Part shown: positions 1-64,000 of the stretch, piece after piece
Numbering within the stretch: position 1 is the stretch's first letter
Layout: every line of letters begins with the position of its first letter
DNA from: Zootoca vivipara
Lineage: Eukaryota
NCBI RefSeq assembly: GCF_963506605.1
Contig: NC_083281.1
Location: 24,800,001-24,864,000 of the forward strand
Length of the DNA: 64,000 bases
Reading direction: 5' to 3'
Program-made: the position numbers and the translations under genes
Notes under the pieces: generated by a model
Seen by the model: the letters and a program-made list of their open reading frames with translations, nothing else
The model's database searches: none
What the model was told of the DNA's origin: nothing

Positions 1-91
1 CTTCAAGACCAGCTGTTTGCTTTACCTCTGTGCAATTCTGCTGAGGGGAGAAGAAGACAAAAAGCAGAGGACGCCTGGAAGTGTACTGGAC

Positions 92-221
92 CAGGCCCAG
101 CTCCAGGTGTAGTCCTGGTGGCGCGGGGCGCCGGGCCGGTGGGGGGGCACTGCACGGCAAAGCCGCATGGAAGCCGTGCTAAACACTGCGAGGGCGGGGG
201 CACCGGAGCGATCTTGCCCTG
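92..221. mobile_element. hAT-type MITE
   Basis: CAGG...CCTG termini, 8-bp TSD TACTGGAC (84-91, 222-229). Confidence 0.65.
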
Positions 222-387
222 TACTGGACTGCCATTGCTTAACTTATCTCCCGGTCTCGTTATAGAGGTTTCACCACCTCATAACTCTTCCAAAACACTA
301 TAAATTATTGAACAGCTACCAAACTCTGCCGTTTTGTCCTCACCCAGAACCACTTCAAACATGAAAGCTTATACACAGAACAAACTT

Positions 388-782
388 TGTTGTTTAGTCG
401 TTTAGTGGTGCCTGACTGTTTGTGACCCCATGGACCATAGCACGCCAGGCACTCCTGTCTTCCACTGCCTCCCGCAGTTGGTCAGACTCATGTTGGCAGC
501 TTCAAGAACACTGTCCAACCATCTCGTCCTCTGTCGTCCCCTTCTCCTTGTGCCCTCAATCTTTCCCAACATCAGGGTCTTTTCCAGGGAGTCTTTTCTT
601 CTCATGAGGTGGCCAAAGTATTGGAGCCTCAGCTTCAGGATCTGTCCTTCTAGTGAGCACTCAGGATAGTGGATAGGTTTGATCTTCTTGCAGTCCATGG
701 GACTCTCAAGAGTCTTCTCCAGCACCATAATTCAAAAGCATCAATTATTCGGCGATCAGCCTTCTTTATGGTCCAGCTCTCA
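388..782 (-). mobile_element. RTE Bov-B LINE 3' fragment
   Basis: Encodes WTIKKADRR.IDAFELWCWRRLLRVPWTARRSN and LRLQYFGHLMRR..SLEKTLMLGKIEG. Confidence 0.9.
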
Positions 783-1449
783 CTGGAGGAACCGGAAAGC
801 CACTCCAGTATCCCTGCCAAGAAAACTCCATGGACAAACACGACAGAACAAACTTAGTTGGTCTCTAAGGTGCTACTGGACAATTTTTTATTCATTTAGT
901 GAGCAGCACTGCAGGTGAACCAATAACATCCCTTATGATGCTTTGGCATTCTTAGAATTTTCTGCAATGCAAAAGGGTCACATGACCAATGTTGTACAGG
1001 AGTTCCTCAGCAGACAAGTTAGTGTTGAAAGGGCTCCCTTTAAGTAGAACAAAGTATCTCTGCACATGCTAATGCAATCCTTTCACTGTCCCCGCCTCCC
1101 ACACATCTATTTTGATGCAAATAACAGGAGAGGTCTATGCAGAGCGAGGGTTGAAAGAAAGAACTTGACATACTTCAGATATGAGGCAGAACCTTGTTGT
1201 CCTTGCATTCTTAGATTAATAAGTCTGTGCTCAGTGCGCATCTGGTGTACTGCAGATGCAGATCTGGTTGTGCAACCATCATCATGGGCATCTCATGCCC
1301 TGATCAGCCGAATTATCCTCATAGCACTCCTCTGCTCTCCCAGCCTGCCATTTACACCCCAGCCTATGGATTTTATCCAACATTGCTCATGCTCAGCTGA
1401 AATGAATGCACCTGATTAACTAGAATGTTTTTTTTAAAAAAAAATCTAG

Positions 1450-1680
1450 GAAATTTCTATGGTCCTTTGCAAATATTCTATTCTACACTGCAGTACCGAT
1501 AGTAGGAAGGCCGGGCTCCGGGTAGGCCTCTTTCATCAATGCCACACTACTTAAGTGCAGACAACTCCGGTCCTGTAAGACTGGCAAAGAGGCAACAACA
1601 GCAGAGGTAAAGGATTGCCCACATGGGATGCTTCCGCAGGTGATCCTTTGGGACTTTCCAGAAAAGGCAGCATCCCCGCT
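1450..1680 (+). pseudogene. Decayed IRG G-domain fragment upstream of paralog 1
   Basis: 1502 onward translates VGRPGSG*ASFINA (G1 lysine codon is TAG at 1523). After frameshifts it reads TGKEATTAEVKDCPHGMLPQVILWDFP, which aligns with paralog 2 TGIQMTTLQVKDYPHPTLPQVILWDHP. Confidence 0.85.
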
Positions 1681-1912
1681 GTCAAATCAGTTGCTTGGAG
1701 CTCCCTCTGGTCAGGAATGCGGCTTTGGCTATTTGTTGCAATCTTATCTCATGCTCGCTCGTTACCTTCGCTATCTTTTTTGCTTTTAGTAGTATGACAA
1801 TCAGGAGGGAGAGGGTATAAAAGGGAGAGAGAGGGAGAGAGCAGGACAGAGAAAAGCGTGAGAAACCTCAAAGCAAAACCTCCAAGCTACAAAAAAATCG
1901 GTCCGGCAGCAG
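1650..1912 (+). promoter_or_regulatory. Predicted promoter and non-coding exon 1 of IRG paralog 1
   Basis: kB-type GGGACTTTCC 1650-1659, degenerate IRF element ACCTTCGCTATC near 1764, TATAAAA 1816-1822, splice donor CAG/GTAAAG with intron 1913-3324. Confidence 0.65.
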
Positions 1913-2163
1913 GTAAAGAGTTGAACTTTTCTCCTGGGTCTAGAATGATTTCTGTTTCTTTTTTAGCTTGTTTGCGTTAAAGGAGACTCTGAGCTCCTTG
2001 CTTGGTGGGTGGCAGAAACTGTTGTTGTTGTTGTTGTTTATCTTTTACCTTTTTATTGTTATTTTTTACCTTTTACCTTTTAACATTTTTATTGTTATTA
2101 TATTAACCATTACATTATTGTAACACTATTTTGATATCATATACCATAGCATATTATAAACAA

Positions 2164-2197
<34 letters not shown>

Positions 2198-3352
2198 GAT
2201 GTTCTAGAAGGCTGCCCTTTTCCCCCAAGGCAAAGGAATAAATAACATGCCATCAACAGGGAGCAAGCAGAGCTCATGCTACCAGAAGAGTCCCCCCTGT
2301 TTAATAAATGGCGTTCATTGCAATGCAGTTCATGACCCCACCCCCTTTGTCAGAGGGGGGAACGGGGTGCAGAACAGAGGAATACAGCAACTTCTGTTCT
2401 CCAAACAATGCCCTGAGTGCTGAAGAGGCAGAGACCATCTGGGCTGCCTCTTCAGCCAATGGACCCTACAGGACCAGTTGTATATTCCTGCATTGCAGGG
2501 TGTTGGAGTAGATGATCCTTCGGGTCCCTTCCAACTCTACAGTTCTACGATCCTACAACTTTCTCAAGTTGCCCTCTCGGGGCTTTCTGTGTCCTTCCCT
2601 GACTGTGGTACCAAAGGTGAAACTTCCCTTCTCCAGCTGAAAAATCGCCTCCCCATATCAATTAAAACAAACAAAACTCCACTGATAACACCCCACACTT
2701 AATGAAACATGCAGTTAGGTCCTCAGAATGTCTTTAATTCTAAAAAAGGGTTTCATGCTCTTTTTTCCCTTTAGCTGTATTTCATTTAAATATTTATCTA
2801 TATATATATATAAATGAAAACTGGGCATGCGGGTTATTAGCCACTTTTCTCCGAAACAGCTTCACCAATTGCGTTCAAATTTGGCCACAATGTCCCAAGC
2901 GAATGTCCGAAGGCTCTTATAAAGTTTGCTAAGACAGATGTCACACTACCGCCAGGTTAAATCCCCAAAAAACCGTGTTTCAAAACACACCACTCAGACG
3001 AAAATGCATGCTGGGAAAAGAACCAGGTTGCAAACCAGCATATTTATTTATGAAATGTTTTATCCAAAGTTTTAGCCACATCTCACATAAACATGTTTTA
3101 AGGATTATGTGTGAATGCATGCACATATACACTTTTGAGAGATTGACAACAGGCACAATTCTTCACTTTATTGAAATCCTACCAACTGCTGCTCAAACAA
3201 CACACTGGTCTCAGAGATATGCCCTAAGTAAATTGATTTCCCCACATAAACCATGGATTGTAAAGATGTCCATAAAAGTGTGTGGAAAACTATCTAACTA
3301 TTACAGTTTTCTTCTCTTTCTCAGATAAAGTGAGCCACAAGGAATCACTGTC

Positions 3353-4585
3353 ATGGATCCTGCCATAACAATAGAAACCTTAAAAAAAGACCTTGCTGAA
3401 ATGAAGGCTGCTTTCGAGAAAAAAACATTTGAAGCTGTTTCAGCTGAAGTTCAACAGCAGTCAAATTTATTAAATAACATCACATTGGAAATTGCCATCA
3501 CAGGAAGATCAGGTGTTGGGAAGTCATCTTTCGTCAATGCCCTTCGAGGAATGGAAGATTATGCAGAGGGTGCAGCTAAAACGGGGGTGACAGAAACAAC
3601 AATGGTGCCACAAGAATATTCACACCCCACATTCCCCAAAGTCAAATTTTGGGATCTACCAGGATTTGGAAAAGATAACTTTAGTGCAGAGGAATACCTA
3701 GAGGAGGTCAATTTCAGCAAGTATGATTTTTTCATCATCATCGCCTCAGGGCGCTTCACTGAGGATGACACCAACTTGGCTCTTGAGATCCAGAAAAATA
3801 AGAAGAAATTCTACTATGTGCGCAGCAAAGTGGATGTTGATATAGATAATGACAGGAAGTCAAAAGGCATCAAGGAGGGGGACAGCGATAGGAAGATGCA
3901 GTCTGAGAAAGAGACGCTTGACACTGTACGGACAGATAGCTATGATAATTTGAAGGCGTTAGGTGTGTCTTCTCCAAGGGTCTTTCTAATATCGAGGTGG
4001 GATTTGAGCAAGTATGATTTCCCCCTGCTTCAAGAGACCATTGAAAAGGAACAGGATGAACTCAAGAGAGATGTTTTAATCATGTGTCTTCCGATTTTTA
4101 CAAAAGATAGCATTAAAAAGAAGAAGGCTGCTATGGAGAGCCTGATATGGAAAAATGCCATGGTGAGTTGTACTGTTGGGTTGATTCCTGTCCCGTTCCT
4201 ATCATTTGGTTGTGACATTGCCATTGTGGTTTCGACAATGAGGGATATCTGCAAAGTTTTTGGCTTGGATGAAAATTCCCTCAATATACTAGCAAACCGA
4301 GTGGAGAAAGATGTTGAAGAGTTGAAATCCGTTATTGAACATACCCCAAGCACCGGTAAGATCACGGCAGAATTCGTCATGGATATCTTGAAGAGGTCAG
4401 CAATGTGGGGAGCAATCACAGCGGTAGAGATGGTCCTGGGTTTCATACCTCTGTTGGGGTCTCTCTATGGTGGGGGCAGTTCTTTTGCTACCACATTCTA
4501 CTTGCTGAATAATTTCCTGGAAAAAGCTGTGAAAGATGCAGAGAAAGTTCTGGCAAAGGCTGCTGAGCCTAAGAGACACAAGTAA
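3353..4585 (+). CDS. Immunity-related GTPase (IRG, p47 family; interferon-inducible GTPase 5/IRGC-like), paralog 1, single coding exon
   Basis: 410 aa ORF with G1 GRSGVGKS, switch I GAAKTGVTETT, G3 WDLPG, YDFFIII..RF, G4 RSKVD, G5 FLISRW, YDFPLLQETI. Splice acceptor (ttttcttctctttctcag) ends at 3324, 28 nt before the ATG. Confidence 0.93.
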   Translation: MDPAITIETLKKDLAEMKAAFEKKTFEAVSAEVQQQSNLLNNITLEIAITGRSGVGKSSFVNALRGMEDYAEGAAKTGVTETTMVPQEYSHPTFPKVKFWDLPGFGKDNFSAEEYLEEVNFSKYDFFIIIASGRFTEDDTNLALEIQKNKKKFYYVRSKVDVDIDNDRKSKGIKEGDSDRKMQSEKETLDTVRTDSYDNLKALGVSSPRVFLISRWDLSKYDFPLLQETIEKEQDELKRDVLIMCLPIFTKDSIKKKKAAMESLIWKNAMVSCTVGLIPVPFLSFGCDIAIVVSTMRDICKVFGLDENSLNILANRVEKDVEELKSVIEHTPSTGKITAEFVMDILKRSAMWGAITAVEMVLGFIPLLGSLYGGGSSFATTFYLLNNFLEKAVKDAEKVLAKAAEPKRHK

Positions 4586-5887
4586 ACAGCAAATACATCT
4601 ACCTGGTGGGAAGAGATATCCAGGTGAAGCATGCATTATCTCATCTTTCTATCACATCATCAACCAATTGCTCCCTTTATTACTCTTCAGCTCAGCACTT
4701 TATTACTCTTCAGCTCAGGGTTGCCATATTTCAAATAGTGAAAATCCGGACACAAAAGTTGTTGAGCTTTTCACTTGGGGGGAGGGGCAAAGTTGTAGAG
4801 ATTTGGGGGGGGAATTGATGAGCATTTTTTTTTGCAAAATCTCTAAAAAACAAAAGAAGTTTTTGAGCTATTTTTAAGGAAATTCATCAAAAATATCAAC
4901 ACTTCTGACATGTGTTGCCATGGGTTTCCATATATTTTCACAGACATTTTTACCAATTTTCAAAATTCTGCCTGGACGCTACTTCTGACGGATGAATCCC
5001 AGACATTTGGCAGCCCTATTGTAACAACGCTTAATCAGTAGCCAGCCTGGGCAATTTTTGGCCAGTTAAGAGGTTCCTTATCTCCTACCTGTCGGTGATG
5101 GATGTCATCCAAGGCAAATAAAAACAAAGATGGCAAAGATACAGCAAATTTGTAGCAGCAAAACATAAAGGATGGAGAAAAGAAGAGAAGAGAAATGGCT
5201 TCAGAGAGTTCTATTGCTGATACGCTTAAGTAAATTGTGATGCAGAATTAATGTCTGAATGATAATTTAACAAAGGTGAATCTTAAAATTACAGCCCTGG
5301 ATCAAAAAGTTACTGATCTTAATGAGGAGATATCAAAATCTGAAACAATACGAATTGAACAAGATGTAACACAGATCTCTTCTAGGGTGGGATCCTGCAA
5401 GACATCCTTATCCATTCAAAAATATACTACAGTATATAGTTTTGTAGCCTTTAGTATATTTTATTGTTATTTAGTTATTGCTGCTTTTAAAAATGTTTTA
5501 ATGTAGCCTCTTCCTCCTTTGATTACTATTCTTTCCTTTTCCCTTATTTACTTAATCTCAATAAAATAATAAATATTGAAATTTTAAGAACTTGTTTTTT
5601 TCTGAATCCTCCCTACTGCAATTATTTCCCCAACTGTTCTAATTTTTGTTTTAACAAAATCATTTACCATGGGAAAACTATAGGCAACAGTCCAGATTGA
5701 GGTGACCTAACCTGAACCACAAGCCTGTTTTCTCTCAGCCTCCTTGTTGTAATGATTAATCTTTGCTTCACTTCACCAGCTGGGTGGGTGGGTAGGTAGG
5801 GGAAGCCTGAGCCTTTGGGGAGGGTTTTTTTCCTCTGGAAAGAAGCATACACATACCCACAAATTTCCTTGTACTTTAGGATGCTAC

Positions 5888-7005
5888 TGTTATAAAATCA
5901 TATGGGGGGGGTTTGCAGGACACCACTATTAATGAACAGAGAGGGGTGACAGAATTTGACAGCTGCAATACCCAGAATCCTGTTCAATGCCATCTTCCCT
6001 GTCTCCTCACCCCTCCCGCTAGGACGCAACCCTGCCTGAAGGAAGGCTTAAGGATCTGCATATGCACAACAGTTAGCATAAATTCACACATTTCCCCTCT
6101 CCACCTCCCCTCCGCCCAGAACAAAACAATGTTTCCAGAAGAAGGGGGGGAAACCGCCCAAATCCAAAGTGACACTTTTCTACTCAAGTTAATAATACAG
6201 CCTATTATATGTTCTCTTACCATGAAATCTCTATCCGCTGCCTCTGTATTAGAATTGCCAGTATCTCTCTGTATTAGAATTGCTGTTTTATATCTTAGAA
6301 CTGTATATGTCAGGACTGCTACCTTTTAATTAGAAATCCCTGTATTAGGTATGTTTTCCAGGTATATTTTCTGTATGAACCCTGTATGATCCCAACCCCC
6401 CCTGAACCTTGCCCTACTGCCACCCCATACCCACCCAAGAACGCACGGACAATAGAGGGATTAGCTGGCACAAAAATAAAGATGCCATCTTCAACGTAGT
6501 CCACCCTTCCATGGCCTGGAGGAAAACACCTGCCGGGCGGACTTCCACTCCACGGAAATCGCCAGGAACTGCCCCACCTCTGCACCCATCTCGACTGATT
6601 GCCCCTCCTGCCAAACAACAGGGAGCACCATCAGCGACGGGAGAAGAGCAATTGACATCTCCCCATCTGAAAGAAAAAGTCATCTCCTCACCCAGCTAAT
6701 CGATCGCCACCCATCCTCCTTGTCTTTCCCCTCCCTCCCAGTCCAGGGATTTTCATGCAGGGACAGGAGGGTATAAAAAGGGGCTTCACCATTTCCCGGG
6801 GTTCCTTCCTTCTTTCCAGAGGCAGGGACCCTACAGCTGTAGCTTTGCATTCTGCAATAAAGGGATCAGTTTGTTTTTCCTGACAGTATCGTGTGGTCTC
6901 TGTCATTTTCCCGGCGGAGCTGAACTTAGTGCAAATTTTGGAGCTTCCGACCCGCGTCTGTCCTTCTTAAAAGGCAACGCATTTTGGGGTACATTTTTCA
7001 TAACA
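5888..7005 (+). mobile_element. Solo LTR (ERV1- or gypsy-like)
   Basis: TGTTATAAA...TTCATAACA inverted termini, flanks CTAC/CTAT, internal TATAAAAA near 6772 and AATAAA near 6856. Confidence 0.65.
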
Positions 7006-8638
7006 CTATGAAACAGAGAAGGACTGCTTTGTCTTCAACATACAGTAGTTGAAGTAGAGGGAGTTTAGGGTGTCCTCCTGCCACAAACAACTCCAGCTTT
7101 TCTCTCTTGGTGCTTCTTATTCTTTCTTTGTTTTTGTTTTGTTTTTGAGGGATATGTGCTTTTCCTTTTTTCATTTCTTGGTTTTTGAGAAAACCAAGAA
7201 ACCAGAGATGACAACATCAGAACAAACGAGACTTCAAATCAGGTCTCTGTCCATATTAGAGCTTGGAACTAGTTCAACATGTGCATTAAAAAACTAATTC
7301 CCATTCATGTTCATCCCTTTATGAAACAAACTAGTTCCCTTTATGTTCAGTTCACTTCAGGTTGGCCTCTGTTATATTCTCCAACCGATGGAGAACCCAA
7401 TAAGGGAATAAGGGCAGATTTTTGCCTAGAACAATGTTCAGTTCACTTCAGGTTCATCCAAATTATCCTTGGCAATATTTTGTATAAATACTCTAAAGCA
7501 TTTAGAAAGTGACAATGAACTTAAAAATGAGCCAGAAATCATTCTTAGTTTTGCACCAACATCAACTTAATTCATGTTTAGTTTACCCAGCAATTATGGG
7601 AACTACTTTCACATGTAGTTCAGATGATTTTCAAACAAATTCAGTCCACATTGAACTTGTTCATTCCAAGCACTAGCCAATTGTTTTTGAGATTGTTATA
7701 GTCCATATATGATTTTACCGGCTGCTGAGATAAAAATCCAAGTTTTTCCAGCTGTCAGAGGTGGCTACTCTGACAACTACTCGCAGCTAAACTAAGAGAT
7801 GGCTATGCATCAAGTTGGGGCCAGCAACACCAGCTCTTATTTGTGGTATGAGTTTATTCCTCCTCAGAATGCAACTTTTCTGTAAAGTCTTACAGCAATG
7901 CCCTTGGAGGTTGAAATGTTCCCCCACTGGCTGCCAATTCACAAATAAACATACAAAGTAATATAGTTTTTATTGACAATTGGAATAAGCCTACCTAAAT
8001 CTATGGGCTCTTTGTGGAGGAAGTTAAGTGGGTTTACTTTCCTCCATACATATTTTATATTTTAACGGGTGGGAGGTTATTTCTTATATTAAAATGATTA
8101 AGAGGTGTCTGAGTTTGGTGAATTTTTGCTTATACATTTTTAAAAAGAACTTTGCAGCTTCACCCTGCCTTTCTGGTGCTAAGCCTTACAGGCCACTGAT
8201 AACCTGAAAGTGAGAGGCAGTCTAGAGCACTCCCTGCAAAGTTCTTGGTTTGGTTGTTGGTTTCTTTCCTTGTTATTTACATTTATTTAAATAACATGTT
8301 ATTTAAAGCAGAGCAACATAGGAATCTTTAAAAAGGAGGGGTACCCTATCTGAAATAAAGGCCTCTCTTAAAAATATAACCCTCCATTGACGTGTTTTAT
8401 CCAGAGTATTTAGTACTCTGTTGGCAATGTTATGAACACTTTCTTGCCAAATGCATGGTGGTTCTTTTAAACTGAGATTCAGAGGCAACACAAAACACAA
8501 GTGAGTGAGAAGATTTAAGATTTTTATTAAGGTTTTATTCTAAACAGCAAGCAATATATACATTACTAAGCAAGCACTTCAATCTGCCACTTGGAAGCTC
8601 TCAAAAAGTGGCGAAGCGTCTCCTCAGGTAGCCTTAGG

Positions 8639-8728
8639 CATAGCTGCCAAGTTTTCCCTTTTCTCGCGAGGAAGCCTATTCAGCATAAGGGAATTTCCCT
8701 TTAAAAAAGGGATAACTTGGCAGCTATG
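8639..8728. mobile_element. ~90-bp MITE with CATAGCTGCCAAG TIRs
   Basis: Perfect TIRs, flanking CCTTAGG duplication. Other copies at 52687-52776 (TSD GTTTCAAC) and about 56432-56522. Confidence 0.75.
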
Positions 8729-9164
8729 CCTTAGGTTTGCATGGCCCTGCGATTGAATCAGTCTGAGCACAAACTTCTCAGACTCTGCCCAACACCATCT
8801 GATTTACAACACTGCTTTGGCTTTCTGAACAGCTGAGAGCAAACTGCAAGGGACTTATGTTCCATGTTGAAGTTTCTGTGGCGCTGAGAATGGAATTTCA
8901 TGAGGAGAATTGCGGCAACTGAGAAAGAGACTTGGGACAATATGGCAGCAGGGGCTCTAGAGCTAAGTGTTGCTAGCCAAATTTCAGTTTATTTAAGAAC
9001 ATGTTTCACTTGGGCTGTGCATCAGATCCAGCCCAATCTAATTAATGAATTGGACTGGGCCAATTTGTATCAACATAGGATTGGGTCAGATTATGTTGAG
9101 GCAACCCATCTCACTCCCTATTCCATCTTTAATAACAATTAATATATTTGTAATCACAACAACA

Positions 9165-9290
9165 TATGAACCTACCTGGACCATGAGATCATCTTCCAAG
9201 ACCCTCCTTCATGTGCCCCCTCCTCAAGAGGTTTGGAGTGTGGCAACATGAGAACGGGCCTTCTCTGCAGTGGCTCCCCTTCTGTGGAAT

Positions 9291-9346
<56 letters not shown>

Positions 9347-9715
9347 CTTATTATTTATACCCCGCCCATCTGGCCAGGTTCCCCCAGCCACTCTGGGCGG
9401 CTTCCAACAAAATATTAAAATACAGAAATCCATCAAACAATAAAAGAATGCTCTCCCCAGGGAAGTTCTTCTGGCACCTTCATTATACACCTTTAGGCAC
9501 CAGGCAAAAACATTCCTTTTCAACCAGGCCTTTGGCTGATCTGATTTACATCCTATGTCCTTTTAAAATGTTTTTTTTGGGGGGGGGTATTGTTCTGTTG
9601 TTTTATTTTTTTTCGGTATCTTGTGGTTTCATATTGTGGTTTTATATCTTGATTTTATTCTGTGAAACGCCCTGAAAACTCCGAGTATAGGGAGGTAAAT
9701 GAATTCAATTAACAA
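9165..9715. mobile_element. L2 3' fragments, one nested in the opposite orientation
   Basis: gggccttctctgcagtggctcccc..tggaat and caggcaaaaacattccttt blocks; inner ttatttataccccgcccatctggc tail beside (AAC)n. Confidence 0.55.
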
Positions 9716-9732
9716 CAACAGCAGCAACACCA

Positions 9733-10422
9733 CAGGGGCATAGTAAGGGGGGCGATGGGGGCTCCACTCGGGGGGGACTCAATTCAGGGCGCCCCTCACC
9801 TCCACCTGCGTGCGCCATACAGACATATGCGGTCTGTGCGGGCTGCCCCACTAGTGGCAGCCCATTACAAGCCGCTGTGTGTGAGCAGCGGCCCATGAGG
9901 CCACTGTGCGCCAGCAGCAGCGTGTACGGACTGCGCATGTGCAGCATCCTGCACATGCGCACTCCATATGGGGTAGTGCACAGTGCAGGACAGTGCGCAC
10001 AGACCGCCATGCGGCAGCAGCAGCGCGTACGGATTGTGCATGTGCGCCAACCTGGATAGACTGCACATGTGTGGACATGCGTAGTCCATCCATGCTGGCA
10101 CTGCTGCTCCCACGGCAACCTTACGAGCGGCAACTTGTAAGGCTGCCATGTGAAAAGCAGCATGGACGGGGTAGCCTTACGCGCGCTGTTTGTGCGTGGC
10201 AGCGCCTTACGAATAGCCACTTGCTTGGTGGATTGTAAGGTTGCCACGGGAGCAGCAGCAGCAGCCTGGGCGGACTGCGCATCCACCGTTTGTCCTGACG
10301 TGTGCGCCGTGCTTCATGACGCATGTGTCAGGATCCATGCGCGCTACGGAGCAACACCCCGCCCCCAGGGGGTGCCTCCACATTTGCCGCCCCGGGCAGC
10401 CAAGCAGTACCGTTCGCCACTG
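9733..10422 (-). mobile_element. hAT-type MITE, same termini as 24048..24918 in reverse
   Basis: CAGGGGCATAG...GTTCGCCACTG, TSD CAACACCA/CAACAACA. Confidence 0.65.
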
Positions 10423-11426
10423 CAACAACAACAATGCCAAACACTCAGAGTAACAACAACAATTACAACAGTTTTATTATTTGTATGCTGACCATCTGAC
10501 TGGGTTGCGCCAGCCAGCCTGGGCACCTTCCAACATATATGAAACAGCCCCTAGGGACAAGAGGGAAGGAAACATGGTGTCTACCTGAGTAATGAGATCA
10601 TGGAAACAAGCTCTGGAGATTTGGGGTTGCCATGCTGAGGGCAGAGTTTGATGCTCAATTACATTCATAAAAGCAAGCAATGCAAAACACCGGGAGAGAG
10701 CTAATGTCCCTGCAGTGGCCTCTTGCTGAATAGGAGGAGCTGCTCGTATCCCCCCTCCCCTAGGGAGAAAATGCTGGGGGCACACTGGGGGGTCTCATGG
10801 GGTTTACATGTGCCCAGCATGCTTCAGAGCAGGCCCCTCCTCCTGTGACAGCCTTAACCACAGAGTTAGGAGTCTACATGTGTTTCCCCTCCAAATATCA
10901 TATTTGAGGGGCGCCCTCTCCCAAAAAAGTTGAAGGGCATTGCCATTGCCCTTGTGAGAAAGTGGCAGGAACACGGCTGCTGTGGGGTTTGGGGATGGAG
11001 AGAGAGCCAAGTAACAGAGGGAATAGGGCCGGGTGCTGGGGTGCCAAATTTAAATATGGGGGGAGGCAGGTAAGCCCTGCCTCACCTTATAGATCACAAT
11101 ATGTGGTGCGCACACCCCATTTGAATGGCAATACCCATCACCTTGTGGGGAGCAGCCCCCCTCCAATGTTTAAATATCTCGGCCCCTGGGAGCTGGCTCC
11201 TATAACTGCACAAGTCTTTCTCGTTCCCCCCAGCTCCTCTCCCTCTTTCACTCATCACAGCTCAGCTCTGCATGCAAAATGGTGCCCAGGCACTTCTGAT
11301 TAAAGAGGCTGCTAAATCACTTTTGAGAATTGTACTTCTGTGAAGGGAATAGGGGCCTCCTAAGAACTCTCAGCACCTTTAACTAACTACCATTCTTAGA
11401 ATTCTTTCGGGAAAGCCTTAACTGTG

Positions 11427-11930
11427 CTCGTTTAGTCGTGTCCGACTCTTCGTGACCCCAATGGACCATAGCACGCCAGGCACTCCTGTCTTCCACTGCC
11501 TCCGGCAGTTTGGTCAAACTCATGTTTGTAGCTTCGAGAACACTGTCCAACCATCTCGTCCTCTGTCGTCCCCTTCTCCTAGTGCCCTCCATCTTTCCCA
11601 ACATCAAGGTCTTTTCCAAGGATTCTTCTCTTCTCATGAGGTGGCCAAAGTATTGGAGCCTCAGCTTCACGATCTGTCCTTCCAGTGAGCACTCAGGGCT
11701 GATTTCCTTAAGAATGGATAGGTTTGATCTTCTTGCAGTCCATGGGACTCTCAAGAGTCTCCTCCAGCACCATAATTCAAAAGCATCAATTCTTCGGCGA
11801 TCAGCCTTCTTTATGGTCCAGCTCTCACTTCCATACATCACTATTGGGAAAACCATAGCTTTAACTATACGGACCTTTGTCGGCAAGGTGATGTCTCTGC
11901 TTTTTAAGATGCTGTCTAGGTTTGTCATTA
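11427..11930 (-). mobile_element. RTE Bov-B LINE 3' fragment
   Basis: ORF 11383..11928: MTNLDSILKSRDITLPTKVRIVKAMVFP...ESWTIKKADRRRIDAFELWCWRR. Confidence 0.92.
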
Positions 11931-11954
11931 ACTGTGGTATAATAATAATAATAA

Positions 11955-11996
<42 letters not shown>

Positions 11997-12317
11997 TTTT
12001 ATTTATACCATGGCCTTCCCAGTTTAGAAACCAGGCTCAGGGCGGCTAACAACAAATATAAAACATCAACCGAAAAACAACTTACAAACAACGTAAGATA
12101 CAGTATAGCATCACCAGGGCAACTGGCCAAGTTAGTCCTGCTAAGGACAGCAAGGAGACCAGGGAAATTTTTGATGTGGGGACCCAGAAGGGTTTCTTTA
12201 TAAAAAAAAGGAAAGGGGAAAAGAATGGCAGATCAGGCTAAATTGAAGGCCAGGAGGAATATCTTAGGCATAGGGCTCCTGCTTTTACCCCACACCACCT
12301 CATATCCCTGTGGGGTT

Positions 12318-24918: not shown

Positions 24919-25864
24919 TCTGTAGGCTCTACTATCCTCAGACTGAACGAAGAAGCGAGACTCATGTTTTAAAGAATGCCATAACAAAAAGTTCAAAATG
25001 GCTGCAAGTCCTTAACTTTATGAATCTTGATCTTTTAACTATGTTTTAAATCAGGCATCCCCAAACTTCAGCCCTCCAGATGTTTTGGACTACAATTCCC
25101 ATCATCCCTGACCACTGGTCCTCCTAGCTAGGGATCATGGGAGTGGTAGGCCGAAACATCTGGAGGGCTGCAGTTTGGGGGTGCCTGTTTTAAAACAATT
25201 TCTAGCCCCTGTGGAAACATGTTGGTGCAGGCAACTCTCTCTGGCCATCTAACCCAGAATGTCTCACTTTGAGAGGTAACCCTCTTCCACAAAGCAATTG
25301 TCTTCTGCTGCATTAGTGTCAGCAAAGCATTTTCGAAGAAAAAGGGGGAGAGGAGAGCGGGCAGTGTGACAGTTTTGCTTTGTTCAGAGGGGAAATGTAA
25401 GCTCGATTTCTACAAAGCAGAAATCCAGTTTCTCATCTCAGATCCCCTTACGATGAAATTCGCCCCCCTACATATCAACACAGAAAATTCAGTGTTCAAG
25501 AATGAGTCTTCAGGCACATAGCAAATGCATTTCCTTTACTTGGTGGAACTTAATTGAACACTACAGAAAATAAGATAAATGAGGTTAATAACATAAACAC
25601 AGTATAATATGTTAGCAGTACAAATCTGAAATATTGTTAAGGCTGGGAAACCTTGACTAAACCTTAAGCAAATCATAATTGCCTGAATCAGCAAGGCTAG
25701 AATTGGGCAGGAAGCAAAATATTACATAGGCCAAATGAGAGAGCGAGACGCTCCAAGGAAGGGATATTTATTCCCAAATTCTCCTTTGAAGGAGGTAATT
25801 TCCCCCCCCTACGCTTTCTGAATTATTGAAGAAAAGCAAGACTGCATTCCACAAAATCTGCAAC

Positions 25865-25909
<45 letters not shown>

Positions 25910-26563
25910 TGAATTTATATACCGCCATATACCCAGAGGTCTCAGGGCAGTTCACAGAAAACTTCATGAAAGAAAAAAACTATATGCCCAAAACACCTAC
26001 ACTTCAACTTCTACATTAATTTCGATTATTGCCTACTATCATCTAATGAAATAATTATAGCAACATCTAATAAAACTACATCAAAATCAAACAATTCTCT
26101 TTTTTAAAGGCATACCTGGGTAGAAGTTACACAGAGAGGTTTCGATAGGATGTTACATCAATATGACAAATGTGTCTAGTTTACATCTGAGTATATTTTA
26201 AAAGTATCAGTTAAAAATAGCATTCATTGTGGACACGACATGTTTAATGAATCTCTAAGGGTGGGATGATTAAACCTGACCTATTCAATTCATAAGAGCA
26301 GTGGTGTACCTGTCTGGCACGCTTGTCTCCAAAGGACTTTAGAAAAATTGAAAGTTGCTTTTTATTTCTACTTTTAAAAGCTTGATTGTGTTGTATTGCG
26401 GTAAGGCAAATCAGTTGTAAGGCCTGTTCCATTGTCTCTAGAACTGGCCAAAATGGGTATGAAAAAGGGTGCCAAAGTAGGAACATTTGCCATCACAGCA
26501 GCAGCAGCAGTTCCCACTTCACCTTGAGTTGCCTCATGTCTTGTGCCTACCTGGGTGCTCTGC

Positions 26564-27814
26564 CTAGTGCTCTGGTTCTAGGGCTTTCTTTCGAACCCTT
26601 TCAGCATCCTCAGCTAGATTATTGACAAAGCTCAACAGCATCCAATAAGTGATAGCAAAAGACACCCCTGCTGCTACCAAGCTTCTAACTAGGGAAGGTG
26701 GGAATAATTCTTTTGCATAATTGGTTATTTTCTTTATAACGAGATCGATGGTAATTTCTTCCATCTGAGGAGACTTCATCACGGCCTTCAGTTCTTCAAC
26801 AGGCTTCCTGGCCAATCTGGCTAGCCTAGCTAAGGAGTCATCATCCAACTCAAATCTTTTGTAGAAGGCAACCATGGACCCAAGCAAGAGGGCAACATCA
26901 CAAGCCAGAGGAAGGTCTGGAATGGGAATAGCATTGATGCCAGCAGATGCCAGGGATATTTTCCATATGTGGCTCTTCAGCACAGATTTCTTCTTTTCCG
27001 TGACTTCAGGGGAAAACATGGGAAGGCTGAGCAGGAATGCAAGTCTCTTCAGACTGTGCAGATCTTTCTCCAACGTCTCCACCAGTTGGGGGAAGTCATA
27101 CTTGGCAAGGTCCCAGGAGGAGATCAGAAAGACTTGAGGGATGGTGTTCCTGAAGCACTTCTTAAGCTGCTTCTTTAAGTCATTCCTCATCTTCTCAAGG
27201 ACTTCCTCTTCATTGAAGGTATTTGGGTAAGACCTTTCCATGTTGTATACATCTGCATCTACTTTGGAGCGCACAAAATAACACTTCTTCTCCATCTCCT
27301 GGATTGCCTGAGCTAGGTCAGTGTGGTTGGATCGGAATCTCTCTGAGCCAACAATGATAAAGAAGTCATAGCTGGGGAAATCCACCATCTTAAGGTAACT
27401 CTCTGGGGAGAAATCTGGGGATCCAATTCCTGGCAGGTCCCAGAATTTCACTTTGGGATCTTTAGAATGCGTATAAACCTTTGGATTCAGTGTAGTTTCT
27501 GTCACTCCTACAGGGGCAGCACCATCATCTTCTGCCTTCTTGCCTCGGAGAGCATTGATGAGGGATGATTTCCCAGAGCCCGTCTCTCCAGTGATGGCAA
27601 TGTCAAGCTCAGTGTTTTCCATCTCCTCCATCTCCTCTTTTACCTCATAAGCTGCTTCCTGCATTCCACCATCACTGAAAACCTCCATAAACCTCTCATA
27701 TATCTTGATTGCTATATTGAAATATATCTTGGGGTCTACGTTCATGTCTGTATTTTTCAATATAGGCTGGATAATCTCAGGCAACAATGAAAGTTTTTCT
27801 ACATATGAATTCAT
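26564..27814 (-). CDS. Immunity-related GTPase (IRG family, IRGC-like), paralog 3
   Basis: 416 aa ORF with GETGSGKS, GVTETT, WDLPGIG, YDFFIIV..RF, RSKVD, FLISSW, YDFPQL. Acceptor ctttttcttctag (minus strand) ends at 27816, 1 nt before the ATG. Confidence 0.92.
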   Translation of the reverse strand: MNSYVEKLSLLPEIIQPILKNTDMNVDPKIYFNIAIKIYERFMEVFSDGGMQEAAYEVKEEMEEMENTELDIAITGETGSGKSSLINALRGKKAEDDGAAPVGVTETTLNPKVYTHSKDPKVKFWDLPGIGSPDFSPESYLKMVDFPSYDFFIIVGSERFRSNHTDLAQAIQEMEKKCYFVRSKVDADVYNMERSYPNTFNEEEVLEKMRNDLKKQLKKCFRNTIPQVFLISSWDLAKYDFPQLVETLEKDLHSLKRLAFLLSLPMFSPEVTEKKKSVLKSHIWKISLASAGINAIPIPDLPLACDVALLLGSMVAFYKRFELDDDSLARLARLARKPVEELKAVMKSPQMEEITIDLVIKKITNYAKELFPPSLVRSLVAAGVSFAITYWMLLSFVNNLAEDAERVRKKALEPEH

Positions 27815-28419
27815 CCTAGAAGAAAAAGGGAGAGCTCAGACAGGCTTTGTCAATACTATTGGCCCATCTAGCTGGGAAACTCAGTGGTGATTTACACTCA
27901 GCTCAAATATAAATATTCTCTGCTCAGCAAAAAAAAAAAAGTTTGAATTTTTGGGAATATTTTTAGTAAACAGGGAAGAGGGACAGAGAAAGATGAAGGG
28001 ACGGCAACTATGTGGCGTGAGAGCTTATCCCAAGAGCGTCTCTCTCCACTGTGTCAACCCAAAGGAAAGGAAAAGAGGCAGGCACCAAGAGGAGGAGGAG
28101 GAGGAGGGCAGCTTCCTAGCAGCTAAAGGAGGGATATGTCAAATTAACACGCAGCATCGTTTGAGAGGGAGACCCTGGTTGGTTTCACAGCAGTTACTTA
28201 AAGTTTTTATACTAGCACTAGCTCAATAGTGATGGCATGTTATTTATTCCCATTGTAGCAGGGAAGAAGGGCACCCTTCTCCAACATTAATAATAGTACA
28301 GTAATAATAAATAATTCTGGCCGCCCCACCCCACCCGCCTAGCAAGGAGCTCAGAGTCAATCAAGCTCAAAAAGAAACGGAAATCATCATAATCTCAAGA
28401 GAAAAGTTCAGCTCCTAAC

Positions 28420-28764
28420 CTGCTGCCAGCCCGATTTTTTACGGTAAACCTCAGTCCACTCCTCGGAGGATTCCTCTTCCAGGTTTCTTAACACTTTTCT
28501 CCTTCCAACTCTCTTCCTTTCTCTCTTCTTTTCCTTCTACCTCCTGTTCTTCGCACTACTAAAAGCAAAAACGAAAGCGAAGTCGAGAGCGAAGACGATG
28601 TAAGATTGCAGGAGAATTTGAAACTTTCCCTCCCCCTCCCATGAGACTGGGGGTAATCCCCTATTTCCCGATTGCAGCAAATAGCAAAAGCAGCATTCCT
28701 CGCTAGGGGGGAGCATGGAGCAGCTGCTTGATAGACGAGATTCTGCCTTTCATAGGAAGGTCCC
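28420..28764 (-). promoter_or_regulatory. Predicted promoter and non-coding exon 1 of IRG paralog 3
   Basis: Inverted homolog of the other promoters: GGGACCTTCC (28755-28764), GAAAGCGAAGT (28573-28583), donor CAG/GTTAGG at 28419. No TATA box retained. Confidence 0.55.
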
Positions 28765-28880
28765 AAAGGATCACTTGTGACACTTGGAGCGTCAGAGGTG
28801 GTTAGTCCTTCACCTCTGTTGTTGTTGCCTCTGTGGCAGTCTCAGCGGCACCCAAGTTGTCTGCAAGCCCACACAATCCA
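28750..28880 (-). pseudogene. Decayed IRG G-domain fragment upstream of paralog 3
   Basis: Minus strand reads CGLADNLGAAETATEATTTEVKD*..QVILWDL. Confidence 0.75.
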
Positions 28881-29985
28881 GATATTATTCCTTGACGGCT
28901 TCCTTCTTGTCGACTTTTGCATTGTTACATTGATAGGCTGCGAAAAGTGGAAGGGCTCTAAAGCTGTGGGGAATTGGGGCGTTAGAGGAAATAGTGGTTT
29001 ATTTTTTTGAAAAATTTTGATATTCTGCAGGGTGCCGAGCGGTTTTAGAGCCTGCACAAGAAGCTGCCTTTCCAGACCGGGCAGGCAGGCAGGACACCAA
29101 ACTCTCCCCAGAGTGTTCCTAGAAAAGCCATTGTCCCATCCACCATCCTCAGCCTGAGGAGGATATAATGCAAGTGATCATGACACTGCTACGCTCAAGG
29201 GTTTCTACAGCCATACGCAGAGAGGCTCGCCTTTCATTCCGCCAGCTTTCTGCAGCCTGGGGAGCTGAAGCTCTTCCGCACCCCCTTGCAGACCAGGCAG
29301 ACAGGAAGCAACTGGATCTGCAAAGTCAGTTGAGAAGCTGCTGCAGCAGGATCTTTTCCTATCCAGCCCACGGTGCCAGCAGTGGCAATTTTAATCTGAA
29401 CTTTTAGACACAGTGTATTGCGATCAGAGTTCAGAAACTGCTCGCGCTACTGGTAATAAAACTCCCTGTTGCAGAGAATGTGCCTATCACTATGGGACTT
29501 TCGAACTCTGAGATATGATAGCCAGATATCTAAAGGGCTGGCTGCCATATGGAGGGTGGTGCAAGCTTGCTTTCTCCTGCTCCAGAGGGTCGGACCTGAA
29601 CAAACAGCTTCCAGCTACAAGGAAAGAGATTCTGACTGAACACAAGGAAGATCTTTCTGACAGCGAGAGCTCTTTGACGGTGGAACGGAATCCCTCTGGA
29701 GTATTAGTATTAATCATAAAAATTTTAAAATGGGTGGAAGATGAATGCAGAAGAGGTCAATTCTAGATGCACAGGAATGGAAGCGACGAAATAAATCTGT
29801 TGGGTCAGTGGTGCTTTTATTTATCAGTTACATAATTTGTTTAAAGACTTTGTATCATATCATCATCATTTCTTCTGAGTTTTGATGCCGTGTGGGCCTC
29901 ACACTGCTTGCTTTTCCTTCCAATCAGGACCCAGCGCAGTCCAATAAATGATTTACAAGAAGGAGGACCTACAACAACCCCATTT

Positions 29986-30004
29986 AGCTTTCGTTTTCCC
30001 AGAA
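29986..30004 (+). promoter_or_regulatory. Overlapping ISRE-like plus GAS element between the divergent promoters of paralogs 3 and 4
   Basis: AGCTTTCGTTTTC overlapping TTCCCAGAA (TTCN3GAA). Homologous copies at 49439-49457, 60826-60844, 49049-49057 (GAS only) and a degenerate copy near 14775-14793. Confidence 0.55.
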
Positions 30005-30799
30005 AACAGCTGTTTGAGCAGAGTTGTGTGCTGGGCAGGGGAGCGGGAGAGGAAAACTTGTAAACAGGATGTAATTTCTGCTCCAAGGTCATAAAAACCC
30101 AAAACTACTTTCCTCTTTCAAGGTTATGCAGGATAAAGAGTTGCAAATAATCAGAAGCAGAGCATTTACTAAGAAATACGTGCCTGTACCAGTTTATTAA
30201 GCTTTTGTCGGAGATAAGCTCAAAGTACCTTGGTGATTTTAAACTGCATAGGGGTTTTCAGTCTCTGTTTGGGGTCTCCCATCAGAAGTATGTATGTCAT
30301 TCCAAGATCAAAACCTGTGATACATGGCCAACACTGATGATCTGCAGTGCACAGCTACAACAAGGCACAGCGTATCTGTGAGTTTATGAACATTCCCAGT
30401 TTATAGACCTTGACAGTGAAAACTGACAGGTCTGAGCAGCGCTCCATGTGAATCTATATAATATGACTTATGATGCTTTTTTGATGCAAATAACAGGAGA
30501 GGTCTATTCAGAGAGAGGGTTGAAATAACTTGACACACTTCAGATATGAGGCAGAACCTTGTCCTTGCATTCTTAGATTAATAAGTCTGTGCCAGTGCGC
30601 ATCTGGTGTGCTGCAGGTGCAGATCTGGTTGTGCAACCATCATCATGGGCATCGCATGCCCTGATCAGCCGAATTTCCCTCAGAACACTGCTCTGCTCTC
30701 CCAGCCTGCCTATGGATTTTATCCAACATTACTCCTGCTCAGAGCACACCAATGAATGCACCTTATTAACTAGGTTTTTTTTTAAAAAAAAATGTAGGA

Positions 30800-30995
30800 A
30801 ATTCCTATGTTTGTTGGCAAATACTCTATTCTACATTGCAGCAGTAGGATTCTGGGCTCTGATGCCACGCGGCTTAAGTGCAGACAATTCAGGTGCTGCC
30901 GAGACTGGCAAAGAGGCAACAAGAGCAGAGGTAAAGGATTGCCCACATGGGATGCTTCCACAGGTGATCTTTGGGGACTTCGCAGAAAAGGCAGC
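30800..30995 (+). pseudogene. Decayed IRG G-domain fragment upstream of paralog 4
   Basis: ORF track 30589..31113 contains YIAAVG..RGLSADNSGAAETGKEATRAEVKDCPHGMLPQVIFGDF. Confidence 0.8.
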
Positions 30996-31259
30996 ATCCC
31001 CGCAGGCAATCGGGCTGCTTGGAGCTCACTCTGGCCAGGAATGCGGCTTGGGCTATTTGTTGCGATCTTATCTTATCCTCGCTTGTTACCTTCGCTTTCT
31101 TTTTTGCTTTTAGTGGTATGACGATCAGGAGGGAGAGGGTATACAGTAAAAGGGAGACAGAGGGAGAGAGGAGCAGGACGGAGAAAAGCGCGAAAACCTC
31201 GAAGCAAAACCTCAGAGGAGAGGACTGAGCTTGACTGCAAAAAATCGGTCCGGCAGCAG
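30974..31259 (+). promoter_or_regulatory. Predicted promoter and non-coding exon 1 of IRG paralog 4
   Basis: ACCTTCGCTTTC 31088-31099, altered TATA (tatacagtaaaa), donor CAG/GTAAGG at 31260. Predicted intron runs to 45465. Confidence 0.6.
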
Positions 31260-31628
31260 GTAAGGAGTTGAACTTTTCCCATGATTTCCGGTTTTTTTGT
31301 TTTTGTTTTTTGAGCTTGTTTGCTTTAAAGGAGACTCTGAGCTCCTTGCTTGGGGGGTAGCAGAAACAATGTTGTTGTTGTTGTTTACCCTTTTATTGTT
31401 ATTTTTATTATATTAACCATTACATAATAGCTATTGTGATATTATTATTATTGTTGTTGTTATTTATTATTATTAACAATGATGTTGGAGAAGGCTGCCC
31501 TTCTTCCCCGCAGCAAAGGGAATAAATAACATGCCACCCCCAGGGAGCAAGCAGAGCTGGTGCTACTATTAGAGTCTTCCCCCCCCCCCACGAATTTAAT
31601 AAAAGACGTTTATTAGCATTGCAATGCA

Positions 31629-34279
31629 CAAGGGCGTAGCCAGGATCAAAACTGGGGGGGGGGGCAAGCCATGATCATTCAGGGGCGGGGCCACAAAGTG
31701 GGAACGTGGGCGGGGCTACAGGGCCAGCTGGCCTGACAACATCGTGGTGGCGGCAGCGGCGGCAGCGGCCACCTTGTGCTTCTGGGGCTGGCAACGGCGG
31801 TGGCTACCCTGCTTGGCTGGAGAGGACGGGAGGGTCGGGCAGGCGAGAGGGGGTGACAGGGCGGGCGAGGGCAAGGCAAGGCACGGCCGCAGTCACGACG
31901 GCTCCGAGGCATTGCTGCATATCAGCATAATATTTCAACCATGTTGTGGGTTCAAGCCCCACCTTAGGAAAAAATTCCTGCATTGCAGGGGGTTGGACTA
32001 GATGACCCTTGTGGTCCCTTCCGACTACAATTCTATGATTCTATTGATATATTGCCATAGCATATGCATCATGCTGCTTTCTTGAATTGTCCTACTCCTA
32101 GGCATAGCAGCCAACTCCTAGAGGCCTAGGTGCCTCCCCCCCCAATTACTAGTAAATACCGTATGTGAAAGAGTCATCCCCCCCATGTTGATGGGCTTTC
32201 TATGTGGGGCTTATCTGCTCCCCCCCCCCGTATTTTATTAAGAATGGAAGAGGGAGGGAAGGAAGGAAGAAATAGAGAGAGGGATAACTCATATTTGTGG
32301 GTGCCTCTGGGTGACGCTGTGATGCTGGAACTCTGCAGCAAGAGGACGGGAGGGTCGGGCAGGCGAGAGGGGTTGGCAGGGCGGGCGAGGGAAGGCACGG
32401 CCGCAGTCACGACAGCTCCGAGGCGTTGCTGCATATCAGCATAATATTTCAACCATGTTGTGGGTTCAAGCCCCACCTTGGGGGAAAAATCCTGCATTGC
32501 AGGGGGTTGGACTAGATGACCCTTGTGTTCCCTTCCGACTACAATTCTATGATTCCATTGATATATTACCATAGCATATGCATCATTCTGCTTTCTTGAA
32601 TTGTCCTACTCCTAGGCATAGCAGCCAACTCCTAGAGGCCTAGGTGCCTCCCCCCCCCCAATTACTGGTAAATACCGTATTTGAAAGAGTCACCCCCCCA
32701 TTTTGATGGGCTTTCTATGTGGGGCTTATCTGCCCCCCCCCAGTATTTTATTAAGGATGGAAGAGGGAGGGAAGGAAGGAATAATAGAGAGAGGGATACC
32801 TCATATTTGTGGGTGCCTCCGGGTGATGCTGTGAAGCTGGAACTCTGCAGCAAGAGGATGGGAGGGTCGGGCAGGGGAGAGGGGGTGGCAGGGCGGGCGA
32901 GGGCGAGGCAAGACAGGGCCGCAGTCTCGATGGCTCCGAGGCGTTGCTGCATATCAGCATAATATTTCAACCATGTTGTGGGTTCAAGCCCCACATTGGG
33001 GAAAAATTCCTGCATTGCAGGGGGTTGGACTAGATGACCCTTGTGGTCCCTTCCGACTACAATTCCATGATTCTATTGATATATTACCATAGCATATGCA
33101 TGATTCTGCTTTCTTGAATTGTCCTAGGCATAGCAGCCAACTCCTAGAGGCCTAGGTGCCTCCCCCCAAAAAAGAAATTACTGGTAAATACTGTATTTTA
33201 AAGAGTCATCCCCCCCCATGTTGATGGGCTTTCTATGTGGGGCTTATCTGCCCCCCCCCCAGTATTTTATTGAGGATGGAAGAGGGAGGAAAGGAAGGAA
33301 GAAATAGAGAGAGGGATAACTCACATTTGTGGGTACCTCTGGGTGACGCTGTGATGCTAGAACTCTGCAGCAAGAGGAAGATACCGGTACACCTGTACAG
33401 GAGCCTTGTAAGCAGCTTTCTCTCTGCTTGATTTACAGCAGGCACGTCCAACAGGTAGATTGTGATCTACCAGTAGATCACTGGATGTCTGTGGTAGATC
33501 ACTGCTAGATCACTGGCACCCCTAAAAAAGCTCACCCAAATTTTTCCTCCTCCCTAAAAAAAGCTGAACTATGACCTGAAGCCCTAAACAAAAATGGGCC
33601 TCCCTCCCTCCTAAAAGAAGCTCAACAAGTTTGACCTAAACCCCCCAAAACAGGGCTTCCCTTCCTTAAAAAAACTCAACAGCTTTGACCTGAACCCCCC
33701 AAAAGCGGGTAGATCACTCCCAGTTTTTAACTCTGTGAGTAGATCAGAGTCTCATGGGAGGTGGCCACCCCTGATTTACAGTATACAGATGCAGGAGGAG
33801 GGGCAGACTGGAACACCAATGCTTTTTATAAACATCACTGTGTCTATCAAAGCTACAGCCCCCCCTTCTTATTCACTTCCTTTTAGCCTTGCAGGGCCAC
33901 CTTAGTCAAATTGAATCCTCTGCACCCTCATTAAATCGCCAATAGAACTGTTAATGCGATCCCTGAATGCCCATTAACAACTCTCACTGAATTACAATAG
34001 GGTGAATAGGGTGGACCTTGCCTGAAGGGATATTCTGCTCCATTGTCTTAACTGCTTAAGTACTGGTAGCCACTTTGCTTTATTTATTTGATGTGTTTTT
34101 GTTACAGCTGTGTTCCCGCCCCCAGCAAGTGGAGAGCTGCTCTTGCTAAAGCAAAGCCCTTTCCACTTCAGTTTTTGGAGGGGCAAAGTATTGGTTATGG
34201 TCTGTAAAATACAATAATTTTTTGCTTCTAGGGGGGGGTTGCAGCTGCCCCCTCCTGCCCCCCCCTGTCTACACCCATG
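31629..34279. mobile_element. 2.65-kb non-autonomous hAT element with three ~520-bp tandem units and a nested MITE (33439..33773)
   Basis: CAAGGGCGTAG...CTACACCCATG, TSD GCAATGCA (31621-31628, 34280-34287), nested TSD ATTTACAG. Empty site near 2320 in paralog 1. Confidence 0.8.
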
Positions 34280-35137
34280 GCAATGCAGTTCATGATCCCA
34301 CCCTCTTTGTCAGAGCTGGGAACGGGGTGCAGAACAGAGGAATACGGCAACTTCTATTCTCCAAACAATGCCCTGAGTCTGAAGAGGCAGAGACCATCTG
34401 GGCTGCCTCTTAGTGCAGACGCAAATCATAAGAGTTCTAAGTAACTGCCCTGAATGGGGCTGGTCTCCCTTTTGCGTATTAATTCAATATACTGTATCCC
34501 TCTGCGGACCCCCCCCCCCCCAAGTTGATGGATATATTACTCCTGCAAGAAAGCAGGAACACCGCTGTGTCCCAGCACTTGCTAGCTGGTGTGTAAAAAT
34601 GGTATCTGTGTGCCACCTCTGATTAGAAAAACTGCATGGCAAGGGTTCAAGGCAGGGCAGGGCAGAAGATGCTAGAGCAGGGGTGTCAAACTCAAATTCA
34701 TCGGGGGCCGCATCAGCAGTTTGGTCACCCTCAAAGGGCCGGTTGTATCTGTAGGACTATGTGTCCACTCTTTATTATCATAAATTATTGTCACTGCATT
34801 CAATTATTACTGTTTTTTGTAATAATGTAAGTAATAACTAGCTCTGAAAGCAGAAACATAGACAGAATAATGGCAAGTAGATATTCAAATGTACAATTAT
34901 TGTACAATTTATTGAAAAATGATTTTTGGTAACTGCACTGGGTGGTGGAGGCTCGCTAGGGTTTCATGCAGGACCTTTGCAGAGCTACTAGTACCTGGAG
35001 ATGCTGGGGTCCTTCTGCATGCAGGACAGATGTTCTGCCAGTGAGCTACCACCCTTCACCAAAGGGACTGGCTGAGGTTGACTCACTGGAGCTGCTCTCC
35101 TGGTTCCAGGGTTTAAGGGCCAGAAGTATAAAGCAGC

Positions 35138-35289
35138 NNNNNNNNNNNNNNNNNNNNNNNNNNNNNNNNNNNNNNNNNNNNNNNNNNNNNNNNNNNNNNN
35201 NNNNNNNNNNNNNNNNNNNNNNNNNNNNNNNNNNNNNNNNNNNNNNNNNNNNNNNNNNNNNNNNNNNNNNNNNNNNNNNNNNNNNNNNN
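35138..35289. other. Assembly gap (152 N)
   Basis: Run of N next to purine-rich low-complexity sequence. Confidence 0.99.
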
Positions 35290-35398
35290 TAGGAAATAAG
35301 GAAGGGAATAAATAAGGAAAGAAAAAGAAAGAGGGAGAGAAGAGGGAAAGGGAGAAAGAAGGAAGGAAGTAGAGGGAAAGAAAGAATAAGAATGAGGT

Positions 35399-35617
35399 AA
35401 AATAAAAAAAATTCCTTCAGTAGCACCTTAAAGACCAACTAAGTTTTTATTTTGGTATGAGCTTTCGTGTGCATGCACACTTCTTCAGGTATCTGAAGAA
35501 GTGTGCATGCACACGAAAGCTCATACCAAAATAAAAACTTAGTTGGTCTTTAAGGTGCTACTGAAGGAATTTTTTTTATTTTACTTCGATCCAGACCAAC
35601 ACGGCTACCTACCTGTA
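35399..35617. mobile_element. Penelope-type terminal-repeat fragment forming a long inverted repeat
   Basis: Arms of about 90 bp, essentially perfect, centred near 35490. Single-arm copies at 59103-59234 and, split by Bov-B, at about 361-387 plus 843-895. Confidence 0.7.
35488..35527 (+). ncRNA. Minimal type I hammerhead ribozyme (Penelope-type)
   Basis: GGUAU-CUGAAGA-A-GUGUG(CAUG)CACAC-GAAA-GC-UC-AUACC, with stem I GGUAU/AUACC and palindromic AGCU in place of stem III. Confidence 0.6.
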
Positions 35618-36138
35618 ATAAGAATGAGGGAGAGGAAGAAAGATGGGAAGGACGGAAGGAAGAAAGGAAGGAAGGAAGGAAGGAAGAAAAGAGGGAGCAG
35701 GAGGGAGAGAGGAAGGAAAGAGGTGAGAGAAAGAAGAGTAGGAAAGAAGGAATAAAGAAGGAAAGAAAAAGAAAGAGGGAGAGAAGACAGAGATAAAGAA
35801 GGAAGGAAGGAGAGGGAAAGAAAGAATAAGAACGAGAGAGAGGAAGAAAGAAAGGGAAGGGGGGGGTCGCCGCCTTGATTCAGGGCCAGAAAAGAGCACG
35901 AAGGGACCCGACCCCCCCCCCGGCCCCAGCTGTTTGTCGGCGCTTTGTCGGCGCGGCGCTTCAGCAGCAAGGTCCCGCTGCTGGGTCCCGCTGGCTGGGG
36001 CGCTCGGCGGGCAACATGACGAGGTCTGGCGGGCCGGATTTGGCCCCCGGGCCTTGTGTTTGACACCCATGTGCTAGAGGTTCTCTTGGTTCAGGATAGC
36101 TGCTGCCTGAGGAGCCTGGATAGCTCAGTGGGTTAGAC

Positions 36139-36274
36139 CAGTGTTTCCCAACCTTGTGCCTCCAGCTGTTTTCGGACTACAATTCCCATCATTCCTGACC
36201 ACTGGTCTTGCTAGCTAGGGATGATGGGAGTTGTAGTCCCAAAACATCTGGAGGCACAAGGTTGGGAAACACTG
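36139..36274. mobile_element. URR1-like hAT MITE
   Basis: Palindromic gactacaattcccatc...gatgggagttgtagtc, TSD GGTTAGAC. Related copies at about 25052-25187 and 56118-56257. Confidence 0.75.
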
Positions 36275-36938
36275 GGTTAGACCATGGTGCTGATAACGCC
36301 AAGGTTGCAGGTCCCTGTATGGATCAGCTACATATTCCTGCATTGCAGGGGGTTGGAATGGCTGACCCTCAGGGTCCCTTCCAACGCTAGATTTCTATGA
36401 TTCTACAACTTTCCCAAGTCACCCTCCCCAGGCTTTCCATATCCTTCCATGACTGTGGTAAAGGTAAAGGTAAAGGCACCCCTGACCATTTGGTCCAGTC
36501 GCCACAACAGAGTTTAATAAATGGCATTTATTAGCATTGCAATGCAGTTCATGACCCCACCCCCTTTGTCAGAGGGTGGAACAGGGTGCAGAACAGAGGA
36601 ATACAGCAACTTCTATTCTGCAAACAATGCCCTGAGTGCTGAAGAAGCAGAGACCATCTGGGCTGCCTCTTAGGGCAGACGCCGGGCATATCAGTTTTAA
36701 GTAACTGCCCTGAAGCCAATGCAGCCGGCCTCCCTTTCCCGTATTATTTCCCTTTCACAGAGCCACCCCCCAGTCCCTGCAAGAAAGCAGCAGGAACACG
36801 GCTGTGCCCCAGCACGTGCTGTTGTGTAAAAATGGTATGTGTGCGCCACTTCTGATTAGAGAAACTGCATGGAAAAGGGTCTAGTCAGAGCAAAAGATGC
36901 TGGAGGTTCTCTCGGTTCTGGGTAGGTGTTGCCTGATG

Positions 36939-37095
36939 AGCCTGGATAGCTCAGTTGGTTAAACCGTGGTGCTGATAACACCAAGGTTGCAGGTTTGATC
37001 CCTGTATGGACCAGCTGCATATTCCTGCATTGCAGGGGGTTGGGCTGGATGACCCTCAGGGTCCCTTCCAACTCTACATATCCTTGATTCTATGA
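36939..37095 (+). mobile_element. tRNA-derived SINE with CR1-like tail
   Basis: tagctcagttggtt..gtggtgctgataacaccaaggttgcaggtttgatccc then cctgcattgcagggggttgg..gatgaccc..ttccaactct. Duplicate copy at about 36112-36405. Confidence 0.7.
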
Positions 37096-38223
37096 CTTTC
37101 TCAAGTAGCCCTTTCGGGGCTTTCCATATCCTTCCATGACTGTGGTACCAAAGATGAAACTTCCCTTCTCCAGACTTCCGGTCTGGCGCCATCAGAAATC
37201 GGTGAGGGAAACCTCGGGCTCCGAGGTTCCCTGCGTCTCGGGGGGGGGGGGGAGCCGCTTGGGCGAAGCGGCCCCCCGGAGAACCCCTGGATTGGGCTTT
37301 CCAGGAACGTGGATACCCAGCAGAGCTCCTTAGAGTCCTGCCCGCTGCAGGTAACCCCCTTTTGGGGGGCGACGAGAGCAGACGGAGCAAGACGGAGCCT
37401 TGGGACAATTCGCTCACTCTGAGGCGCAAAGCTCCGTGCCGGTCTCAATTGAGCACCAGGTGCCTCCAAAAATCGATTTGGACTTGTAAGTAAATTTATT
37501 TAATCAATTTGGAAAAAGAATTTGGACCTGGAAGGGGAATCTAAAAGAAAACAGAGGTCGTTTCCCCCCCTACCGAGATACCAAGATGCAATTACCGAGC
37601 CTGCAGCCATCATGCTGAAATGTGACTCTGAATTTCTTTAAAAAACCAAATTGGACCCCTTCCCTGTGGCAGCGGAGCCAAGGGAAGGCGATTTATTTTA
37701 GTTGTGTGGATCTCCGCAAAAAATTGGAACTTTACATTAACGAGCTCTCCGGTAACAGGTGACGGGAAACTGGAGGCTCCAATCAGCCAACATTAGGACT
37801 CGTCTCTGGCACAACAGCCTATACGCCATATTGTAACTTTAGAAGACAAAGGATACAGACAGTCAAAACAACACCACGAGATGTGTGAGAAAGGGATACA
37901 AAGTGTATGGGAAAAAGTTCAAGAAGTGTTGACAGGAGTAAAAGAATACAAAAGACTTACAAAGTTATGGATTGAAACTCAGCACCAACTTCTCCCCACA
38001 GACAATTTTGAGACACAGGTTGAGCATATAGATGCTATAAACATCAAAGTTGTAAAGGAGGAAGAGCAAGAGGAGCTACAGATTCCGACCGAAGTGCAAG
38101 CGGTGAGAGAGGTTGCACAGGACATGCGTTACAACAAAGGAGCTCCAATGTGTGAGGAACCCAGGAATCGTTTTTCCCAGTGAGAGAGGGAAAACAGGTT
38201 CTTGGGGAAAATGACCAAGCTGT

Positions 38224-38842
38224 TATGGGAATGTTAGGGATGTGGATTAGGATATATTATTAGATAGATCCTATCCAAGCTTGTGTTAGCAAGCTTCCAA
38301 TATCAGCAGAGTGACATTCCCCTTTTGTGCGCAGCAAAGCATGTGCGTTAGATTCGCTAGAATCTCTATAACAATATTACACTTTATAGTTCAATATTAC
38401 ACTTCCTGGCAAAGGTCCCCTTTGTCCCTCTTAAAAGAAATAGACAACACAGTGTTTATAAAATAAGATAGAGTTTACTTACAGTTTCATCCTGAGTTAC
38501 AGCATAATCTCAGAAAGGCAGGCTTGCTTAGAAAAGTTACAAGTATATATATATCTAGAGACTACTTAGTAAAGTAAGACTCCATTTGGTCTCACTCTTG
38601 GCTGCAGGCCTAGAGTGAGAACCATGCTAACTAGAGATTCTCTGGAGATGTGTCCTCATCGAAGGAGGAAGTAGCTAAGAGAGCGAGTGATTGCAGGCTA
38701 GGGCTTTTGTCCCACCTAATCTCTTCAGCATATCTGGAGGAACAGGAACTGACCTGTAGTCAGGTGTCCCTCCAGGTGAGTTCCTGTTAGTGGACACTCT
38801 AGGAACTGTTGTGACTTGTCTGCCCCAGTGTTCCATCCCACA
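38224..38842 (-). repeat. Copia 3' LTR
   Basis: Direct repeat of 43196..43814; on the minus strand begins TGTGGGA and ends TCCCATA. Confidence 0.93.
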
Positions 38843-38904
38843 AACCCCTTCTCAGGCAATTCACAACATTCATTACATACAAAACAAAACATAAGCAACT
38901 TTAT

Positions 38905-41900
38905 TCAACCACCCAAGAGTCCCAGCTTGACACGCAGGTTCTGGAAACTCTGTCTTGGCAGGGGTTTTGTTAGGATGTCTGCTGTCATCTCCGATGTGCA
39001 GCAGTACGACAGTTCGACAAGTCCATCTTGTATCATCTGGCGAACGTAGTGGTACCTGACCCCAATGTGCTTTGAGCGTGCTAGGAACTTCTCATTCTGT
39101 GCCAGCTTTAGACAGCTTTGGTTGTCCTCCAGCAGGCTTATAGGTTCCTTTCTCTCCACGCCAAAGTCTGTTAGGAGTTGGTCCAGCCAGGAAATCTCTC
39201 TGCACGCTTCTGTAGCCGCAACATATTCCGATTCTGTAGACGATAAAGCTATACATTTCTGTTTATAACTGCCCCATGTGATAGCTCCGCCCCCATACAT
39301 AAAGACATGCCCGCTTGTGGATTTATAATCAGAATTATCACCCGCCCAGTCAGCATCAGTGTACCCAATGAGCTTAGGGTCACTGACAGCTGGTAACTTT
39401 AATTTACAATCCATTGTACCCTTAAGATATCGAACCACCCTCTTCACACCAACCCAATCATGCTCAGTGGGACTACTCACTTTCCTGCTGAGAATCCCTA
39501 CTGCATTGGCTAAATCAGGTCTGCACGTGGTAACTAAATACAAAAGTTTACCAATTGCTGAACGATACTCGGTGTTGTTTGGCAGCAGCTTCGAATCCTC
39601 TTGGTTCTTTAAGAAGTCTGTAGCCATCGGGGTGTCGACGGGTTTTGCATCCTGCAATTGCATACTCTCCAACAGTTCAATTATCTTTTGCTTCTGATTA
39701 AGTAGAAATGAACCATCCTGTTCTCTTTCCACTTGAATCCCAAGGTAATACTCAACTGGTCCTAATTCCTTCACTTGCACTTCCTTGTTGAGGTGCTGGA
39801 CTACATTTTTATAATCCCTGTCATTTGACGTTGCGATTAAAAGGTCGTCAACGAAGGCAAGAATATAAGAAAATTGTCCATTACTCTGCTTAGTGTACAA
39901 ACACTTGTCAGCTTCACCTTGCTTGTACCCAAGTTTCACCAGCATTCCATGCAATTTCAAGTTCCAGGCTCTGGCTGCTTGTTTTAAACCATACAGTCCC
40001 TTTTGAAGCTTGCAAACCAAATGTGCCTCATTTGGCTTTATAAAACCTTTAGGCTGCTTCATGTAAATTTCTTCAGAAATTTCCCCATGCAAAAACGCAG
40101 TAGCTATATCGATGTGTTTCACCTCCATCCCTTTTGATGCTGCGATGCTTAAAAGTAATCTTACGCTACTGTATCTCACTGTCGGTGCAAAGACTTGGTC
40201 ATAGTCGTGGCCATATTGCTGCGAAAAACCTTGTGCCACTAGTCTTGCTTTGTAACGTTGCACCTCCCCTTCTGAACCCCTTTTAACCTTGAACACCCAT
40301 TTGCTCCCAATTGCTTTCTTACCAGCAGGTAATTCTGTGAGTGTCCAGGTCTTGTTCTTGTGCAGTGCGTCAATCTCCTCCTGCGCGGCTTTCCTCCAGA
40401 GACTGGCTTCGGTGGCTGGCATCTGCTCTACCTCTTCCCAAGTGGAAGGTTCTGGTGGAGACGCCGACCCTGCAAAGTAGGACAGTCGTAGTGGCGGAAC
40501 GCCCTTGTTGGTTCTGGATGAGCATCTGACCTCTGGTTGTGCAACCGCATCAGCATCCTCATCCTCCTCCAACGCTGGCATGTCCACGTACAGCTCCTCC
40601 TCTTCGTCTCTGGTGCCGCCAGGGGTCTGGACCTCTGCGTCTTCTGGGGTGTCGCCTGTAGGGGGTGTTGTGACACTAGAAGGTATATTAGTTCCTTGTG
40701 CTAAAGGAAAACTTATAAACTCTTCATCTGGTGACTCTCTAGAACAGTCAATAACAGTGTTCTTTGTATCAAACTTTTCTAGTTCATCAAAATGAACCAC
40801 ATGGTATGGGTCTGCTCTGCCACTCTTTGGATCTAGAACTCTATATCCCTTTCCTCCAGGAGCATATCCAACCAGGATACCTGCTTTTGCTCTGGAGTCA
40901 AGCTTGTGTCTGCGCTCTTTGGGCACGTGGTAATAACAGACACTTCCAAACACACGTATGTGCTGCAGACTTGGGACTCTCCCGTGCCAAAGTTCAAATG
41001 GTGTGCGTTCTGCACCCTTTGTAGGCAATCTGTTTTGCAGATAAATCGCCGTATTCGCCGCTTCAGCCCATAGCTTCTGTGACAAGTTGGCCTCTTTTAA
41101 CATGCACCTTGTCATCTCCATAATAGACCTAAACTTTCTCTCAGCAATGGAGTTCTGTTGAGGCGTGTAAGCAACTGTAGTTACATGTGCTATGCCTTCT
41201 TGTGCCATGATGGCCTTCATCTGCCGTGAGCAGAACTCTCCACCATTATCCGAAATTAAGGTGGAAGGAGCTCTCTGGAATTTGTTCTTCACCATGTTTA
41301 AGTACAGTTTGAACAATTCCGGTGTCTGACTCTTTTCCTCTAGAAAATATCCAACACAATATCTTGAGAAGTCATCTATAAATATCAGAATGTACTTATT
41401 GTTTCCTAGGGAAGGTACATTCAGCGGACCACATAGGTCAGTATGAACAGTGTCCATGACTTTTGTGCTTCTCTTCTCTGTACAACGTGGGAAGGAAGGC
41501 TTGACTGCCTTTTCAGTTATGCAAGTTGTACAGTTTGGCATTGGTGTACTGCAATTCTTTACCTGTAGACCTTTTACCAGATTTTCCTTCTGCATTTTCA
41601 GGATAACGTTGGTATCCCTGTGTCCAAGCCTTTTGTGCCAGAGTTCCAGATCTGGTTGATCCTTTCTGCTGGGTTGTGCAACCCTTGCAGACTCATTCTC
41701 TGAAATATCAATCTCATACACATCATTGATTAGTTTGGCTTGAATAAACACTTCACCATCTTTTATCACATTGCATTGTCCATTTTTAAATATAATTTCA
41801 AAACCTTTCTTGTCCAAACTAGACACACTTATTAAATTACAGTTCAGCTTTGGTGCATACTTAACATTACTCACTGTAGTATCAAAAGACTCATTGTTCA

Positions 41901-42894
41901 CTTTGAAATTCAAGTTCAAAGATCCTGCACCTATTGACTTTATAACATTTCCATCAGCAATTTCAATCTCAGACTGTTTATTATTGTCTATTTCATTGAA
42001 ATATTCCCTTTTATAACAGAAATGGCTGCTTGCTGCACTGTCTAGAAGCCACTTATTGCGCTTTCCTTCACAGCTCTGGAAAGCTACATTTCTTTCTTGC
42101 AATATCAAGGCACGCCCACGACCCCCCTTCTTTTCGCCTTTTGGTGGAAAGGGGCGGGATTTATTCCTAGGTGCCCGGCATTCCTTTGCCATGTGCCCTT
42201 TTAAATTGCAGTTAAAGCAAATTATTTCCTTTGGCGTTTGTCTGGACCTTTGAAAATGCTTGGAAGCATAATTAGTGTCCTTTCTCCCTGTATTCCTTTC
42301 TGAAGAATCAAGGTAATCTCTGCATTCCTCTCTCAAATGATCAATCAGTTCTTCAAAAGTCAGGTCTTTTTCATGATCCATGCAACTCTTGAATGAACTG
42401 AAGCTTGGTCCTAGAGATGCTATCAAAAATGAAACCTTTGTTTCTTCATCAAGGGCTTTAGTAGCAAGATCAATCCTCTGAACAATTTCACTAAATTTGC
42501 TGATATGGTCAGTGAATTCTTCTCTTGAATTCATCCTCAGCGCAGTTAATTTGCTCATCAAATTCCTGTAGGAGTTCTTAGTAGATGCTCCATACCTGCG
42601 CTCAATATCTTTTAAGATTTTAGCTGCATCATCTTTGCTATTAACTGATGTTAGATGCCTGTTGCGAAGTCCACTCAAAATTATGTATCTGGCCTCGCTG
42701 TTCATGCGTTTCCAATTTGCTATCTTGGCTAAATCCTCTGCTGTTGTGCCAGTAGGCATAGGTTTTTCAATGGCATCCAAAACATTCCTTGCATCTAAAA
42801 ATGCTATCAGGCGTTGTTTCCAAAATACATAATTGTCATCATCTAGAGCCATGAATCCTGGCTTAACTCCACTATCAAAATCTGCAAAAGCCAT
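38905..42894 (-). CDS. Copia Gag-Pol polyprotein (Gag, zinc knuckle, protease, integrase, RT, RNase H)
   Basis: 1329 aa with CFNCNLKGHMAKEC, WLLDSAASSH, LWHKRLGH, HTDLCGP/SDNGGEF/QNSIAER, YKARLVAQGF, LYGLKQA, FVDDLL, DADWAG, ADILTK. Integrase precedes RT, the copia order. Confidence 0.95.
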   Translation of the reverse strand: MAFADFDSGVKPGFMALDDDNYVFWKQRLIAFLDARNVLDAIEKPMPTGTTAEDLAKIANWKRMNSEARYIILSGLRNRHLTSVNSKDDAAKILKDIERRYGASTKNSYRNLMSKLTALRMNSREEFTDHISKFSEIVQRIDLATKALDEETKVSFLIASLGPSFSSFKSCMDHEKDLTFEELIDHLREECRDYLDSSERNTGRKDTNYASKHFQRSRQTPKEIICFNCNLKGHMAKECRAPRNKSRPFPPKGEKKGGRGRALILQERNVAFQSCEGKRNKWLLDSAASSHFCYKREYFNEIDNNKQSEIEIADGNVIKSIGAGSLNLNFKVNNESFDTTVSNVKYAPKLNCNLISVSSLDKKGFEIIFKNGQCNVIKDGEVFIQAKLINDVYEIDISENESARVAQPSRKDQPDLELWHKRLGHRDTNVILKMQKENLVKGLQVKNCSTPMPNCTTCITEKAVKPSFPRCTEKRSTKVMDTVHTDLCGPLNVPSLGNNKYILIFIDDFSRYCVGYFLEEKSQTPELFKLYLNMVKNKFQRAPSTLISDNGGEFCSRQMKAIMAQEGIAHVTTVAYTPQQNSIAERKFRSIMEMTRCMLKEANLSQKLWAEAANTAIYLQNRLPTKGAERTPFELWHGRVPSLQHIRVFGSVCYYHVPKERRHKLDSRAKAGILVGYAPGGKGYRVLDPKSGRADPYHVVHFDELEKFDTKNTVIDCSRESPDEEFISFPLAQGTNIPSSVTTPPTGDTPEDAEVQTPGGTRDEEEELYVDMPALEEDEDADAVAQPEVRCSSRTNKGVPPLRLSYFAGSASPPEPSTWEEVEQMPATEASLWRKAAQEEIDALHKNKTWTLTELPAGKKAIGSKWVFKVKRGSEGEVQRYKARLVAQGFSQQYGHDYDQVFAPTVRYSSVRLLLSIAASKGMEVKHIDIATAFLHGEISEEIYMKQPKGFIKPNEAHLVCKLQKGLYGLKQAARAWNLKLHGMLVKLGYKQGEADKCLYTKQSNGQFSYILAFVDDLLIATSNDRDYKNVVQHLNKEVQVKELGPVEYYLGIQVEREQDGSFLLNQKQKIIELLESMQLQDAKPVDTPMATDFLKNQEDSKLLPNNTEYRSAIGKLLYLVTTCRPDLANAVGILSRKVSSPTEHDWVGVKRVVRYLKGTMDCKLKLPAVSDPKLIGYTDADWAGDNSDYKSTSGHVFMYGGGAITWGSYKQKCIALSSTESEYVAATEACREISWLDQLLTDFGVERKEPISLLEDNQSCLKLAQNEKFLARSKHIGVRYHYVRQMIQDGLVELSYCCTSEMTADILTKPLPRQSFQNLRVKLGLLGG

Positions 42895-43195
42895 CTTGGA
42901 ATCTCAAAATTCTAAAAATTTCTCAAAATTCAAAAATTTGCCAAAAATTCCAAAATCAAAATCTCTAAAAAATATCTCAAAATGCAAAATAATCTTCACT
43001 GCCTCTGAGTTCTCAGTGCTGTAAACTCTGAGGGAGGGGAAGGGTAGCTAATCCCCTAGGCACACTGGAGAACAATAGACCATGTGCTTACCAGGAAGTT
43101 CTAACTGAAAAAATCCTACTCAGTTCAAAATCACAATCCAAAGCAATCCTTCAAAAATACACAAAAATACGCAGTCCTGGGCCGTAATAACCCTT

Positions 43196-43814
43196 TATGG
43201 GAATGTTAGGGATGTGGATTAGGATATATTATTAGATAGATCCTATCCAAGCTTGTGTTAGCAAGCTTCCAATATCAGCAGAGTGACATTCCCCTTTTGT
43301 GCGCAGCAAAGCATGTGCGTTAGATTCGCTAGAATCTCTATAACAATATTACACTTTATAGTTCAATATTACACTTCCTGGCAAAGGTCCCCTTTGTCCC
43401 TCTTAAAAGAAATAGACAACACAGTGTTTATAAAATAAGATAGAGTTTACTTACAGTTTCATCCTGAGTTACAGCATAATCTCAGAAAGGCAGGCTTGCT
43501 TAGAAAAGTTACAAGTATATATATATCTAGAGACTACTTAGTAAAGTAAGACTCCATTTGGTCTCACTCTTGGCTGCAGGCCTAGAGTGAGAACCATGCT
43601 AACTAGAGATTCTCTGGAGATGTGTCCTCATCGAAGGAGGAAGTAGCTAAGAGAGCGAGTGATTGCAGGCTAGGGCTTTTGTCCCACCTAATCTCTTCAG
43701 CATATCTGGAGGAACAGGAACTGACCTGTAGTCAGGTGTCCCTCCAGGTGAGTTCCTGTTAGTGGACACTCTAGGAACTGTTGTGACTTGTCTGCCCCAG
43801 TGTTCCATCCCACA
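43196..43814 (-). repeat. Copia 5' LTR
   Basis: Direct repeat of 38224..38842, followed on the minus strand by AAGGGTTATTACGGCCCAG (PBS-like). Confidence 0.93.
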
Positions 43815-45493
43815 GCTGTGACATTCAACAAAGATGTGGCCTGGATTTGAACCTCCTTAGTGAGAGAAGGGAGGCAAGAACCAGGCGAAGGACATGCTAA
43901 ATGGGGGGACAAATAGGAATTGGAGTGGGGTTGTCAGAAGGGTTGCTGGAGAGAGGGGGGTGGGCTGGTGTGGTCGAGAGATGGAGTGGGTTGATTAATA
44001 AGGCATTGTATTTATGGGATGGATTAAATGGTCTGAAATTGGACTGTATAAAGGAACTGGTCGGGATATCCAGTGGAACACCAACCGGGAGAAGGAGGGG
44101 GGATTCGGACATTAAATTGGGTTAGAAGTGAGGTATTAGAATTGTTAGACTGGAAAAGGTAGGATATTTTTAAAGAAAATCAAAAGGCTAAAGGGATTAA
44201 TTAGAGGGAATAAATTGTGTATAAATTTGGAGTAAAGGATTTTATCTAAGTATCATTTTAATATTTAAATTGTTAGTTTTGGAATTGTATAATCAGGAAA
44301 ATTGCTAAGATGGGATATAATTAGACCCGGGAAGGGGGGAGCGGGGAAGTCGAAGTTATGACAAAGTTATTAAAATGAGAATGTATTCCCCCCTTTTTTT
44401 CTGGAGTTTTTTTCCAGCTTTTCTGCTTTTTGTTTTTCTTTTTTCTATATAGTATTATGATATGATGTGAGGTGATGATGTGATGATTTGTAATCTTAAA
44501 TTGAAAAATCTTAATAAATATAATTTAAAAAAAAACTTCCCTTCTCCATGCACTTTAGTCCAGCTGCAAAATCGCCTCCCCATATCAATTAAAACAAACA
44601 AAACCCCACTGATAACACCCCACACTTAATGTATCATGCAGTTAGGTCCTCAGAATGTCTTTAATTCTAAAAAAGGGTTTTAGGCTCTTTTTTCCTTTAG
44701 CTGTATTTCATTCATTCATTCATTCATTCATTACATTTAAAAATCTCTCAGGACAAGATAATGTTGCTGGTAATGGGTTGTCTTCAACTAACATTTACTC
44801 AGAGTAGACCTATTAAAATTAATGGATCTTAGGCATGGTTATTAATTTCATTGAGTCAACCCTGAGTAAAAGTTAGTTGACAGGAACCTAATGTGGATCT
44901 TTTCCCCAGTACTGCCCTTTAAGAATATTTCTGGGCTCCTTCTGCATCACTTATTTCGACCCTTTGACTCCTTTTTTCACCTCCCCCTTGATGACATTTC
45001 TAGAAATATTCTTCATTTTATTGGTGACTTTTGTGAAAGTGGCAGGACAAGACTCACCAGAATATACTAGGGATATCCACAGTGCATTGGCATATTTATT
45101 TATGAAGTGTTTTATCCAATGTTTTAGCCAAAAAAATGGAATCTTTAGTGGAGTGTAAATGCTTCCTTTAGACACATCTCTAGAAGAATGAAAAATCTGA
45201 GTTCAAAAAAGATCCACATCTCACGCAAGCATATTTTCATGGTTGTGTGGGAATGCATGCACATATAGATTTCTGAGAGATTGACAACAGGCACAATTCT
45301 TCACTTTATTGAAACCCTACCAACTGCTGCTCAAACAACCCACTGGTCTCAGAGACATGCCCTAAGTAAATTGATTTCCCCACATAAACCACAGATTGTA
45401 AAGATGTCCATAAAAGTGTGTGGAAAGCTATCATCTAACTATTAGAGTTTTCTTCTCTTTCTCAGATAAACTGAACCACGAGGAATCATTGTC

Positions 45494-46726
45494 ATGGATC
45501 CTGCCGTAACAATAGAAACCTTAAAAAAAGACCTTGCTGAAGTGAAGGCTGCTTTGGATCAAAAGAAATTCGAAGCTGTTTCGGCTGAAGCTCAACATCA
45601 GTCAAATTTATTAAATAACATCACATTGGCAATTGCCATCACAGGAAGATCAGGTGCCGGGAAATCATCTTTTGTCAATGCCCTTCGAGGAATGGAAGAT
45701 GATGCAGAGGGTGCAGCTGAAACGGGGGTGACAGAAACAACAATGGTGCCACAAGAATATTCACACCCCACATTCCCCAAAGTCAAATTTTGGGATCTAC
45801 CAGGATTTGGAAAAGATAACTTTAGTGCAAAGGAATACCTAAAGAAGGTCAATTTCAGCAAGTATGATTTTTTCATCATCATCGCCTCAGGGCGCTTCAC
45901 TGAGGATGACACCAAATTGGCTCTTGAGATCTGTAAAAATAAGAAGAAATTCTACTATGTGCGCAGCAAAGTGGATATTGATATAGATAATGACAGGCGG
46001 TCAAAACGCATCGATGTGAAGGACACCCATGAGATGATCCAGTCTGAGAAGAAGACTCTTGACATTATACAGAAAGAAAGCTATGATAATTTGAAGGCAT
46101 TGGGTGAGTCTTCTCCAAGGGTCTTTCTAATATCGAGGTGGGATTTGAGCAAGTATGATTTCCCCCTACTTCAAGAGACCATCGAAAAGGAACAGGATGA
46201 ACTCAAGAGAGATGTTTTAATCATGTGTCTTCCGATTTTTACAAAAGATAGCATTAAAAAGAAGAAGGCTGCTATGGAGAGCCTGATATGGAAAAAAGCC
46301 ATGGTGAGTTGTACTGTTGGGTTGATTCCTGTCCCGTTCCTATCATTTGGTTGTGACATTGCCATTGTGGTTTCGACAATGAGGGATATCTGCAAAGTTT
46401 TTGGCTTGGATGAAGATTCCCTCAATATACTAGCAAACCGAGTGGGGAAACCTGTTGAGGAGTTGAAATCTGTTATTGAACATACCCCAAGCACCGGTAA
46501 GATCACGACAGAATTCGCCATGGATCTCTTGAAGAGGTCAGCACTGTGGGGAGCAATCACAGTGGTAGAGGTGGCTCTGAATTTCATACCTCTGTTGGGG
46601 TCTCTCTTTGGTGGGGGCAGTTCTTTTGCTACCACGTTCTACATGCTGAATAATTTCCTGGAAAACGCTGTGAAAGATGCAGAGAAAGTTCTGGCAAAGG
46701 CTGCTGGGCCCAAGAGACGCAAGTAA
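45494..46726 (+). CDS. Immunity-related GTPase (IRG family), paralog 4, close duplicate of paralog 1
   Basis: 410 aa ORF colinear with 3353..4585, with GRSGAGKS, WDLPG, RSKVD, SRW. Acceptor ends at 45465. Confidence 0.93.
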   Translation: MDPAVTIETLKKDLAEVKAALDQKKFEAVSAEAQHQSNLLNNITLAIAITGRSGAGKSSFVNALRGMEDDAEGAAETGVTETTMVPQEYSHPTFPKVKFWDLPGFGKDNFSAKEYLKKVNFSKYDFFIIIASGRFTEDDTKLALEICKNKKKFYYVRSKVDIDIDNDRRSKRIDVKDTHEMIQSEKKTLDIIQKESYDNLKALGESSPRVFLISRWDLSKYDFPLLQETIEKEQDELKRDVLIMCLPIFTKDSIKKKKAAMESLIWKKAMVSCTVGLIPVPFLSFGCDIAIVVSTMRDICKVFGLDEDSLNILANRVGKPVEELKSVIEHTPSTGKITTEFAMDLLKRSALWGAITVVEVALNFIPLLGSLFGGGSSFATTFYMLNNFLENAVKDAEKVLAKAAGPKRRK

Positions 46727-47732
46727 ACAGCCAATACATCTACCTGGGAAGAGACATCCAGGTGAAACCTGCATCATCTTATCTTTCTACCACATCATCA
46801 ACCAATTGCTTTCTTCACAAGTTCAACTTCCGGTCTTGGAACATGGCATCCTAGCATGCTCCCTCTCTTCCTCTTCAGCTCAGCACTTGTGGGGGTGCCA
46901 TATTTCAAAATGTGAAATATGTCTTCCGATTTTTCCAATGGCCTCTACTTCCAATGGATGAATCCTGGTTGTATGGCAGCCCTATTGTAACAGCGCTTAA
47001 TCAGTAGCCTGCCTGGGCAATTTTTGTCCAGTTAAGAGGTTCCTTATCTCCTACCTGTCGGTGATGGATGTCATCCAAGGCAAAAAAAAAAGATGGCAAA
47101 GATCAATCTGCAGCCTCCTGTACTTCTCCCCCTCCGACATACAGCAAATTTGCAGCAGCAAAACATAAAGGATAGAGAAAAGAAGAGAAGAGAAATGGCT
47201 TCAGAGAGTTCTATTGCTGATACGTTTTAAGTAATTTGTGATGCAGAATTATTGTCTGAAGGATAATTTAACAAAGATGGATCTTAAAATTACAGCCCTG
47301 GATCAAAAAGTTACTGATCTTAATGAGGAGATATCAAAATCTGAAGCAGTTCAAATTAAACAAGATATAACACAGATATCTTCTAGGGTGGGTTCCTGCG
47401 AGACATGCTTATCCATTCAAAAATATACTACTGTATATAGTTTTGTAGCCTTTAGCATTTTTATGGTTATTTTGTTATTCCTGCTTATAAAAATGTTACA
47501 ATGTATTCTCTTCTTCCTTTGATTGCTATTCTTTCCTTTTCCCTTATTTACTCTAATAATCTCAATAAAATAATAAATATTAACATTTTAAGAAATTGTG
47601 GTTTATTCCTGAATCCTCCCTACTGCAATTATTTCCCCAACTGTTCTAATTTTTGTTTTAAAAAATCATTTAATCCAGGCATGGGAAAGCTATAGGCAAC
47701 AGTCCAAATTTAGGGGTCCTAACCTGAACCAC

Positions 47733-47915
47733 GGGATGTGGGTGGCGCTGTGGTCTAAACCACAGAGCTTAGAGCTTGCCGATCGGAAGGTCGGCGGTTC
47801 AAATCCCTGTGATGGGGTGAGCTCCCGTTGCTTGGTCCCAGCTCCTGCCAACCTTGGGGTTTGAAAGCACATAAAAGTGCAAGTAGATAAATAGGTACCG
47901 CTCTGGCGGGAACGT
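47733..47915 (+). mobile_element. Sauria SINE 5' half at a duplication breakpoint
   Basis: gtgggtggcgctgtggtctaaaccacagag...aagtagataaataggtaccgc, 3' half missing. Confidence 0.75.
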
Positions 47916-50247
47916 AAATGACATGTGGGTCCCTGCAGTGGCCTCTTGCTGAATAGGAGGAGCTGCTCGTATCCCCCCACCCAAGGGAGAAAATTCAGGG
48001 GGGGCATCCTAGGAGGTCTCATGGGGTTTACACTTGCCCAGCATGCTTCAGAGCAGGCCCCACCCCCTGTGACAGCCTTTGATAACCACCTTAACCACAG
48101 AGTTGGGAGTCTACATGTGTTCTCCCTCCAAATATCATATTTGAGGGGCACCCCTTCCCAAAACAGTTGATGGGCATTGCCCTTGCCCTTGTGAGAAAGT
48201 GGCAGGAACACAGCTGCTGCCTGGCACTTCTTCGTATGCTCCCCAGCTCCTCTCCCTCTTTCACCCATTGCAGCTCAGCTCTGCTGCCGGGCTTGGGGAC
48301 AGAGAGTGAGCCAAGCAACAGAGGGAGCAAGACTGGGTGCTGGGGGGCCAACTTAAAATATGGGGAGAGGCTGGTATGCCCTGCCTCACCTTATAGATCA
48401 CAAGATGTGGCGCACCCACACCATTTGATTGGCAATGCCCATCACCTTGTGGAGAGCAGCCCCCCACCAATATTTTATTGGGGGTGTGTGTGTGTGCCAA
48501 AGATACCTTGGCCCCCAGGAGCTGGCTCCTATATCTGTGCACAAGTCCTTCTCCTTCTCCCTAGCTCCTCTCCCTCTCTCACTCATCGCAGCTCAGTTCT
48601 GCATGCAAAAATGGTGCCAAGGCCATTCTGATTAGAGAGGCTGCTAAATCACTTTTGAGTTCTGTACTTCTGTGAAGGGAATAGGGCCTCCTAACAACTC
48701 TCAGCACCCTTAACTACAGTTCCTAGAATTCTCATTTTGAGAGATAGGGCTCCTGCTTTTACCCCACCTCATATCCCTGTGGGGTTTGCTTCAGTTTTTC
48801 TGCCCTTTGGAGTCAGCCATGTGGGGATCACACTGCATCAAAACTCAGAAGAAATGCGATGATACGATAAAAAAGACTTCAAAAAAAAAGTTCTTTTGAA
48901 TGTTAGACAAAACTTCCTTTGCATGCTCCTCCACTGCTTTCAGGCTGGAGAAATTTCTGCTTCCTTTTGCTCTCTGTCATGACCCGGCACAGTCCAAGAA
49001 ATTATTTACTGGGAGGAGGAATTAGAGCAACCTCATTTAGGTTTTGTTTTCTCAGAAATCAACTGTTTGAGCAGAGGTGTGTGCTGGTTAAGCGTGGGGG
49101 AGAGGAAAACTTGGAAACAGGATGTGATTTCTGCTCCAAGATCACAAAGACCCCCAGCTACTTTCCCCTTTCCAAGATTAACAAGGTTAAATAAATAATC
49201 AGCAACAGAGCATTATAAACGCTCTGTTGCTGAACAGTATATGATTGCACTGGTTTCTTATTTTTTGATCCTATCTCAGAGTCCGAAAGACTCATAGTGA
49301 TATTGGACAAAACTTCATTTGCATGCTCCTCCAATACTTTCAGGCTGGAGAAATATCTGCTTCCTTTTGCTCTTGGTCATGACCATGCACAGTCCAAGAA
49401 ATGATTTACAAGAAGGAGGACCTACAGCAACCCCATTTAGCTTTCGTTTTCTCAGAAAGCACCTGTTTGAGCAGAGCTGTGTGCTGGGCAGGGAAGGGGG
49501 AGAGGAAAACTTGTGAACAGGATGCAATTTCTGCTCCAATATTTTTACCCACCTACCACTGCCACATTCTCGTGAACTTTCCACAATGTGGCAAAGAGGG
49601 AAACGTGGAACAATGTCTTCCCATAGATCAGAGCTGCATCTCCCAAATAATTCTGAAGGACTGTGATGCTATGTTCTCCAAGTAATCACTCATTATTTTT
49701 ATACTTTGTTGTTTGCCCCCTGCCATGACCCAGCAGAGTCCAAGAAATTATTATAAGCCAGCATGGCCAATGGCCAGGAATGATGGAAAATGAAGTCAAA
49801 ACATCTGGAAGGCATCAGTTTGAGGAAGCTGGTGTAGATGTGGGGACCTTCCAGATGTCGTTTTAACTGAGCATTCATATCTGAGCTCATAATGATATTG
49901 GGGTCGTTATACATGATCCCATTTTCAATACCCTTTGCATCTGCAAATGTTTTGGCATGGTCATACTGCTTCGTTTGCAATAGGCATGGGCTCCATAGTT
50001 TCCTGCTGAAGCCCCGCTACTTTTTCATAACACAAATGTTCATGGGTGGGTGTTGCCCACTTTTGTCACACTACAGACAGAGCAAGAGTGACCTTCACAA
50101 TATTTCTCATTTATGAGAATTTCATGGAAAACTAAAAGCTTATTAGTTAGGGTTGTAGGGTTGCCATATTTGAAAAGGTGAAAATCCAGACACAAAAGTT
50201 GTTGAGCTTTTTTGCAAAATTTTGCAAAATTGTTGACATGCAAAATT

Positions 50248-50298
<51 letters not shown>

Positions 50299-52789
50299 TT
50301 ATACCCCACCCTCCCCGGCCAAAACCGGGCTCAGAGCAGCTAACATCAAATGTATAACACTTTAACATAAAATCAGGCAATCAATTAAAATACATCCTAA
50401 AATCAGATCAGGATCAGAATAAAATCCAATCAGATGGCTACCCGCAGATTAGGGTTGGGGACCTTAAATGCTCACCAGGCCCAGCTGTTTGTGCTGAACT
50501 TATACGGGCCTGTGAGAAAAACCTGGGGGGAAATGTAACTGATAATATGATAGATAATGTATGTTAAATATGTTCAAAAAAATATTTTTTAAAAAACTTT
50601 ATACCTTGTTGATTGCCGAGAAAGAGGACAACCAATCCATCAATATAAATATAAATCACTACTGACTCAACAGATTTATTTCATTGCATCCATTCCTGTG
50701 CATCTAGAATTAGACTCTTATGCATTCGTCTTCCACACCCATTAATTTTTTTTGTTATTATATTATTAATAATAAGATATATAAAAGTATGGATTCCCCT
50801 CGGAAATGCTAAATCCAGAATGGGGATAAAATGAGGGCTTGCATTTTGATGGCAATGACATTGTCATGGCCATCCAACATCTGCTTAAAAACCTCCCATG
50901 AAGGTTATATGACACATTTGTCATATTGATGTAACATGCTATCGAAACCTCTCTGTGTAACTTCTACACAGATAGGCCTTTAAGAAAGGGAATTGTTTGA
51001 CTTTGATGTAGTTTTATTAGATGTTGCTAAAATTGTTTCTTTAGGCAATAATCAAAATTACTGTAGAGGTTGAAGTGTAGGTATTTTGGGCATATAGGTT
51101 TTTTTCCTTTCATGAAGTTTTCTGTGAGCTGCCCTGAGACCTCTGGGTATACGGCAGTATATTATTAATAATAATGATGATGAAGATGATGATGATGAAG
51201 TTGCAGATTTTGTGGAATGCAGTCTTGCTTTTATTTGATAATTGAGAAAGCTTATTAAAGAAACTACCTCCTTCAAAGGAGAATTTGGGACTAAATATCC
51301 CTTTCTTGGAGCATCTCTCTCTCTCATTTGACCCATGTAATATTTTGCTTCCTGTCCAGTTCTAGCCTTGCTGATTCAGGCAATTATGATTTGGTTTCTC
51401 AGCCTTAACAATATTTCAGATTTGTACTGCTAACATATTATATTGTTTTTATGTTATTAACCTCATTTATCTTATTTTCTGTAGTGCTCAATTAAGTTCC
51501 ACCAAGTAAAGGAAATGCATTTGCTACATGCCTGAAGACACATCCTTGAACACTGAATTTTCTGTGTTGATATGAAGGGGGGCTAATTTCATCGTAAAGG
51601 GAACTGAGATGAGAAACTGGATTTCTGCTTTGCAGAAATTGAGCTTACATTTCCCCTCTGAACAAAGCAAAACTGTCACGCTGCCCACTCTCCTCTCCCC
51701 CTTTTACTTCAAAAATGCTTTGCTGACACTAAAGCAGCAGCCCTTCTTTTTTCCCTTGCTTTGCGGAAGAGGGTCCTCTCTCAAAGTGAGACATTCTGGG
51801 TTAGGTGGCCGGGGAGAGTTGCCTGCACCAACATGTTTCCACAGGGGCTAGAAATCATTTTAAAACATAGTTCAAAGTTCAAAATTAATAAAGTAAGGAC
51901 TTGCTACCATTTTGAACTTTTTTGTTATGGTATTCTTTAAAACATGGGTAGGCAAACTAAGGATTTTGTACATTTCCCCCAAAGAAATACAGTCCGGCCC
52001 ACCACATTGTCTGAGGGATGGTGGACCAGCCCTCTGCTGAAAAAGTTTGCTGATCCCTGCTTTAAAACACGAGTCTGCTTCTTCAGGCTCGTTCAGTAGA
52101 AAAGAATAAAGAAACCATTTTAATTTTTTAATATTTATAATTTTAATGAGATTATTAAAGTAAATAAGGGAAAAGGAAAGAATAGCAATCAAAGGAGGAA
52201 GAGAATACATTAAAACATTTTTAAAAGCAGCAATAACAAAATAACTATAAAATATACAAAAGGCTACAAAACTACATAGTATATTTTTGAATGGATATGC
52301 AGGATCCCACCCTAGAATATATCTGTGTTATATCTTGTTTAATTTGAACTGTTTCAGATTTTGATATCGTGTCATTAAGATCAGTAACTTTTTAATCCAG
52401 GGCTGTAATTTTAAGATCCACCTTTGTGAAATTATCCTTCAGGCATTCATTCTCATCATAATTTCCTTAAGCATGTGAGCAATAGAACTCTCTGAAGTCA
52501 TGTGTCTCTCTTCTTTTGCTCCATTCTTTATGTTTTGCTGCTGCAAATTTCCTGGATGTCGGAGGGGGAGAAGGAGAGGAGGCCGCGGTTTGATCTTTGC
52601 CATCTTGTTTATTGCCCTTGGATGACATCAATTGCTTTAACGCTGACAGGGAGGAGATAAGGCTACCAATTAAGTGTTGTTTCAACCATAGCTGCCAAGT
52701 TTTCCCTTTTCTCGCGAGGAAGCCTATTCAGCATAATGGAAAATCCCTTTAAAAAGGGGATAACTTGGCAGCTATGGTTTCAACAGGGC

Positions 52790-52904
52790 TGCTCTCGAAG
52801 CTACGAACATGAGTTTGACCAAACTGGGGGAGGCAGTGCAAGACAGGAGTGCCTGGCGTGCTATGGTCCATGGGGTCACGAAGAGTCGGACACGACTAAA
52901 CGAC

Positions 52905-52951
<47 letters not shown>
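52790..52951 (+). mobile_element. Bov-B 3' tail with (CAA)n
   Basis: ggtccatggggtcacgaagagtcggacacgactaaacgactaaac followed by (aac)n. Confidence 0.8.
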
Positions 52952-52952
<1 letters not shown>

Positions 52953-53086
52953 GGGCTGCTATACGTCTGGGATACACCCGTTAGAAATATTGTCCATGTG
53001 GGATTTTTAAAAAATGGTTAAAATGTCTCTGAAAACCCAGGCATATGTTGATTTCGCAAAAAAATGTTCCAGGACCAGAAGTCAAA

Positions 53087-53368
53087 CAGAAGAAGAAGAA
53101 GAAGAAGAAGAGGAGGAGGAGGAGGAGGAGGAGTTTGGATTTGATATCCTGCTTTATCACTACCCTAAGGAGTCCCAAAGCGGCTAACATTCTCCTTTCC
53201 CTTCCTCCCCCACAACAAACACTCTGTGAGGTGAGTGGGCTGAGAGACTTCAGAGAAGTGTGACTAGCCCAAGGTCACCCAGCAGCTGCATGTGGAGGAA
53301 CGGAGATGCGAACCCGGTTCCCCAGATTATGAGTCTACCGCTCTTAACCACTACACCACACTGGCTCT
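53087..53368 (-). mobile_element. tRNA-derived squamate SINE (Squam3-like) just downstream of paralog 5
   Basis: Minus-strand head agagccagtgtggtgtagtggttaagagc, gtgaccttgggctagtcac core, and a GAA/GAG simple-repeat tail. Absent at the same position in paralogs 1 and 4. Confidence 0.7.
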
Positions 53369-53439
53369 TGGTTGATGATGTGGTAGAAAGATGCATGCTT
53401 CACCTGGATGTCTCTTCCCCAGGTAGATGTATTGGCTGT

Positions 53440-54639
53440 TTACTTGGGTTTCTTAGGCTCAGCAGCCTTTGCCTGAACTTTCTCTGCATCTTTCACAGCG
53501 TTTTCCAGGAAATTCTTCAGCAAGTCAATTGAGGTAAAAAAAGAACTGCCCCCACCATAGAGAGACCCCAACAGAGGTATGAAATCCAGAACCTGCCCTA
53601 CCACTGTTTTCTCCCGCCACATATCCATGACGAATTCTGTTGTGATCTTACCAGCGCTTGGGGTATGTTCAATAACAGATTTCAACTCCTCAACATCTTT
53701 CCCCACTCGGTTTGCTAGTATATTGAGGGAATCTTCATCCAAGCCAAAAACTTTGCAGATATCCCTCATTGTCGAAACCACAATGTCAATGTCAAAACCA
53801 AAGGAGAAGAATGGGAGACGAATCAACCCAACATAATAACACACCATGGCTTTTTTCCGTATCCGGCTCTCCATAGCAGCCCTTTTCTTCTTTATGCTTT
53901 CTTTTGTTAAAATCTGAATACACATAATTAAAACATCTCTCTTAATTTCATCCTGTTCCTTTTCAAAGGTCTCTTGAAGCAGGGGGAAATCATACTTGCT
54001 CAAATCCCACCTTGATATTAGAAAGACCCTTGGAGAAGACTCACCTAATGCCTTCAAATTATCATAGCTATCTTTCCGTATAGTGTCAAGAGTCTCTTTC
54101 TCAGACTGCATCATCCTATCGCTGTCCCCCTCCTTGATGCCTTTTGACCGCCTGTCATTATCTATATCGACATCCACTTTGCTGCGCACATAGTAGAATG
54201 TCTTCTTATTTTTACGGATCTCAAGAGCCAAGTTGGTGTCATCCTCAGTGAAGCGTTCTGAGGCAATGATGATAAAAAAATCATAATTGCTGAAATTGAC
54301 CTTCTTTAGGTATTCCTCTGCACTAAATTCATTTGATCCAATTCCTGGTAGATCCCAAATTTTGAAGTTGGGGAATGTGGGGTGTGTATATTCTTGTGGC
54401 ACCATTGTTGTTTCTGTCTCCCCAGTCAAAGCTGCACCCTCTGCACGATCTGTCATTCCTCGCAGGGCATTGACGAAAGATGATTTCCCGGCACCTGATC
54501 TTCCTGTGATGGCAATTGCCAACGTGATATTATTTAATAAATTTGACTGCTGTTGAGCTTCAGCTGAAACAGCTTCGAATTCCTTTTGATCCAAAGCAGC
54601 CTTCACTTCATCAAGGTCTATTGTTACGGCAGGGTCCAT
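53440..54639 (-). CDS. Immunity-related GTPase (IRG family), paralog 5, inverted duplicate of paralogs 1/4 with altered C-terminus
   Basis: 399 aa ORF with GRSGAGKS, WDLPGIG, RSKVD, SRW and two in-frame deletions relative to paralog 1. Acceptor ends at 54668 (minus strand). Confidence 0.9.
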   Translation of the reverse strand: MDPAVTIDLDEVKAALDQKEFEAVSAEAQQQSNLLNNITLAIAITGRSGAGKSSFVNALRGMTDRAEGAALTGETETTMVPQEYTHPTFPNFKIWDLPGIGSNEFSAEEYLKKVNFSNYDFFIIIASERFTEDDTNLALEIRKNKKTFYYVRSKVDVDIDNDRRSKGIKEGDSDRMMQSEKETLDTIRKDSYDNLKALGESSPRVFLISRWDLSKYDFPLLQETFEKEQDEIKRDVLIMCIQILTKESIKKKRAAMESRIRKKAMVCYYVGLIRLPFFSFGFDIDIVVSTMRDICKVFGLDEDSLNILANRVGKDVEELKSVIEHTPSAGKITTEFVMDMWREKTVVGQVLDFIPLLGSLYGGGSSFFTSIDLLKNFLENAVKDAEKVQAKAAEPKKPK

Positions 54640-54811
54640 GACAGTGATTCCTCGTGGTTCAGTTTATCTGAGAAAGAGAAGAAAACTCTAATAGTTAGAT
54701 TATAACTTTCCACACACTTTTATCTTTACAAACCATGGTTTATGTGGGAAATATCAATTTACTCAGGGCATGTCAATGAGACCAGTGGGTTGTTTTAGCA
54801 ACAGTTGGTAA

Positions 54812-55981
54812 TCCTATATAATAAAGTCCAAGTTGTCCCTGCGTCCAGTTGTCCCGTGTGTCCCTGGGTCACTGCGCATGTCCCCCAGGCACACAGGGAT
54901 TGGACGGAGGGACAACGGCCAACCGCCGTTCCGAAGCCCAGTCTCACGCTGGAGGTGCACGGCGAGGCGGCGGGGGAAAGAAGCGCTCCCCCCGGCAGCC
55001 TTGCCGCGCACCTCCGGCATGGGACGGCGCTTCCTCGGCCGAAGCGGCAGCGGGCGCCGAGGGAAGCCGACTTTGGCTTGGCGGCGGCGGGAAGAAGAGG
55101 AGGAATTTTTCCCACCGCCGCCAAGCCAGTCACCAAGCCGAAGTGCGGCGCGGTGGGGGCTTTTCGCTGTTTGACTTCCCGGAGTGAAGGGGGAGGCAAA
55201 CGGTAAAAAGCACCCGCCGCGCCGCACTTCGGCTCGGGGACTGGCTTGGCGGCGGCGGGAAGAAGGGGAGGAATTCCTCCCCTTCTTCCCGCCGCCGCCA
55301 AGCCAGTCTCCGAGCCAAAGTATGGCGCGGCAGGTTTTTTCGCCGTTTGCCTCCCCCTGGGGGGAAGGCAAATGGCGAAAAGCCCCCACTGCGGACTGGC
55401 TTGGCGGTGGCGGGAAGAAGGGGAGGAATTCCTCCCCTTCTTCCCGCCACCGCCAAGCCAGTCCCGGAGCCGAATTGCGGCGTGGCGGGGGCTTTTTGCC
55501 GTTTGCCTCCCCCTTAGCTCGGGGAAGGCAAACGGCGAAAAGCCCCCCCCCGCGCCGCAATTCGGCTCTGTCCCCCGCGCGCTTTAGTTTGGGGAAGCAG
55601 GCAGGGAGACGCAACAGCCCGGGAAGCTGCGGGCTGTTGCGTCTCCCTGCCTGCTTCCCCGAGCCATAGCGCATCGGGGGACAGCCGAAGATCGGCGGGC
55701 GCTGTTTGCCGGGGTTGACAAACCCCGGCAAGCGGCGCCCGCTGATCTTCGTGTGACAGGCAGTGGGGAATGCAGGCAGGCAATAGAGCAAGCGCCTGCC
55801 TGCCTTCCCCGCCGCCAGTCCCCCGGTGCTTCGTGCAGCGCTGCTGGGTGCCGATCCGGCAGGCCGCTTCCTTCATCTCGCGGCCTGCCGGGTCGGCGCT
55901 GATCAGCGCTGCGCGGAGCACCGGATCGAGGAGCCGGCATGCATTCTAGCACCCGTTTATTTAACGGGCTGAAGACACTAG
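54812..55981 (+). mobile_element. Non-autonomous Helitron, 1170 bp
   Basis: 5' TCCTATATAATAAA, 3' hairpin CCCGTT-TATTT-AACGGG (55952-55968) 9 nt before terminal CTAG, inserted between A and T with no TSD. Empty site visible in the introns of paralogs 1 and 4. Confidence 0.88.
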
Positions 55982-56288
55982 TATTTCAATAAAGTGAAGA
56001 ATTGCGCCTGTTGTCAATCTCTCAGAAATCTATATGTGCATACATACACACATAAGAGTTAAAGCATGTTTATGTGAGATGTGGACCTTTATTGAACTCA
56101 AATTCATTCGTCTAGAGCAGGCATGGCCAAACTTGGCCCTCCAGCTGTTTTGGGACTAAAACTCCCATCATCCCTGAACACTAGTCCTGTTAGCCTGGGA
56201 TGATGGGAGTTGTACTGTAGGCCCAAAACATCTGGAGGGCCAAGTCTGGCCATGCCTGCTCTAGAGATTTGACTAAAGGAAGCATTTA

Positions 56289-56745
56289 GGTAAAGGGTAA
56301 AGGGACCCCTGACCATTAGGTCCAGTCGTGACGGACTGGGGTTGAGGCGCTCATCTCGCGTTATTGGCCAAGGGAACCGGCATACAGCTTCCAGGTCATG
56401 TGGCCAGCATGACAAAGCCGCTTCTGGCAAGCATAGCTGCCAAGATATCCCTTTTTTTAAAGGGATTTTCCCTTATGCTGAATAGGCTTCCTCGCGAGAA
56501 AAGGGAAAACTTGGCAGCTATGCTGGCAAACCAGAGCAGCACATGGAAATGCCGTTTACCTTCCCACAGTAGTGGTACCTATTAATCTACGTACTTGCAC
56601 TTTGACGTGCTTTCGAACTGCTAGGTTGGCAGGAGCTGGGACTGAGCAACGGGAGCTCACCCCGTCGCAGGGATTCGAACTGCCGACCTTCTGATCAGCA
56701 AGCCCTAGGCTCTGTGGTTTAACCCACAGCGCCACCCGCGCTGTG
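56289..56745 (-). mobile_element. Sauria SINE with a nested ~90-bp MITE
   Basis: Reverse complement of the 14031 element, TSD TAAAGGAAGCATTTA (56274-56288 and 56746-56760), nested CATAGCTGCCAAG MITE at about 56432-56522. Confidence 0.85.
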
Positions 56746-57176
56746 TAAAGGAAGCATTTACACACACACTAAAATTCCTCTCTTTTTTTTGCTAAAACAC
56801 TTCATAAATAAATATGCCAATGCACTGTGCATATCCCTAGTATATTCTGGCGAAGTCTTGTCCTGCCACTTTCACAAAAGTCACCAATAAAATGAAGAAT
56901 ATTTTTAGAAATGTCACCAAGGGGGAGGTGAAAAAAGGAGTCAAAGGGTCGAAATAAGTGATGCAGAAGGAGCCCAGAAATATTCTTAAAGTGCGGTACT
57001 GGGGGAAATATCCACATCGAGTTCTTGTCAACTTTTACTCAGCATAGACTCACTGAAATTAATAACCATGCCTAAGGTCCATTAATTTAATAGATTTACT
57101 CTGAGTACATGTTAGTTGAAGACAACCCATTATCAGCAACATTATCTTGTCCCGAAAGCTAGATAAATATAATGAA

Positions 57177-58010
57177 CTAGTGTCTTCAGCCCGTTAAATA
57201 AACGGGCGCTAGAATGCATGCCGGCTCCTCGATCCGGTGCTCCGCGCAGCGCTGATCAGCGCCGACCCGGCAGGCCGCGAGATGAAGGAAGCGGCCTGCC
57301 GGATCGGCACCCAGCAGCGCTGCACGAAGCACCGGGGGACTGGCGGCGGGGAAGGCAGGCAGGCGCTTGCTCTATTGCCTGCCTGCATTCCCCACTGCCT
57401 GTCACACGAAGATCAGCGGGCGCCGCTTGCCGGGGTTTGTCAACCCCGGCAAACAGCGCCCGCCGATCTTCAGCTGTCCCCCGATGCGCTACGGCTCGGG
57501 GAAGCAGGCAGGGAGACGCAACAGCCCGCAGCTTCCCGGGCTGTTGCGTCTCCCTGCCTGCTTCCCCAAACTAAAGCGCGCGGGGGACAGAGCCGAATTG
57601 CGGCGCGGGGGGGGGGGGCTTTTCGCCGTTTGCCTTCCCCGAGCTAAGGGGGAGGCAAACGGCAAAAAGCCCCCGCCACGCCGCAATTCGGCTCCGGGAC
57701 TGGCTTGGCGGTGGCGGGAAGAAGGGGAGGAATTCCTCCCCTTCTTCCCGCCACCGCCAAGCCAGTCCGCAGTGGGGGCTTTTCGCCGTTTGCCTTCCCC
57801 CCAGGGGGAGGCAAACGGCGAAAAAACCCGCCGCGCCATACTTTGGCTCGGAGACTGGCTTGGCGGCGGGAAGAAGGGGAGGAAGTGCGGCGCGGCGGGT
57901 GCTTTTTACCGTTTGCCTCCCCCTTCACTCCGGGAAGTCAAACAGCGAAAAGCCCCCACCGCGCCGCACTTCGGCTTGGGGACTGGCTTGGCGGCGGTGG
58001 GAAAAAAAGG
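57177..58010 (-). mobile_element. Second copy of the same Helitron, inverted and 5'-truncated
   Basis: Near-identical reverse complement of about 55110..55981 with one internal deletion; CTAG terminus at 57177-57180 with its hairpin. Confidence 0.85.
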
Positions 58011-58571
58011 AGGAAGACCCCCGCCACCGGGGGTCTACCTAGAGCCGGCCCAGGTCTCTGCCTCTTCAGACTCAGGGCATTGTTTGGAGAATAGAAGTTG
58101 CTGTATTCCTCTGTTCTGTACCCCGTTCCCCGCTCTGACAAAGAGGGTGGGGTCATGAACCGCATTCCAATGCTAATAAACGTCATTTACTGTATTAAAC
58201 TCTGCGGGGGGGGGGGGCGACTCTTATAGTAGCACCAGCTCTGCTTGCTCCCTGGGGATGGCATGTTATTTATTCCCTTTGACGCGGGGAAGAAGGGCAG
58301 CCTTCTCCAACATCATTGTTAATAATAATATTATTGTTTATAATATGATATGATATATGATATCACAATAGCTATAATGTAACGGTTAATATAATAACAA
58401 TAAAAAGGTAAAAAGGTAAAAAATAACAATAAAAAGGTAAATGATAAACAACAACGACAACTGTTTCTGCCACCCCCACCAAGCAAGGAGCTCGGAGTCT
58501 CCTTTAAAGCAAACAAGCTCAAAAAGAAACGGAAATCATTCTAGACCCAGGAGAAAAGTTCAACTCCTTAC

Positions 58572-58851
58572 CTGCTGCTGGACCGATTTTTTTGCAGCCA
58601 AGCTCTGCCCTCTTCTCGGAAGTTTTGCTTCATGGTTTTCCACGCTTTTCTCCGTCCTGCTCTTTCTCTGTGGCTCCCTTTTATACCCCCTCCCTCCTGA
58701 TCGCCACACTCCTAAAAGCAAAAAGGAAAGCGAAGGTAACCAGCGAGGATGAGATAAGATAGCAACAAATAGCCGCAGCCGCATTCCTGGCCAGAGGGAG
58801 CTCCAAGCAGCCCGTTTGCCAGCGGGGATGCTGCCTTTCCTGGGAAGTCCC
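58572..58851 (-). promoter_or_regulatory. Predicted promoter and non-coding exon 1 of IRG paralog 5
   Basis: GGGACTTCCC (58842-58851), GAAAGCGAAGGT (58726-58737), TATAAAA (58679-58685, minus strand), donor CAG/GTAAGG at 58571. Confidence 0.62.
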
Positions 58852-59045
58852 AAAGGATCACCTGTGGAAACATCCCATGTGGGCAATCCTTTACCTCTGC
58901 TGTTGTTGCCTCTTTGCCAGTCTCAGCAGCACCTGAGTTGTCCGCACTTAAGCAGCGTGGCATTGATGAAAGAGGACTATGCAGAGCCTGTCCTTCCTAC
59001 GGTACTACTGCAGTGTAGAATATTTGCAAAGGACCTTAGAAATTT
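58835..59045 (-). pseudogene. Decayed IRG G-domain fragment upstream of paralog 5
   Basis: Minus strand VGRTGSA*SSFINA, followed by ORF 58712..58963 LSADNSGAAETGKEATTAEVKDCPHGMFPQVILWDFPGK. Confidence 0.85.
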
Positions 59046-59102
59046 CCTAGATTTTTTTAAAAAAACCCTTCTAGTTAATAAGGTGCATTCATTGGTGTGC
59101 TA

Positions 59103-59240
59103 GTTACAGGTAGGTAGCCGTGTTGGTCTGAGTCGAAGCAAAATAAAAAAATTCCTTCAGTAGCACCTTAAAGACCAACTAAGTTTATATTTTGGTATGA
59201 GCTTTCGTGTGCATGCACACTTCTTCAGATACACCTCAGA
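59103..59240 (-). mobile_element. Penelope-type terminal-repeat fragment with minimal hammerhead, upstream of paralog 5
   Basis: Same sequence as the 35490-35617 arm, flanked by duplicated TCATTGGTGTGCT. Hammerhead at 59195-59232 (minus strand). Confidence 0.65.
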
Positions 59241-59401
59241 TCATTGGTGTGCTCTGAGCATGAGAAATGTTGGATAAAATCCATAGGCTGGGGTGTAAAT
59301 GGCAGGCTGGGGGAGCAGAGCAGTGCTTTGAGGGAAATTCGGCTGATCAGGGTATGTAATGCCCATGGTTGCACAACCAGATCTGCATCTGCAGTACATC
59401 A

Positions 59402-59402
59402 G

Positions 59403-59440
<38 letters not shown>

Positions 59441-60040
59441 AATTTATATCCCGCCCATCTGGCTGGTTTTCCCAGCCACTCTGGGCGGCTTCCAATAGAA
59501 TTTTTAAAATATGATAAAACATCAAACATTAAAAACGTCCCTAAACAGATGTCTTCTAAAAGTCAGAGTGTTATTTATTTCCTTGACATCTGATCGGAGG
59601 GCGTTCCACAGGGCGGGCACCACTACCGAGAAGGCCCTCTGCCTGGTTCTCTGTCACCTCACTTCTCACAGTGAGGGAACTGCCAGAAGGCCCTCGGAGG
59701 TGCACCTCAGTGTCTGGGCTGAATGGTGGGGATGGAGATGATCCTTTAGGTATACTGAGCCGAGGCCGATTAGGGCTTTAAATGTCAGCACAAACACTTT
59801 GAATTGTGCTCAGAAACATACTGGGAGCCAATGTAGGTCTTTCAAGACTGTTGTTATGTGGTCTGGGCAGCCACTTCCGTCACCAGTCTAGCTGCTGCAT
59901 TCTGGATTAGTTGTAGCTTCCGAGTCACCTTCAAAGGTAGCCCCACATAGAGCACATTGCAATAGTCCAAGCAGGAGATACCTAAAGTGGTGCGGGGAGG
60001 TAGGGTCTCAGCCTGCGTACCAGATGGAGCTGGTAAACAG
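59402..60040 (-). mobile_element. L2 LINE 3' fragment
   Basis: Encodes LDYCNVLYVGLPLKVTRKLQLIQNAAARLVT and ends in an (AAC)n tail. Confidence 0.85.
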
Positions 60041-61087
60041 TGTAGATGTACACTGAGCACAGACTTATTAATATAAGAATGCAATGACAACAAGGTTCTG
60101 CCTCATATCTGAAGTGTGTCAAGTTCTTTCTTCCAACCCTCTCTCTGGACCTCTCCTGTTATTTGCATCAAAATAGATGGTGGGGGCAGTGACAGTGAAA
60201 AAATTGCATTAGCATGTGCAGAGATAATTTGTTCTGCTTAAAGGAAGCCCTTTCAACACTAAATTGTCTGCTGGGGGAATCCTGCACATCATTTGTCACA
60301 TGACCCATTTGCATTGCAGAAAATTCTGAGAATGGAAAAGCATCATAAGGCATGTTATACAGTATTGGTTCCCATGCTCAGACCTGTCATGTTTCACTGT
60401 CAAGGTCCATGAACTGGGAATGTGCATAAACTGACAGATAGGCTGTGCCTTGTTGTAGCTGTGCACTGAAGATCAGCAGTATTGACCATGTATCACTGGT
60501 TTTGATCTTGGAATGACATACTGCAAACACGGAGCAGGAATCCTAACACATATATACTTCTGATGGGAGACCCCAAACAGAGACTGAAAACCCCTATGCA
60601 GTTTAAAATCACCAAGGTACTTTGAGCTCATCTCTGACAAAAGCCTAATAAATTGGTACAGGCATGTATTTGTTACTAAATGCTCTGCTGCTGATCATTT
60701 GCAACTTTTATCCTGCATAACCTTGAAAGAGGTTTTTATGATCTTGGAGCAGAAATTACATCCTATTTATGAGTTTTCCCTTCCCCCTCCCATGCCCAAC
60801 ACACAGCTCTGCTCAAACAGGTGTTTTCCGAGAAAACGAAAGCTAAATGGCATTGCTGTAGGTCCTCCTTCTTGTAAATCATTTCCTAGACTGTGCTGGG
60901 TCCTGATGAAGAGCAAAAGCAAGCAGTGTGAGGCTCACGTTGCATCAAAACTCAGGAGAAATATGATGATATGGTACAAAGACTTTAAACAAATTAGTTC
61001 TTTTGACTGTTGGGAAAAACTTCCTTTGCATGCTTCTCCTCTGCTTTCAGGCTGGAAAGATTTATGCTTCCTTTTGAACACGCACAG

Positions 61088-61654
61088 TGTGGGATGTGAT
61101 CCATGAGAAGCAGTCAAGTACAACATTCCTTGTAATGCTAGAGAAGACATATGAGGGAATGAGGGAATGTTTGGTCCAGCCAGTTGAAACTTCCTGTTCC
61201 TCCTGGCAGGAGCATCCTTCCTTTTGCATGTGATAGAAGGTAGGCATGACCTTACCTGTCCAGGTAAGAAAGGGACAAGTCATGCAGCAGCACCCCTCTC
61301 TTTTTGACTTCCTTCTTCGTCTGACCAGCTTCTTAGCTAGGACTGCTTTGCTAGCTTTAAGCTAGCAGAAGCACTGGGATTATTACCCCATATGGGGTAG
61401 ATCCACATGTAGATCCACATGTACATATTTGTAACTTAGTCTGCCTTCAGGAATCCAACTGTGAACTGATGTGAGTAAACGTCTTTTATTGACTTTGAAT
61501 AAGATTGTCGCGTCTTTATTCTTTTAAGAGGGATTCGAGGGAATTCACCAGGAACGTACAATTCAATCTGAGACGGATTGAATTATATAATAGTGAGAGG
61601 CCCACGCGAGCCTGCAACCAGCAATCTGCTGTGCATTTTAAAAAGGAGAATGTA
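61088..61654 (+). mobile_element. Copia-type LTR related to the full-length element, interrupted by the L1-like element
   Basis: Begins TGTGGGATG like the copia LTR and shares colinear blocks AGTAAAC, TTCTTTTAAGAGGGA, CCAGGAA, AAAAGGRGAATGT. Confidence 0.65.
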
Positions 61655-63940
61655 GGCTTCCGGTTGACCGTCTTGAGCAGTCGGGGGTCCGTTCAGCGGA
61701 GCGTACCTCGGCGCTTCAGAGGTGGAGGGAATAGTCCCAGCGAAACGAACCCTCCTAAAAAGCCCCAAATCGAGCTTTTTGGGGACAGATTTTGCCTGGC
61801 GGCACCATGTGCGGGCTCTCTCTTCCCCGGATCGGCTTTGTTTAAGCCCCCGAGAGCGAGGAGGTGAACCGCGGCGGACAGGCTGAGATTGCTACTCTGA
61901 GAGCACGAAGCTGCGTGACTGGAAGGTGGAGGCAGCCAATTCTTCTAAGAAAATTCAGCAAAAGATTGAACTGTGAGTAATTTGGACTTTTTGGAATTAA
62001 AATTAAGGAAATTTGCTTAAGGAAGAGAGGTTAAAAAACGGAAGCCGACCTCCTTCTAATGATGGCTGAAAGAAGCAGTTAAGAAAATACCCGATGCCAA
62101 GATAATTCTGGAATTTTTGTGTTATGTATCTTCAAGAACTGTACTGAAATCCCCTTTCGTAGAAGGGCTAAGGGGAGAGTGGGTGATTTATTAAGAGAGG
62201 AGAGTCTCTTCCCACCGCTGGAACCAGCAGCCCTGACGGACTCAGCAAGATTTGTGAAAGAAGGAGAGTTGAAATAATGTTGATAAGTTGAGCTGTAAGA
62301 ATTACTTACGAAAACTCCCTCCGGAAAAATATAATTTGGAAATAAGTAACTGATTCTTTTTTTAACTTGTGGATATATTGTAACCAGTTTGGGGGGAAAA
62401 TGGCGATGGTTGAAGAAATGTAACCCCTTCCTGTGCTCTGGAATAACACTGTGTCCTTGAGAGGAGTACAAAAATGTCAACATGCAGCTGGATTCAAAGA
62501 AAAAATTCTGAGACTCTTATGGGAACTTACAATTGGAACCTACAAAGACAATTTACAATTAGGAGAGATGAAACAACTTCTCCAAGGGGACAAGGGACAA
62601 AAAATGTCGGATGAAGGGATTAAAGAAGAAATAGATGGAAATCAAGAACTACGTCAACTTTCGTGTCAGGAGGAAGTTTGCCATGAGAAGAAAGAGGGAA
62701 AAGTCTCCAATCAAGTGTATCAGAGAAACAGTGCCCCCAATTTTCGGATCAGGAGGAGATTTGCAATGAGAAGAAAGAGGAAAAAGTTTTTGAGCAAGTG
62801 TGTCAGAGAAATGGCGCCCCCATAGAAGGGGGAGCACGAATTATGTTTGGACTTCAGAATTCCCATAAGGAACAAAGACTGTGGGAGAAGATCAATTACA
62901 TTGAGTGGAACATTCAAATAAGAAAAGAGCAACAGGGAGGGAATGGAAAATCTGGACATGTAAAATATTGCAGAAAGGGAGTGGGGTGAATGGAAAAGGG
63001 TTTCATGTTTAAAGGCTGGTTAAAATGGTTTTGAAACTGGTTTACGGATTTTGTAACTTGCTGAATCAAGAAGGGACGAGTTGTGAACAGGGGGGGGGAG
63101 AGAGCTTAAGTTAGAAAGAAAAGATATAAAATGGAATGTGAAAATAAGATATAGAATTTATAAAATTATGAAAGTTCTTGCAGAAAATTTAGGCAAGGGA
63201 AGAAAAGTAGATTAGTGAAGTAAAGTGGGGGTTTTTAGAATAGAAATGAGATTATTAGTATAGCTATAAAAAAGTGAATTGGAAGGGATAGCTGGGTGCT
63301 TTACCCTCCCCTGCAGGTCATCTCCGTTCTGGGGTCCCTTGGTGGCAGGGGGAGCTGCCGGAGTGGAGGGGACTGGGAGGAGGGGGGGATTCAGCTGGAA
63401 AAGAACCATCTCCTGCTTGTCTTTTGCATCCTGGAGGCTCTCGGTGGCAGGGAGAGTTCTGGAGTGCAGGGGGAAGGAGGGAATGGAATGAGATATATAA
63501 ATATAAAAAGTAATAGATAATTTGAGTAAATAGCTAAATAGATAAGTATAAGTTAATTGAGATTAATATGGTTTGTAAAAAATGAGAACTGAAAAAGTTG
63601 ATTTGGCAAATGAAAATCAATAAGGGGGGGGTCTGGGGAAGCCCAAGGGATAATGTTTAGGAAAAAAGATAAGGTTTAAATTTTTGGTGTTGTGTGTTTT
63701 GTTTTTATTTTTATTTTTATTGTTCTTCTCTTTTTTGTTCTTTTTTTTGTTCTTTTTACCCACCTTTCTCTCTCCTTGTCACCCTGGAGCCTCTTGGTGG
63801 CAGGGGGAGGCTCTGGGGGAAGGGAGGGAGGGGGAATTTAATTATAAAATGAATCACCTTCGATTGTCCACTTTTCAGGGGACTCTCTTGTGGGAGGAGA
63901 GGGCTCTTGGATGGGGGGTAGGAGAAGGTGGAAAATATGT
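61655..63940 (+). mobile_element. Second L1-like non-autonomous element, 3' end not resolved in the window
   Basis: Starts GGCTTCCGG after a TT/AAAA-type site, with a CpG-rich head, A/G-rich degenerate body and G-rich then T-rich 3' tracts as in 37173..44532. Confidence 0.55.
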
Positions 63941-64000
63941 TATGTATGTGTATAATAATAATAATAAATTTTTATTTATACCCCGCCCTCCCCAGTCAAA

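What the first reader, a model, noticed from the sequence alone, without database searches (positions are those of the whole stretch)
1450..1912. Every IRG promoter in the cluster sits on a dead IRG G-domain
Seen: just upstream of the predicted first exon of all five genes (1450-1680, 16470-16770, 28750-28880 minus, 30800-30995, 58835-59045 minus) is a same-strand, frameshifted relic of IRG coding sequence. It shows G1 (VGRPGSG*ASFINA), switch I (GAAETGKEATT) and G3 (PQVILWDFP) and is most similar to paralog 2 (VKDYPHPTLPQVILWDHPGK). The relic is shared by three strongly diverged IRG lineages, so it predates their split, yet it is still readable. Inference: an ancestral tandem IRG pair lost coding function in the upstream copy, which was exapted as the promoter and then spread as one cassette. 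Tandem IRG pairs are known in mouse (Irgb2-b1); I do not know of a report of a paralog-derived IRG promoter.
Basis: partly seen in the sequence, partly recalled or inferred. Interest (0 to 1): 0.9.

Follow-up and report, generated by a model that had tools for sequence, protein, structure and literature searches.

The report
IRG gene fossil in shared promoter cassette
All five interferon-type IRG immune genes in this lizard cluster carry the same ~0.85-kb upstream cassette, which starts with a dead ~200-base piece of another IRG gene; the piece is real, but it marks a promoter cassette copied between old paralogs and has not been shown to be the promoter.

Summary
Exactly five copies of a ~0.85-kb cassette lie in the window, one upstream of each IRG coding exon. 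Each cassette begins with a same-strand, broken fragment of IRG coding sequence that covers G1 to G3. A profile of the five cassettes matches paralog 2 (g2) at CDS nt 82-285 with E=3e-28.

- The fossil does not predate the split of the three IRG lineages. The five relics form one clade inside the squamate g2 lineage. Synonymous sites between lineages are saturated (dS>2), yet the cassettes differ by only K=0.27-0.42. The cassette therefore reached the g1- and g3-type genes later, by non-allelic recombination, gene conversion or partial duplication.
- The core promoter is not IRG-derived. An ISRE-like run, the TATA box and a 5'UTR exon all lie 3' of the fossil.
- One spliced contig confirms exon 1 (donor at 1912) joined to the coding exon at 3325 for g1, with no depth over the relic.
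- The 3' half of the fossil (switch I to G3) is the least variable block of the cassette, and it carries NF-kB-like and STAT-like words made from the W-D-F-P-G-K codons. A role as an upstream enhancer is possible but unproven.

The parts
1450..2293 (+). Cassette A, upstream of g1: relic, proximal promoter, 5'UTR exon 1 and the start of intron 1
   Evidence: nhmmer profile hit, E=1e-249; five-way alignment A1
1495..1667 (+). Relic A: g2-like IRG G1 to G3 fragment, with a TAG at the P-loop lysine codon (1523-1525) and a frameshift before switch I
   Evidence: tblastn E=1e-13 to g2; nhmmer relic profile; frame translations; Pfam IIGP 16.4 bits
1577..1667 (+). 3' half of relic A (switch I to G3). 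It is the least variable block of the cassette and holds GGGACTTTCC (1650-1659), written by the W-D-F-P codons.
   Evidence: 0.35 vs 0.59 steps/site, lowest 1.6% of contiguous blocks; Fisher tests; motif scan
1767..1789 (+). Proximal ISRE-like run, antisense. It reads TTCGCTATC...TTTTGCTTTT in A, TTCGCTTTC in C, D and E, and a perfect TTTCGCTTTC in B. It has no IRG homology.
   Evidence: alignment columns 568-592; motif scan; nhmmer finds no IRG hit for the post-relic part
1816..1823 (+). TATA box TATAAAAG. It is kept in A and E, is near-consensus in B, is disrupted by a 5-nt insertion in D (GTATACAGTAAAAG) and is absent in C.
1846..1912 (+). 5'UTR exon 1 of g1. The 3' end is exact. The 5' end is inferred from the TATA box and from at least 48 nt of contig on the shorter side of the joint.
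   Evidence: joint 1912|GT..AG|3325 in a contig of run X1; depth 0 over 1503-1836
1949..1958 (-). Perfect ISRE core GAAANNGAAA in intron 1, 37 nt after the donor. It is also perfect at the homologous place in C (28374) and E (58526) and present in a looser form in B (17077).
2181..2294 (+). Conserved intronic block that ends the shared cassette, 78-86% identical across all five copies. Function unknown.
3325..4585 (+). Coding exon of g1 (acceptor AG at 3323-3324, ATG at 3353, 410 aa)
16468..17271 (+). Cassette B, upstream of g2. The relic covers 16468-16527 and 16627-16766, split by a ~100-bp short repeat at 16528-16626. The original donor reads GA, and a new AG|GTGAGC lies 9 nt downstream.
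19756..20913 (+). g2 (385 aa), the living paralog closest to the relic. Its lineage has orthologs across squamates and turtles.
28202..28959 (-). Cassette C, upstream of g3. The relic is at 28746-28914. It has no TATA box; the donor is CAG|GTTAGG.
26564..27814 (-). g3 coding exon (416 aa)
30798..31577 (+). Cassette D, upstream of g4. The relic is at 30850-30991 with most of G1 deleted. The intron to the coding exon is about 14 kb and is filled with repeats and a large retroelement ORF.
45494..46726 (+). g4 coding exon (410 aa)
58218..59046 (-). Cassette E, upstream of g5. The relic is at 58834-59006 and is the best-preserved copy.
   Evidence: Pfam IIGP 25.1 bits
53440..54639 (-). g5 coding exon (399 aa)
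29986..30008 (+). Distal composite ISRE+GAS (AGCTTTCGTTTTCCCAGAAAAC), about 1.15 kb upstream of the D TATA box. It lies outside the five-way shared cassette.
60822..60845 (-). Homologous distal ISRE+GAS of E (AGCTTTCGTTTTCTCGGAAAAC)

Best explanation
Each of the five IRG genes is preceded by a copy of one ~0.85-kb 5' cassette. In order, the cassette holds a ~200-bp dead fragment of a g2-lineage IRG coding exon (codons ~28-95, G1 to G3), ~150 bp of non-IRG sequence with an ISRE-like run and a TATA box, a ~65-nt 5'UTR exon with its splice donor, an intronic ISRE, and a conserved intron block.

The fragment formed once, in a squamate g2-type gene. That was after g2 had already separated from the g1- and g3-type lineages. 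The whole cassette was later placed in front of genes of all three lineages, by non-allelic recombination, gene conversion or partial duplication with a breakpoint in intron 1.

The fossil therefore sits at the 5' edge of a mobile regulatory cassette and marks its single origin. Transcription starts downstream of the fossil, from the non-IRG core promoter; this is shown for g1 and inferred for the other four genes. Any contribution of the fossil's 3' half as an upstream NF-kB/STAT-type element is inference only.
For: - There are five cassettes and no orphan copies. IRG homology is confined to g2 CDS nt 82-285; the pre-relic, post-relic, exon 1 and intron parts give nothing.
- Between lineages the CDSs are 47-54% nt identical, dS is 2.3 to infinity and 4-fold sites are 38-44% identical. 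The cassettes attached to the same genes are 68-77% identical, K=0.27-0.42. The regions just upstream of the ATGs are not alignable between lineages. The shared part therefore ends inside intron 1.
- The relics form one clade (SH-aLRT 97) inside the squamate g2 clade (99). That clade is sister to turtle g2-like proteins (100). g1/g4/g5 group with a gecko protein and a turtle clade (98).
- An AU test rejects a relic older than the three-lineage split (p=0.031, delta lnL 26.9).
- The relics keep GAAETG, AEVKD and WD(F/L)P, as in Salvator, Tiliqua and Rhineura g2 orthologs. They lack the lacertid g2 changes AAATG, LQVKD and WDHP.
- B and C share a stop and a 6-nt insertion although g2 and g3 are far apart. 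Within the g1 lineage, g1 and g4 have CDS dS=0.07 but cassette K=0.155. The 5' and 3' parts of the genes thus have different histories.
- The splice joint 1912|3325, with no depth over the relic, supports a start site downstream of it.
- In B the lost donor is replaced by a new AG|GTGAGC 9 nt downstream. This suggests that exon 1 of B is still in use.
Against: - RNA support is one low-depth contig (3.9x) from a run whose RNA label is a guess, and it covers g1 only. Three raw RNA runs show almost no expression.
- Exon 1 use by g2, g3, g4 and g5 is inferred from homology. C lacks a TATA box.
- The tree placement rests on about 55 relic residues. The careful tree search did not finish, so a quick tree was used.
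- The AU test does not reject the relics lying just outside the squamate+turtle g2 clade (p=0.14).
- Strong purifying selection over the whole cassette, in place of later spread, cannot be formally excluded without orthologous loci from other species.
- The low variability of the relic's 3' half argues against a purely passive fossil.
Confidence: 0.62

Rival explanations
1. The relic's 3' half (switch I to G3, ~90 bp) has been exapted as an upstream enhancer of the cassette. Former codons now serve as transcription-factor sites: an NF-kB-like GGGAC(T/C)T(T/C)CC from W-D-F/L-P, and a STAT-like TTCN3-4GAA from F-P-G-K. This reading is compatible with the later spread of the cassette.
For: - This block is the least variable in the cassette: 0.35 vs 0.59 steps/site, in the lowest 1.6% of contiguous blocks.
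- It has about half the variable sites of the rest of the cassette in both cassette clades: A/D/E 10% vs 20% (p=0.02), B/C 14% vs 33% (p=0.0003).
- GGGRNNYYCC is kept in 4 of 5 copies and TTCN3-4GAA in 4 of 5 at the homologous place.
Against: - The block was chosen after looking at the alignment, so the p-values are optimistic.
- It is not significantly less variable than the intron part across all five copies (p=0.23) or in B/C (p=0.09).
- The NF-kB-like word is inherited from coding sequence, and the living genes carry it too.
- The STAT spacer varies (N3 in D, N4 in B, C and E, none in A).
- No motif library, chromatin data or reporter data were available.
- The 5' half of the relic is the most variable part of the cassette.
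Confidence: 0.22
2. One reading: an ancestral tandem IRG pair lost the upstream copy before the three lineages split. That dead copy became the promoter and has been inherited vertically with every descendant gene.
For: - The relic is present, on the same strand, upstream of all five genes.
- Tandem G-domain+IRG proteins exist in reptiles: 598-aa proteins of Salvator and snakes, and a 609-aa Gopherus model.
- An earlier scan note reports a G-G-full IRG elsewhere in this genome. I did not check it.
Against: - The relic is specifically squamate-g2-like (36/54 residues vs 20/54 to g1 and g3).
- The AU test rejects a relic older than the three-lineage split (p=0.031).
- Cassette K of 0.27-0.42 against saturated CDS dS is incompatible with co-divergence.
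- The core promoter elements lie in non-IRG sequence.
- No other IRG debris flanks the fragment, although the flanks are as well kept as the relic.
Confidence: 0.06
3. An origin variant: the fragment arose in one step, by a partial tandem duplication of a g2-type gene. The duplicated segment ran from ~150 bp upstream of the TATA box to codon ~95. This placed codons 1-95 directly in front of the gene's own promoter, and later copying trimmed the 5' end to codon ~28.
For: - The 3' junction is sharp, right after WD(F/L)PGK. It abuts sequence that is well conserved among the cassettes but has no IRG homology.
- One event explains this junction.
- The relic and the promoter would then both be g2-derived, which fits the g2 affinity.
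Against: - No g2 codons 1-27, acceptor or intron remnants are detectable upstream of relic B or of any other relic.
- This model cannot be told apart from two deletions or from a filler-DNA insertion using this window alone.
Confidence: 0.1

Closest known systems
Mouse Irga6 gene structure and its duplicated 1A/1B promoter-exon modules (PMC2848866; Bekpen et al. 2005 as cited there)
   Same: A short 5' untranslated exon (~100 nt) is spliced to one long coding exon, with the acceptor 20-30 nt before the ATG. ISRE and GAS words lie near the first exon. Promoter and exon-1 modules are duplicated within the cluster and are nearly identical near the donor. In the window, exon 1 is ~65 nt, the acceptor is 28 nt before the ATG, and ISRE-like words flank exon 1.
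   Different: That paper describes no coding-sequence fossil inside the mouse promoter modules. In the window, one module is shared by paralog lineages whose coding exons are saturated at synonymous sites.
Mouse Irga2 expressed from the promoter and 5' exon of the dead neighbour Irga1 (PMC2848866)
   Same: A living IRG gene depends on regulatory DNA tied to a dead IRG paralog in a tandem array.
   Different: In mouse the dead coding exon lies downstream of the shared promoter and is skipped by splicing. Here the dead fragment lies upstream of the promoter and is not in the transcript.
Tandem IRG proteins: mouse Irgb2-b1 (PMC3810784 listed; details from my own knowledge) and reptile G-domain+IRG models
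   Same: An IRG G-domain unit lies directly upstream of, and on the same strand as, a full IRG unit.
   Different: In those genes the upstream unit is coding and is spliced to the downstream one. Here it is a ~200-bp fragment broken by a stop and a frameshift, with a TATA promoter between it and the living gene.
Human IRGM driven by an ERV9 LTR (PMC2644816, abstract and title seen; details from my own knowledge)
   Same: An IRG gene whose promoter region is built from foreign or recycled DNA.
   Different: The recycled DNA there is a retroviral LTR that supplies the promoter itself. Here the recycled piece is paralog coding sequence, and it does not contain the core promoter.
Concerted evolution (gene conversion or unequal crossover) of 5' regions in tandem gene families (general knowledge)
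   Same: Non-coding 5' modules are much more alike than the coding parts they drive, and the trees for the 5' and 3' parts disagree.
   Different: The exchange here crosses lineages that split before squamates and turtles diverged. The module carries a pseudogene fragment that identifies the donor lineage.

Membership tests
IRG / p47 GTPase coding sequence (Pfam PF05049 IIGP), as the source of the relic | Significant match to the IIGP profile or to IRG proteins | tested here: met
   tblastn E=1e-13 (A) and 8e-11 (E) to g2. Pfam IIGP scores 25.1 bits (cut-off 24) for piece E and 16.4 bits for A; B, C and D alone are below detection. The DNA profile of the five copies matches the g2 CDS with E=3e-28.
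IRG / p47 GTPase coding sequence, as the source of the relic | G1 (GxxxxGKS), switch I (GAAxTG) and G3 (WDLPG) motifs in the right order and spacing | tested here: met
   VGRPGSG*AS......GAAETG... and ...VILWDFPGK appear in order and are colinear with g2 residues 38-95.
Pseudogene fragment (non-coding relic) | Disabling lesions, shared between copies, and absence from the mature transcript | tested here: met
   A and E share a TAG at the P-loop lysine codon and a 1-nt frameshift before switch I. B and C share a TAA and a 6-nt insertion. D has lost G1, and B has a repeat inserted. There is no read or contig depth over 1503-1836 (g1 only, low expression).
Interferon-inducible IRG promoter (mouse type: GAS plus ISRE upstream of a 5'UT exon) | A 5' untranslated exon spliced to the long coding exon | tested here: met
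   Joint 1912|GT..AG|3325 for g1. The donor is conserved or replaced in the other four copies, but they have no RNA test.
Interferon-inducible IRG promoter (mouse type: GAS plus ISRE upstream of a 5'UT exon) | ISRE and GAS elements near the start site | tested here: inconclusive
   An ISRE-like TTCGCTTTC run lies ~40-50 nt upstream of the TATA box in all five copies (perfect only in B). A perfect GAAANNGAAA lies in intron 1 of A, C and E. A composite ISRE+GAS lies 1-2 kb upstream of D and E. These are consensus words only; no binding or induction data exist.
Interferon-inducible IRG promoter | Induction by interferon or infection | not testable with these tools
   The three raw RNA runs show almost no g1 expression, and no stimulated sample is identified.
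Exapted (functional) regulatory element derived from coding sequence | Substitution rate below that of neutral flanks | tested here: inconclusive
   The 3' half of the relic is less variable than the rest of the cassette. The block was chosen post hoc and is not significantly different from the intron part across all five copies. The 5' half is the most variable part.
Exapted (functional) regulatory element derived from coding sequence | Effect on transcription when removed; factor occupancy | not testable with these tools
   Needs reporter deletions and ATAC or ChIP data.

The most novel reading that the evidence does not exclude
A ~90-bp stretch of former G-domain codons (switch I to G3) has become an inducible upstream enhancer. 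The W-D-F-P-G-K codons now act as NF-kB and STAT sites. This coding-derived enhancer travels with a portable promoter and 5'UTR cassette that put three anciently separated IRG lineages under one shared control.
Probability: 0.17. Interest if true: 0.7.

Novelty: new member of a known kind. Interest (0 to 1): 0.45.

Why it matters
IRG genes are fast-evolving effectors of cell-autonomous immunity, and how whole clusters come to be induced together is poorly understood outside the mouse. In this window the fossil acts as a barcode. It shows that one promoter and 5'UTR cassette, born next to a g2-type gene, was later installed in front of IRG genes whose coding exons had already diverged to saturation. 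That is a concrete, testable case of promoter swapping as a route to co-regulation of old paralogs. If the fossil's conserved 3' half also proves to bind NF-kB or STAT factors, it would be a clean example of coding sequence recycled into an enhancer. On present evidence the fossil is mainly a passenger and a historical marker, so the finding is interesting to specialists but does not change current understanding.

Tried and rejected
- **Cross-species DNA:** The cross-species test of constraint and of the cassette's age was not done.
- **Protein search with a relic piece:** the stop-free relic piece of E (89 aa) found nothing. With the tool's length limits and database content, this blank carries no weight.
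- **Rfam:** a scan of the whole window gave no hit. The conserved intron block is therefore not a known RNA family.
- **More IRG debris:** sensitive nhmmer and word-7 blastn searches looked in the pre-relic, post-relic, exon 1 and intron parts, and looked for g2 codons 1-27 or the g2 acceptor upstream of the relics. Nothing scored above chance.
- **CTGCAG before G1:** this word just before G1 looked like a splice acceptor. It aligns with the N-V-A-V codons of g2 and is probably inherited coding sequence.
- **GAG|GTAAAG inside the relic:** this conserved word looked like a donor. It corresponds to the L-Q-V-K codons of g2, and no RNA covers it.
- **Raw RNA runs:** X14-X16 gave almost no reads on g1. 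They neither place a start site nor test induction.
- **Tree search:** the careful search did not finish in time, so the quick tree was used.
- **AU test, narrower question:** the test of the relics lying outside the squamate+turtle g2 clade was not significant (p=0.14).
- **Stops:** relics were read through stops only with X at the breaks, or as separate stop-free pieces.

Full report
**What is there**

The window holds five intact single-exon IRG (p47 GTPase) genes:
- g1, 3353-4585 on the plus strand
- g2, 19756-20913 plus
- g3, 26564-27814 minus
- g4, 45494-46726 plus
- g5, 53440-54639 minus

g2 is 92% identical to an annotated IRG of Podarcis lilfordi and has full-length relatives across squamates and turtles. 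The window therefore comes from a lacertid lizard.

**Check of the observation**

tblastn with the five proteins finds short same-strand IRG fragments upstream of four genes:

| Site | Coordinates | E-value | Note |
|---|---|---|---|
| A | 1490-1666 | 1e-13 | 58% aa identity to g2 |
| C | 28745-28897 minus | 0.04 | |
| D | 30868-30981 | 2e-6 | |
| E | 58835-59024 minus | 8e-11 | split over two frames |

The fifth site (B, 16468-16766) escapes tblastn. It is DNA-homologous to the others, and a ~100-bp short interspersed repeat is inserted in it at 16528-16626.

A profile HMM of the five-way alignment finds exactly five copies in the window, one per gene and no orphans. The same profile hits the g2 coding exon at nt 82-285 with E=3e-28. 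g3 scores 4e-7 and the g1 group about 2e-5.

Pfam IIGP, run on stop-free pieces only, passes its cut-off for piece E (25.1 vs 24 bits) and is weaker for A (16.4 bits).

Shared lesions show a single origin of the dead fragment. A and E share a TAG at the P-loop lysine codon and a frameshift before switch I. B and C share a TAA and a 6-nt insertion.

**Anatomy of the cassette (A coordinates)**

| Coordinates | Element |
|---|---|
| 1450-1494 | short pre-relic stretch |
| 1495-1667 | relic, g2 codons ~28-95 |
| 1668-1766 | conserved sequence with no IRG homology |
| 1767-1789 | antisense ISRE-like run (TTCGCTTTC in C, D, E; perfect TTTCGCTTTC in B) |
| 1816-1823 | TATAAAAG |
| ~1846-1912 | 5'UTR exon ending CAG\|GT |
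| 1949-1958 | perfect antisense ISRE core in the intron |
| 2181-2294 | strongly conserved intron block, after which five-way homology stops |

nhmmer finds no IRG similarity in any part other than the relic.

D and E also share a distal composite ISRE+GAS 1-2 kb upstream (29986-30008 and 60822-60845). It lies outside the five-way cassette.

**RNA evidence**

One contig of run X1 joins 1912 to 3325 across a GT..AG intron. Depth over 1503-1836 is zero. This confirms the donor of exon 1 and the acceptor 28 nt before the g1 ATG. It also places the transcript downstream of the relic.

The support is thin. The contig has depth 3.9 and the run's RNA label is a guess. Three raw RNA runs show almost no g1 expression. 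The other four genes have no RNA test.

In B the original donor reads GA, but a consensus AG|GTGAGC lies 9 nt downstream. That looks like compensation and suggests exon 1 of B is still used. C has no TATA box.

Between the three lineages the coding exons are 47-54% identical in nucleotides. dS is 2.3 to infinity and 4-fold sites are 38-44% identical, which means saturation. The cassettes in front of the same genes are 68-77% identical, K=0.27-0.42, and this includes their intron parts. The regions just upstream of the ATGs are not alignable between lineages. The 5' cassette and the coding exon therefore have different histories, with the boundary inside intron 1.

In a protein tree with a full-length backbone:
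- The five relics form one clade (SH-aLRT 97).
- That clade sits inside the squamate g2 clade (99), which is sister to turtle g2-like proteins (100).
- g1/g4/g5 group with a gecko protein and another turtle clade (98).

So the g1/g2 split is older than the squamate-turtle split, and the relic is younger than it. An AU test rejects a relic older than the split of the three lineages (p=0.031). It does not reject a position just outside the squamate+turtle g2 clade (p=0.14).

Residue by residue, the relics match squamate g2 orthologs at 34-36 of 54 positions. They match g1 and g3 at 20 of 54. The relics keep GAAETG, AEVKD and WD(F/L)P, as in Salvator, Tiliqua and Rhineura. They lack the lacertid-specific g2 changes AAATG, LQVKD and WDHP. 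The fragment therefore left the g2 line before those lacertid changes but well after the three lineages had separated.

The 5' and 3' parts also disagree at smaller scale. Cassettes B and C share derived characters although g2 and g3 are far apart. g1 and g4 have CDS dS=0.07 but cassette K=0.155.

The best reading is that the cassette, with its fossil, was installed in front of g1- and g3-type genes after the lineages split. The route would be non-allelic recombination, gene conversion or partial duplication.

**Is the relic 'the promoter'?**

The core elements (TATA box, ISRE-like run, exon 1) are not IRG-derived. The relic lies about 150-320 bp upstream of the TATA box.

Its two halves behave differently:
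- The G1-switch I half is the most variable part of the cassette (0.98 steps/site).
- The switch I-G3 half is the least variable (0.35 vs a mean of 0.59, lowest 1.6% of contiguous blocks).

In both cassette clades the 3' half has about half the variable sites of the rest: A/D/E 10% vs 20%, B/C 14% vs 33%. Three cautions apply. The block was picked after seeing the data. It is not significantly different from the intron part over all five copies (p=0.23). The core promoter and the intron block are nearly as well kept.

The 3' half contains GGGAC(T/C)T(T/C)CC, an NF-kB-like word, in 4 of 5 copies. It also contains a STAT-like TTCN3-4GAA in 4 of 5 copies. Both words are spelled by the former W-D-F/L-P-G-K codons. 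This keeps an enhancer role open. I put it at about one in five, and it is not demonstrated.

**Origin of the fragment**

Both ends of the IRG homology are sharp, and the flanks are as well conserved among cassettes as the relic itself. The fragment was therefore already ~200 bp long in the common ancestor of the five cassettes.

Three origins remain possible:
- A decayed upstream tandem partner, which needs two deletions.
- A one-step partial tandem duplication of a g2-type gene, running from ~150 bp upstream of its TATA box to codon ~95.
- A repair-type insertion.

No g2 codons 1-27 or acceptor remnants were found upstream of any relic. Reptile proteins made of a G-domain plus a full IRG exist (598 aa in Salvator and snakes, 609 aa in Gopherus). 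An earlier scan note reports a G-G-full IRG elsewhere in this genome; I did not check it. Tandem ancestry is therefore plausible but not shown.

**Comparison with what is known**

Mouse Irga6 has the same gene plan: a ~100-nt 5'UT exon, an acceptor 20 bp before the ATG, and ISRE and GAS words upstream. It also has two related promoter/exon-1 modules. Mouse Irga2 is transcribed from the promoter of its dead neighbour Irga1 (PMC2848866).

Human IRGM uses an ERV9 LTR (PMC2644816 listed; details from my own knowledge). Irgb2-b1 is a coding tandem (PMC3810784 listed; details from my own knowledge).

I found no paper on IRG genes of lizards, and none describing a paralog-derived fossil inside an IRG promoter module.

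The phenomenon itself belongs to a known kind: exchange of 5' modules within a tandem family, with a hitch-hiking pseudogene fragment.

**Limits**

- A protein search with a relic piece was blank.
- Rfam gave nothing.
- The N run at 35138-35289 was left alone.

**Verdict**

The timing claim is refuted. The 'exapted as promoter' claim is unsupported for the core promoter and remains open for an upstream element. Interest is moderate.

Noticed in passing
window 16528-16626 (also 2484-2555, 31974-32043, 32490-32555, 33006-33075, 36334-36405, 37021-37093): A ~70-100-bp short interspersed repeat, 80-87% alike between copies and found in both orientations, is inserted inside relic B and recurs in the first introns of g1 and g4.
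   Followed up: partly
window 17031-17046: In cassette B the ancestral exon-1 donor CAG|GT reads CAG|GA, and a consensus donor AG|GTGAGC lies 9 nt downstream. This looks like a compensatory donor shift.
   Followed up: partly
window 501-1001: This stretch is covered at very high depth in all RNA runs, on both strands, with many loose ends and odd joints. It is probably a high-copy transcribed repeat just upstream of cassette A, at the place where D and E carry their distal ISRE+GAS module.
   Followed up: no
window 8800-9021 (minus): A weak IRG C-terminal-like fragment (g3 residues 271-344, E=0.018) with no gene attached. It may be another IRG pseudogene scrap.
   Followed up: no
window 38905-42894 (minus): A 1329-aa ORF lies inside the ~14-kb first intron of g4. 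It is likely a young retroelement polyprotein; an earlier scan note calls it copia-like. I did not test it.
   Followed up: no
window 31821-33378: Three ~520-bp tandem units at ~92% identity lie in the g4 first intron, just after cassette D.
   Followed up: no
window 15009-15584 and 28985-29519: Cassettes B and C share a further ~570 bp of upstream homology (71.5% identity) that A, D and E lack. In B this stretch is separated from the relic by ~880 bp; in C it abuts the relic.
   Followed up: partly
g2, window 19936-20040: The window's g2 and its Podarcis orthologs read AAATG/AAVTG in switch I and WDHPG in G3. Other squamate orthologs, and the relic, keep GAAETG and WDLPG. The loss of the switch I glutamate is therefore lacertid-specific and younger than the relic.
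   Followed up: partly
proteins P0040-P0042 and P0009: Salvator and two snakes share a 598-aa protein made of a divergent N-terminal G domain plus a full IRG. A tortoise model (609 aa) fuses a g1-like G domain to a g2-like IRG. Coding tandem IRGs therefore seem widespread in reptiles.
   Followed up: no
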